A stretch of DNA of 63,832 bases, filler included, from Basidiobolus ranarum (Eukaryota), in the NCBI GenBank assembly GCA_040143965.1. It is 38 parts of 38 records of this genome, joined end to end, with 100 filler letters (N's around TTAATTAATTAA, not from the genome) between each part and the next. Parts side by side here need not be neighbours in the genome. Positions count along the whole stretch, not along the records: positions 16,890 to 18,475 come from JASJQH010011656.1; 37 more parts are not named here. One strand, 5' to 3'. The notes beneath the pieces were generated by a model. The model had not been told where the DNA came from. It ran no database searches and saw only the letters and a list, made by a program, of their open reading frames with translations. Positions within the stretch are counted from its first letter, which is position 1. Every line of letters starts with the position of its first letter. A program made the translations under genes and the position numbers. Below, one piece after another: positions 1 to 63,832 of the stretch.

Positions 1-709
1 ATAATCTGACGGTACTTTTAGGAAAGCTGCAAGACAGACTTCATGGTGAGATAGATAGAGATATGCAGTATTTTTGTTTTAGCCATGGGATAATCTATTC
101 AAGCAATGACACATCTACTTATGGCAGGACATTTGTTGACTGCAAATTGGGGATATATTGGCTGAATTCTTTATGGAAATTTGCCAAAATCCAAGAGCTT
201 ATTCTCATTGTGAACAGTAACAAGAGTCAGCTATTTGCCAAGTGTCAGTGATGTTCAAAATTTCAGATGTTTAGCAATTTTTCCACCATTAGTTTGCTGG
301 TAAAGCATAGTATTGTTGTTGAGTTATGTCTAATCAGTCAAATATATGCATATGTAGAGACTAAACACAACAAGATTCTTGTATTTTTTGATTCTTGTTA
401 TGGCTGGAATACAAAGCCTAAAATGTCTAAATAAAGGCATGCATATTAATTCAAATTCCAACAGCAGTGAACCCAGTAATTTGTCATTCAAAAATTATAT
501 TTTTGCAAAAATTGCCAGATATTGAATAATGCATGCAAAATTTGATGATCAATATTTTAACATGTATGTCTACCATTAAGATACTGGCAAGAAACCATTG
601 TCACATCATCGAAATCCTTAGCAGAATGCAAGCCAACAATATTGTGATGGTTTTGCTGTTTTGGAGGGTGGATCCAATCCGGATCAAATCGATTTTATTT
701 TTTTTAGGG
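1..709 (+). mobile_element. CMC/En-Spm-like DNA transposon: last transposase exon (degenerate) and right terminus
   Basis: Encodes KLQDR...YFCFSHG...WNTKPKMSK*, as in copies at 46286-46700 and 56240-56650; ends TTTTTAGGG at 709. Confidence 0.85.
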
Positions 710-1591
710 TAGTTGCTTCCAAACACTTCATTAATTACAATATTGCGGCAATATTGCTTGTCATGGCCTGTACAGCAACTTCATAGTTTTTACTTATGAT
801 TGCATACAAATCATTGTGGTGTTCTGCCTGTGATTCCCTTGTTGTAATATTTTATCAAAAATTTCTATGGAGGGTTGTTCAATAGTGGGCAAAGTAGACA
901 TTTTGGAAGTTGATGGTCTTGGCAGTACTTTGGTTGAACTTTGCTCCACTATTGATTTAATGTGTGATTGGGGGATTACAATCTCTTCACTTGCACTATT
1001 GCTGGAAACAAACTCATCTGGTAAATTGATTAATGCCACATCATTACTTGAGTTAGTTTCCAGAATGTTGATGCCTTCCAAAGTGGATAGTGGCTTGCTA
1101 GACTGCTCTCAATTAAGTCCTCTGTTCTTGCTTGATTTTTTCCTCTTGTGCCAGCAGGCTTTGGATTGGAAGCCAATTTTGACTTAGATTTTGAGCGCTT
1201 TTTGAATGGCATTGAAATTTTCAGATGGTAAACTTGGTGTAATGAAATTGCTTAGAAACAGCTTATAATAAACCAAAATGGCCATCCATTACTAGAAATA
1301 CCTAGTAAATATCCCTGATGACTCATCTTTCACACTGTCTCAGAATCAGCTGATGATATTGATGGGCTATACCTAAAATACTGCCCTTACTTGGGAGGTG
1401 CTCATCTTTCCACAATATCCTTCTCATACCGCAACATAAACATTTAAAGAAGCCCTACTATTATTGTCGCAAATTCTTGTGCTATGAAAGCCAGAGGCTT
1501 CATAGAAAAAATCATCACAAGCATGGTCTCTGTACTAAGCCAATAGCTGCACATAGCCAGGTGTACAACAATAGTAATAAGTGCACAAAAT
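710..1591. mobile_element. CMC element centre: ORF2 5' part (minus, from 1212), divergent spacer and transposase 5' end (plus)
   Basis: MPFKKRSKSKSKLAS on the minus strand; reverse complement of 7660-8350; interrupted at 709/710 by another copy's terminus. Confidence 0.85.
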
Positions 1592-1691
1592 NNNNNNNNN
1601 NNNNNNNNNNNNNNNNNNNNNNNNNNNNNNNNNNNTTAATTAATTAANNNNNNNNNNNNNNNNNNNNNNNNNNNNNNNNNNNNNNNNNNNN
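1592..1691. other. Artificial contig spacer (N44-TTAATTAATTAA-N44); first of 37 such spacers, recurring about every 1.68 kb up to 62159-62258
   Basis: The same 100-bp block with a six-frame stop core recurs; the contigs between spacers shrink steadily from about 1590 to 1574 bp. Confidence 0.99.
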
Positions 1692-2188
1692 AGCAGCCAT
1701 ATCTCAGAATAGCAAGAAACAACCCACCATAGCACTTTCAACAACTGAAGCAGAGTACATGGCAGCATTACATACAACAAAGGAGGCTATGTGGTTAAGG
1801 AAGCTGTTCAAAGACTTGGGCATCATTCAAACTCACCCACCATAATTTTCATGGATAATCAAAGTTGCATTACTTTAGCTAAAAATCCCAAATTTCATGC
1901 TAGAGGTAAGCACATAGATATTCAACATCACTTTGTTAAGGAAGTTATTGAGGATAAGCATGTCCAACTGGAGTACTGTCCAACTGAGGACATGATTGCT
2001 GACATCCTTACCAAATGATTACCCAAGCCTAAATTTGAAGAATTAAGATTTAAGTTGGGTTTAAGATATATGAATATTTAGTTGCGTGAGGGTGTTGAAG
2101 TTTATTGTCTTTATCATATTTGTTATCTCTATCTTTATACACCTAATATCACCATAAAGAATTTAGCCAACTTATCCCCAACTTATAG
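1692..2188 (+). mobile_element. Ty1/Copia RNase H end, PPT and start of 3' LTR (LTR family A)
   Basis: ALSTTEAEYMA, MDNQSCI, KHIDIQHHFVKE, MIADILTK motifs; purine-rich GTTGCGTGAGGG then TGTTGAAG at 2093. Confidence 0.9.
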
Positions 2189-3176
2189 TCAACAAATGTC
2201 CTGCCACAAGTAGGTGTGTCATTGCTTGAATATATTACCCCATGGCTAAAATGATAATACTACTATCTCCATCTATCTCACCAAGAAGTCTGTCTTGCAG
2301 CTTTCCTAAAAATACCATTAGATTATCATACAAAAAAATTAGTCCAATTATAGAGGTACTTACTCTGTGTCCATGGATTGGGCTTTGTTGCTGTTATTGT
2401 GCTCAGACAATGAAAAAACCCATGAGCATACTGAAAAGAGCCCTTTGTTGGCAGGTTAATATACTCAGGAGTCTCCTTAACCCATTGCATTACATCCATC
2501 ACTGATGTTGCTGATATATTGTTAATCAGATTAGCATATGGTAATACTGAGAATTTCACATGGAGCATCATTTCACCACAAGTGCACTCCATTGGGAGCT
2601 CCCAGAATGTATAGCAAGGGCCTATAATCTCTCAGCATTGTGAAAGATGCAGCAGGGAATGTATTGAATACCAGCGTAGATTCAGTCTATCTTCTTTAAA
2701 CCTGTAATAAAGTTTTTCATATCTAATTACAAAATGTTTGTACTCCCACTGTATCTGCCTGCAATCTGCCAATGTGAGTTGATGCCATAAGAATATATTA
2801 ACAATATCCACAAGCAACTTCCAATGTTGCCAATACTTATCAAGCAGAAATCTTTTTGAAATTCCACTTGAATATATACAAATCCAATACTTCCAGTCTT
2901 TGCATTTGTATAAATGCCTAGATGAGTGAATATTGATGGGAGTCCTGGTAAAATATGATGGTATCTTGACATTTTCAAGCATTTTCCCAATTGATTCAAA
3001 CTTTGATCCTATCTTGAATGGCTCATTCATATTGAATTTTCCACTATATAGCTGAGTAAGTAGTATTGGAATGTTGTTGAATAGTAAGTGCATGGTGCCT
3101 AATGGGAAGCTCTGGCTCCAGCTGATCCCCTTTAGCAATATAATCTTAGGCTTATGGCTAATACCAAGTTTGATGT
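2189..3176 (-). pseudogene. CMC transposase C-terminal half with a 58-bp intron (2306-2363)
   Basis: FPLGTMHLLFNN, HSLLHL, GPCYTFWELPMEC (tnp2/En-Spm-type GPxxxxWxFxMER motif); GTAAGT...GACTAAT...TTTTAG restores the frame. Confidence 0.85.
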
Positions 3177-3281
3177 TATTGGGAAAATATGGGCTGTTTG
3201 GAGGAACTTTAGAAAAGTGGAGTTGTGAATAGCTTTGTGAGATAATTGTTTATTGTCCAGAAATAAAGCATTTATACTTTT
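3177..3281 (-). mobile_element. Copia LTR family A, 3' end, inserted into the transposase
   Basis: Reverse complement of 58625-58730. Confidence 0.85.
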
Positions 3282-3381
3282 NNNNNNNNNNNNNNNNNNN
3301 NNNNNNNNNNNNNNNNNNNNNNNNNTTAATTAATTAANNNNNNNNNNNNNNNNNNNNNNNNNNNNNNNNNNNNNNNNNNNN

Positions 3382-4792
3382 TGTATTAAGTTCTTCCCAG
3401 ATATCTGCATGGTCAAGACCAGACTGAATGTCAAGTTGAATGTTCTTCTTCTAAAGCCACTTTCTGCATACTTTCACTGCATTTTTCCCTTCATACTTTT
3501 GAAAAAACTTCGCAAGCACTTTGACTATTTTTGTATGTCCTTGTTTGTGAGACCACTGAGGGTGCTTTGTGGTGTTTGTGTGGCTTTTTGCTTGCCTTTA
3601 ACTATGGGGCTGATTTCAACACCTTGAAAAGTACCAGTTGAGGTTGAAGAGCCATGAGTTTTATTTGCTGGAGTTTTAGCTTGTTGAGAGGTGCCAGGTG
3701 CTGGATAAAATTCCAAATTTAGCACTCTTTCAGCTGGTGTACCTGGTTCCATGGTGAAATTAAGTTTTTTTGCCTCTATATCTGACTCTGGAAATGCAGA
3801 TCTTAATAATGGTGTGGAGAATTTGGTAAGCAGGTCAGTAGAGCCTAAACTCACTGGCTCCTTTGCTTTTCTCCAGAGTTTACTAACTTCCTGCTTCTTG
3901 AGTACTTCCTTAGCTGCTTTTCTTTATTTTCCTAGTCATTAGTTGTGTACATTTTTGAGATGTTTCATGAATAGGCCTATACTAGCCCAATTGCCATCTG
4001 CTTGCAAAAACCCAGAATAAGCCACATGAAATAAGTAAAGAACCTTCAGAGTAACACCAGTTTTTAGTGTTTCCACAATTGGCTCAAATCCAGGTGATTT
4101 TGGGCAAGATTCTGCACAGTTTCCAAAATGTTAAACCACTCATCATCAGAGCAAGTGAAGGCAGCTCTGACATTCAGAGTCTTTTGGTTTCTGGCTTTCC
4201 TTGAGATTTCTACTTTTATGTGCACAAGCAATTTCAGGTTGTTGTGTAGGCTTAATGGTCCAATGGATATTCTGCTCAGCTAGATTGTCACAGTGACATT
4301 CATATGTGTGGTGTGGAATTGATTGAAATCCCATATGAGAATGGATGGAGGGAGCAGCATGTTACTATAGCTCAAGTACAGCTTTCTGAAGGTCTTGCAT
4401 TGTTGTTGAGTGACTCTCTCAATGTTGACTAGATGCTTCCAAATGCTGCACTAATTGCAATATTGTGGCATTATTGCTTGTTGTGGCCTGTGTAGCAACT
4501 TCGTAGTTTTAACTTACAATTGCATAAAAATCATTTTGGTGTTCTGCCTGTAGTTCCCTTGTTGTAATAATTTTATCCAAATTTTATACAGAGAGTTGTT
4601 CAATAGTGGGTAAATTATCCATTTTGGAAGTTGATGGTCTTAATGGTATTTTGGTTGAACATTGCTTAACTATTGATTTACTATGTGATTGGGGGATTCC
4701 AATCTCTTCACTTGCACTATTGCTGGAAAGGAACACATCTGGTAAATTGATTAATGCTTTGTCAATACTGGAGTTAATTTCCACCATGTTAA
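3382..4792 (-). pseudogene. CMC element ORF2, degenerate
   Basis: Collinear with 18576-20161; AKKLNFTMEPGTP and GFQSIPHHTY blocks. Confidence 0.8.
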
Positions 4793-4971
4793 TGTTGAAG
4801 TTTATTGTCTTTATCATATTTGTTATCTCTATCTTTATACACCTAACTATTTCATATATGACATATAAGTTAGTTAACATTACTTAGTCAAATATCACTT
4901 AGCTGAAAATCGGAACATATATTATATATATATGTGAATTATGTGAGAATTAGCAATTACATATTGGAAAT
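4793..4971 (+). mobile_element. Copia LTR family A, 5' part, inserted into ORF2
   Basis: Begins TGTTGAAGTTTATTGTC; nearly identical to 58352-58530. Confidence 0.9.
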
Positions 4972-6239
4972 NNNNNNNNNNNNNNNNNNNNNNNNNNNNN
5001 NNNNNNNNNNNNNNNTTAATTAATTAANNNNNNNNNNNNNNNNNNNNNNNNNNNNNNNNNNNNNNNNNNNNTGTTCCATCAGACCAGGTCAGATTGTGCC
5101 GCTCAATCCAGCCTGCTATTACAACATCAGGTGTGATCTGTCAATTACCATGGCTGGGTCCCATAACACTTGATCCGACACTATAAGGAACAATATGGCA
5201 CTATCCCACCACAATCAGACATGATGATTTTATTGGAGATATTGTACCAGCCTGTACCAAGTTAACCCATGTAGTATTGCCAAATTATGCTTTTGGGTAA
5301 CTAACAAAGTAAGTTCATCCTCTAGTTTGTAACTTACAAATTACTGAATGTGCAACAATAAACAATTTACATTCCAACTTACCCAAGCACATGTATAACC
5401 TACACATTCTCATATTTTTAGGCCAATCATTTGTCCCTCACTAACACAGTATCATGATTTTCAATTGGGCACAACAGCTGCTGCATTACAAAATGCCAGT
5501 AGTTTTGGCACACCAGTAACAAATCATAGCACTCAATGATGGATTAATATGCAGTATGATAGTAGTGATCAGGATTGCTTGATTCATCATTGTTAGATCA
5601 GCAATTTATTCATTCAATCATGTAAGCTTCTGATTGGGTGAAAATGTGAACAGATTGAGCCATATCAAGCCAATACGGCTGCGCAAGCTTTTTGTGGACA
5701 TACATTTTTCATTTGTTTGTAGTGAAATTGCTTGTATTAATAGGCTATCATCGATTTTTTTGATATATGACAATTTCACACTTTCAGTGTTTCATAAACA
5801 CATAGGCAATCCTGAGCTAACTAAAGCAATTTGTACTATATTTAACTGCAATCCATATCAATTTTGCTTGATGCGCTAAACAATAATGATAGGACAATGT
5901 AAGTATTAATAAGAGTATTCAGCAGTTGCCAAGGTTTGAAGCAGTACATGCTGATTTGCTTCTGTTACTTTTGTTGTCTCCTTGATATTTCCACAGAATG
6001 AATTTTCCTTGAACCTCTGCACTGAGTTGTCTGTTTAATCCTGCTGAAGTTCCTCTACCTTGGCCAGCATGAGTTGTGGCTTGAGGTTGATGCACTGTGG
6101 TATGCGTTGGCTTGTCCAGCCTAGTTTGCAGTTTGTTTATATCTACATTCTCTTCTTCAGATGTGGAGCCTTCACTTAATGGGTCAACCAGCCATTGCTG
6201 CCAGTATGCAGCTCTACATGTCTACCGGGAATGTCTCAC

Positions 6240-6661
6240 TTGAAGTTTGTGCTTGACAGTTATTGCTTCTTAAACCATGGTAGAAGCTTCATCTCTTTGA
6301 CTGGCTGCCATGACCTCTGTTGCATGGCGGAATTTGTTGGAGTGAGTTGTCTACCTTGAGGTTTGTGCTCCATAGTTATTGCTTCTTCAACCATGTTGGA
6401 ATCTTTATCTCTTTTGACTGGCCATGACTGCGGTTGCATGGCAGTTTGTGTTGGAGCAAGTCATCTACTTGGTGGTTTGTGTTTGGCAGTTCTTGCCTCT
6501 TCAACCATGGTAGAAGCTTCATCTCTTTTGACTGGCCGTGGCTGTGGTTGCATGGCAGCATGTGATGGATTGAGTCATCTACCTTGTGGTTTATGTTTGG
6601 TGGTTATTGCTTCTGCAACTGCAGTGGAAGCTTTATCTCTTTCAACTGGCCATAGCCATGG
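6240..6661 (-). repeat. Degenerate 114-bp tandem repeat (about 4 units) encoding a 38-aa unit on the minus strand
   Basis: ACTGGCC at 6417, 6531 and 6645; unit approximately RPVKRDEASTMVEEAITAKHKPQGRxLAPTHAAMQPQS; related units at 21400-21620. Confidence 0.8.
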
Positions 6662-6761
6662 NNNNNNNNNNNNNNNNNNNNNNNNNNNNNNNNNNNNNNN
6701 NNNNNTTAATTAATTAANNNNNNNNNNNNNNNNNNNNNNNNNNNNNNNNNNNNNNNNNNNN

Positions 6762-7827
6762 GGATAGTATCAAAATATTATGACTCTTATACTATTCAGA
6801 GGGAGGAAGATTTAAGTTAATTAAAATTATTGGCCATCAAGCCTTTCCAATGGTATATTTGTTTAGCAAGAAACCATCCAGAGCCAACGCAAATTTGTGA
6901 TCATATGTGTTCTCAAAGAAACCTTGACTTTTTGATTCTGGTAGTAATAGTCATCAAGTATATTGGTAATACCATTGGCTTTATGGTGAGTACTTTGGTA
7001 TTGGAGCAGTGACCCATATTTGGCTGTTTTCATCAAAACTTTAAGATGTGCAATCAATAGTATGAAAGCCAAATATGAACAATATTTACCTGATTCAATG
7101 ATTGCTAATTGTGTGGAAGCAGTACATGACTTCAGGTTATTCAGATCACTAATGAAAGCCAAACAACCATTTGGACATGAAGGTAGTTTAATTACTGAAG
7201 GATTATAAGTCATATGATTGACAAGTGTTTTCCACTTGTAACAGGTCTGTGGCAAGTAACAGCTGCCAATCAACTGTGGTAAAAGTGTAAGAAACCAATA
7301 AACATTGTGTTGCTAAGCTTGGATTGAACTCTGCACTCCTCAATAGTCAAAGCTGCTTCTTTTACTGTAAGTGTTATGAGTGGACTAATGCTTACCAATA
7401 GCAAAGAGTCCACAACAAAACCATTGTCTTCTTCTTTGACTTCTGATATACTACCATCAATACTGGAATAACCAAGGTCAATATCTGGCTGCATGTGCTC
7501 ATAGTTGTCTGGACTTACTGGTTTGACCAAAGTTGCATTTTTATCTACATCATTCTGGTCATATAACTGTCGTAACTCCATGGTATCTTGACTTTTGGCA
7601 GTGTTACCAAAACTTTGACGCAAACTACAGTCAGTGGACTCAATAGGCAAAACTAAAGTTGATTTAGTGCACTTATTACTGTTGTTAAACACCAGGCTTT
7701 GTGCAGCTGGTGGATATATACAGTGACCGTGCTTGTGATTATTTTTTCTATGAAGCCTCTGGCTTTCATAGCACAAGAATTTGCAACAATAATAGCAGGG
7801 CTTCCATGTGTGTTTGTGTTGTGGCAT
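6762..7827 (-). pseudogene. CMC transposase N-terminal half (frameshifted)
   Basis: Starts MPQHKHTWKPCYYC; contains the KLPSCPNGCLAF zinc-ribbon-like motif; continues into the GFFENTYDH...LALDGF region. Confidence 0.85.
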
Positions 7828-8037
7828 GAGAAGGATATTGTAGAAAAAAGAATACCTCCCATGTAAGGGTGGTATTTTAGGTATAGCCCTTCAATATCAT
7901 CAGCTGATTGAGACATTGTCACTGATGAGTCATCAGGGGATTTACAAGATATTTCCAGTAATGGATGGCAATTTTGGTTGATTGTAAGCTGTTTCTAAGC
8001 AATTTCATTATACCAAGTTTACCATCTGAATATCTCA

Positions 8038-8350
8038 ATGCCATTTAAAAAGTGTTCAAAATCCAAGTCAAAATTGGCTTCAAAGCCAAAGCCTGCTGGC
8101 ACAAAAGGAAAAAAGCCAGCAAGAACAGAGGACTTAATTGATGAGCAGTCTAGTGATCCACTATCCACTTTGGAAGGCATTAATATGCCAGAAACTATCT
8201 CAAGTAATGATGAAGCATTAATCAATTTAGCAGATGTGGTCCTTTCCAGCAATAGTGCAAGTGAAGAGATTGTAATCCCCCAATTACATAGTAAAGCAAT
8301 AGTTGAGCAAAGTTCAACCAAAACACTGTCAAGACCATCAACTTCCAAAA
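8038..8350 (+). CDS. CMC element ORF2 N-terminus (Lys-rich, NLS-like, then Ser-rich), divergent from the transposase
   Basis: MPFKKCSKSKSKLASKPKPAGTKGKKPAR; its ATG lies 210 bp from the transposase ATG on the opposite strand. Confidence 0.75.
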
Positions 8351-9868
8351 NNNNNNNNNNNNNNNNNNNNNNNNNNNNNNNNNNNNNNNNNNNNTTAATT
8401 AATTAANNNNNNNNNNNNNNNNNNNNNNNNNNNNNNNNNNNNNNNNNNNNCAAGCATGCTTTACAGTCATGTTTGTTTTGGGTTATTTGAGCTCTTTGCT
8501 TGGAATACAAATCAAGAGTCCAAAACCTAATAAAACTTCAGACTGTGCATTTCAATACAGGTAATTTCTAGGACTGGAATATACATTTCTTAGGCTCAAT
8601 ACTGGCTGTGCTATGGAATTGTCAGAAGGCCAGATACTGAGGAAAGTAATGGAGGTATTAGAAGTGTTACCCAATATCAATAGATTGTGTTGCATTCCGA
8701 GGTAGTCAGGGAAATACTTAGGACAGCATACGCCTCCAAAATACTACTATACCATGTTCACATTGAGAGCCCAGCTATAAGCGTTGTCTTCATAGACTGT
8801 AATAATATATTCACGCGCAACTGCCAATTGCTACTATTCCCAAACACTGTATATTCACAAGGCTAATGAATATCAAACACAACCATTTACACTTGATGAG
8901 ATATCATGGTAGGCTGAGGGTAATTCAACGTACTACATGATTTGTTGCAAACAACATCAACATTTCCACCTTAGACCAATCACAAATCACCAATTAGTAA
9001 TAAGCTACACAACATTCCAAATTTGAAGGATATCCGCTCAGCCTATATATATTAAAGTTAGAGTAGGTTGGATAGTAAACTATGAATATTTGGCTAATAT
9101 GGCGTGCTTCAACCTTATGAGACTATTCGCACAAGCCACCATTGGAAGATCTGATAGTCTGGGGCTTATAGACTATTTTCAGCTTTTGGGGGAATGAAGA
9201 TCATTTGGCGAATTCCTAGAAAGTGGACAGCTGATGCACCAGACTGAATACCTTACTATTCTTTGGCTATTATGAGTATAGTACCTACATTCAACTCAGT
9301 ACGAGGCTTAATGTGACCACAGCAACGCTTGCCTCCTCGTAACTAGCTTGGGTTCTGTAGCGTGCAGGTGGTAGTAGGATGGTATGGGCTTATCTGCTTC
9401 ATTGCTAGACACGAATGAACTCAATAACACGTATATGTCTGGGCCTGCTATGCCATATATGTAGATATTTTAAAAGACCGAGAGTAATTCACGGCACCTT
9501 AAACACAGTTAGCATATATTCTCGGAAATATGTTCCCGGACTGGACCGACGGCTCTTGATTTAGAAACACTCGATTCCTTGGATTTCCCAAAAGATTGAC
9601 AGCATTGTAAATATGAATACCTAAGAGAGTTATGGCTTTCTATAAGAAGGAGTGTTCCTCCAAGCCTGGCTATTTTTATCAATCATTGTAGGAGTTGGCA
9701 TATATTGTTGGATTGAATTAACGCTTCGCATTATATTTGGTGCATGAGGATTGCGGACGCTTCCATACCTGCAGCGATTTGAATGAGCTGTACCACATAC
9801 GTAATCCACTCGAAGCAATAAATAACAAGCGTAGCGCGTAGAATCGCATAAGCCATCCAACTATAATC

Positions 9869-10039
9869 ATGAGTAACGTTCCTTTCTACCACATTGGTAT
9901 CATGCTGTTCCCCAAGTATGATCTTCTCGACGTTACCGGGTCCACTCGCATGCTAGGATCACTTCCTGACCATTTTAAAATCACCTATCTTGGTGAAGAA
10001 GTGGGTCTTTGCCCAGCCGAACAACAGACCTCCATACAT
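9869..10039 (+). CDS. DJ-1/PfpI family (class I glutamine amidotransferase-like) protein, 5' fragment
   Basis: IGIMLFPKYDLLDVTG matches the IGILLFxGFxxLDxxGP N-terminal motif; CpG-normal upstream DNA. Confidence 0.75.
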
Positions 10040-10139
10040 NNNNNNNNNNNNNNNNNNNNNNNNNNNNNNNNNNNNNNNNNNNNTTAATTAATTAANNNNN
10101 NNNNNNNNNNNNNNNNNNNNNNNNNNNNNNNNNNNNNNN

Positions 10140-10396
10140 AATAGCGTTCAAGTGGTAATTGAGTAAAATTTGAGTTACATTTTTTGCACATGTGTTCATC
10201 CATAGTTCTTTGAGATTTTAGCCAATCATTCGCAACTATTTTGCAAGATCTTGAAATTTCACTCTTGAAACTGAAAAAATTGATTAAAATCAAATTTAAC
10301 TTGATGATTTTATGATGGTAAGTAAACGGTCAATCCCAAATGGATTAAAATTGTGACAGTTTTCCTACAATAACAATCCTCGTATTTCTGTTAGGG
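10140..10396 (-). mobile_element. CMC element left terminus
   Basis: Ends ...TTTCTGTTAGGG, the reverse complement of CCCTAACAGAAA. Confidence 0.85.
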
Positions 10397-10977
10397 GAGG
10401 GATATCAGAGTCTCAAAATCTTTTTTCTCAGGCACCTTAAACATCATTCAGCAATGAAGTTAGATAATTCTCACTTACTTGAAGCCTGGTATGGAAGCTT
10501 CTCCCACTTTTACTACCATTGATAGTGCACTGAAATTGGATTGGACAATAGTTTTTGTAGTAACAAAACAAATTGACTAGCTGCTCTCTGGTAGGTATTG
10601 GAGTGTATGAGCCACAGTATTTCTCAAATAAAGTCTCTTGGGTGGCAATAGGAAAGCCAGTAGTTGCTTTTGGATTAATGGGGAATGACCATTTTGAGTA
10701 GATGGAGAGCACAATATTAATCTTGTATTGAGCTGGCACAATACTGATCAATCCAGTGTGCATGAGTTATTTATCCAAGAATTGGAATTATCATGGTAAA
10801 ATTCCCTACATTTAGTATAATAAAATTTCGGTTTGCATTTATTATCCTAATTATTTCAATATGTGTACTTGCATGGAAATTATACAATAAACTGCATCAG
10901 AAAAGTTAATCATATTTTAATCTGCATCAATTTATTTTGTATACATATCAAAACAGCTTGAAGCGGAATGCATTATG

Positions 10978-11727
10978 CCTTAACAGAAATTTGAGGATTG
11001 TTATTGTAGGAAAACAATCACAATTTTAATCCATTTGGGGCTGACTGTTTCCTTACTGTCATAAAATTGTCAAGTTATATTTGATTTTAATCAATTTTTT
11101 CAGTTTCAGGAGTGAAATTTGAAGATCCTGCAACATAGTTGTGCTTGATTAGCTACAATCTCAGAGAACTTCGGATCAACACATGTGCAAAAACGTAACT
11201 CAAATTTTACACAACTACCACTTGAATGCTAGTTTGTCATCTTTGAAATCCATAATCTCTTTGATATATTCTCCTGAATATTTTTATAGAGTTCTTTATA
11301 CCCAGGGTGTAGCTCATACCCAATATAGATTTGTATCCATATCTCCATCAAAGCCCACCATTGTATTAATGTTGTTGATTCAACATTCTTCAGCTATCTG
11401 GTGGATACCCTGCAATATTGTGCCACTCTGTAGTGAGTTCTTCCCAGATATCTGCATGGTCAATACCAGAATGAAAGTCAAGTTGAAAGTCTTCTTCTGA
11501 AGCCACTTTTGGCATACTTGCACTGATTTCTCCCTTCATACTTTTAATAATACTCCTCAAGCACTTTGACTATTTTTATACATCCTTATAGTGTGACACT
11601 ATGGAGGGTGCTTTGTGGTGTTTGTGCGGCTTTTTGCTTGCCTTTAAGTTTAGGGATAATATCAACACTTCAAAAAGAGCCAGTTGAGGTTGGAGAGCTG
11701 TGAGTTTCATTTGATGGTGTTTTGCAA
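10978..11727 (+). mobile_element. CMC element left terminus with ORF2 3' end (ORF2 on minus)
   Basis: CCTTAACAGAAATTTGAGG; collinear with 35438 and 51471 onward. Confidence 0.85.
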
Positions 11728-11828
11728 NNNNNNNNNNNNNNNNNNNNNNNNNNNNNNNNNNNNNNNNNNNNTTAATTAATTAANNNNNNNNNNNNNNNNN
11801 NNNNNNNNNNNNNNNNNNNNNNNNNNNC

Positions 11829-13415
11829 AAGGATGCGGACTATTATCACATTCAACAACAGTTTGAACTTGTTGGCGATTTTGATCTTATCAAGTTTGAA
11901 AGCACTTGGGAGACTATTCTTCGCGATCACCCAATCCTTCGGACGATTTTTGTAGAGTCCCCTACAAGTGTATCTCGCTTTAACTTTATGCAAGTAGTAC
12001 TAACGAAGTATAAGCCAGACTGGACATACATCAAGTGTGATCATGACACACTTAATGAGAGAGTTGCCAAGTACCTAACTGCTGATAAAGCCAATACATT
12101 CCATTTGGGTCAACCGACTATGAGGTTTTCATTAGTCGAAACAGATCGGAAGTATCGATTACTACTCATCAATTGGCATCATGCTATTCTTGATGCTACA
12201 TCGTGGGGACTAGTCCAACAAGACTTTCATGATGTATACCATGAGCGGTCACGTGTTTCCATGTATCCGTTCGCAAAGTTCGTTACGGAACTTTACAGCA
12301 AAACTTCAAATGATGCTATCAAAGAGAAAAAGTATTGGCAAGAAGTGTTCTCACTACTGAGCAAAACCTCCATCCCTCGTCTTGGAGCACCTCAGGAGTC
12401 AGACCCCACCAGGAATCGTATTGCTAGTTCCATACAATTACCAGTCGAGAGGATATCACAATACGTTCAACCGCTCAAGGTAACCACATTTACACTGATC
12501 AAGGCGGCTTGGGCTATTCTCTTGCGAGAGTATACTCAAAATGATGATGTGGTGTTTGGCTATGTGGTCAATGGAAGAAATGGAGATCTGGAGGGTGTTT
12601 CAACAATCGTTGGTCCTTGCATCAATACTCTTCCAAGCCGCATACTCTGTGATAACCAAACTACCATTGCTAAGTTACTTTTGCAAATCCAAGAAAGTTA
12701 CACATCTGCACTGTCTTATCAGCAAAGTAGTTTGCGTGATATTCAAGAATGGGTGGGGGTTTCTCCTTTGTTCGACAGTATAATCAGCTATAGAGTCAAT
12801 TCATCTACTCAGAAAGAACACTCAAAAACACCCAAAGATACAATCGATGATGAAGGTGAATTTAAGCTTGTTCCGATTCAAGGAAACGAAGCTACTGAGG
12901 TAAGTCATGAAATAGTATTCTACTAAAGAATTTGTATTGTATTATAGATAAATATGTAACAATGCTTTATTCTTAGTATCCTTTAGCTTTGAGCGTGAAT
13001 GTGAGTAATGGCGAGATCACATATTACTTGGATGCAGTTAGCAGCTTGATATCGAAGCACTATGCCCAGCAGCTTGCTAATAGCTTTGAAATATTGCTGG
13101 AAGCATTAGTGAGTTTACCTACAGACACCCAGCTCCAACAATTGAGTAATGCAATGAATAAGGCATATGCACCATCGTTGTACTCTACAAAATTGAATAC
13201 ATCCACCGAAGTCGTAAATACATGTATCCATCAACTCTTTGAAGAACAAGCAAAACAATTCCCAGAGAATGTAGCTGTGCAGTTTCTAGACATGGAAACA
13301 GTTACCTACGGCGAACTGAATATCATGGCCAATCAACTGGCTCATCATTTGATCAATCTTGGTGTCGGCCCAGAGTCGATGGTGCCACTTTGTCTGGACA
13401 AGTCAGTCTCGATGA
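11829..13415 (+). CDS. Non-ribosomal peptide synthetase fragment: condensation domain plus start of an adenylation domain; intron 12900-12976
   Basis: HPILRTIF, HHAILDA (HHxxxD), VGPCINTLP, spliced EATE/YPL, CIHQLFEEQA, TYGELN (A1), LGVGPE..VPLCLDKS; GTAAGT...TTAG intron keeps the frame. Confidence 0.95.
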
Positions 13416-13515
13416 NNNNNNNNNNNNNNNNNNNNNNNNNNNNNNNNNNNNNNNNNNNNTTAATTAATTAANNNNNNNNNNNNNNNNNNNNNNNNNNNNN
13501 NNNNNNNNNNNNNNN

Positions 13516-15090
13516 ACAAATATACCATTGGAAAGGCTTGCTGGCCTATAATTTTAATCAACTTAAAGCTTCCTCCTTCTGAACAGTATAAGAGTCATAA
13601 TATTTTGATACTACCCATCATATCTGGACCTAAATCACCAGTGCTTATAGATAGCTTCTTGGAGCCTTTGAATGCAGAATTTGAACGGTTATCTAATAAG
13701 GTTCAGATGGGTGAATATTTATTAAGGCTAATATTGTTGTATGTATTGGTGACACTTCTGCCATCAGTAAACTTGGAGGTTTTCATGGGCACAACACACT
13801 ATCTTGCTGTAGGTTTTGCAAAATTAATGGCATTTACTCTAACAGGCATATGGATTACTACTATCCAAATACAAAACTAAACTTCATGATTTTACTGTTG
13901 AGAGCCTGGTCAGATTTCAATATAATCACTGATATCAATTTGCCAAATAGTCAGTCTATCATCAAACTTGGTATTAGCCATAAATCTGAGATGGTTCTCC
14001 TATAACAATAATTGTTAAATTTCTGTTAGGGTTATTTGACCAGAATGATGTAGGTCAATATGCAACTTTGGTCAAACCAATAAGTCCAAATAACTTTGAG
14101 GACTTGCTGCTAGATGTTGCCCTTGGTTATTCCAGTACTGATGATAATATATCAGAAGTTTAAGGAGAAGACAACAGTTTTGTTACAGATGCTTTGTTTT
14201 TGGCAAGCATTGGTCCACTCATTACACTTACTGTAAAGGAAGCAGCTTTGATTATTGAGGAGTGGAGAGCTCAATCCAATTTCAGCAACCAGGTGTTTAT
14301 TGGTTTTCTTACACTTTTACCACAGTTGATTGGCAACTGTTGCTTGCCACAGACCTGGTACAAGTGGAGAACATTTTTCAATTGTATGACTTATATTCCT
14401 TTAGTGATTAAACTACCTTCATGTCCAAGTGGTTGTTTGGCTTTCACCATTGATCTAAAAAACCTGAAGTCATGTACTGTTTGCACACAATTGGCAATCA
14501 CTGAATCAGATAGATGTTGTTCATGTTTAGCTTACATAGCATTGATTCCCCATCTTAAAGTTTTGATAAAATCACTCAGATATAGATCATTGATCCAATA
14601 CCAAAGTACTCACCGTAAAGCTGATGGTATTACCAATATACTTGATAGATACCACTACCAGAATCTGAAAAGTCAAGGTTTTTTTGAGAACACATATGAT
14701 CATGTATTTGCATTGGCTCTGGATGGTTTCTCACTAAACAAATATACCGTTGGAAAGGCTTGCTAGCCTATAATTTTAATCAACTTAAATCTTACTCCTT
14801 CTGAACAGTATAAGAGTCATAATATTTTGATACTAACCATTGTATCTGGACCTAAATCACCAGTGCTTATAGATAGCTTCTTGGAGCCTCTGATTACGGA
14901 ATTTGAACAGTTATCTAATGGGGTGCAGATAGGTGAATATTTTATTAAAGTAATATCATTGTATATGTTGGTGACACTCCTGCCATCAGTAAACTTGGAG
15001 GTTTTTGTGGGCACAATGCACTATCTTGCTGTAGATTTTGTCTAATCAATGGAGTTTACTCTAACAGGCATATGCGTTACTACTATCTAA
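13516..15090 (+). mobile_element. Two CMC transposase fragments separated by a ~40-bp inverted left terminus (13990-14031)
   Basis: The IISGPKSP..IDSFLEPL block occurs twice; FALALDGF catalytic-D motif; TTTCTGTTAGGG ends at 14031. Confidence 0.85.
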
Positions 15091-15202
15091 TTGGAATTTG
15101 CTNNNNNNNNNNNNNNNNNNNNNNNNNNNNNNNNNNNNNNNNNNNNTTAATTAATTAANNNNNNNNNNNNNNNNNNNNNNNNNNNNNNNNNNNNNNNNNN
15201 NN

Positions 15203-15914
15203 AGCTGGTACTTTTCAAAGTGTTGAAATTAACCCCAAAGCTAAAGGCAAGTAAAAAGCCACACAAACACCACAAAGCACCCTCAGTAGTGTCACACTAA
15301 AAGCATGTACAAAATTAGTCAAAGTGCTTGAGGAGTATTTTCAAAAGTATGAAGGGAAAAACGCATTGCAAATATGCGGAAAGTGGCTTCAGAAGAAGAA
15401 CATTCAACTTGACGTTCAGTCTGGTGTTGACCATGTAGATATCTGGGAAGAACTTAATACAGGGTGGCACAATATTGCAGGGTATATGCTGGATAACTGG
15501 AAGAATGTTGATTCTGCAAGATTGATACAATGGTGGGCTTTGATGGAGATGTTGATACAAACTTGTGTTGGGTATGAGCTAAACCTTTGGTAAGAATATC
15601 TCTATAAAAATATTCAGGAGAATATATCAAAGAGACTGGGGATTTCAAAGGTGACAAATTAGGAATCAAGTGGTAATATTGTAAAATTTGAGTCACACTT
15701 CTTGCACATGTGTTGTTCCATAGTTCTCTGAGATTTTAGCTAATCATGCACAACTATTTTGCAAGATGTTGAAAGTTCACTCCTGAAACTGCAAAAATTG
15801 ATCAAAATGAAATCTAACTTGAAAATTTTATGATGGTAAGTAAACAGTTAATCCCAAATGGATTAAAATTGTGATGGTTTTCCTATGATAAGAATCCTCA
15901 AATTTATGTCAGGG
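15203..15914 (-). mobile_element. CMC ORF2 3' end (plus strand) and left terminus, abutting a Copia RNase H
   Basis: LEEYFQKYEGKN...WWALMEMLIQ; ends TTATGTCAGGG. Confidence 0.85.
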
Positions 15915-16789
15915 CTAGTATAAAATTGGGATTTTTAGCTAAAGATATACAACGTAGATTATCTTTGAAAATTATGGTCAGGAACTTTGAAAAATGCCTA
16001 AGTCTTTAAATAGTTTCCTGAGCCACATAGCCTCCTTTCTTGTATGTGATGCTGCCATGAACTCTGCTTTGGTTGTTGAAAGTGCCATAGTGGGTTGATT
16101 CTTGCTTTTCTAAGATATGGTTGCTTCACTATAGAGAAAGGTATATCCAGTGATAGATCTTCTGACCTCCATATCACACCCCCAATCTGCAACACTGGAC
16201 CCAATTAGATCCTTTTTCACTTAACAATATGAGTATCTTAATCGCAGATCAATTGTCCCTTGCAAATATATGAAATTCTGCTTAAATGCTGTGTAATGCT
16301 CAGATCCTGGGTTTTGCACATGTTGGCTGACTACTCCCACCACAAAAGAGATATCTTGCTGGGTTCCAGTCATAGCATAGATCAAACTACCTACCATAGA
16401 TTGATAAGGGAACTCAGGGCTTTCAAATGACATATTTTGAGCCATATTTAACCAATTTTCATTATTTTTGATGGGATTTTTGACTAGTTTCACACCAGGA
16501 TCCATGGAAGTTGCTACTGGCTTGCAATTCTCCATCCTGTAACATCTGAGAATGTCTGAGATGTATTTAGATTGAATCAGAGTAATAGATTTGCTCAACA
16601 TATCTGTATGGATCTGTGGACCTAAAAAATATGCAAGTTCACCTAAATTGGTCATCTTGAATTGGACTGATAGATCTCTTTTGTTATTAGGGAGCTACAT
16701 CATGGTTAGTAGCTATTATCAGATCATCAACATATAAGGTAAGTGTCACCTTACTGTCCATATCTGTCTTAAAGTAGATCCCAAAATCC
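15915..16789 (-). mobile_element. Ty1/Copia RT and RNase H fragment
   Basis: LYVDDL, MTNLGELAYFLG, YQSMVGSLIYA, ALSTTKAEF. Confidence 0.9.
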
Positions 16790-16889
16790 NNNNNNNNNNN
16801 NNNNNNNNNNNNNNNNNNNNNNNNNNNNNNNNNTTAATTAATTAANNNNNNNNNNNNNNNNNNNNNNNNNNNNNNNNNNNNNNNNNNNN

Positions 16890-17102
16890 TTCATCATATT
16901 TGCCTGGGACAGGAGTGTCAATCTCATTGTGCTCCCAGATATTCAATCTAACTGAAGCACCAACAATCACTGAGCGGAACTTGTCATTATAGGCATCTCC
17001 ATAGTTGAAGCGGACGGTTTGACCTTTCTCGTAGGTTTCAGTCTTGCTGCCTTGCATGTTCAACTCATAAGCGAACTTGACTTTGTTGGATTCTACGGAC
17101 AT
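16890..17102 (-). CDS. DdCAD-1-like beta/gamma-crystallin-domain protein (calcium-dependent cell-adhesion molecule homologue), 5' fragment; 5'-UTR intron 17119-17179
   Basis: [10 protein letters not shown]...[43 protein letters not shown] resembles, from recall, the N-terminus of Dictyostelium DdCAD-1; NDKxxS Greek-key motif; upstream GTAAGT...TACTAAT...CAG. Confidence 0.85.
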
Positions 17103-18250
17103 GATGCGGTAATTAGAGCTGAATAGGAAGAGTAATTAGTACTGGATGCAAACTTTAGTATATGAGAGAATATACTTACATAAGAGGGATTCTTGTTTTT
17201 TCAAATTGTAGCTGAATCCTCTTAGATTTATACTTTCGTTGTAGAGTTTGAAAGTCAATATATTCTTAGTGCTTCAAGATAGTTTCGATGATCTTACCAT
17301 ATATACTACGAAATATACCGGATTTCTGCTGTGCTTCATGATACGAGAAATCACTACCAACTTGATTCAAACCTTTATTTTAAATTGTACGCCAACGGTG
17401 GCGTAGTATAACACGATAATGTTATCTATCACATATATTCACAACAGTGCATTTAGTAATGGCTTAGAATACAATTGCTCAGTACTAATCGGGGTTATAT
17501 GCGTAACATGAGTTTCTATTAACTAGTCAACAATGCAAATTTGATGATTCCAAGAACATTAGTACTACTACTAGTATCGGTATGCCTACAAGTATGTTAC
17601 TTATAGTAAGCGCTTATTATCAAAAACTTGAGCTCATTGTGCCCTTTTAAGTTGGTGGCTTAGTGGTCAGGCCAGAGCTCCATTCCCATCTCGATTTTGG
17701 AAAATAGCTTCCAGCCAACGTACTTGTAGCACGCAAGTGGTTCGACAGGATTTATATAAAATAACAAGTTATGGGCGAATGAGTGATTATATATTGAATT
17801 AGATCTGAAAAGTTGGTATACTTTTGTGGTTTACTTGATGAGAAATGCTTACTAAATGCAATAAATCTGCGATAGTGAATGGGAACTTCTTGCTACCAGC
17901 TGATTCACCAGTGCTATTTAGTGTGATGAGTAGGAGAATAATCCTTCTCAGAAACACTGACTCTGATGGTAACTAAAGTAGATGAAAGACCACGTGAAGC
18001 ACAAAAGTTGGCGTGCGTGTACCGGCTGATATTGACCAGAGACTTCAGCCACCTTGCAAAAAATTACAGAGGTCAAGAGAATATTGCCACTGGGAGGTAG
18101 TAGTCATAGAAAAATATGGAATATGTTTCGATGAAAAAATATCATTGATAAATATCTGAATGAACGGAGCTGACTGCATAGTACCTTAATTATCATTCTA
18201 CATTATCGCCTGATTAACAGAAGCTGTTGTTACCCTTAGGATCCGGATAT

Positions 18251-18475
18251 TTTTTACCTTTGACTTTATAGGAGTTACAAAGACCACTCATCCCTTGATG
18301 TGCACTACAAATGTGAGCCTCTTTTTAAAAACATATTTACTTTGGGCATGCATATAACTGATACCACATCATTATTTTTTACCTTTGACTTTATAGGAGT
18401 TACAAAGACTGCTCATCCCTTGACACACACTACAAATGTGAGCCTCTTTTTAAAAACATATTTACTTTTGGCATG
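18251..18475 (+). repeat. 125-bp direct tandem repeat (about 1.8 copies, cut by the contig end)
   Basis: ACCTTTGACTTTATAGGAGTTACAAAGAC at 18256 and 18381. Confidence 0.9.
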
Positions 18476-18575
18476 NNNNNNNNNNNNNNNNNNNNNNNNN
18501 NNNNNNNNNNNNNNNNNNNTTAATTAATTAANNNNNNNNNNNNNNNNNNNNNNNNNNNNNNNNNNNNNNNNNNNN

Positions 18576-20161
18576 AAGTTCAATGCCATTAAAAAAGTAT
18601 TCAAAAACATTCAAAATCTAAATCAAAATTGGCTTCCAAGCCAAAGCCGGCTGACACAAAAGGAAAAAAACTAGCAAGAACAGAGGACTTGATTGATGAG
18701 CAGTCTAGCAATCCAATATCCACTTTGGAAGGCATGCCAGAAACTAACTCAAGTAATGAAGAATTATTAAGCAATTTACTTTATGTGTTCCTTTCCAGTG
18801 ATAGTTCAAGTGAAGATATTGAAATCCCCCAAATATGTAGTAAATCAATAGTTGAGCAAAGTTCAACCAAAACATCATCAAGACCATCAACTTCCAAAAT
18901 GGCTACTTTGCCAACTATTGAACAACTCTCCATAGAAAATTTGGATATAATTATTACAACAAGGGAATCACAGGCAGAAGACCATAACAATTTGTATGCA
19001 ATCATAAGTATAACTATAAAGGTGTTATAGATTCCAATATAAGTAATCATGCCACATAATTGCATCTAATGCAGCATTTGGAAGCAACTAGTCAACAGTT
19101 AGACAGTCACTCACAATGAAACAAGACCTTCCATATGCTATACTTCAGCTACAGCAACATGCAGCTCCCTCCATCCATTCTTATATGGGATTTCAATTTA
19201 TCCTACACCATACATAAGAATGTCACCATTGCAATCTAGCAGAGCAAGGTATTTGTTGGCCCATTAAGCCTACACAATCACCCAAAATTGCTTGGGCACA
19301 TGAAAGTTGAAATCTCATAGGAAAACTAGCAAACCAGAAGACTCTGATTGTCAGAGCTGCCCTCACTTGCTCTGATGATGAGTGGTTTAATATTTTGGAA
19401 GCTGTGTGGAATCTTGCACAAAATCACCTGGATTCAAATCCAGGCATTACTCCAAAGGTTTTCAACTTATTTCATGTGGCTTTTCCTGGGTTTTTGCAAG
19501 CAAAAGGCAATTGGTCTAATATAGGCATAATGATGCAACATCTCAAAAATGTACGCAATTATTGACTTGGAAAAGAAAGAAAAGCAGCTAAAAAAATACT
19601 GTAAGAGCAGGAAGTTAGTAAACCCAAAGGAAAAGCAAAGGGCCTATGAGTTTAGGCACTACTCTCCCACTTACCAAATTCTTCAAACATTACAAAGATC
19701 TGCAATTCCAGAGTCAGATATGCTGGCAAAAAAGCTTAATTTCACCATGTAACTGGGTATACCAGTTGGAGGAGTGCTAAATATGGAAGTTTACCTAACA
19801 CCTGGCACCTCTCAACCAGCTAAAGCATCAGCAAATAAAACTTAAGGCTCTTCAACCTCAACTGGTACTTTCCACAGTGTTGAAATTAGCCCTAACTTAA
19901 AGGCAAGCAAACAGTCACACAGACACTGCAAAGCACTCTCAGTAGTGTCACACTACAAGGATGTACAAAAATAGTCAAAGTACTTGAGGAGTATTTTCAA
20001 AAGTATGAGGAAAAAACACAGTGGAAGCATCCAGAAGGTGGCTTCAGAAGAAATAAATTCAACTTGAAATTCAGTCTGGTGTTTACTGTGCAGATATCTG
20101 GGAAGAACTTAATACAGAGTGGCACAATATTGCAGGGTATCTGCCAGATAGCTGGAAGAAT
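18576..20161 (+). pseudogene. CMC element ORF2, near full length, degenerate
   Basis: Runs from ASKPKPADTKGKK through AKKLNFTM to WEELNTEWHNIAGYLPDSWK, with stops and frameshifts. Confidence 0.8.
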
Positions 20162-20261
20162 NNNNNNNNNNNNNNNNNNNNNNNNNNNNNNNNNNNNNNN
20201 NNNNNTTAATTAATTAANNNNNNNNNNNNNNNNNNNNNNNNNNNNNNNNNNNNNNNNNNNN

Positions 20262-20418
20262 GTTCCTGGGACCTTCCTTAGCACATTCTACACGTTAGTT
20301 TGTTTACATCTTGACAAAACTATAAATGTCAACTGAATACTCAATAAATCAATAAGTGAAAACCACCAATTCTCTAATTCTCCAAGCCACTTCCAACCGG
20401 CTCCCAAATACTTTAACA
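20262..20418 (+). mobile_element. Copia LTR family C, 3' end
   Basis: Matches 62570-62727; ends ACTTTAACA. Confidence 0.75.
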
Positions 20419-22077
20419 AATGGTACATTATTTCTCCAAGTAATTAAATAGGAGCCACTAGAGAAGTTGAACATAATCAAAGCAAATAGAGTTTTATGTC
20501 TTGCATCTGGAATCCTGATTTGCTGTCAGAATCCCATCACAATCAGGGATGAATTGTAATTTCTAATCACAAAAAATCAATTTGTAGCTCATCTAATTTA
20601 TTGCTCTACTGAATTGTTCATCTTTTATTGGCTAGATATCTGTGTAAAAACTTCTCACTTGTAATAGGATGATCTTGACAGTGTGCAATTAAATACTTTG
20701 GTTTTATTAATTATATTTTGACCAGAGTTGGCCACCCTTCTATATAATGTCATGTCATGGTGAGAAGAGTAATATCTCCCTTTTTACATTATCTTAGCAG
20801 CTCAAAAAGAATCTACCATCTATATCATCATACTATCACTGAGGTTTTTTTCCAAAGCAGAGAGAATCCTATGTTAATGTGCCACTCCTGATTTACTTTC
20901 TCATGAAAGTTCTATTCATCAGCTGGGTGTGGAGTAAGTTTTGCCAGTTTCTGCAAAAAAGCAAAACAGGCTGGTTCTGCTTACTGATCTACTTTTGTCT
21001 CAATAGCTTCTGAATACTTATTGCTGCTTTTGAAGCTGACACCATTGATGGTAGCTTTTGACTTACTGGTGGTTGCACTACTTTGGACTTATTCTCTGTG
21101 ATAGTGCCAGATTGTGCTGTATACATCATATTGGATAAAGTATTCTAAAATTTATGTGGCACAATTTGACACTATCCAGCACCCTCTGGCATGATCAATT
21201 TCAATCACATTTACTGTAATATGTTGATCCAAGGTCCAATAAATCCTGGCACAATGGAATAAGTCCTTTTATCAGCAGTAGTGTTAATACATACACTTTC
21301 CAAAAACTAAGAGTGCAAGTGTATAACTGGCAACTAAAGATGCATAATTATTTTGATTCATTAGATACTCCTGATGTACCAGAAGCAATCAATGTGTGGC
21401 CATGGCAGTATGGCAGTATGTGTTGGAGCAAGTGATCTACCTTGAGGTTTGTGTTAGGCAGTTGTTGCCTCTTCAACCAAGGTAAAAGCTTCATCTCTTT
21501 TGACTGGCCATGACCTCTGTTAAATGGCAGAATGTGTCAAGACATACCATCTACCTTGAGGTTTGTGTTTGACTAATGTGGCTTCTTCAAGCTCAGTAAG
21601 AGCTTCACCATCTCTCTCAAGCACCTGTGGTCTTGGTTTTGAGGGGGTGTGTGTTGTATTGGATTACTGTCTTTGTAGTTGGCTCTCAGGAATCAGATCA
21701 TCATCCAATAAAGTGAATGGTTCAATAGTTTTTGCAGTTGGCCTTTGTTGCTATCTTGTTGTAGAAACTTGTTAAACTGGTATGCCTATCTAGTAGCATG
21801 CTCCTTGGAGCTGACTCTTCTCCAGATATAAAAAGCTCACTGGTTGNNNNNNNNNNNNNNNNNNNNNNNNNNNNNNNNNNNNNNNNNNNNTTAATTAATT
21901 AANNNNNNNNNNNNNNNNNNNNNNNNNNNNNNNNNNNNNNNNNNNNTATAAGGAAAAACCTTCAAAGAGTTATCATTGGCAGAAGATATAAAGATTCTTA
22001 TTTTTCAAAAATTCATAGAAACTATCATGTAACCTTCAACCCACATAACTGAATGCAATAATTTGTAGAAATCCTGT

Positions 22078-22222
22078 TTCTAGGGTCACTAGATCAAACT
22101 ACACTATTATTTCTGGGTCACTAGATCAAACTACACTATTATTTCTGGGTCACTAGATCAAACTATACAATCTTACATAAACACCTGAACTGTATATACC
22201 TGAACTGTATATACCTGAACTC
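22078..22222 (+). repeat. Two adjacent minisatellites: 32-bp unit (about 3 copies) and 15-bp unit (about 3 copies)
   Basis: GGGTCACTAGATCAAACTACACTATTATTTCT repeated; ACCTGAACTGTATAT repeated. Confidence 0.9.
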
Positions 22223-23631
22223 AGTTAAAAAGATTGCCTTATTAGTATTATTAAGTGTAAACTTGGAAAATAGTTTATACAGTTTATAAGTTGCCAAGTA
22301 GCCTGAATGTGGTGATCGAATCCGATTTGTGGCAAGATTTGTATCTTGATATCGGATCGCTATATGCGAAAAGTTACCATACATAGGTTTGATGATGAAA
22401 AAAAATGGAGTTGAATTCATTGGTTAATGCTGGTAAGAAGATGCTATCTAGATGGCTGTACGATCGTAAATATCCGGTAGAAAACCCCCATAAAAAGATA
22501 TAAGCCACACTGTCGCATTACAATGCATTGGTTGAATAAAATCCATTCAACGCCGTTGAAACTGAGTGTAGAACATCATATTGATTTTTCAGTGACATGG
22601 TGAGCAATACTTGATAGATGGGTGTCATTAAATCATCTAAATTTAGTATTGATTTAGATGATTTATAGACATGACTTACTATTTCTCAGGATCTAATCAA
22701 GATAATTAGTACTAAGTGCTTTATTGTGAACGATGAAACTACCACCTACTTTCAAGTTGAAGCACTGATTTTAATAATTATTTAAGCGATACACAACTAC
22801 AACTATGTAATATGAGTACCATGTTGACAATGAGTTCAATTCCCCAAACACCACTTATTATATTGATTTTGTGTTTATAAATATTTCATTTATTCAAAAT
22901 GCTTGTAAGTAGTAATTTTCATGGTAATTTTCAACCTGAGCTGCTGCGTAACGATGTTTCTAAGGCTGATATTTCAAGCAATCAAAATTTCAATATTGAT
23001 GCTATCTAAATATCTGATTCTTCATGACTTGCTACTGTTTAAATACTATATGTGGGGATTTAAATCCATACTACCAGCAGCTTTTGTCTTTAAAACTTAT
23101 TCCTAAACTATACTTGTTTCTACTTCATTAAGCCATATAGTACTGAATAAACACTATAGCTCTCTTGATAGGGCCAGATGGCTGTAACTCTGCTAATATC
23201 TTCTATCTGAATAAGCTTAACATTATGTACTTGACTGTTTCTTTGGTCTAGTGAAGTTCCAGATTTTGATCCCATTTCTCTTGGTCAAAATAAAAGCCAA
23301 TATTATATCTGTGCAGGTACAGAATTAGGATATAAATTTTATAGACAGTCAGCCTAAGCCAACTGATATTAAAATATATTCAACATAGACACATTTATTG
23401 GATACTCAAATTCGTTCTGGATGTCATTCGGGAATTTGCAATAAGTGATAAACATGTTGAATAGGTTATATATGGGGCTGAGGTAGCACTGAGTTGTGCA
23501 CACATATTGGAATATTATAGATGGGTGAATGNNNNNNNNNNNNNNNNNNNNNNNNNNNNNNNNNNNNNNNNNNNNTTAATTAATTAANNNNNNNNNNNNN
23601 NNNNNNNNNNNNNNNNNNNNNNNNNNNNNNN

Positions 23632-23850
23632 TCAGACATTCTCAGACGTTACAGGATGGAGAATTGCAAGCCAGTAGCAACTCCCATGGATCCAGGTGTG
23701 AAATTAGTCAAAAATCCCATCAAAAATGATGAAAATCGGCCAAATATGGCTCAAAATATGTCATTTGAAAGCCCTGAGTTCCCTTATCAATCTATGGTAG
23801 GTAGTTTGATCTATGCTATGACTGGAACCCGGCCAGATATCTCTTTTGCA
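23632..23850 (+). mobile_element. Copia RT fragment, same family as 16330-16560
   Basis: MENCKPVATPMDPG...YQSMVGSLIYAMTGTRPDISFA. Confidence 0.9.
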
Positions 23851-23918
23851 GACGATCGGCACTCTATATCCACGCGGAAGATTAATCTCTTCTCAGATTT
23901 CATCGTAACTGGTTGTAG

Positions 23919-24206
23919 CTATTTGGGTGGCTCTGGGGTTGGTTCAGCCTTAGGAGGCTCCTTGGATACAACAGGTTCGGGCTTAGGATCAGGACTTGAG
24001 GCTGGAGCTGGGACTGGAGCGGTAGTAGCGGACGGATGATCAGGACTAGCGGGATGTGGTGGAGTAGCCTTAGTATCAGGCTTAGCAGTTACTGGATTGT
24101 CGAGTTTCATAGGATCTTTGTTAGGTATGTTAGCAACTGGTCCTTGTGCACTAGCAACAGAAGACAAGATTACTGTAGCAAAAATGATACTTGTGAATAT
24201 CTTCAT
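23919..24206 (-). CDS. Small secreted Pro-rich protein (95 aa)
   Basis: MKIFTSIIFATVILSSVASA signal peptide, then a P/A/K/E-rich tail ending PKAEPTPEPPK*. Confidence 0.8.
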   Translation of the reverse strand: MKIFTSIIFATVILSSVASAQGPVANIPNKDPMKLDNPVTAKPDTKATPPHPASPDHPSATTAPVPAPASSPDPKPEPVVSKEPPKAEPTPEPPK

Positions 24207-25316
24207 TGTTTGCAAGCTTTTAATGGGGAATTAGTTGAGTAGTTAATATAGAGAATAGGATTGTGACCCACAGCAATGTCGTGAAAGATAGCTGAATGAA
24301 AAGTTGGAGGAATCGTAAATGCCAAACGGAGCGATGAGCTTTTGTATGATTTGGATGGTGTGGTTTTTACCAGTGAAGTGGCCGTGAATTTACTGCTGCA
24401 CTTGTAAATCACCGACAATTATACGAACCATCTTTTGAATTCGTATTTTGTAGATGCGTATCCAGTCAGAAGTCAACGTTGATACGTTCAACAGAATTTG
24501 TAAATTAAACCTCTATAAATGTTCCTATTACGCTGATGCTTACAGATATATTTTACTCTGTAACGCATGTGCAATGAGACTTTAGGAAGTGCATTTAACT
24601 GCTTTGTTATCATTAGGAGATATTTATGAGTAATGTGCAGCGCACATAAATTGACCAGATACTGGCATGTATCGCTGTAACTTGAGTAACAATACCCAGA
24701 ATGTAAGTACAGTATAGAAGCCCTTATTTGGAGTAAACGTGAAACTACTCACTACGGCTGACAAACGTTTGTATGGAATATACAGTTATCCCATGCCATA
24801 CTATAGTTCCACATCCAGAGCCGTTCGAGGATGCAGGCTCCATATAATCAACCTAGCTAATGTAACTAGGTTACTTAAAATACATATATATGCAGGAGAA
24901 ATGGTAGCGAATGCCAGTATGTATACATGATTCATTAGGACTGAACGTTAAGCATTTGCCTACATGTAGTTCAGATGAGTTTCAATCTGTTGAGTTTAGG
25001 TTATCTCTCGATACAAATTTGGTTATGATGTTTGCTTCATTAAGACATAAACATGGCGCCGCAGTAGAATAAGTAATTTGAAGTATTTGCCAGGCAGTAG
25101 CTAAGACGTTCCAATCCGGAAATGTATGCACCTACCATGGAGAGAGCATCAAACTATAGTATAGCGCTATACTTGTATCACACTGAAAGTACTTGGAATG
25201 ATACCAGGGGCTTATTNNNNNNNNNNNNNNNNNNNNNNNNNNNNNNNNNNNNNNNNNNNNTTAATTAATTAANNNNNNNNNNNNNNNNNNNNNNNNNNNN
25301 NNNNNNNNNNNNNNNN

Positions 25317-26900
25317 CTGAGTGAAGGCTGCACATATGGAAAACATCACAGACAACTGTTTTAAAGCTGTGGAGGGATCAAATACACTCAGAATTTTGCC
25401 CTAATTCATTCTGGTTGATGTGGCCCCATGAAGAATGTCTCACTAGGTTGCAAACAGTACTTTATGACCATTTTGGGAGACAAAACATGGTATATCGGGT
25501 ATTCCTCTCATATCAGAATCTGAAGCCTTGACTATGTGCAAGCACTACAAAGCAGTAGTAGAGAAAGACTTAGCACAAAATAAAGGGCATTGTGGAGTGA
25601 TAATGGTGGAGAACACTGCTCTAAAGACATAGCTAGTTTCTTTTCTAAAAATGTAATTGAGTAATAGGAGGACCATAGTGGAGATGGCAAGAGCAATGTT
25701 ACATTATCAAAAGTTAGATTACCAAAATTGAGCTGAATCTGTCTCTACTGTTGTATGTTTCACAAACAGATGCACAACAAGATTGCTACAAAATTCTACT
25801 CCATTTGAAGCTGTATTTGGATCAAAACCAAGTGTGAATCATTTCAGGATCTTTGCTTGCTAAGAATATTGCCAAATTTCCGCTCAACAACACTCTAAAT
25901 TAGAATCTAAGAGCAGTAAGTGCATATCTAGGCTACTATGATGGATCTAAGGCCTGCAAACTTTTGATACCAATGATCCAAAGTTAATCAAGTGCAGAGA
26001 TATGATTGTTGAAGAAAGAGCAAATTTTCCACCTCAAATCCCAGTTTATCATCCAGAAAACAAAATCAGCACTATTCAGGAAGTGTCTAACAAAACTCCA
26101 GCTGTTTCTGAGCCCTATTCAACTGAAATTATTTCCCCAGTTACATCAGTGGATGATTCAGGACCTTGAAGTTCTTCCAGAAGTAGCAATAAGCCAGGGA
26201 ACTGGTACAACACTTTCAATAATGATGTCTGTGCATATGCAGTATTCTGTAGCATGACACAGACTAAAGATGGAGCTACTGAGCATAGAGGTTCAAAATT
26301 ATGGCAAAAAGCAGTGTTGGATGAGTCTTCTACTCATCAGGAAAATACAACATGGGGTTTAAGTCTTCTACCATCAGGGAGAATACCAATAAGTTGCAAA
26401 TGGGTCCACAGAGTCAAAATCAAGCCAAGGGAACCATTGAAAGGTATAAAAATAGATTAGTTGCGACAGGTTCTTCCCATACTCAAGGAGTTGTTTTTAA
26501 TGAAACCTTTGCTGCAGTAGCTAAGATTTGCTTCATTAGATTGCTTCTGGCACTCTCAGCCATTGATAACCTTAGTTTCCATCCAATGGATGTAAAAACA
26601 GCCTTTTTGAATGGAAATCTAGAAGAAGAGATCTCTATGGAGCAACCAGATGGAGTTGTTGGCCCAAAACACCCTTTTGTGGTCTGTAAACTGCACAAGT
26701 TGCTTTATGGACTCAAGCAAGCACCCAGGGCATGGTACAGCAAGACAGATACGTATTGGAAATCAGTGGAATTCCAAACATTCACAGCAGATCATAGTAG
26801 TTGCATCATAAAAACCCAATATAGGGTCCTCATCTTGGCACTAAATGTAGATGACTTGATCTTTGCCACAAATGACCTGTATGATAAAAATGTTTAGGGG
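25317..26900 (+). mobile_element. Ty1/Copia integrase-RT, degenerate
   Basis: SDNGGE, RYKNRLVA, MDVKTAFLNG, LYGLKQAPRAW, NVDDL; integrase precedes RT. Confidence 0.93.
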
Positions 26901-27649
26901 NNNNNNNNNNNNNNNNNNNNNNNNNNNNNNNNNNNNNNNNNNNNTTAATTAATTAANNNNNNNNNNNNNNNNNNNNNNNNNNNNNNNNNNNNNNNNNNNN
27001 TTCCACTCCAAGCTCATATCATTACTATTGCACAGTTTCTATTTTATTATCTATATTTGACTTAAACATATTTCTTAGCAAATCATATCACACCATTAGT
27101 ATTGTCCCCTATCATTTGAGGGTTATCATCTTGACCCACATTAGCCCTATTATCTTCTGGAAAATTCAATAATTGTCTTGAACATTCCACAAGATTCTTG
27201 GAAATTTTGATGATTGATTGAATTTTGATCAATCAAAACTTGATTTTGCCAGAAGATTCCATTACTTTCTGGATTATTCTACAAGCTTCTGGAACATTCC
27301 ATGGATTAGTAATCTTATGATTCACAATGATATTATATCCCCAGATCCTCACTGAAAGGATTCTCTGGAACTTTCTAGACACTCTCATTTGTAGTCATTT
27401 CTACCATCAGGAAAATGTAAATAGGAGCCTTATATTTTCAAATAAAAATCATCCTGGTTTCCATCTAACAATTACCACTTGTAATTTCCTCTTATTTTGA
27501 TCACTGCTTACAAGACCTTTTGAAAAAGAATCTCAAGAGAGACTACTAGAGACAGTTACAAGCTACTGTTTGACTAGAGAGAACTTTACCAGCTCAAAGG
27601 AAGTACTAACTGATAGGTGTTATATTTATGATATCTTATATTTCTGTTA

Positions 27650-28584
27650 CCCTATCTTTGTCTGCATAGGCAAGATACTTTTTGCATGTTTGAATAGATG
27701 ATTACCAGTGCATCGTTGTTCAAGACCCTGCTGGCTGAGCTTATGGTTGCTTTTGATTGGCTATATACCCTTGATCTGATCATTCTCAAAGGATGTTGAA
27801 GCCAGTATATTCTTTGGTCAGGCACCAGCATATCATTCAACAGAAAGCTGGACATTGCATTGTGGTTATCAGTTCTTATACATTTCTAGAAGCTTGATTC
27901 CCTTTCACAAAGACCTAAGAGGCAAGAGACAGACCCATCAACAAACAAGGAGTAGAGCACACTCTTTCTGTCTTCATCAGTCCAATGGCAAAGTTTGACC
28001 TACTACTTGGAAGAGTTTGGGAGACAAAAGCAGGAGCAATGGTCATGAATTACCATGACGGATCTGTATGATACACCATTTATGGAAACAACCCAGGATT
28101 ACTTGCCAACTTTTGTGGAGCACCAGCTATGGACTATAGAGCTCAAACTGACTGCGGAAGCACTATTGAAGAAGATTCTCTCTACCAAATACACAATACA
28201 TCCAACTCAAACTTAGCTTTAGGAGCTGCTTTAGGACCTAAAGTACAATAAGCCATTGTTAAGACCAAGTACAAGGCAGTTGCTACTGAAGTAAAACCTT
28301 CCCTTGAATCACTCACTGATGGAACCAGACCAGTCAATCTGGAAAGAGAGCCACTAGACAATAACAATAGTATCAGACTAACTCAAGGGAGACTAGCACT
28401 GTCAAGATTGGCAATGGAAATGTTAGCCCACAGGAAGTTGAACTATTCAGAGATAAGATTGTTAGACATGACAGAGGCTGTGCATACAATGACCGAGCAA
28501 TGTGACTACTATTGCCCTCAGTTGAGAAACCAATAAAAATTCACACCATAGAGCACAGACCATAGTCTTATTAACCTTACCCAT
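27650..28584 (+). mobile_element. Ty3/Gypsy gag remnant, protease 3' part and pre-RT region, degenerate
   Basis: 27940-28584 is collinear with 52980-53620 (LLLGR.WETKA, KYKAVAT.VKP). Confidence 0.75.
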
Positions 28585-28869
28585 NNNNNNNNNNNNNNNN
28601 NNNNNNNNNNNNNNNNNNNNNNNNNNNNTTAATTAATTAANNNNNNNNNNNNNNNNNNNNNNNNNNNNNNNNNNNNNNNNNNNNAATCAGCACTGAGCTC
28701 CCAGTCCTTTTATGCTATGCCTATATTGCTAGGGAACCTTAACCTAGCCTGTCAATGTATGGTACTTTGGCATTTCAGCTATATAGCAACTGATTGGCCT
28801 TAGACTTTGTGTTCAGATGCAGTCACCATACTCTATACTTTCCTCTTTGGGAATTACAGCTTGTACCAC

Positions 28870-30267
28870 AAGTCATCAGACTTTCTACAATTGAAACTAG
28901 AATTTTGGTTGAATAGGGCTCAGATACAGCTGGAATTTTGTCAGACACTTCCTGAATAGTGCTGAATGTGTTTTCTGGATCAAGAACTGTGATTTGAGGT
29001 GAGAAATGTGCTTTTTCTTCTACAATCACATCTCTGCACTTAATTAACTTCAGAATTTTGGTATCAAGCAGTCGGTAGTCCTTAGATCCTTCACAGTAAC
29101 CAAGAAATATGCATTTTCTGCTTTTGGGTCCCAATTTAGAGTGTTTTTGAGCTGGAATTAGGCAATATGCTGTGCAACCAAAGATCATGAGATGATCCAC
29201 ACTGGGTTTTGATCCATGTAGGGCTTCAACTGCAGTAGAATTTTGTAGTAATCTTGTCGGGAATCTGTATCTGATATAGACTGCAGTGGAGACAGATTTA
29301 GCCCAATATTAGTAATCTAACTTTTGATCATGTAACATTGATCTTATTGTCTCCACTATGGTCCTATTAGCACATTCTGCAACTCCATTTTGCTCTGGAG
29401 TATAAGGTACAGTAGTTTGTTGCTTAATTCTATGTTTAGAGCAACAACTAGTGAAGTCTTTATAGCAGTATTCTTCACCATTATCACACCATAGTACCCT
29501 TATTTTTTGTGCTCACTCTTTCTCTACCATTGCTTTGTAGTGCTTGAATATAGCTAAGGCTTCAGTTTTTGATTTGAACAAGAACACCCAAGCATATCTT
29601 GTTTTGTCATCAATAAAGGTCATAAAGTATCTTTTACCACCTAGTGAGATGTTTTTCATGGGCCCACATAGGTCCAAATTTATCAGGGCAAAATTCTGAG
29701 TGGACTTGATCTCTCCAGAGCTTGAAAACAGCTGTCTGTGATGATTTCCATATTTGCAACCTTCACACAGTTCCAATTTAGTAATATTTCCAGTTACTAA
29801 GCCTGAAACAAGCTGATTTTGGATTATTTGGGTCAGTTTCTGTTCCCCAATGTGGCCCATTCTTCTATGCCATGTTTGACAGCTTATTTCACCAGTTTTG
29901 GCCAAGTTTGCATGCTCAGAATGCAATTTGTTGATTTCTAGCTTGTATTAGCTTTGAGTTCTGCTCCCAGTAGCTAATTTGGTATTAATATGATCTATGA
30001 TGGTGCATCCAGCCTTACTGAGCACAAAATTAAGTCCTTAAGTTGTTGCTTGGCTTACTGAGAGTAGATTCTTGGCTATATTTGGTACATAGATTACATC
30101 ATCTAATTTTGCAGATGATGTAGCTAAATTTTGATCTAAATTGAGTACAACTATGCCCTTACCAACTGAATCTAGTGTTTAGTAATCACCTAAGTAGACT
30201 TTCCTTGTTTGGATTGGTTTTAAGCTGGAAAACCAATCTTTCCTGTTTGACATGTTCTTGCTGGTTT
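28870..30267 (-). mobile_element. Ty1/Copia protease, GAG-pre-integrase and integrase
   Basis: WHRRMGH, CEGCKYG, DLCGPM, FIDDKTRY, PYTPEQNGVAE, IFGCTAY. Confidence 0.93.
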
Positions 30268-30367
30268 NNNNNNNNNNNNNNNNNNNNNNNNNNNNNNNNN
30301 NNNNNNNNNNNTTAATTAATTAANNNNNNNNNNNNNNNNNNNNNNNNNNNNNNNNNNNNNNNNNNNN

Positions 30368-30616
30368 TTATTAAACCATTCAGAAGGAGGAAAATTTAAA
30401 TTATTGGTCAGCAAGCCATTCCAACAGTTCATTTGTTTGATGAGGAACTATCTAGTGCCAATGCAAATGAATGATCATACATGTCCTCAAAGAAACCTTG
30501 ACTTTTCAGATACTGGTCATAATATCCATCAAGTATATTGGTATACCATCAGCTTTATGATGAACACTTTGGTATTTGAGTAATGATCTATGTTTATGTG
30601 ATTTCATCAAAACTTT
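30368..30616 (-). pseudogene. CMC transposase fragment (target of the LTR-B element)
   Basis: Reverse complement of the QGFFE.MYDH region. Confidence 0.75.
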
Positions 30617-31950
30617 TGTTGAAATTGATTAAATAGCAACTCATTATTTTGTAGTTAGTTTATTCATATTCTGATTATTTAGCACTAAATTCTGTCATTC
30701 AAAAATGTGTGTTTATTGCTCTAATTGATAGATATATCAATTAGATCACTTTTACCAATTTTCACTATTTTCTCAAAATATCTCCAAATCACCTCAATTT
30801 TCACCCATGCTCAACAGGCATGTTTGTTATGATCTAAGCACATCCAATAGGCCTATTTCATAGTAAATTATAAATAGGACATATTCAATTCAATAAAACT
30901 TAAATGTCTAATTCACAAATCCCAATCTTGTCCAAAACACTTCCAAATCCCCTAAACACTTTGATCAGGTTATAAGCCCCAACCTGGCTGTTAAAGGAAT
31001 GTCTACCAGTACTATTACCAATGTTTTTGCATCAACAGAAAAGTTTGATGGTGAAAACCTTCACTTTTGGAGGTTCAAGATGCATATGGTGCTAGAAGAC
31101 AAGTACCTTTGGGGATTTGTTACAGGAGAAGAGATAGATCTAAAGGGACCACCAAAAGCTATCCTTGCCTTTCACAAGAAGCAGAGGAAAGCACTCTCTA
31201 CACTTTGTCTTCATCTCAGCTACTCTAAATTGAGGCGCATACAATCAGCCAAAAATGTCCTAAATGCTTGGGAAACACTTGCAAACTATATGAGATTAAA
31301 AATCTGGCTAATAGGCTGTATTGTAGGTGATAATTATTCTTAATTCAGATGAATTCTGATGATTCTATGCTTAATTATATAAATTGGATAAAAAATATGG
31401 CAGATCAGCTCTCATCCATTGGAGCACCTCTAAATGAAGATGACTTAATCATGACACTACTTGGGAGCCTGCCAGACAGGTTTGGGAACCTCATAAATGC
31501 CCTAGATTTGGGATCACAGCCATTAATATTGGAATATGTTGGTGCTAGGCTTTTGAATGAAGAATTAAGGAGATCTAATCCTCAGTAAAATATTACAGAA
31601 CAGTCATTTTTTGGCAGTTCAAAATGTCCAACAGGCTTCAATAATGGTGCCCCTATAAGGAAATTAATCATTTGCAAATATTGCAAGAAACCAGGCCATT
31701 TAATCAAATTTTGCAGAAAAAGGATTTTTACCGTGAAGCTAAAATTGGAACAAGCAAATCAAGTAGGCACTGATAGGAGCATATATTTGTGTCTGCCCTA
31801 TGAGTAACCACTAAAGATGACTCAGAAATGTGGTATATAGATTCAGGAGCTTCCCAGCATATGTCAAACAGGAAAGATTGGTTTTCCAGCTTAAAACCAA
31901 TCCAAACAAGGAAAGTCTACTTAGGTTATGACTTTGCACTAGATGCAGTT
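30617..31950 (+). mobile_element. Ty1/Copia 5' end: complete LTR family B (30617-30967), PBS (30968-30979), gag from 30999, zinc knuckle and protease
   Basis: TG...CA LTR; GGTTATAAGCCC; EKFDGENLHFWRFKM, CKYCKKPGHLIKFC, WYIDSGASQHM. Confidence 0.93.
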
Positions 31951-32050
31951 NNNNNNNNNNNNNNNNNNNNNNNNNNNNNNNNNNNNNNNNNNNNTTAATT
32001 AATTAANNNNNNNNNNNNNNNNNNNNNNNNNNNNNNNNNNNNNNNNNNNN

Positions 32051-33104
32051 TCCCAGTATAGAATAATCAAAGACAAGATCTGTAACACAAGCAAGATTAG
32101 AGACATACAACCACATAGTAAATGAATCTGTAAATGCTGACCTCCAATCGTCGCCTTGGCCACTTCGTATCGAACTGAGATGTTATAGAAACAATGGGTA
32201 GATGATTTGTTACGATCATTTGGGCTAGGGCACTCTGTTAGCTTTTGGTTGGTAACGAGATAACCAGGATCATTGAAAATCCTTCTCTCTAGCCAATTAT
32301 CTGCTTTAGTCAGATTCTTAATGCATCGATTGATCTCGGCATCGGGGTACTCTGTGGCTCCTTTCGTGCGGGCCAGTAAGGTAAATGAAGGAAACATGGG
32401 GGACACATCCTTACCCAAGTACCGTTTCACCTCTTCGCCTACGTTGGAGGTGGAGTGAGATAGATCCGCCACCTTCCCATTGATGGCTACATATTTCGAC
32501 CCACTTAACTCTTCTGGTGAGAAAAAATTGAAGGGAGTACAATATGTATAAGGAGCGAGTTCTATCCAAGCAAAGAACAAAAAGGACAAGGTGCAGATAA
32601 AAAGAATCAGAGTGATTTTCTCGCGAAGTGACTGTCTAGAATCTATATTGAATCCAGGAAATTAGGAAGTATGCTAAGGCAATGGATCAATGGAATCGGG
32701 TCTTACCGGCATCTTTTTTCCCAAAAGATTTTAGTAACAAGTCAGGTATAAAGAATGAGAAGATGTTGGAGGTGAGCATCCAATATCTTCTAGCTTTGGA
32801 GGGAGTCGGGAATTTCTTTCCATTGGATAGCTCTTCCAGGGAGTTTTTTGAGCCTTTTCGGTGAGGCCCAGCTTCGGATTGTGTCACAAAGAATTTCTCA
32901 TCGACGCAGGGTTCAAAGAATAAATCCTTTTTTTGGCCATCCCATGATGTGTACTTAGAACCTGGATAATAGTCAGGAGTGAGGTCAGAATGGTTGATTT
33001 ATACTTAATATTGAAGGTTCCTTTCATTTACTTTTCGAGTCCTCATTCCCGCGAAAATGGCGATATAACGAGGGTTTGCTGTATTTTTTACTCGACGATG
33101 GCAT
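32051..33104 (-). CDS. Chitin synthase, division 2 (class IV/V/VII-like, cytochrome-b5-like region, no myosin motor), 5' fragment with introns
   Basis: TPSKARRYW...FFIPDLLL..FG, spliced DSRQSLREKITL (RxAWREK-type motif), VAINGKVADL, YLGKDVSPMFP; GT-AG introns near 32961-33031 and 32642-32707. Confidence 0.8.
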
Positions 33105-33732
33105 AAATTAGGGTGGATTAGGCGGAATATTTAGAGTAAGAGTTTCCAAAAACCAGCAGGAATCAAAATGTGTAATTTCTACTCAGTATTTGCTACTCAG
33201 TTTTGCATGTTCAAGTGGAAGAAAACAAGCTGATGAAAGTGAAAAAATCCGTGAGCATCCCAAAGCTCTGAGATATATATACGAACTTGAAGTGGTACAG
33301 CTGTAGGTGGAAGTCCCATTCTTGCCTTATTTGATGTGAGCATTGAAGCTGGGACAGGGATAGGGATCTGGGGATCGATGCACAGCTATCTTTATCTTTC
33401 AGAATATTACGTTAGTGGCTTGATGATTGGACTCGACGCTTGGTTGAAATGGAGAAGGTACATTCAATGTTTACTACCATGCTGCCTCACGTAGTTTATA
33501 CTGTGTTGGAAATATGTACCAATGCAAGCTACCTATGCAAGCGAGTTGTATTCTAATAAATCTCCGCCCATATATTCGAATTCCCTCCATATTTCCGATG
33601 GATGTGGTTTGTGCAGCATTACTGCATCTTTGNNNNNNNNNNNNNNNNNNNNNNNNNNNNNNNNNNNNNNNNNNNNTTAATTAATTAANNNNNNNNNNNN
33701 NNNNNNNNNNNNNNNNNNNNNNNNNNNNNNNN

Positions 33733-34986
33733 ATAGATACTTTTTTGGAAACACTCAAATTCCAAAAGAGTAATGCCAACTATAGTATCTACTTCAGGCC
33801 AGATAAGACAAGCCAAATTTTATTAGCCTTATATGTAGATGCTGTAGCAAACAATGACTTGAAGGCCTTGGAGAAAACCATATCCAGCTTATCTGCCAAA
33901 TTCAAAATGACTGATCTTGGTGAACTGACAAACTATCTTTGAATTCAAATTAAGATATATAGAACTATTAAAACAATAACTTTAAACCAGTCTAAGTATA
34001 TCCTAGATGTACCAAAGAAGTTTAAAATGGAAGAATGCAATCCAGTATCTACCCTAATGGAGACAAATCTTAACTTGATCAACAATAGCTCAAATCAGAT
34101 ATTTTTGGATAAAAATGAAATCCTGAAATTTCCTGATCAATCTATGGTTGGTAGTTTGATGTATATCATGGTTTGAACATAGCCTGATATTGCATATTTT
34201 GAGGGAGTTATGTGCCAATATCTTCAAAATTATGGATATGATCAAATCATAGCAGTTAAGTAGTTTTTGAGATGTTTAAAAGGCACTGTGGATCTGTGCT
34301 TAAAATACACATATTCTGGATCAAACTTTGATCTGATGGGATACTAAGATGCAAACTAGGGAAGAGATATTGGAGACAGGAGATCTACAACAGGATACTT
34401 ATTTCTTTGCTATAATGGAGCTATTTCTTTGTATACAAAGAAACAACCTACCATACCACTTTCAATAACAAAAGCTTAATACATGGCTGCCTGTGAAACA
34501 ACAAAAGAAGCAATATGGTTAAGAAAGCTCTTATCAGATTTAGGTTATTCTCAAAACTCATCAACTACAATAATACAAGATAATCAACATGGTATCAAAT
34601 TAGCTAAAAATCACATGTTTCATAATTGAAGTTAACATATAAATATTAAGCATCACTTCATTAGAGACTGTAGAGAATCAGTTTATTGACTTAACTCATT
34701 GCTCTACAAAAGACATGATTGCTGATATATTAAGTAAACCATTAGCTAGACAGAAATATGAGAAATTTAGACCTTTATTAGGATGAGTTTATATGACTAT
34801 TTAGTTGAGAGAGAGTGTTGAAATTAGCATTGCCTAAACACCGATATAGTCATATATAGCTTAGTACTTAGTTATCTTCTAATTCACTAAGATATTATCC
34901 ATTATTCTCAATTGGAATCTACTTTGAATATTGACACCAACTTAGAAGTTCTCAGATATATAGATTCTTCAAGCTTGTGCTAGAAG
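33733..34986 (+). mobile_element. Ty1/Copia RT-RNase H, PPT and truncated 3' LTR family C (from 34816)
   Basis: FKMTDLGEL, RRSTTGY, MIADILSKPL; GTTGAGAGAGAG then TGTTGAAATTAGC. Confidence 0.92.
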
Positions 34987-35092
34987 TTATTGTATTACTC
35001 ACTTTATTTCAACAATTGATATATATCTAGTAAGGTATATGCATATATGTATATAAAAACGATATAGTTTCATCATTTTCGTAACGTTGTAC

Positions 35093-35313
35093 CTAGTATT
35101 TATAGGCTGATCCACCACTTCCACCACCATTCCCTCCATAGTCACTGCCTGATCCACCACTACCACCACTATATTTTCCACTGCTTCCGCCACCATTGCC
35201 TCCGTAGTCACCACCTGATCCGCCACCACCACCACCGCTATATTTTCCACTACTTCCGCCACCATTAGCTTCGTAGTTACCACCCGATCCGCTACCACCA
35301 CCGCCGCTGTATT
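35093..35313 (-). CDS. Gly/Ser/Tyr-rich repeat protein, C-terminal fragment (absent from the ORF track)
   Basis: YSGGGGSGSGGNYEANGGGSSGKYSGGGGGSGGDYGGNGGGSSGKYSGSGGSGSDYGGNGGGSGGSAYKY*; AATAAA downstream on the minus strand. Confidence 0.8.
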
Positions 35314-35437
35314 NNNNNNNNNNNNNNNNNNNNNNNNNNNNNNNNNNNNNNNNNNNNTTAATTAATTAANNNNNNNNNNNNNNNNNNNNNNNNNNNNNNN
35401 NNNNNNNNNNNNNACAAAAACAAATCTAGAGGCAAAC

Positions 35438-36700
35438 CCCTAACAGAAATTTGAGGATTGTTATTGTAGGAAAACCATCACAATTTTAATCCATTTGGAA
35501 TTGACCATTTGCTTACCATCATAAAATTGTCAAGTTAGATTTGATATTAATCAATTTTTTGGCTTCAGGAGTGAGATTTTAAGATCTTGCAAAATACTTG
35601 AACATGTTTGGCTACAATCTCAGCAAACTATGGATCAACACATATGCAAAAAATGTAACTCAAATATTACACATTGACCACTTGAACACTAATCCTCAAC
35701 AAAAAAATTTTAGATTTGCATTTCACACTATTTTGTTACTGTTTTATAGTAGTCTTATGCTGGTATTGCAACAATCATCTTATGGTTCCTCTACCAGTCT
35801 TCATTTGCTCTGATTTTCTATTGGTATTCTTACCCCTATATTTGTGTTTTCTCTGGTTTTCCTCTGGTATTCATTCCCATAATTTTGATATGGTAAAATG
35901 TTTTCTTTAAAATTCCCAATTTCTTTGATATATTCTCTTGAATATGTTTATAAAGTTCTTCATACCTGAGGTTTAGCTCATATCCAACACAAGTTTTATC
36001 AATATCTCCATCAAAGCCCACCATTGTATTAATGTTGCTGAATCAACATTCTTCCAGCTATCTGGCAGATACCCTACAATATTGTGCCACTCTGTATTAA
36101 GTTCTTCCCAGATATCTGCCTGGTCAACACCAGACTGAATGTCAAGTTGAATATTCTTATTCTGAAGCCACTTTCCACATACTTGTACTCCATTTTTCCC
36201 TTCATACTTTTGAAAATACTCCTCAAGTACTGTTGCTATTTTCATATGCCCTTGTAGTTTGATACTACTGAGGGTGATTTATGTTGTTTGTGTGGCTTGT
36301 TGCTTGCCTTTAATATTGGGGCTAATTTCAACACTTTGGAAAGTACCAGTTGAGGTTGCAGAGCCCTGAGTTTTATTTGCTGGTGTTTTGGCTTGTTGAG
36401 AGGTGCCAGGTGTTGGATAAACTTCCAAATTTAGCACTCTTCCAATTGGTGTACCTAGATCCATGGTGAGATTAAGCTTTTTTGCCAGTATATCTGACTC
36501 TGGAAGTGCAGATCTTTTTAGTGGTGTGAAGAGCTTGGTAAATGGGACAGTAGAGCCTAAACTCACTGGCTCCTTTGCTGTTGTCTTTGATTTACTAACT
36601 TCCTGCTCCTTAAGTACTTCTTTAGCTGCTTTTCTTTCTTTTCCAAGTTGATAAATGTGCACATTTTTAAGATGATTCATGAATAGGCCTATACTTGTCA
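35438..36700 (+). mobile_element. CMC left terminus and ORF2 3' half (minus), with an unrelated insert at about 35690-35910
   Basis: CCCTAACAGAAATTTGAGG at 35438; ORF2 peptides in ORFs 35973-36245 and 36279-36728. Confidence 0.85.
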
Positions 36701-37094
36701 CAATTCTGTTCTTGGCATACTGATCCACCGCAAATAGAACTATTCTATTATTAGATTATGCCACCATATCTGCTATGCCATCCCTTCTTGCCAATCTTGT
36801 GGTAGTTTATCCCGGTTACCTTATATGGAAGTCATGTTCTCTGGCACATTCCATGAAACCTAACCAATCATGTCATCCCGCACATAGTGTATTTCCACCA
36901 ATACCTTCCATGGATCGTCACCTGATCATCCCTACATCATCCTTACATCATCCATTGTTGTATTGGGCCTTGTAGTCCCCCACACCCCAATACTNNNNNN
37001 NNNNNNNNNNNNNNNNNNNNNNNNNNNNNNNNNNNNNNTTAATTAATTAANNNNNNNNNNNNNNNNNNNNNNNNNNNNNNNNNNNNNNNNNNNN

Positions 37095-38150
37095 CTACAA
37101 AATAATACTCCCTTTGAAGCCCTATATGGCTCAAAACCAAGTGTGGATCATCTCAGGATCTTTGGTTGCACAGCATATTGCCTAATTTCAGCTCAAAAAT
37201 GTTCTAAATTGGAACCCAAAAGCAGAAAATGCATATTTTGTGGTTACTTTGATAGATCTAAAGCCTACAAACTGTTTAATACTAAAAATCAGAAGTTGAT
37301 CAGGTGCCAAGATGTGATTTTTGCTGAACAAGCAAATTTTGCACCTCAAATCACAGTTCTTCATCCAGAATACACAGTCAGCACTATTCAGGAAGGGTCT
37401 GACAAACTTCCAGCTGTATCTGAGCCCTATTCAACCAAAACTCAAGTCCCAAACATGTCAGAGGATGATTCAGGACCTAGAAGATCAGCCAGAAGAAAAA
37501 ATCAGCCAGGGAACTGGTGGAACACTTCCTATGAAGATGTATATGCTGGTGTATTGTTCTGTGACAGGCCACAGACTCTGGATCAAGCTCTGGAGTGTCC
37601 AGAACTGTATTTATGGGAAAAAGCAAATTCTGATTAGTTTTCTTCACTTTACAACAGTGTAACATTGGTCTTGAGTCATCTGCCATTAGGGAGATAGCCA
37701 ATAGGTTGCAAATAGGTCTAGGAAGTCAAAAACTAAGCTGAGAACCATAGACAGGTACAAAGTCAGATTAGTTGCAAAATGTTATTCCCAGACTCCAAAA
37801 GTTAATTTTAATGAAACTCCAGTAGCTTTGTTTGCTCCATTAGATCAATCCTGGCACTTTCAGCCATCTATAATCTTGATTTAAATCCAATGGATGTAAA
37901 AACAGCATTTGTGATAGAATTCTAAAAGAAGAGACTTTGATGAACCTACCTGATTGATTTGTTGACCCAAAACAACCTGATATGGTCTTAAAACTGCAAT
38001 AGTTGCTATATGGACTTAGGCATGCTACCAGGGCCTAGTTGAAAAAGATAATTGCTTATTGAGAATCACTGAAATTCAAAAAATGGACAGCAGAACACAG
38101 TATGTGCTTCAAAACAACCAGAAACAGGATCCTTATCTTGCCACTATCTT
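37095..38150 (+). mobile_element. Ty1/Copia integrase C-terminus and RT, degenerate
   Basis: HLRIFGCTAY, KLEPKSRKCIF, RYKVRLVA, MDVKTAF. Confidence 0.9.
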
Positions 38151-38467
38151 GGGCTTCAAAACTTTGTGTGTAAGGGGTGCCAGAGTATTCTAGAACTATA
38201 TCTACACTTCCTCTTAAATATCTGAATATTCGTTTTACTGCAGTTTCATGACTGGATCCTGTAATTTTGCAAGATCAACTTGCAGTTCCCAATGCACAGC
38301 AATGTCTGGATGTGTTCCAACCAATGAATAAACAAATGTACAAACCCTGGATTGATGAAGGAACTCCTGACTTTGATTTGAGTCATTTTGGGCCCAATAT
38401 CCGATTAAGTGCTTCTGGAACTTTGGTGGCTATGATCTTGTCATTGACATATAGTCCTAAGATAAGG

Positions 38468-38675
38468 TGCTAAAAGTGTTTAGGGGATTTAGAAGTGTTT
38501 TGGACAAGATTTGGATTTGTGAACTAGACACTTAAGTTTTATTGAATTGAATATGTCCTATTTTTAGTTTACTATGAAATAGGACTATTGGACGTGCTTA
38601 GATCATAACAAACATGCCTGTTAAGCATGGGTGAAAATTTGAGGTGATTTGGAGAAGTTTTGAGAAAATAGTGAA
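38468..38675 (-). mobile_element. Copia LTR family B, 3' end, with no adjacent PBS (3' or solo LTR)
   Basis: Matches 44603-44810. Confidence 0.85.
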
Positions 38676-38775
38676 NNNNNNNNNNNNNNNNNNNNNNNNN
38701 NNNNNNNNNNNNNNNNNNNTTAATTAATTAANNNNNNNNNNNNNNNNNNNNNNNNNNNNNNNNNNNNNNNNNNNN

Positions 38776-39024
38776 AAGCTCTCAGCCCCTGGCCAAGACA
38801 TCACCTCGGCATGGATCGGAGGTACCTCAGCTAGCAAGAAGATCTCCGGTACCAGTATGGCCAGTCCTCATGTTGCTGGTGTTGCCGCACTGTACCTATC
38901 TCAAGGTGGTCTGAACACCCCTGCTCAAGTATACGCCGCACTTGTATCCAAGGCCACCAAGAATGTGATCACAGGATTGAAGGGTACCACTCCCAACCTT
39001 TTGGTCTTTAACTCTAACCAATAA
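38776..39024 (+). CDS. Subtilisin (S8A, proteinase K-like), C-terminal fragment (absent from the ORF track)
   Basis: APGQDITSAW...ISGTSMASPHVAGVAAL (catalytic Ser) ...TPNLLVFNSNQ*. Confidence 0.96.
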   Translation, partial: KLSAPGQDITSAWIGGTSASKKISGTSMASPHVAGVAALYLSQGGLNTPAQVYAALVSKATKNVITGLKGTTPNLLVFNSNQ

Positions 39025-39972
39025 GGTGTTCTGATATCCATGAAACTGTTGTGAATAAATAAATAAGTCAAATAAATCCAAAGAAGCAATATAGCTTAGT
39101 TAAAAAGACATGAAAGTATTTGCGATTGCAGTGATAACGATCAATCGATTGAGTGAGTTGTAACGTATACATGATATAGTAAATCCCGTGAGCTTATTGC
39201 TAGTACATCCAACCTGACGATCAAATATATCTTTGTATAAGTACGCACAAGAACATCTAAGATAATAGGACATGGCTCATCATATGATCTGATACAATAT
39301 ACTGGATATTCCAAAGTGAAGCTTTTACTTGGCGATAAGCAAATATATATCAATCTCGATTCTGCATGGTGCAATCTCTGTTGAGTTTGATTTGTGAATT
39401 TACTGACTAGATCTAACAAAGAAGTGATAGTCAGCAACATCTGAATTTCTGTTTTACCATCGTGATGGAAGGTTTAACCAACCACAGGGATTTAATATAT
39501 CCGATTTTAGCCTACAATACTGATTCATGTGATTCACATTTATATCCCACATATCCTGAAACATGGAAGGGATCAACCAGGCAATCAGGAATATCAATCA
39601 CATCATGTTAAGTCTAAATGTTCTTGATCTTCTAAGACATAAACCCGAATATCAGGATTCTGAATACCAGGATTCCGAATTTTTACTGGTAGCTATGGGA
39701 ACGATAAGCTAGATGGTAAACTAAGTGCTTAGGTAATTTCCAAAATAATCAGAGTTTCTACATTTAGTCCACTCGCTAATATTTACCAATGACAGTCTAA
39801 ATTGGAAATTGTAATCTACAGAAAAGTCTTATAGAGGTCAACCGGTTGGTGCTACACTATGAGAAAATAGTCACTGAATAATACGATGAAGACATATAAA
39901 AGAGATGAGCCTGGAGAAGTATTACTCAACATTCTAATAATCTAAGTTTCGGATTAACTTACTACTTCTTCC

Positions 39973-40356
39973 ATGGTCAACGTTCGCATCTTCGCCTTAG
40001 GATCTCTTCTTGCTATCGTTTTGGCTGTGCCAATCACTGATGGCCAGAGTGTTGATGTTTCCAACCGTTATATCGTAAAAATCAAGGAGGGAGCTGATTC
40101 TAACAAAGGTATGCGTGTATTGTTATGGCAATAACAGTATGAGATGCAGTACTGATTTGTGTAAATAATGATTTTAGTCGACCAATTTTTGAAGACAAAA
40201 CTTGATCAATACAACCGTGGTCGAAGTGGTAACAACTCCCTTAAGAACGAGCTAAAGAACAAGTTCGCCTTGGAGAACTTCAATGCTTATGCTGGTACAC
40301 TCAGTCAAGCCCTTGTCAGTGAACTCAAAACCAATGGTGATGTTGAGTATGTTGAG
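39973..40356 (+). CDS. Second subtilisin precursor: signal peptide and I9 propeptide; intron 40109-40177
   Basis: MVNVRIFALGSLLAIVLA, NRYIVKIK, FNAYAGTL, DVEYVE; TATAAA near 39895. Confidence 0.9.
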
Positions 40357-40456
40357 NNNNNNNNNNNNNNNNNNNNNNNNNNNNNNNNNNNNNNNNNNNN
40401 TTAATTAATTAANNNNNNNNNNNNNNNNNNNNNNNNNNNNNNNNNNNNNNNNNNNN

Positions 40457-40702
40457 GCGTTCAGCCCCACCTTCAGCAGCTAAGTGGGGGTTGCGGGTAG
40501 CCTCACCAATGTTTTGTTTGGCTGTACCCTTGGCTGAGTGAGCATTACCTGAACTCTTCTGTTCAGCTGCCAACTTTTGTTGTTCAGCTTCTACTTGCTT
40601 TTGTTCGCCCTTGGCGACCATACTTTCACTGTTGAACATCTTACCAACTCCTTCCTGGATGTTACCAGCGGCGTTCTTGGCGGCAGCAGAGATTTTAGAC
40701 AT
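40457..40702 (-). CDS. CsbD-like/LEA-like hydrophilic stress protein, 5' part
   Basis: GNIQEGVGK...AKGEQKQ and GTAKQNIGEATRNPHLAAEG repeats; TATA box upstream. Confidence 0.8.
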
Positions 40703-41720
40703 GTTGATATTAGATTGATATGATTTTAGAGGCAGTTGATTTTAATGATAATGGTGATCACTGATTTCCTTTATATACTGGTCCAATTCGGAATGGATTT
40801 ATATTAGCAATGAATATTTCGCAGATCATGTCACACGGACTACGTTTTGATTTCGTCACTATCATTATCTCATCGCAATGAAAAAGGGTACCCAACTTAA
40901 ATTGGCTTAACCTCGTGTCTGATGCTAATTAGCAAAATTTCATTCCTACCTAAATTGTTTACTACGGATCGAGCAAATCTAGAGACAAATATCAGCTCTA
41001 ATCATTATGTTTGCATACAGAGTATACTGAAATACCGATCCAGCATTTATTCTTTATATTGCTTCAAATAAATTTCAATTTTTTTTAAAAAACAAACCAA
41101 CTTTTAACGTACCTGCAGCAGATATCATCACTATACATCATAGCAACTTTTCTGTGATAAAAACAAAATCGACAGTCCACACGAAGAATGACAAGTGAAA
41201 TATTGAGTATGGTCAAGCGAGTCTATTTCAAACAATACTTTTTTACTATTTAACTAAAAATGGAGATGTTATACATGCGAAGACTTTAACTGACGGTGTG
41301 TTGTATGGATAAGAAAATATGCGGCTTATTGAGTATCTCGCAAGTAATTCATCCACTAAAATTAGAATATTTATGGAGTAGAATTGATAGCTAGTTTTAC
41401 CGCTATTTCATTTGGAATGGTTAGACTGAAATTCATTGATTCTGGAATATATGTTCATTCATTGCATTGCTAATGTAATTCATGCGTCTACTCAACAATA
41501 AACCAAACGTAATTTAAATATATCAGATACTACCGTAACTCTATCTCTGTGACAGAACCAATTTTGGCATTCCAAATATAGGAGATCATTGCATGCACTG
41601 TAAACATCACGAAATATTTTATGTTCAATGGATATTTATTTTACTATTTAACAAAAAAGTGCAATTGGTGTACATGAGAAGAATTTAACTGACTGTAAGT
41701 TGTTTAGATAAGTAAATATC

Positions 41721-42036
41721 TTACAATACTCTGTTGTTATGAGTTGCATTCTGTTGTGCATCACCGTGTACTCGTTGTGAAGCTCCATTGAGCTCCATGG
41801 ATGGATTGCCAGTGGCATAGCCTACATTTTGTTTCACCGCACCAGTAGCAGCATTAGTAGTTCCTGCGACAGCTCCTGGTTGATTCTTAGCCACATGTTC
41901 TTGGAGATGGCCTTCTTGACGCTGACCTGCACCTTGAACTTCAAGAGATGGCTTGTTGAAGGCACTTCCAACATTCTGTTTCATTGCTCCTACGGCTTGA
42001 TCCTTCTTGGCAGACATGGTCGAAGGCTTTTCACCA
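41721..42036 (-). CDS. CsbD-like repeat protein, 3' part (tandem paralogue)
   Basis: KDQAVGAMKQNVGSAF..SLEVQG and GAVKQNVGYATGNPSMELNG. Confidence 0.8.
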
Positions 42037-42289
42037 NNNNNNNNNNNNNNNNNNNNNNNNNNNNNNNNNNNNNNNNNNNNTTAATTAATTAANNNNNNNN
42101 NNNNNNNNNNNNNNNNNNNNNNNNNNNNNNNNNNNNAATAATGTCTAAAAGTACTTTTCTTAAATATACCACAAAAGTAAAATAAACTGTTTCCAAAATG
42201 GTAAATAACATCATGCCGGATAGTGCCCAATCATGCCAATTTGTGCTAGCACACTTTTTAGCTGGCCTGATCTGGCTCAATAAAATGGA

Positions 42290-43716
42290 ACAAGTCTATT
42301 AGAAGTTGAAGAAGAAGACAACAGTTTTGTTATGGACTTTTTGTTATTAGCCAAAATTGTCCACTCATAACACTTACAGTAAAAGAAGCAGCTTGGATTA
42401 TTGAGCAGAGGAGAGTTCAATCTGATCTTAGCAACCAGGTGGTCATTGGTTTTCTTACATTTTTATCACAGTTGATTGGCAACTATTGCTTGCCACAGAC
42501 CTGGTTCAAGTGGAAAACACTTTTCAATCATACGACTTATAATCCTTCAGTAATTAAACTACCTTCATTTCCAAATGGTTGCTTGGCTCTCACCAGTGAT
42601 CTGAAAAACCTGATGTCATGTACTGGTTGTACATAATTGGCAATCACTGAGGCAGGTAAATATCATTCATATTTGGATTTCATCCTGTTGATTCCCCATC
42701 TTAAAGTTTTGATGAAATCACCCAAGTATAGATCATGGATTCAATACCAAAGTACTAACCACAAAGCTGATCATACTACCAATATATTTGATGGATATCA
42801 CTTCCAGGATCTGAAAAGGCAAGGTTTCTTTGAGAACATGTATGAGCATGCATTTGCATTGGCTCTGGATGGTTTCTCACTAACCAAATATATTGTTGGA
42901 AAGGCTTGCTGGCAAATATTTTAATCTACTTAAATCTTCCTGCTTCTGAATGGTATAAGAATCATAATATTTTGATACTATACATCATATCTGGACCTAA
43001 ATCACCAATGCTTATAAATAGTTTCTTGGAGCCTTTGATTGCAAAATTTGAATGGATATCTAATGGGGTTCAGATTGTGAGTATTTATTAAAGCTAATAT
43101 CACTGTATGTATTGGTGACACTGCTGCCATCTGTAAACTTGGAGGTTTTTGTGGGCACAATTCTCTATCATGCTGTAAATTTTGTCAAATCAATGGAGTT
43201 TACGCTATGAGGCATGTGCAATACTACTATGCAAATACAACACTATACTCCATGATTTTATTATCAAGAACCTGGTCAGATTTCAACATGATCACTTATA
43301 TTAATTCACCAAATAGTCAGTCTAACATCAAACTTGGTATTAACTATAAGCCTAATATTATATGGCTAAAGAGGATCAGCTGGATCCAGAGATTCCCATT
43401 AGGTACTATGCACTTGCTATTCAACAACATTCCAATACTACTTCCTCAGCTATATAGTGGAAACTTGAATATGAATGAACCATTTGAGATAGGATCAAAG
43501 TTTGAATAAATTGGGAAAATGCTTGAAAATGTCAAGATGCCATCATATTTTAAGAGGACTCCCATCAATATCCACTTACCTAGGCATTTATTAAAATGCA
43601 ACAACTGTAAGTATGGGATTTGTATATATTCAAGTGGAATCTTGAAAAGATTTCTGCTGGATAAATATTGGCAACATTGGGAGTTGTTTGTTAATATTGT
43701 TAATATATTCTTATGG
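42290..43716 (+). pseudogene. CMC transposase catalytic core, degenerate
   Basis: FALALDGF, LNLPASEWYK, SGPKSP, CIGDT, FPLGTMHLLFNN. Confidence 0.88.
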
Positions 43717-43816
43717 NNNNNNNNNNNNNNNNNNNNNNNNNNNNNNNNNNNNNNNNNNNNTTAATTAATTAANNNNNNNNNNNNNNNNNNNNNNNNNNNN
43801 NNNNNNNNNNNNNNNN

Positions 43817-44954
43817 TAATTTTGCAGATGGTGTAGCTGAATTTTGGTCTAAATTGAGTACAACTGTACCCTTGCCAACTACATCTAATGCATAGTCATC
43901 ATTCAAGTAGACTTTCCTAGTTTGGATTGATTTTAAGCTGGAAAACCAATGTTTCCTGTTTGACATCTGCTGGGAAGCTCCTGAATTGATGTACCACATT
44001 TCTGAGTCTTCTTTAGTGGTTACTGAGAGGGCATACACAAATAGATGATCCCTATCAGTGCTTACTTGATTTGCTCGTTCCAATTTTTGCTTTTGGCAAG
44101 AATCCTTTTCTGCAATCTTTGATAATATGCCCTGGTTTCTGCAATACTTGCAGATGATTGATTTCCTATCAGGGGCACCATAATTGAAGCCTGTTGGATG
44201 TTTTACAGCTCCACAAATGCCTGTTCTGCATTATTTTGCTGAGAATTAGATGCCCTTAATTCCTCATTCTAAAGCCTAGCACTACCACATTCCATGGTTA
44301 ATGGCTCAGATACTGATTCTAGGGCAATTATGAGGTTCACAAACTCATCTGGCTGGCTCCCAAGTAGTGTTAAGACTAAGTCATCTTCATTTAGAGGTGT
44401 TCTAATGGATTAGAGCTGATCTGCCATAGTTTTCATCCAATTTATATGATTAAGCATAGAACTGTCCTTGTCTTATAGCACCTTTTGCATCTTGAACTTC
44501 CAAAGTTGAAAGTCTTCACCATTAAACTTCTCTGTAGATGCAAACACATTGGTAATAGTACTGGTAGACATTCCTTTAATAGCTAGCTTGGGGCTCATAA
44601 CCTGATAAAAGTGTTTAGGGGACTTGGAAGTGTTTTGGACAAGATTTGGATTTGTGAATTAGATACTTAAGTTTTATTGAACTGAATGTGTCCTAGTTAT
44701 AGTTTACTATGAAGTAGGACTATTAGATATGCTTAGATCATAGCAAACATGCCTGTTAAGCATGGGTGAAAATTTGAGATTATTTGGAGAAGTTTTGAGA
44801 AAATTGTGAAAATTGGCAAACATGATCTAATTGATATTTCTATCACATAGAGCAGTGAGCACATGTTTTTGAATGGCAGATTTGCATGCTAAATAATCAG
44901 AATATGAATAAACTAACTACTAAATTATTAGTTGCTATCCACCTAATTTCAACA
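43817..44954 (-). mobile_element. Ty1/Copia 5' end: LTR-B (44603-44954), PBS (44591-44602), internally deleted gag and protease
   Basis: Reverse complement of 30617-31950; PBS GGTTATGAGCCC. Confidence 0.92.
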
Positions 44955-45395
44955 ATTTGTTCTTGAATATGATCATCTGCATATAATGCTACCAAAGCAG
45001 GCTTATCTTATCTGGCCTGAAGTAGATATTATAGTCACCATTAAACTTTTGGAACTTACAAGTTTCCAAAAAAGCATCTATCTTGCTATTCCAAGCTCTT
45101 GGAGTTTGTTTTAAGCCATTCGGTGTTTTCATGAGTCTACACACTTTTTTAGGTTTTTTGGTTCACAAAATTATCTGGTTGGTCTATAAAGTTCATCTCA
45201 GCAAGTCCACCACTAAAAAAAGCAACTTTAACATCCTTTTGATTTGTATCAACCATATTTTAGCTGACATTGCCAAAATCAATCTAATAGAATAAAACTT
45301 TGCTACAAGAGCAAAGCTTTCTGTATAGTATATTCCTGGGGGCTGGGAAAAGTCTTTGGCTTCTAGTCTAGCCTTGTACCCTTGTAAATTGCAAT
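44955..45395 (-). mobile_element. Copia RT fragment (target of the LTR-B element)
   Basis: YKARLEAK, GLKQTPRAW. Confidence 0.8.
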
Positions 45396-45495
45396 NNNNN
45401 NNNNNNNNNNNNNNNNNNNNNNNNNNNNNNNNNNNNNNNTTAATTAATTAANNNNNNNNNNNNNNNNNNNNNNNNNNNNNNNNNNNNNNNNNNNN

Positions 45496-47073
45496 TTGGG
45501 GCAATTTTCAGCACTTTGATGAGTTGCAGTTGAGGATTGAGAGCTGTGAGTTTTAATGCTTGGGTTTAGCGGGGTGAAAGGTGCCAGGTGGCCTAACGGA
45601 AGTTTGAGGATTGTTTTTGTAGGAAAACCATCACAATTTTAATCCATTTTGGATTGATTGTTTACTTACTATCACAAAATCATGAAGTTATATTTGATTT
45701 TAATCAATTTTTTCAATTTCAGGAGTGAAATTTCAAGATCTCAGAAAATAGTTGCACATGATTGGGTACAAGGTCAGAGAACTATGGATCAACATGTGTG
45801 CAAAAAACATAACACCAATTTTACACATTCACCACTTGAATGCTGATTTGTCACCTTTGAGATTCCTAGTTTCTTTGATATATTCTCCTGAATATTTTGA
45901 GATAGTTCTTCATACCCAAGGTTTAGCTCATATCTAACAGAAGTTTGTACCAATATCTCCATCAAAGCCCACCATTGTATTAATGTTGCTGAATCAACAT
46001 TCCCTAACAAAAATAAAATTGATCTGATCTGGTTTGGAACCACCCTTTGGTATTGCAAAACCATCAGAAAACCATCAAAATATTGGTGGCTTGCATTCTG
46101 CCAGGGATTTTATGATGTGATGGTGCTTTTTGATGGTGTCTTGAAGATATTCATACATTTTGAAATATTGCTCCTCATATTTGGCAAGCATTATTTAATT
46201 TCCAGCAGTTTTAGCAAAAATCTAATTTTCAAATGGCAAATTACTGTTTTTACTGCTGTTGGAATTTGAATTAATATGCATGCCTTTATTTAGATATTTT
46301 TGGCTTTGTATTCCAGCCATAATGAGAATCAAAAAATACAAAAATCTCATTGTGTTTAGTTGCTACATATGCACATACTTGACTGATCAGACATAACTCA
46401 ACAACATCATTATGCTTTTCCAGCAAACTACTGGTGCAAAAAGTGCTAAACATCTGAAATTTTGAATAGCACTGACACTTGGCAAATAGCTGACCCTTGT
46501 TACCATTCACAATCAAAATGAGCTCTTGGATTTTGGCAAACTTCCATAAAGAATTCAGCCAATATATCCCCAACTTGCAGTCAACAAATGTCTTGCCACA
46601 AGTAGATGGGTCATTGCTTGAATAGATTACCCCATGGCTAAAACAGTAAGACTGCATATCTTGATCTATCCCACCAAGAAGTCTATCTTTCAGCTTTCCA
46701 ATAAGTATTGTCAGATAATCACACAAACAAATTAGTCCAAATTATATAGGTACTAACTCTGTGTCCATAGATTGGGCTTTGTTGTTGTTATTGTGCTCAA
46801 ACAATGTGAAAACCTGTGAGCACAGTGAAGAGAGCCTTTTGTTGGAAGGTTAATATACTCTGGAGTCTCTTTAACCCATGGCATTAGATCCATCACAGAT
46901 CTTGCTGATACATTGTTAATCAGATTAGCATATGGTAATACTGACAATTTCACATCAAGCATCATTTCACCACAGGTGCACTCCATTGGAAAATCTCAGA
47001 ATCTATAGCAAGGGCCAATAATCTCTAAGCATTGAGAAAGATGCAGCAGGGAATGTAGTGAATACGAGCATAA
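45496..47073. mobile_element. Triple nest of CMC copies: ORF2 piece, left terminus (45591-46001), then right terminus and transposase 3' end (46002-47073, minus)
   Basis: GCCTAACGGAAGTTTGAGG at 45591; CCCTAACAAAAATAAAA at 46002. Confidence 0.88.
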
Positions 47074-47173
47074 NNNNNNNNNNNNNNNNNNNNNNNNNNN
47101 NNNNNNNNNNNNNNNNNTTAATTAATTAANNNNNNNNNNNNNNNNNNNNNNNNNNNNNNNNNNNNNNNNNNNN

Positions 47174-47421
47174 CCATTCCCTGGATGTTGATGCCCGAGC
47201 TCATTCCTACCTATGCCATCGGAGCTGCTAGTTCCACAGCCACCGCCGTCAACTGGTTGTTCAACTTTGTCATTGGTCAAACATTCCCCCCAATGAAAGA
47301 AGGTCTTGGAGACTACTCCTTCCTTCCATTCGCCATCATCTGTGCTGTTGGTGTTGCATTTACATTCTTCCTTGTCCCAGAGACTAAAGGACGCAATCCC
47401 AACGAAATGTCTAAACAATAG
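47174..47421 (+). CDS. MFS sugar porter (GLUT-like), C-terminal fragment
   Basis: PIPWMLMPELIP, NWLFNFVIGQTFP, VPETKGR. Confidence 0.95.
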
Positions 47422-48403
47422 ACACTAATATTAATAAAGCTAAAAGGCTGGATCCAGAATTATCTAACAATCTATTGATCATTACTATTTAATTATCGTG
47501 TAAATAATAAAGCATTTATCACCCTTTTTTCCAATTGTTTGATTACTATGATTACGTATAGCTGTGAAATCATCAAAATATAGTAACAGGTCAGTGTTAT
47601 CAATAATGTAAGTATAGTAAAAACTGAATCGCAAAGTTCGAAGATTGGCCAATACATGGTAGGCTGAATTTACCTACTTTGGGTCCCACTGCTAATTTAA
47701 AGATTGTCTACACTATACTTCAAAATCAAATCAAGCAACTATGACACGATAAACCTTCATTTGGAGCCAAAAAGTTGTCCCACCCATTAGGGCCTTGATC
47801 TATGAATTTTCCACTTAAAGATTTTGGTTTCATTCGGCTTTTAGCTAGCCAGTGATTGTACTGAGCAGTGATTTGATCTGGACAATGGCGATTGGGATAC
47901 CAAATTTTGGGTTTTGTAACGTTATTTTTTAAAAACTTTTGAGTTTGTTATTTTATATCCTTTAATTGGGCGGAGAAGTGAAAAGTTTCCAAATTGGAAG
48001 GTGGAAGTAATTTTCAATTGTGGCGCTTGTAATCTGCATAATTTTAATTTACCCTGAAGTGACCAACATCGATTATCAAATACGATTGTTTAAATGGAGA
48101 TAATAATATAACTAGAAAGCGTTAGTAATTAGAACAAGCGGCATTACTTGTTTACTCATTGGTGAAATGGAATGGTTAAAATCTACTGAAAGAATATGTA
48201 TGTACTACTTGCTAAATTAGATGTTGGACTTTGGTTTCGTACTAGTTCATGTAATTATAAATTAAAATTTACGAGAAAGGAAACAAGAAGATGGAGCGTT
48301 GATAGGCCTAGTTAGCCTACCAAACTTGGCAAATACAAATAATCTATATAAACTACCTTCTACCTGCAACTATTTTTAAATTATAATATTTTGATAATTC
48401 ATC

Positions 48404-48751
48404 ATGGTTGACAAAAAATCCTACTCAGATAATGATGCTTCCACATGCGATTCAAAGAACATCAAGTTCACTCCTTACATTTGGCTTTGTGGTGCTACCG
48501 CTGCTCTAGCTGCATTCGCCGCTGGCTTCAACAGTGCTGCTCCCAATGCTCCAGAATCGGTGATCAGAAACTGTGATATGAGTCAGTACAATGACAGTGG
48601 CCTTCCAGCTTGTCTTCCTATGTCATCTGGTACTTGGGGCCTGGCTGTCGGTATCCTCGCCATCGGTGGTTTGGTTGGTGGCCTCAGTGCTGGACCCGCT
48701 GCCAACAAAATCGGTCGCAAGTGGACTCTCTTATTCAACAACTTCTTCTTC
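48404..48751 (+). CDS. MFS sugar porter (GLUT-like), N-terminal fragment, tandem paralogue
   Basis: GFNSAAPNAPE, WGLAVGILAIGGLVGGL, NKIGRK; TATATAAA upstream. Confidence 0.93.
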
Positions 48752-48851
48752 NNNNNNNNNNNNNNNNNNNNNNNNNNNNNNNNNNNNNNNNNNNNTTAAT
48801 TAATTAANNNNNNNNNNNNNNNNNNNNNNNNNNNNNNNNNNNNNNNNNNNN

Positions 48852-49470
48852 ACATCATAGGGCCAGGTTTTTCTGGATAGGCTTCATGAAACTCCTGGCA
48901 AAGTTCCCTGGAATTGGAAAGATTTGTTGCTGGCTCCCATGATTGATCATTTGTTGAGTATCTCTTCCAGTCCACTAAATATTGCAACTTATGTCAATAA
49001 ATTCTGGAGTCTAGAATTTTGCTAACTTCATATTCAGGGTGTTCTTCCACTTGGATTGCTGTGGGTGGGTCAATGGATTGGCCCAGGAAGGTGTTTCTGG
49101 CATGTGGCTCTAAGAGAGACACATGGAATACATTGTGAACTTTGAAATGGACTGGGAGTTCAAGGCAAAAGGCTACTGAAGTGATTTACCTAATAATCTT
49201 AAAAGGTCCTAGTCTTTTATGATCAAGTTTATCACAAGGTCTAGTGGTTTTGATATTTTTCTGGAGTATCCAAACATAATCTCCTGGCTTGAGATCTGGC
49301 CTTGGCTTTCTTTTCTTATCAGCAAAGTTCTTGTATTGGGATTGAGCATGCTCCAACTCAGATGTTAATTGTTTATGGAAGTTCATCTTTGAAGATATTC
49401 TTTGCCAATATGGAACTATAGAACAATTCACTGCTGACCAAGGAGTGATGATGTCAATCTTGAAGTATTG
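48852..49470 (-). mobile_element. Ty3/Gypsy chromovirus: integrase C-terminus and chromodomain
   Basis: KLDHKRLGPFKI, VHNVFHVSLLEP, QYLVDWK.Y...SWEP. Confidence 0.92.
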
Positions 49471-49479
49471 CTTACATAT

Positions 49480-50428
49480 TAAACACACCCCAGCTTATCA
49501 TATACAGGCACATGGGTTGATGGAGAGAGGGCATGGACACTTAGTAAACTCATTAGTCTAGTCCTGTCATGGCAAATCACAGCTTTGCCCACAAAAGCTG
49601 CACTTAGCAACTGCACTGACAGTATCACTATAGAGAGAACAGCTGGAATGTCACCATACAGACTGATAAATGGATAAGTATGCATCCTTCCTGTTGCAAC
49701 TGCAACTATAACTTGGAACACTTTGAACTGGAAGGCTAAGATCACCACCAAAGAACTTCTCACCAATAGCATAGCTCAAATTGTCATGCACCATGCTGAA
49801 GTAGAAAAAGCTGCTGAAAAACTGAAGAAAGCTAGAAATGCTAACATGGATTACATTCAAAAAAATCCTCTCCAACCAAAGCCACTACAAGTTGATGACG
49901 TAATCCTGCAATATGATTCCACTCTTGACAAACAATGGCGTAGGAAGTGTTACAAATAATGCAGTGGCCCATAAAAATTGTTAAAGTTTTAGGCAATGGA
50001 AGTTATTACACAGCTGAACTTGGTGGACAGAACTCAGACTACCAGTTGCATGGAACCAACTAAAGTTATTCAAGACTAAAGGAAATGGTTTTTCACTTGA
50101 GTTCAAAATATAAAGTGGAGTGGTTGTAGTGGGGTAGCATTGCCACATACTAGCAGGCTGACTTATTTCCACTCCTAGCTCATATCATTCCATAATTATT
50201 TCAATTATGTGTAATTGCATGGAAATTATATAATAAACTGCCTCAGCAAAGTTAATCATAGTTCAATCCAAATCAATTTCTTTAGCACATATTTCAAAAC
50301 GGCTCAAAGTGAAATGCATTATGCTTGATCACACTTTATGAAATTAACTTTGACATTTTAACCAATAATATAAAAAGATCTCTAATTCTAATTGAAACCA
50401 ATAAAGTCTAACATCATAGATATATATG
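49480..50428 (+). mobile_element. Second Gypsy integrase C-terminus, PPT and probable LTR (from about 50124)
   Basis: TAGMSPYRL, LQVDDVILQYDS, GP..IVK; AAAGTGGAGTGGT then TGTAG; 50190-50325 recurs at 10840-10977. Confidence 0.65.
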
Positions 50429-50528
50429 NNNNNNNNNNNNNNNNNNNNNNNNNNNNNNNNNNNNNNNNNNNNTTAATTAATTAANNNNNNNNNNNNNNNN
50501 NNNNNNNNNNNNNNNNNNNNNNNNNNNN

Positions 50529-52104
50529 GGATAGAATTATTACAACAAGGGAATTGGAGGCAGAACACCATAATGATTTGTATGCAATTATAAGTAAACA
50601 CTTCAAAGTTGGCATAAAGGCCATGACAAGCAATAAGGCTGCAATAGGGCAATTAATGCAATGTTTGGAGCAACTAGTTAACAGTTAGAGAGTCACTCAA
50701 CCAAAATTGGAAAGTTTATTCTCATTGTAAATGGTAAAAAGAGTCAGCTATTTGCCAAGTGTCAGTGCTATTCAAAATTTCAGATGTTTAGTAATTACTC
50801 CACTGTTAGTTTGATTGTAAAGCATATTGATGTTATTGAGTTATGTCTGATCAGTCAAGTATCTGCATATGTAGAGAGTAAACACAACAAGATTCTTGTA
50901 TTCTTTGACTCTTACTAAGGCTAGAATACAAAGCAAAAAATATCTAAATAAAGGCAGGCATATTCATTCAAATTCCTACAGCAGTAAACCCCATAATTTG
51001 CCATTCAAAAATTAGATTTTTGTGAAAATTGCTGGAAATTAAATGACACATGCTAAATATGAAAAACAATATTTTAACATGTATGAGTAACATCAAGATA
51101 CCATCAAAAAGCCACCATCACACCATCAAAGTCCCTGGCAGAATGCAAGCCACTAATATTGTAACAGTTCTCTGAAGGTATTGAAACTCCAAAGGGTGGA
51201 TCCATTCTGGATCAAATGAATACTATTTTTGTTAGGGCCCATTGCAGACAAAGTCCTTAGGCTAAAACAGGTATTTTGTGACCTTTATTGATGATGAGAC
51301 AAAATGTACTTGGGTTTACTTTCTGGCCTTTAAGGATGAAGCCTTTGATACCTTCAAGAAATTCAATGCAATAGTGGAGACTGCAACAGATCTAAAAATT
51401 AAGATTAGCCATTCCGATGATGGTGGAGAATGAAGGTAGTTTAATTACCGAAGGCTTATAAGTCATATGATCCTAACAGAAATTTGAGGATTGTTATCAT
51501 AGGAAAACCATCACAATTTTAATCCACTTGGGATTGACCATTTACTTACCATCATAAAATCATCAACTTAGACTTGATCCTAATCAATTTTTTCAGTTTC
51601 AGGAGTGAAATTTCAAGATCTTGCAAAATAGTTGCGCATGATTTGCATCAATCTCAGAGAACTATGGATCAACACATGTGCAAAAAACATAACTCAAATT
51701 TTACAAAATTACTACATGAATGCTAATTTGTCAACTTCAAAATCCCTAGTCTCTGTGATATATTCTCCTGAATATTTCTATAGAGCTCTTCATACCCAAG
51801 GTTTAGCTCATACCCAACACAAGTTTGTGTCAATATCTCCATCAAAGCCCACCATTGTATTAACATTGCTGAATCAACATTCTTCCAGATATGTGGCAGA
51901 TACCCTATGATAATGTGCCACTCTGTATTAAGTTCTTCCCAGATATCTGCATGGTCAACACCAGATTGAATGTCAAGTTGAATGTTCTTCTTCCGAAGCC
52001 ACTTTCTGCATACTTGTAATTCATTTTTCCCTTCACATTTTGAAAATAATCCTCAATCACTTTGACTATTTTTTTATGTCCTTGTAGTGTGACACTACTG
52101 AGGG
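50529..52104 (+). mobile_element. Mosaic: ORF2 piece, transposase 3' end with right terminus (to 51237), Copia integrase piece (51238-51430), left terminus (from 51471)
   Basis: TTTTTGTTAGGG ends at 51237; TFIDDETK and SDDGGE; TCCTAACAGAAATTTGAGG at 51471. Confidence 0.85.
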
Positions 52105-52204
52105 NNNNNNNNNNNNNNNNNNNNNNNNNNNNNNNNNNNNNNNNNNNNTTAATTAATTAANNNNNNNNNNNNNNNNNNNNNNNNNNNNNNNNNNNNNNNN
52201 NNNN

Positions 52205-52621
52205 AGATAGCTGGAAGAATGTTGATTCAGCAACATTAATACAATGGTGGGCTTTGATGGAGATATTGATACAAACTCATGTTGGGTATGAGCTAAACCT
52301 TGGGTATGAAGAACTGTATAAAAATATTCAGGAGAATATATCAAAGAGACTAGGGATTTCAAAGGTGACAAATTAGCATTCAAGTGGTAATTGTGTAAAA
52401 TTTGAGTTACGTTTTTCCCACATGTGTTGATCCATAGTTCTCTGAGATTTTAGCCAATCATGTGCAACTATTTTGCAAGATCTTGAAATTTCACCTGCAA
52501 AAAATTGATTAAAATCAAATCTAACTTGATGATTTTATGACGGTAAGTAAATGGTCAATCCCAAATGGAATAAAATTGTGATGGTTTTCCTATGATATCA
52601 ATCCTCAAATTTCTGTTAGGG
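52205..52621 (-). mobile_element. CMC left terminus inserted into a Gypsy element
   Basis: Ends TTTCTGTTAGGG at 52621. Confidence 0.88.
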
Positions 52622-53780
52622 TTACAGTCAGAAAGAATCTAGATGACAACCTATATACTAGGAGACAACCCATAGATCAACCTTCTGTAAGAATTTTACA
52701 AAAAACTCATGATGAACCACTTCCCAAGTTTAACAAGGAAACACCTACATTCACATACTATTCAGTGGCCACAGCCATAGTTAGTGGGCCTACTCATGGA
52801 GACCTTTTATGATGACATTATGATAGTGGGTCAGAGATTTGTGTGAGGCCAATGGACTTCTATAAGTCATTACCACGCAAACACTTGCTTCCAATGGATA
52901 CTGATATACACTGGAATATGTGTGATGCCAACACTGGAGTCTCTTCACTCTTAGGAGTCATTCATGCATTTCCCATCAACATACAAGGAGTAGAGCACAC
53001 TGTACCTGTCTTCATCTGCCAAAAAGCAAACTTCAACCTACTACTTGGAAGACCTTGGGAGACAAAAGCAAGAGCAATGGTGATGAATTACCCTGATGGA
53101 TCTGTTTGGTACACCATTTATGGAAGCAACCCAGGACTACTTGCCAACTTTGGTGGAGTACCAGCTACTGACCAGAGAACTCAAACTGAGTGCAGAAGCA
53201 CCATCAAAGAAGATACTTACTACCAAATACATCATACATCCAACTAAAACTTAGCTTGGGGAGCTGCTTTAGGACCTAGAGTACAAGAAGCCATTGTTAG
53301 GGCCAAGTATAAGACAGTTGCTACTAAAGTAGAAACTTCCCTTCAACCACAGACTGATGGAACCAGACCAGCCAATCTAGAAAGGGAGCCACTAGACAAC
53401 AACACTAGCATCAGACTAACTCCAGAGAGACTAGCTACTGTCAAGATTGGCAATGGCAACCTCAGCCCTCAGGAAGTTAAGCTATTCAGAGATATAATTG
53501 TCAGACATGACAGAGTCTTTGCATACAATGACCAGGAAATGGGATTACTACTGCCCTCAATTGAGAAACCAATAAAAATTCACACCATAGAACACACACC
53601 ATGGTCTTATAAACCTTACCCACTACCAAGAGGCCTGCAACCAGATGTACATGCACTTCTTAAGAGTAAGATTAAAGCTGGAATCCTAGAACCATGCTAT
53701 GGACCCTATGCCAATTGCTGGTTTGTCACAAAGAAGAAGAATGGCAAACTGAGATTCATACAAGACATGCAGCCAGCCAA
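52622..53780 (+). mobile_element. Ty3/Gypsy aspartic protease and start of RT
   Basis: YDSGSEI, NLLLGRPW, GILEPCYGPYANCWFVTKKKNGKLRFIQDMQP. Confidence 0.92.
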
Positions 53781-54128
53781 NNNNNNNNNNNNNNNNNNNN
53801 NNNNNNNNNNNNNNNNNNNNNNNNTTAATTAATTAANNNNNNNNNNNNNNNNNNNNNNNNNNNNNNNNNNNNNNNNNNNNGATGGCTACCTTTCTACAGC
53901 AAAGGAAACTACTTACTTTAGTCTCCATTGTTTGAAGTTAAACAGGTGTAAGTATAGATGTCAATTACGAATTTGAAGGCTGGAAGCAATATTTGTGAAT
54001 TACTTGTTAGCTTTATTCAGTACGGATTTAACTTTGCTTCAATAGATGCGTTCAGATATAGCTACATGATACTGTGTAATATATATTTCATCGCATCAGC
54101 TTGAAACAATGATAGAACGATGAATCGG

Positions 54129-54416
54129 CTAGTAGAAATATTCAGGTGGATAGTAAGGATATCCTGGGTAGAAATGACGACGACGCCACCAGAATGGACG
54201 GAAGCGTCTATGACGTCTCCAACCGCGGAATCGCAAGTCGGACTCCTCATCATCATTATCTGCGGTATCATCCCCAATGTCATCAGGTTGAATGTTGTCC
54301 AGTTCCCCGATAGCATTACCAGAATCTAAAGCAGTTGTGTCCGGAGAAGCTTCTTGAGCCGGAAGAGCACTCGCAAGGAGAAAAGCGGTAGATAAGAGAA
54401 CTAATTGAATTTTCAT
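54129..54416 (-). CDS. Secreted prepropeptide (95 aa): signal peptide, acidic pro-region and Arg/Trp/Tyr/Pro-rich C-terminal peptide
   Basis: MKIQLVLLSTAFLLASA / 15 D+E and no K or R / RFRGWRRHRRFRPFWWRRRHFYPGYPYYPPEYFY*; TATAAA near 54485; paralogue upstream. Confidence 0.85.
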   Translation of the reverse strand: MKIQLVLLSTAFLLASALPAQEASPDTTALDSGNAIGELDNIQPDDIGDDTADNDDEESDLRFRGWRRHRRFRPFWWRRRHFYPGYPYYPPEYFY

Positions 54417-55299
54417 TTTACGCACAGAAAATGATGCAGCGATATTGAGGATATTCTTTTGGAAGTAAACAGTTCTTTTCTTTTATAGTAATAGCTTCAT
54501 TTAATTATCTTGGCTATCAATTTATCTCTCAGCCTGGATGACTGTGGTTGAGCCTAAACATCCCTTTTTTAGTAGGACAGTAATAAATGTCACACCTGGC
54601 AATTAGAGGTAGAAAGAGATTATCTGACGTGGGTATGGGTATGATGGAAGGTAAATAGATGAGCAAAATGGGCTCATTGAAGGAATCTTGTTGCAAACAA
54701 ATATGTATGGAGCCATCCAATAATAGAGAAGCGGCGCGGGAATGACTATCATTCCGCTATATTCAACCAAGTAATTTGTTCCAAGCCATATTTCAATTTT
54801 TTAACTTTCAGGACTGTACTAGGCTACATGGTAATCTCTTTGAAATTTGCAATGTTATTGATCCATTTCCCTCGCTCGGAGTAATAAGCAAGTTGCTCCT
54901 CGAACATCTGCCTGCCTTCAAGTGATGGTAAGCTTAGGAGTAGACAATACTGACTTGACTCTTTATTTACTCGGAATAACCAAAAATATTTGGCGGATGA
55001 AAGCATGTTATCAAGCGGCGCATGATGCCATTATTTTGATCAAACAAGTAAGCACTTAGGGATGAAGGTGGCAGTAGAAATTTTTGTGAAACAGAACATT
55101 TGCTAGAGTTGATGACAATCATGGAATCTAACTGAATCTGAAAACTTGAGTTGATATATATGTAAATATCCTGTCAATTTTATTCTGTTGGTACTCTTGC
55201 ATGACTTCATTTCAAGACACCCATAGAAATACAACTACATGATACGGTCAAATTTATCACATCGTATCATATCCAAACTATGCTGGAGTGATAGATGAA

Positions 55300-55456
55300 C
55301 TAGTAGAAATATCCAGGTGGATAGTAGGGATATCTTGGGTAGAAATAAGGACGACGCCACCAGAATGGGCGGAAGCGTCTATGGCGTCTCCAACCGCGGA
55401 GTCGCAAGTCAGACTCCTCATCATCATTATCTGCAGAAATATCACCAATGTCATCA
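55300..55456 (-). CDS. Tandem paralogue of the Arg/Trp-rich prepropeptide, 3' part (absent from the ORF track)
   Basis: DDIGDISADNDDEESDLRLRGWRRHRRFRPFWWRRPYFYPRYPYYPPGYFY*; same stop position as the first copy. Confidence 0.85.
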
Positions 55457-55556
55457 NNNNNNNNNNNNNNNNNNNNNNNNNNNNNNNNNNNNNNNNNNNN
55501 TTAATTAATTAANNNNNNNNNNNNNNNNNNNNNNNNNNNNNNNNNNNNNNNNNNNN

Positions 55557-56936
55557 GTTTGGAAAATGATTGAAAACATCAAGATACCATCATATTTTAC
55601 CAGGACTCCCATCAGTATCCACTCATCTAGGCATTTATTCCAATGCAAAGAATGGAAGTGTTGGATTTGTGTATATTCAAGTAGAATCTTGAAAAGATTT
55701 CTCCTGATAAGTATTAGCAACTTTGGGAGTTATTTTTGGGTTTTGTTAATATATTCTTATGGCATCAACTCACATTGGCAGATCTCAGGCAGATACAGTG
55801 GCTGTGATAAGATTTTGTAATTGGATATGAAAAACTTTATTACAGGTGTAAAGAATATAGACTGAATCTTTGCCAGTATTCAGTACATTCCCTGTTGCAT
55901 CTTTCACAATGCTTAGAGATTATAGGCCCTTTCTATACATTCTGGGAGTTCCCGGTGGAGTGCACCTGTGGTAAAATAATGCTCCATGTGAAATTTTCAT
56001 TATCACCGTTTCTTAATCTGATTAACAATATATCAGTAAATCAATGATGGATGTAATGCCATGGGTAAAAGAGACTTCAGAGTAAATTGACCTTCCAACA
56101 AAGGGCTCTTTTCAATGTACTCATAGGTTTTGCATTGTTTACGCACAATAACAGCAACAAAGCCCAATTCATGGGCACAAAGTAAGTAACTCTATGATTT
56201 GAACTAATTTGTTTGTGTGATAATCTGAGCTATTTCTAGGAAAGCTGCAAGACAGACTTCTTGGTGATATAGATCAAGATCCACAGTATTATTGTTTTAG
56301 CCATGGCATAATCTATTCAAGCAAAGACAGATCTGCTTGTGGCAGGACATTTGTTGACTTCAAGTCAGGGATATATTGACCAAATTCTTAACCAAAAATT
56401 GCCAAAATCCAAGCGCTTATTCTCATTGTGAGTGGTAACAAGAGTTAGCTATTTGCCAAGTCTCAGTGCTATTAAAAATTTTAGATGTGTAGCAACTTTT
56501 CCACCAATGGTTTGCTGGTAACGCAAATTGATGTTGTTAAGTTTTGTCTAATCAGTCATGTACATGCATATGTAGAGACTAAACAAAACAGGATTCTTGT
56601 ATCTTTTGATCCTCATTATGGCTGGAATGCAAAGCCAAAAATATCTAAATAAAGGCATGCATACTAACTCAAATTCCTACAGCAGTAAACCCAGTAATTT
56701 AACATTCAAAATATATATTTTTTGCAAAAATTACCCAAATTAATAACACATGCCAAATTTGAGGATCAATGTTTAACATGTATGAATACCATCAAAATAT
56801 TGTCAAGAAACCACCATCACAACATTGAAATCCCTGGTAAAATGCAAGCCACTGATATTGTGATGATTCTCTGACAGTTTGGTGATTTGGAAGGGTTGAT
56901 CTGATCAGGATCAATTTGATTTTATCTTTGTTAGGG
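55557..56936 (+). mobile_element. CMC transposase C-terminus (intron 56182-56239) and right terminus
   Basis: IGPFYTFWEFPVEC; GTAAGT...AACTAAT...CTAG; ends TTTGTTAGGG at 56936. Confidence 0.88.
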
Positions 56937-57232
56937 CTGCACTTCCTATTTTGTGTGCTTCCTCCTGTTTCATTGACTCTACCTTTGTGAAATCACACTC
57001 TATCCTAATATTCAAGAAATCTAGTCAAGTCCTTGTAGACGTAATCAAAGTCAGGCTGATACCATCAGGTGATGTAACACATGGGACAACCTTCACAACA
57101 CTCATATGCACTGCTCATCTAGAAGAAATAGCNNNNNNNNNNNNNNNNNNNNNNNNNNNNNNNNNNNNNNNNNNNNTTAATTAATTAANNNNNNNNNNNN
57201 NNNNNNNNNNNNNNNNNNNNNNNNNNNNNNNN

Positions 57233-57950
57233 ACAAGATACACTTGGGTCTACTTTATGGAAAGAAAAGAAGAAGCTCTCTCTATCTTCAGAGATTTTAA
57301 AACACTTGTGGAGACTGAAACTGGAACTAAAATCAAGAAAATATGTACTGATAATGGTGGAGAATATACTTCAACACTATTTAAGCACTTTTGCAAAGTT
57401 CATGGAATTAAGCAAGAAACTACTGCTCCCTATTCACCTCAACAAAATGGAGTTGCGGAAAGAGCTAACAGGACTATAGTAGAAATAGCAAGATCTATGA
57501 TAAATGCACAAAATTTATCTCATAACCTTTGGGCAAAATCTGTTGCTACAGCTGTATATCTGAAGAATAGGAGTGTTACTAGTAGTCTGTCTAACTCTAC
57601 ACCATGTCAAGCTTGGTGTGTAGTTAAACCTGATGTAAAACATTTGTATATCTTTGGATGCATTGCTTATGTCACAATTATGACCAAAAATTGGTCTAAA
57701 TTTGATCCAAAAAGTAAGAAATGCATATTTCTGGGTTATTGTACTCATACTAAGGCCTACATACTCTATGATACCAAAGTTTTCAAGTTAATCAAGTCCA
57801 GGGATGTTTTGTTTAATGAAAATGAAAATTATTCATCCAAAATGACCTCAGATGATGACAAAAATCAATTTTCTCCTGATCCAATCATTCAAATTTATTC
57901 AAACCAAAATAATGAAGAAAATAGCATTCCTGTGGACCCTGCAACCAAAT
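57233..57950 (+). mobile_element. Ty1/Copia integrase core (open frame)
   Basis: CTDNGGEY, PYSPQQNGVAERANRT, IFGCIAY, SRDVLFNE. Confidence 0.95.
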
Positions 57951-58351
57951 TTTGCATAGTATATGTATGGTGTGGGATTGACTGAAATCCTGTATGAGAA
58001 TGGATGGAGGGAGCAGCATGTTGCTGTAGCTCAAGATCATCATTCTGAAGATCTTGTATCATTGTTGAGTGACTCTCTAACTGTTGACTAGTTGCTTCCA
58101 AACGCTGTATTAATTGTGATATTGCGGCATTATTGCTTGTCATGGCCTGTATAGCAACTTCATAGTTTTTACTTATGATTGCATACAAATCATTATGGTG
58201 TTCTGCCTGCAATTCCCTTATTGTAATAATTCTATCCAAATTTTCTATGGAGGGTTGTTCAATAGTGGGCAAAGTAGCCATTTTGGAAGTTGATGGTCTT
58301 GACAATGTTTTGGTTGAACTTTGCTCAACTATTGATGTACTACGTAATTGG
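57951..58351 (-). pseudogene. CMC ORF2 fragment (coiled-coil-like segment)
   Basis: ISQLIQRLEATSQQLESHSTMIQDLQ. Confidence 0.8.
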
Positions 58352-58808
58352 TGTTGAAGTTTATTGTCTTTATCATATATATTATCTCTATCTTTATACA
58401 CCTAACTATTTCATATATCACATATAAGTTAGTTAACATTACTTAGTTAAATATCACTTAGCTGAAAATCAGAACATATATTATATATGTATGTGAATAA
58501 TGTGAGAATTAGCAATTCCATATTGGAAATTTCAAACTCATCCAAATTGCCCTAAAGATAGCTCATTTTACTCCCACAGATGTTCTGAACACAACCCCAG
58601 TGTTAGCTTTCTATATTGCCACCAAAAAGTATAAATGCTTTATTTCTGGACAATAAGCAATTATCCTACAAAAGTTATTCACAACTCCACTTTTCTAAAG
58701 TTCCTCCAAACAGCCCATATTTTCCCAATGGGTTATGAGCCCCATGTTCTAACCTTTACAGCATGACAGAAACCACTACTACCACTTTTATTAACTCAAG
58801 TGTTGAAA
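58352..58808 (+). mobile_element. Ty1/Copia 5' end: complete LTR-A (58352-58730), PBS (58731-58742), gag start at 58763
   Basis: TGTTGAAG...CCCAATG, GGTTATGAGCCC, MTETTTTTFINSSVE. Confidence 0.9.
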
Positions 58809-58908
58809 NNNNNNNNNNNNNNNNNNNNNNNNNNNNNNNNNNNNNNNNNNNNTTAATTAATTAANNNNNNNNNNNNNNNNNNNNNNNNNNNNNNNNNNNN
58901 NNNNNNNN

Positions 58909-59894
58909 TTTAAACTTCCCAGTGCAGAGGAAAGTGAGGGGGAAGATTGTTGATCTTCAGGGGGCGACAACTCAGACTGACCCTGTCCAGACTCCATTTG
59001 TTCCTCATCAGCCTGACCAAGTGTATTTTCAGGTGGACTCTCAAGGGACTCATCTGGAGTTATTGTAGTTGGATCTGTAACTGCCCCACCCTCGTCAATA
59101 GGGTTTTGCTCATCTAGGCCTTGATCAGGTGGTGACTGCTCCTCAGGTTGGTTATCTAGGGATTCCTCTGGAGTTGGATCTATTTCAGCCTCATCCTCTT
59201 CGCTAGGGATTTGCTCATCCTGTTCTTGTTCAGGCGGTGATTGTTCATCAAGTTGATCTTCAAGTGGTTCCTCTGGTTCCGTTTCTACTGGAGCCTCTTC
59301 ATTATGGCTTTGTTCATCCTGAATCTGTTCAGGCTGTAGTTGTTCATCAACTTGTGGATTTTCCATTAAAATTGGCTGATTTTGAGTTGGGCCGCCAGTC
59401 GTTTCTATTGACTGGTAATCTTCGGCAGGAGTTCCCAACTGCCTATTTTGTTCTGGCTCCATTTGTATACCGGTGAGTTCTTGTGTGCTGGGGATATATC
59501 CCGAATCGAATGGAGTATCTGATTCACTTTGCTTTGCAGATGCTGATTTAGTAAACTCTCCGTCAACTTCTACACTAGGCCCAGTTTGATACTTAATACT
59601 GATATTTTTCTTGCGTTTAGCTTCAGCTGTATTGAGGTTATCGTGTTTTCTGGTGATGGTAGTGAATACTTGCTTCAATACTGGAGTTTGAGTATTTTCA
59701 CTTGCGAAAAATAAAGGGGCTTGTTGCATTTGTGGTCCTTGCTCACAAGGGCCCAAGTGCTGCTCACACGTCCTATCATTATAGCGAGTGGTTGCAAATG
59801 CGTTGGCTCCAGGGGCGAAGTAATTGACAGGTGTTGCATCTGTAGCTAAAATCAAAGCAGATGATGAAATTAACAAGGCGATGGCGAGTTGCAT
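58909..59894 (-). CDS. Secreted acidic Glu/Gln/Pro-rich low-complexity protein, 3'-truncated
   Basis: MQLAIALLISSSALILA signal peptide; more than 320 open codons; LDEQSPPEQ-like repeats. Confidence 0.85.
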
Positions 59895-60583
59895 ATTGAA
59901 ATTGTTGCATGAATGTTACGCTTCAAAGGTCACTTTTATTACTAAAATTTCAGTGTAAGTAATTGGGATGAAAATTGATAAAGAATAGTTACTTTTATTA
60001 CCAGTAAATGTAGAATTATTAATCCGCGAATTTTATATATACTAAACAATTTATTGATGCTGAGTGATCGAGTAATCATCTTCATTTGGTTGGCATTAAT
60101 ATGTCACTGTGGCAGTGTTCTAACTAATCACTGAAAACTAGGTAATCTCGGGCTGTATAAGCTATAGAGGTAGTTATAGACACTTCTTTGAACACAGATA
60201 CTAATACTTAATACTACTAAAGAAGTTATGATCTATCTGATCATCACGGTCAGTGTATCAAGAAGCATATTGGGTTTGCTTTACGGGTTACAGTTGTTTT
60301 AATAACAATCTTTACTTTAGCGGCCAAGGCTTAGTTTGGTATCTTTGTATGCTTTCTGGTGAAAGTTGCAACCAATCGAGCAATTCAAGCCTAGCATTGC
60401 GGAAGTGTTCTGGATCGCTAGATTTTGTCACTACGATGATCTGGACTTGGTTTTCTTATTTAGCAATAGACTTTTTCTATTTTNNNNNNNNNNNNNNNNN
60501 NNNNNNNNNNNNNNNNNNNNNNNNNNNTTAATTAATTAANNNNNNNNNNNNNNNNNNNNNNNNNNNNNNNNNNNNNNNNNNNN

Positions 60584-60770
60584 AGTTTGAAATTTCCAAT
60601 ATGTAATTGCTAATTCTCACATAATTCACATATATATAAAATATATTTTCCGATTTGCAGCTAAGTGATATTTGACTAAATAATGTTGACTAACTAATGT
60701 GTGATATATGAAATAGTTAGGTGTATAAAGATAGAGATAATAAATATGATAAAGACAATAAACTTCAACA
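60584..60770 (-). mobile_element. Copia LTR-A 5' part, inserted at the end of a chromovirus pol
   Basis: Ends AAACTTCAACA at 60770. Confidence 0.88.
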
Positions 60771-61196
60771 TTTCCGGGTAGGCTTCATGAAACTCCTAAC
60801 CAAGTTCATTAGAGTTGGAAAGGTTTGTTGCTAGCTCCCATGATTAATCATTTGTTGAGTATCCTTTCCAGCCCACTAAATATGGCAATTTACTTCAAAA
60901 AATTCTGGAATCTAGAATTTTGATAACTTCCTATTCAGAGTATTCTTCTACTTGGATTGCTGGGGGTGGGTCAATGGGTTGGCCTTGGAAGGTGTTTCTG
61001 GCATGTGGCTCCTGGAGAGACACATGGAATACATTGTGGACTTTGAAATGGTCTGGGAGTTCAAGGTGGAAAGCTACTGAATTGATTTGCTTGATAAGCT
61101 TAAAAGGCCCTAGTTTTTTATGATCAAGTTTGTCATAAGGTCTTGTGGTCTTGATATTTTTTTGGAGTAACCATACATAATCTCCTGGCTAGAGAT
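60771..61196 (-). mobile_element. Chromovirus integrase C-terminus and chromodomain, second copy
   Basis: Collinear with 48880-49295. Confidence 0.9.
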
Positions 61197-62135
61197 CCCT
61201 AACAAAAATAAAATCAATTTGATCTGATTTGATCCACCCTTCTGAATTGCAATGCTGTCAGAGAACAATCACATTATTGGTGGCTTGCATTCTGCCAGGG
61301 ATTCAGATGATGAGATGATGGCTTCTTGATGGTATTTTGCTAGTATTTATATGTGGTTAGATATTGATCCTCATGTTTGGCAAGCATTATTTAATTTTCA
61401 ACATTTTTTGCAAAAATCTAATTTTCAAATGGCAATTACTGGGTTTACTGCTATAGGAATTTGAATTAATGTGCATGCCTTTATTTGCATATTGTAGGCT
61501 TTGTATTACAGCCACAATGAGAGTCAAAAGAAACAAGAATCTTGTTGTGTTTAGTCTCTGCATATTCATATTCTTAACTGATCAAATATGACTCAACAAC
61601 ATCAATATGCTTTACCAGCAAACTAATGGTGGAAAATTGCTAAACAAATGAAATTTTGAATAGCACTGACACTTGGCAAATAGCTGATTCTTGTTACCAT
61701 GCACAGTGAGAATAAGCTCTTAGATTTTGGAAAATTTCCACAAAGAATTCAGCCAAAATAACCCTGACCTGAAGCAAACAAATGCCCCTCCACATGTAGA
61801 TGTGTCATTGCTTGAATAGATTACCCCATGGCTAAAACAATAATAATGTGCATCTTGCTCTATCTCGCCAAAAAGTCTGTCTTGCAGCTTTCCTAAAAGT
61901 ACCATCAGATTATCACACTAGCAAATTAGTCCAATTATAGAGGTTTTTACTCTGTGTCCATGGATTGGGCTTTGTTGTGGTTATTATGCTCAAACAATGT
62001 GAAAACCCGTGAGCACATTGAAAAGAGCCCTCTGTTGGCAAATTAATATACTCGGGAGTCTCCTTAACCCATTGCATTACATCCATCACTAATTTTGCTG
62101 AAACATTAGTAATCAGATTGGCATATGAAAATGCC
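61197..62135 (-). mobile_element. CMC right terminus and transposase 3' end
   Basis: CCCTAACAAAAATAAAATC at 61197; WVKETPEYINLP. Confidence 0.88.
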
Positions 62136-62379
62136 AATACTGGTGTTTTGGTTGAACTNNNNNNNNNNNNNNNNNNNNNNNNNNNNNNNNNNNNNNNNNN
62201 NNTTAATTAATTAANNNNNNNNNNNNNNNNNNNNNNNNNNNNNNNNNNNNNNNNNNNNGATATGATCCAGTATTGTCACAATATCTTAAAAGATTGATGT
62301 CTTGATTGTCACTTTGTTTAGATTAGTATTTAAGCTAAATAAAGTCCACACCATCTGGTGCTTTTCATCTCCCCCTAAG

Positions 62380-62727
62380 TGTTGAAATTAGCATTGCCTA
62401 AGCACCTATATAGTCATATATAGCTTAGTACTTAGTTATCTTATAATTCACTAAGATATCATCCATTATTTTCAATTGGAATTTACTTGGAATATTTTTA
62501 CCAACTTAGAAGTTCTCAGATATATAGATTTTTCAAACTAGTGCTAGAAGCCCCAAACTTTGCACACATGTACCTGGGACCTTTCTTCACACATTCTACA
62601 TACCAGTTTGTTTACATCTTGACAAAACTATAAACGTCAACTCTCTACTCAATAAATCAATAAGTGAAAACCACCAATTCCTCTAATTCTGGAAACCACT
62701 TCCAACAGGCTCCCAAAAACTTTTACA
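62380..62727 (+). mobile_element. Complete Copia LTR family C
   Basis: TGTTGAAATTAGC...CTTTTACA; 5' half matches 34816-34986 and 3' half matches 20262-20418. Confidence 0.8.
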
Positions 62728-63832
62728 AATTTGAATTCCAGAAATTAGATAATTTTTGATCATTTTGCTCAAATAAACAATTCCAATATGGCCAAATCTC
62801 TTATGCCATAATTGAATAGTTTCTTGATTGGAATAACTTATATTTACACATAAACCACTTGTAATATATATAAGTTTGTATAAGTTTTGATCCTGTTCTC
62901 CGAAAGCTAAATAATTTCCATTTTGATCAGTCAAGGTGCATCCTGACTAATCAAAATTGAATTTTAGCCCTTCTGAGGTGGCCTTGCATACAGATATTAA
63001 GTTCTTGGCAATATCTGGAACATGTAGTATATCCTTAAAGTATATACTTTCTCTTCAAAAGCTCCAGTTAAATTGACTTGAACTGTTCCATTCCAACAAC
63101 ATCCAATGTGCAGTCATCTCCCCTGAAAACCTTTCTAATTGGGATTTCTTTATAATCCACAAACCAATGTTTTTCATTTGTGAAATGTTGAGAAGCTCCA
63201 GAATCAATATACATTATCTGAGAATCCTTGTTGGTAGTCATAGATAGAGCAGATATGAACAAGTGATCTTCTGTTGTAAACACATTTCCAGATTCAGTAA
63301 GTTTTTCTTCTTTGCAATTTTTTTAAAGCAATCTTTACTTAAATGGCCAGTTCTTTTACAGTAATCACAGAATGTGTTACTTTTCTTCTTAAAGTGCTTT
63401 TGACCTTTATAGGAAGGTTTCCCATAACCTATTAAAGCATTCTCTTCATTCTTTTGGTTGCATCCTGGATTGCATAAATCTTCATCCAGAAGTCTGCCAA
63501 ATGCATAATTTAAGGTCAAATTTTCAAGTCTTGATTCTAGAGCCATTACTTGGCTCTGAAACTCATGTGGCAGGCTGTTCAGGACTGTAACTATGATACC
63601 TTGATCAGTGGTAGGTACTCCAATGCATTCCATTTCATCCACTAAAATAGTGATTTTGTTCATTAGTAATTTAATGTCTTCTCCTGGCTTCATCTTTAAG
63701 TTAAAGAATTGACTTCTTAGCAACATCTTGTTGGCAGCAGAACTTGTTTGGTAGGTGTCTTCCAAGGCTTTCCATACCTTCTTGGTGGTTTTAGCTCTTG
63801 AACATTGAATTAGCAATTTGTCTTTAACATTA
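62728..63832 (-). mobile_element. Ty1/Copia gag, zinc knuckle, protease and GAG-pre-integrase
   Basis: CDYCKRTGHLSKDC, IDSGASQHF, LWHKRFGHI. Confidence 0.93.

What the first reader, a model, noticed from the sequence alone, without database searches (positions are those of the whole stretch)
16890..17310. Close homologue of the Dictyostelium adhesion molecule DdCAD-1 in a fungal-type genome
Seen: an ORF with no signal peptide, [10 protein letters not shown]...[44 protein letters not shown], preceded by a canonical 61-bp 5'-UTR intron and a TATA-like element. From recall, DdCAD-1 (cadA) begins MSVDANKVKF...[44 protein letters not shown], collinear from the first Met. DdCAD-1 is a Ca2+-dependent beta/gamma-crystallin adhesion and bacteria-agglutinating protein exported without a signal peptide. 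Inference: horizontal transfer among amoebozoans, bacteria and fungi, with a possible adhesion or bacteria-binding role. The flanks lack the extreme AT homopolymers of Dictyostelium, which argues against that contaminant.
Basis: partly seen in the sequence, partly recalled or inferred. Interest (0 to 1): 0.85.

Follow-up and report, generated by a model that had tools for sequence, protein, structure and literature searches.

The report
Amoeba-type adhesion lectin gene in Basidiobolus
A small orphan contig of a Basidiobolus fungus carries the first 71 codons of a gene that closely matches the social-amoeba adhesion and bacteria-clumping protein DdCAD-1, most likely picked up from an amoeba, but the gene is cut off by the contig end and its place in the fungal genome is not yet proven.

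Summary
On the minus strand (17102..16890) a 71-codon ORF, open to a contig end, matches Pfam Crystall_3 (E 7e-18) and solved DdCAD-1 (1yhp, E 9e-24). It is 63% identical to CadA and 65% to Cad3. A 61-nt GTAAGT..CAG intron ends 16 nt before the ATG.

The window is not one locus. It is 38 contigs of about 1.6 kb joined by N44-TTAATTAATTAA-N44 spacers, so the gene's only context is its own 1586-bp contig. The host is Basidiobolus: the same 66 residues occur in B. ranarum KAK9675047.1, and a sugar-transporter piece elsewhere in the window hits only Basidiobolus.

All other named eukaryotic members of the family are dictyostelids. In an N-terminal-domain tree the fragment sits inside the group-4 Dictyostelium CadA/Cad3 clade (100/100). 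The full-length tree leaves its exact place unresolved.

Coding GC (0.44, GC3 0.52), the intron and the k-mer make-up look like the other contigs, not like D. discoideum.

Best reading (about 0.6): a real Basidiobolus gene acquired from a dictyostelid, encoding a leaderless Ca2+-dependent lectin or adhesin.

Main rival (about 0.2): a contig from an unsampled amoeba. The C-terminal domain, linkage, read depth and expression could not be checked.

The parts
16890..17102 (-). Coding exon: first 71 codons (M1..E71) of a CadA/Cad3-type protein, covering the N-terminal beta/gamma-crystallin (Crystall_3) domain. The frame is open to the contig end, so the rest of the gene is missing.
   Evidence: ORF and translation. 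Pfam PF08964 E 7.2e-18, profile positions 2-58 of 86. 1yhp E 9.2e-24. AF2 model pLDDT 86.7 with best fold hit 1yhp at TMq 0.79.
17103..17118 (-). 16 nt of 5' UTR between the intron's 3' splice site and the ATG.
   Evidence: distance from intron end to ATG is 16.
17119..17179 (-). 61-nt putative spliceosomal intron in the 5' UTR (GTAAGT...TACTAAT...CAG), GC 0.31.
   Evidence: The B. ranarum model KAK9675047.1 (P0010) is spliced at the equivalent position. Splicing was not checked with RNA data.
17180..17232 (-). Putative short first (non-coding) exon with a TATAAA at 17232..17227, 53 nt upstream of the 5' splice site. In this contig the spliced upstream frame carries a stop 25 codons before the ATG and no other ATG, so M1 at 17102 is the start.
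   Evidence: The transcription start is inferred, not shown.
16790..16889 (.). Artificial spacer (N44 + TTAATTAATTAA + N44) that joins this contig to an unrelated one. It marks the truncation point of the gene.
17233..18475 (.). Remaining upstream part of the 1586-bp contig. It has no recognisable gene, tRNA or Rfam match. GC of the whole 1373 bp upstream of the ATG (17103..18475) is 0.358. It ends in a 125-nt tandem repeat (1.8 copies, 18248..18475) at the other contig end.

Best explanation
The contig carries the 5' end of a real Basidiobolus (B. ranarum lineage) gene for a member of the Dictyostelium CadA (DdCAD-1)/Cad3 family. These are small, leaderless two-domain proteins with an N-terminal beta/gamma-crystallin domain and a C-terminal Ig-like 'Membrane_bind' domain. 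The fungus most likely obtained the gene by horizontal transfer from a dictyostelid related to group 4, or from a donor shared with that group. The coding sequence has since drifted to fungal base composition and sits behind a short fungal-type 5' UTR intron. The gene exists in at least two diverged copies whose protein sequence is kept identical.

By analogy with CadA, the product would be a cytosolically made, unconventionally exported, Ca2+-dependent lectin. Such a protein binds cell surfaces, either the fungus's own cells or Gram-negative bacteria, and clumps them.

Shown here: the homology, the fold, the start codon, the intron signals, the host-like composition, the second copy and the clade membership of the N-terminal domain.

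Inferred: the direction of transfer, the presence of the C-terminal domain, and expression, export, Ca2+ binding and lectin activity.
For: Homology and fold
- Pfam Crystall_3 E 7.2e-18. 1yhp DdCAD-1 E 9.2e-24, collinear from residue 1.
- The AF2 model has mean pLDDT 86.7. Its best PDB fold hits are 1yhp (TMq 0.79, 61% identity) and then APP 5z6e (TMq 0.75).

Host is Basidiobolus
- The 90%-identity cluster of the 71-aa protein has 2 members. The other is KAK9675047.1, a partial 'hypothetical protein' of Basidiobolus ranarum on a 2847-nt contig, identical over 66 of 66 shared residues.
- A sugar-transporter piece on another contig of the window hits only Basidiobolus (6 of 6 hits, best 81%).

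The contig looks like the host
- CDS GC is 0.437 and GC3 0.521. Five other coding pieces of the window have GC 0.41-0.49. The mean for fungal genes in B. meristosporus is 0.4865 (PMC7466969 passages).
- The contig's 2-, 3- and 4-mer distance to the other 37 contigs ranks 14th-17th of 38, which is typical.
- The intron is 61 nt long with GTAAGT, TACTAAT and CAG signals.

Constraint on the protein
- Against the second copy, 8 of 30 spliced codon-equivalents upstream of the ATG differ, but 0 of 66 coding residues do (Fisher p 4.4e-5).
- The upstream ORF extension annotated in the other copy is closed by a stop in this one.

Foreign affinity
- Of 35 family members found (E <= 1e-3 among 3036 candidates), every named eukaryote is a dictyostelid. 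No other fungal protein appeared.
- The exhaustive HMMER scan of 1.84 billion representatives gave only 8 hits at E <= 1e-3, including the query itself.
- Identity is 63-65% to group-4 CadA/Cad3, against 30-48% to other dictyostelid homologues.
- In the N-terminal-domain tree (30 rows, 70 columns) the fragment lies inside a 7-row clade with the six group-4 CadA/Cad3 proteins at 100/100. That clade is nested among dictyostelid sequences when rooted on Chromobacterium.

Function of the model protein
- CadA lacks a signal peptide and is exported via contractile vacuoles (PMC2138044 abstract and passages).
- CadA is a lectin and bacterial agglutinin, and Cad2 and Cad3 are also secreted (PMC6656538 passages).
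Against: - Only 71 residues are available. The C-terminal domain is nowhere in the window (tblastn). No Basidiobolus C-terminal fragment appeared among predicted proteins of 39-399 aa.
- Both known copies stop at a contig end within 5 codons of each other, so a truncated relic cannot be excluded.
- The contig shares no repeat with the other 37 contigs and carries no recognisable fungal gene. Its place in the fungal genome therefore rests on composition and on the label of the second contig.
- I could not establish whether the two contigs come from one assembly or from two.
- No named homologue from the best-assembled species, B. meristosporus, turned up.
- In the full-length tree the fragment's exact place is unresolved (50/84). 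There it sits next to the branch leading to Chromobacterium rather than clearly inside group 4. The AU test rejects neither 'with group-4 CadA/Cad3' (p 0.49) nor, quite, 'with the other 18 sequences' (p 0.050).
- The fragment's end branch is long (0.44) in the N-terminal tree.
- The contig's GC of 0.369 lies within the range of non-group-4 dictyostelid genomes.
- Read depth, RNA evidence and the whole genome were not available.
- Basidiobolus has no known contractile vacuole, so the export route of CadA cannot simply be carried over (my own knowledge, not tested).
Confidence: 0.6

Rival explanations
1. The contig, and the similar B. ranarum contig, come from a contaminating or co-cultured amoebozoan, for instance an unsampled dictyostelid with a moderately AT-rich genome. 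Its DNA would have ended up among the smallest contigs of the fungal assembly.
For: - The gene is on 1.6-kb and 2.8-kb orphan contigs.
- The contig has no host repeat or host gene.
- All other named eukaryotic family members are dictyostelids.
- The fragment is nested in a Dictyostelium clade.
- GC of 0.369 is compatible with the 32-45% GC of P. pallidum, D. fasciculatum and A. subglobosum.
- No B. meristosporus homologue was found.
Against: - The nearest relatives are group-4 species. The one group-4 genome with a figure in Table 1 of that paper, D. discoideum, is 77.6% A+T. This contig has GC3 of 0.52 and 0.358 GC in 1373 bp of non-coding sequence.
- Its k-mer make-up is typical of the other 37 contigs.
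- The intron is short and only moderately AT-rich.
- Two diverged copies carry the Basidiobolus label or context.
- At 63-65% identity it is no sequenced dictyostelid.
- Two scans of JGI metagenome contigs found no closer relative.
Confidence: 0.2
2. The DNA is truly in the fungus, but it is only a dead or truncated remnant of a transferred gene (N-terminal domain only, not a working two-domain protein).
For: - Both copies end at contig breaks within 5 codons of each other.
- No C-terminal half was found in the window or among predicted proteins.
- There is no expression evidence.
Against: - The 71 codons are intact, with a start collinear with CadA.
- 0 of 66 residues differ between copies whose upstream regions differ at 8 of 30 positions.
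- The conserved N39, D40, S44, G48 and G67 positions of the family are kept.
- Breaks at the same spot in a short-read assembly are what one expects where near-identical copies meet (inference).
Confidence: 0.12
3. The gene was inherited vertically from the common ancestor of Amoebozoa and fungi and was lost nearly everywhere else. Alternatively, it came independently from a bacterial donor.
For: - A distant two-domain relative exists in Ascomycota: APP of Neurospora crassa (5z6d), with Cad3 against 5z6d at E 2.4e-18 over both domains.
- Bacteria carry the same two-domain architecture: Chromobacterium spp., and a 214-aa group found on a MAG contig labelled Alkanindiges.
Against: - The fragment matches APP only at E 1.2e-4 (5z6d) and 3.1e-5 (5z6e), with 35% identity to 5z6e in the fold alignment. 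It is 27-33% identical to Chromobacterium and 38-44% to the 214-aa group, against 63-65% to group-4 Dictyostelium.
- It is closer to D. discoideum CadA than the dictyostelid homologues of groups 1 and 2 are.
- It lies inside the group-4 clade at 100/100 in the N-terminal tree.
Confidence: 0.05

Closest known systems
DdCAD-1 / CadA (gp24) of Dictyostelium discoideum (PDB 1yhp, 2b1o; P0035)
   Same: - Collinear from Met1, with 63.4% identity over 71 residues.
- Same Crystall_3 beta/gamma-crystallin domain, and no N-terminal signal-like extension.
- Same variant of the Ca2+ motif: N-D-K-F-x-S.
- The predicted fold superposes at TMq 0.79.
   Different: - Only the first 71 of about 213 residues are known here, and the Ig-like Membrane_bind domain is unseen.
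- The host is a fungus.
- Coding GC is 0.44 with GC3 0.52, and there is a 61-nt 5' UTR intron.
- One extra residue lies in the first loop (alignment).
- No functional data exist.
Cad3 (DDB_G0285817) and its orthologues in D. citrinum, D. dimigraforme and D. purpureum (P0002, P0027, P0029, P0038)
   Same: - These are the best hits: 64.8% identity (63.8% to D. purpureum 46027) and 100% query coverage.
- They share the segments TVRFNYGD and [11 protein letters not shown].
- They belong to the same 100/100 clade in the N-terminal tree.
   Different: They come from group-4 social amoebae. In the D. discoideum paper Cad3 is known only as a secreted protein (PMC6656538 passages).
Abundant perithecial protein (APP) of Neurospora crassa (PDB 5z6d, 5z6e)
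   Same: It is a fungal protein with the same two-domain plan. Cad3 aligns to it over both domains (E 2.4e-18). The model of the fragment superposes on its crystallin domain (TMq 0.75).
   Different: It is only distantly related to the fragment: E 1.2e-4 (5z6d) and 3.1e-5 (5z6e), with 35% identity to 5z6e in the fold alignment. The Basidiobolus gene is therefore not simply the zygomycete version of APP.
Bacterial two-domain 'beta/gamma crystallin domain-containing proteins' (Chromobacterium spp., and a 214-aa group including the MAG contig L001)
   Same: Same PF08964 + PF14564 architecture and a similar length of 203-214 aa.
   Different: - 27-33% (Chromobacterium) and 38-44% (214-aa group) identity to the fragment.
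- The one gene whose DNA was read, on L001, is an unbroken ORF next to a long unbroken oxidoreductase ORF.

Membership tests
CadA/Cad family (DdCAD-1-like, Crystall_3 + Membrane_bind) | N-terminal beta/gamma-crystallin domain of the Crystall_3 type (PF08964) | tested here: met
   E 7.2e-18 and 65 bits against a cut-off of 27.3, covering profile positions 2-58 of 86 because the domain is cut by the contig end. 1yhp E 9.2e-24.
CadA/Cad family (DdCAD-1-like, Crystall_3 + Membrane_bind) | C-terminal Ig-like Membrane_bind domain (PF14564) | not testable with these tools
   The contig ends at codon 71. There is no match elsewhere in the window. No genome, reads or encoding contigs were available.
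CadA/Cad family (DdCAD-1-like, Crystall_3 + Membrane_bind) | Protein starts directly with the crystallin domain and has no signal peptide | tested here: met
   - M1-S2-V3 aligns with residue 1 of 1yhp and of all group-4 members.
- The upstream spliced frame is closed by a stop and has no ATG.
- No signal-peptide predictor was run. The claim is read from the alignment.
CadA/Cad family (DdCAD-1-like, Crystall_3 + Membrane_bind) | Beta/gamma-crystallin fold | tested here: met
   AF2 with a 30-row alignment gave pLDDT 86.7. Foldseek PDB rank 1 is 1yhp (TMq 0.79) and rank 2 is 5z6e (TMq 0.75). The model leans on an alignment of the same family.
CadA/Cad family (DdCAD-1-like, Crystall_3 + Membrane_bind) | Ca2+-binding motif of beta/gamma-crystallins, N/D-N/D-X-X-S/T-S (motif as given in PMC3551895) | tested here: inconclusive
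   - The fragment has N39-D40-K-F-R-S44. Positions 1, 2 and 6 fit, but position 5 is R.
- CadA shows the same departure, with M at that position (alignment).
- N39 and D40 are invariant and S44 is at least 90% conserved in 30 sequences.
- The actual Ca2+ ligands of DdCAD-1 were not looked up.
CadA/Cad family (DdCAD-1-like, Crystall_3 + Membrane_bind) | Ca2+-dependent cell adhesion or lectin agglutination of bacteria | not testable with these tools
   This activity is known for CadA only (PMC2138044 and PMC6656538 passages).
Horizontally acquired gene resident in the host genome | Phylogenetic nesting inside the donor group | tested here: inconclusive
   - N-terminal tree: the fragment is inside the group-4 CadA/Cad3 clade at 100/100.
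- Full-length tree: the placement is unresolved at 50/84.
- AU test: p 0.49 for the group-4 clade and p 0.050 for the alternative.
Horizontally acquired gene resident in the host genome | Physical linkage to native host genes or repeats | tested here: not met
   There is no repeat shared with the other 37 contigs, and no other gene on the 1586-bp contig. The neighbouring sequence in the window is artificial.
Horizontally acquired gene resident in the host genome | Host-like composition and gene structure | tested here: met
   CDS GC 0.437 and GC3 0.521, within or near the other coding pieces. The k-mer rank is 14-17 of 38. The intron is a 61-nt GT..AG intron.
APP-type fungal crystallins (Neurospora crassa 5z6d) | Close sequence kinship with APP | tested here: not met
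   E 1.2e-4 and 25.5 bits to 5z6d, against 86 bits to 1yhp.

The most novel reading that the evidence does not exclude
A social-amoeba lectin gene (the CadA/Cad3 type, which agglutinates Gram-negative bacteria) moved from a dictyostelid into the gut- and dung-dwelling fungus Basidiobolus. That would be a eukaryote-to-eukaryote transfer between two soil and dung microbes. Under this reading the gene was adapted to fungal composition and splicing, is kept under purifying selection in at least two copies, and now helps the fungus bind or organise the bacteria it lives with.
Probability: 0.3. Interest if true: 0.7.

Novelty: new member of a known kind. Interest (0 to 1): 0.5.

Why it matters
Published work on Basidiobolus describes a heavy intake of bacterial genes: 2-5% of its genes, including secondary-metabolite genes (PMC7466969 passages). 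A gene taken from another eukaryote, a social amoeba, would widen that picture.

The gene is of a kind that mediates cell-cell adhesion and clumping of bacteria in the donor lineage (PMC6656538). It therefore offers a concrete, testable candidate for how a gut fungus deals with bacteria.

The finding also extends the CadA family beyond Dictyostelia among eukaryotes. Together with the bacterial members, it shows a patchy spread that suggests repeated transfer.

I found no paper that mentions Basidiobolus together with DdCAD-1 (0 papers). Two further searches on DdCAD-1 homologues and on transfer gave nothing relevant. In the record the protein is a 'hypothetical protein'.

The case is limited by the 71-residue fragment and the orphan contig.

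Tried and rejected
- The whole-genome search, earlier findings and sequencing runs. As a result, read depth, RNA evidence, linkage and the 3' end could not be obtained.

Searches that found nothing useful
- Two scans of JGI metagenome contigs, with P0005 and with the fragment itself, found no confirmed relative.
- A scan of prokaryote genome contigs with alignment A1 found one locus only, L001. The patterns used were few, so this is weak evidence on how common the family is in bacteria.
- The ESM Atlas look-up gave only generic crystallin or inhibitor_I36-like clusters and no structure.
- tblastn of eight full-length homologues against the window found no C-terminal half.
- Rfam and tRNA scans of the contig were empty.
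- NCBIfam has no model for the protein.
- Literature searches for a published DdCAD-1 homologue in fungi, or for its transfer, returned nothing pertinent. PMC7549232 and PMC3348937 held only passing mentions. The bioRxiv preprint on 19 Basidiobolus genomes was seen as a listing only, because my 'find' call failed on a term that was too short and I did not repeat it.

Ideas considered and rejected
- That the 61-aa N-terminal extension of KAK9675047.1 is real coding sequence. It is closed by a stop in this copy.
- That the neighbouring copia-type reverse-transcriptase piece (16221..16694) is linked to the gene. It lies on another contig.

Rows left out of the trees
- From the 35 hits: P0047 and P0063 (short fragments).
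- From the same hits: P0051-P0055, P0058 and P0060 (Cad2-like proteins without a Crystall_3 hit).
- P0010, which is identical to the query over the overlap.
- P0024, P0027, P0029 and P0069 were added from the cluster lists.
Full report
**1. What is in the sequence**

The ATG is at 17102 and the frame stays open to base 16890, which gives 71 codons (protein P0001).

Base 16890 follows a block of N44 + TTAATTAATTAA + N44. A scan of the whole window shows that it consists of 38 pieces of 1574-1591 bp in falling order of length, joined by 37 such spacers. The window is therefore a string of small unplaced contigs, not one locus. The gene sits on the piece 16890..18475 (1586 bp, GC 0.369) and is cut off by that contig's end. 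Nothing outside the piece is linked to it.

Upstream on the minus strand there is a 61-nt GTAAGT...TACTAAT...CAG intron (17179..17119, GC 0.31) that ends 16 nt before the ATG. A TATAAA at 17232 lies 53 nt before the 5' splice site. With the intron removed, the frame upstream of the ATG meets a stop 25 codons back and holds no other ATG. M1 is therefore the start, collinear with Met1 of DdCAD-1.

The rest of the contig has no recognisable gene, tRNA or Rfam family. It ends in a 125-nt tandem repeat of 1.8 copies.

**2. Is the similarity real?**

Yes.
- Pfam gives Crystall_3 (PF08964) at E 7.2e-18 and 65 bits, against a cut-off of 27.3. The match covers profile positions 2-58 of 86.
- Against all solved structures the best match is DdCAD-1 (1yhp/2b1o) at E 9.2e-24, with query residues 2-71 on chain residues 1-69. 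Next comes 5z6e/5z6d at E 3.1e-5 and 1.2e-4.
- An AlphaFold2 model built with a 30-row family alignment has mean pLDDT 86.7. Its best fold matches are 1yhp (TMq 0.79, 61% identity) and the crystallin domain of the abundant perithecial protein (APP) of Neurospora crassa, 5z6e (TMq 0.75, 35% identity).

**3. Whose genome is it?**

The exact-sequence look-up places P0001 in a 90% cluster of two members. One is P0001 itself, on a 1586-nt NCBI contig. The other is KAK9675047.1, 'hypothetical protein K7432_016697, partial [Basidiobolus ranarum]', 127 aa on a 2847-nt contig. The two are identical over 66 of 66 shared residues.

A sugar-transporter piece on another contig of the window (48404..48751) hits only Basidiobolus proteins: 6 of 6 hits, best 81% to B. 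meristosporus and 80% to B. ranarum.

The other contigs hold pieces of copia-type, Tf2-type and tnp2-type mobile elements, an NRPS condensation plus adenylation fragment, a subtilase piece and CsbD-like repeats. This fits a repeat-rich Basidiobolus assembly. The published work describes NRPS genes and many bacterial genes in this genus (PMC7466969 passages).

**4. Host gene or contaminant?**

Evidence for the host:
- The coding part has GC 0.437 and GC3 0.521. Five other coding pieces in the window have GC 0.41-0.49, and the 1373 upstream bases have GC 0.358.
- The contig's di-, tri- and tetranucleotide distance to the centroid of the other 37 contigs ranks 14th, 16th and 17th of 38, which is unremarkable.
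- The second copy (P0010) differs from this one at 8 of 30 spliced codon-equivalents just upstream of the ATG, and by an indel further up. It differs at 0 of 66 coding residues (Fisher p 4.4e-5). This looks like purifying selection on a protein kept in two diverged copies. It is a protein-level comparison, because I could not see the DNA of the other contig.

Evidence against, or neutral:
- The contig shares no repeat with any other piece, which is true of 10 of the 38 pieces. It also carries no fungal gene.
- Both copies are on tiny contigs and break within 5 codons of each other.
- I cannot tell whether the two contigs come from one assembly.
- No named B. meristosporus homologue was found.
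It does not exclude dictyostelids as such: P. pallidum is 68.0% A+T, D. fasciculatum 66.2% and A. subglobosum 55.0% (PMC4334915 Table 1).

**5. Family and distribution**

A word-indexed search for longer proteins returned one hit, D. discoideum DDB_G0285817 ('putative calcium-dependent cell adhesion molecule 3'), at 65% identity and 100% coverage.

The exhaustive HMMER scan of 1.84 billion representatives found only 8 proteins at E <= 1e-3, including the query. Among them was a full-length 214-aa protein, P0005, at 44% identity. The remainder were long multi-repeat crystallin proteins.

A profile search with alignment A1 found 35 proteins at E <= 1e-3 among 3036 candidates.
- The named eukaryotes are all dictyostelids: D. 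discoideum, D. citrinum, D. dimigraforme, D. firmibasis, D. purpureum (two genes), Heterostelium album, Polysphondylium violaceum, Cavenderia fasciculata, Acytostelium subglobosum (two genes) and Synstelium polycarpum.
- The named bacteria are Chromobacterium species.
- An unnamed 214-aa group (P0005, P0024, P0032-34, P0069) includes a 2666-nt contig of a MAG labelled Alkanindiges (L001). There the gene is an unbroken ORF next to a long unbroken phytoene-desaturase-family ORF, so the group looks bacterial.
- No other fungal protein appeared.

APP of N. crassa is a distant two-domain relative. Cad3 matches 5z6d at E 2.4e-18, and the identity of 5z6d comes.

**6. Where does the fragment belong?**

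BLASTP identities over the 71 residues:

| Compared with | Identity |
|---|---|
| D. discoideum Cad3, D. citrinum, D. dimigraforme | 64.8% |
| D. purpureum 46027 | 63.8% |
| CadA | 63.4% |
| D. firmibasis | 54.9% |
| D. purpureum 57459 | 47.9% |
| P. violaceum | 42.9% |
| 214-aa bacterial-looking group | 38-44% |
| Cavenderia, Heterostelium, Acytostelium | 30-35% |
| Chromobacterium | 27-33% |

The full-length ML tree (30 rows, 215 of 262 columns, LG+C20) puts the fragment outside an 18-row clade (92/100) of the other dictyostelid and 214-aa sequences. It sits beside the group-4 CadA/Cad3 sequences, but its exact branch has only 50/84 support.

AU tests gave the following:
- Holding the fragment with the six group-4 CadA/Cad3 proteins costs 0.19 log-likelihood units (p 0.49).
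- Holding it with the 18-row clade costs 4.95 (p 0.050).

In a tree of the columns the fragment covers (70 of 94 kept), it lies inside a 7-row clade with exactly those six group-4 proteins at 100/100. When rooted on Chromobacterium, this clade is nested among the other dictyostelid sequences. The fragment's own branch is long, at 0.44.

The specific kinship with the group-4 CadA/Cad3 subfamily is therefore well supported. The position within or just beside it is not.

**7. Interpretation**

Vertical descent from the common ancestor of fungi and Amoebozoa cannot explain a fungal sequence that is closer to D. discoideum CadA than the homologues of dictyostelid groups 1 and 2 are. The distant fungal APP shows what deep divergence in this family looks like.

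The family is present across Dictyostelia and, among fungi, at this closeness only here. The simplest history is therefore a transfer from a dictyostelid near group 4 into the Basidiobolus lineage. It would be old enough for base composition, a 5' UTR intron and about 35% protein divergence to accumulate. Both organisms are soil and dung microbes (my knowledge).

The main alternative is that both contigs come from an unsampled amoeba in the culture. I give the resident, transferred-gene reading about 0.6, contamination about 0.2, a resident but dead fragment about 0.12, and vertical or bacterial origin about 0.05.

**8. How it would work**

CadA is a 24-kDa protein without a signal peptide. 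It is exported through contractile vacuoles and mediates Ca2+-dependent cell adhesion (PMC2138044 abstract and passages). It is also a lectin that agglutinates Klebsiella and protects feeding amoebae, and Cad2 and Cad3 are secreted too (PMC6656538 passages).

The fragment keeps the family's conserved positions: F10, G27, N39 and D40 are invariant, and G18, Y24, F32, S44, G48 and G67 are at least 90% conserved in 30 sequences. It also keeps the CadA form of the crystallin Ca2+ motif, N-D-K-F-x-S. The canonical motif is N/D-N/D-X-X-S/T-S as stated in PMC3551895.

I therefore expect a leaderless, Ca2+-stabilised lectin or adhesin that binds sugars on bacterial or fungal surfaces. All of this is inference. 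The membrane-binding domain, export route, expression and activity are untested.

**9. Novelty and score**

This is a new member of a known family in an unexpected host. The 71-residue piece shows no new mechanism.

A well-supported amoeba-to-fungus transfer of a bacteria-agglutinating lectin would interest people who study gene transfer and fungus-bacteria relations. The evidence here stops at one domain on an orphan contig. Interest is 0.5.

I found no paper that links Basidiobolus and DdCAD-1. Supplementary tables of HGT candidates could not be read.

Noticed in passing
window 1..63832 (joints e.g. 16790..16889): The window is a concatenation of 38 contigs of 1574-1591 bp, sorted by length. 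They are joined by 37 identical spacers of N44 + TTAATTAATTAA + N44, which put a stop in all six frames. Any feature that spans a joint is an artefact.
   Followed up: yes
window 11829..13414 (+): An NRPS fragment fills one whole contig: a condensation domain (PF00668, E 1.4e-49) followed by the start of an AMP-binding domain. This fits the bacterial-type secondary-metabolite genes reported for Basidiobolus.
   Followed up: partly
window 40457..42035 (-): Two ORFs with CsbD-like repeats (PF05532, E 1.8e-14 and 4.3e-17) lie on one contig. CsbD is a bacterial general-stress family, so this may be another transferred gene.
   Followed up: no
window 47176..47418 and 48398..48751 (+): The C-terminal end of one sugar transporter and the N-terminal start of another lie on the same 1.6-kb contig, so they are tandem transporter genes. 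The closest B. ranarum relatives in the database (P0077, P0079) carry Sugar_tr domains but are named 'Bifunctional purine biosynthesis protein PurH', which looks like a naming error in that record.
   Followed up: partly
protein P0010 (KAK9675047.1), compared with window 17103..17400 (-): The annotated B. ranarum model has a 61-aa N-terminal extension read through the 5' UTR and its intron. In the window's copy the same frame is closed by a stop, so the extension is probably an annotation artefact.
   Followed up: yes
L001 639..1283 (+), MAG contig JASLIR010000131.1: A full-length 214-aa two-domain CadA-like protein (49% identical to Cad3) lies as an unbroken ORF on a contig binned as Alkanindiges, next to a phytoene-desaturase-family gene. 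Its group (P0005, P0024, P0032-34, P0069) clusters with dictyostelid sequences in the full-length tree. This hints at a separate exchange between bacteria and dictyostelids.
   Followed up: partly
window 18248..18475: A 125-nt tandem repeat (1.8 copies, 93% matches) sits at the far end of the contig. It probably explains why the assembly stops there.
   Followed up: no
window, 28 of 38 contigs (e.g. 26325..26894, 28826..29947, 57233..57982, 63241..63831, 13518..15042): Most pieces are fragments of copia-type elements (RVT_2, gag, integrase), Tf2-type elements and tnp2 (Transposase_21) elements, and they share repeats with each other. Several are broken by stops.
   Followed up: partly
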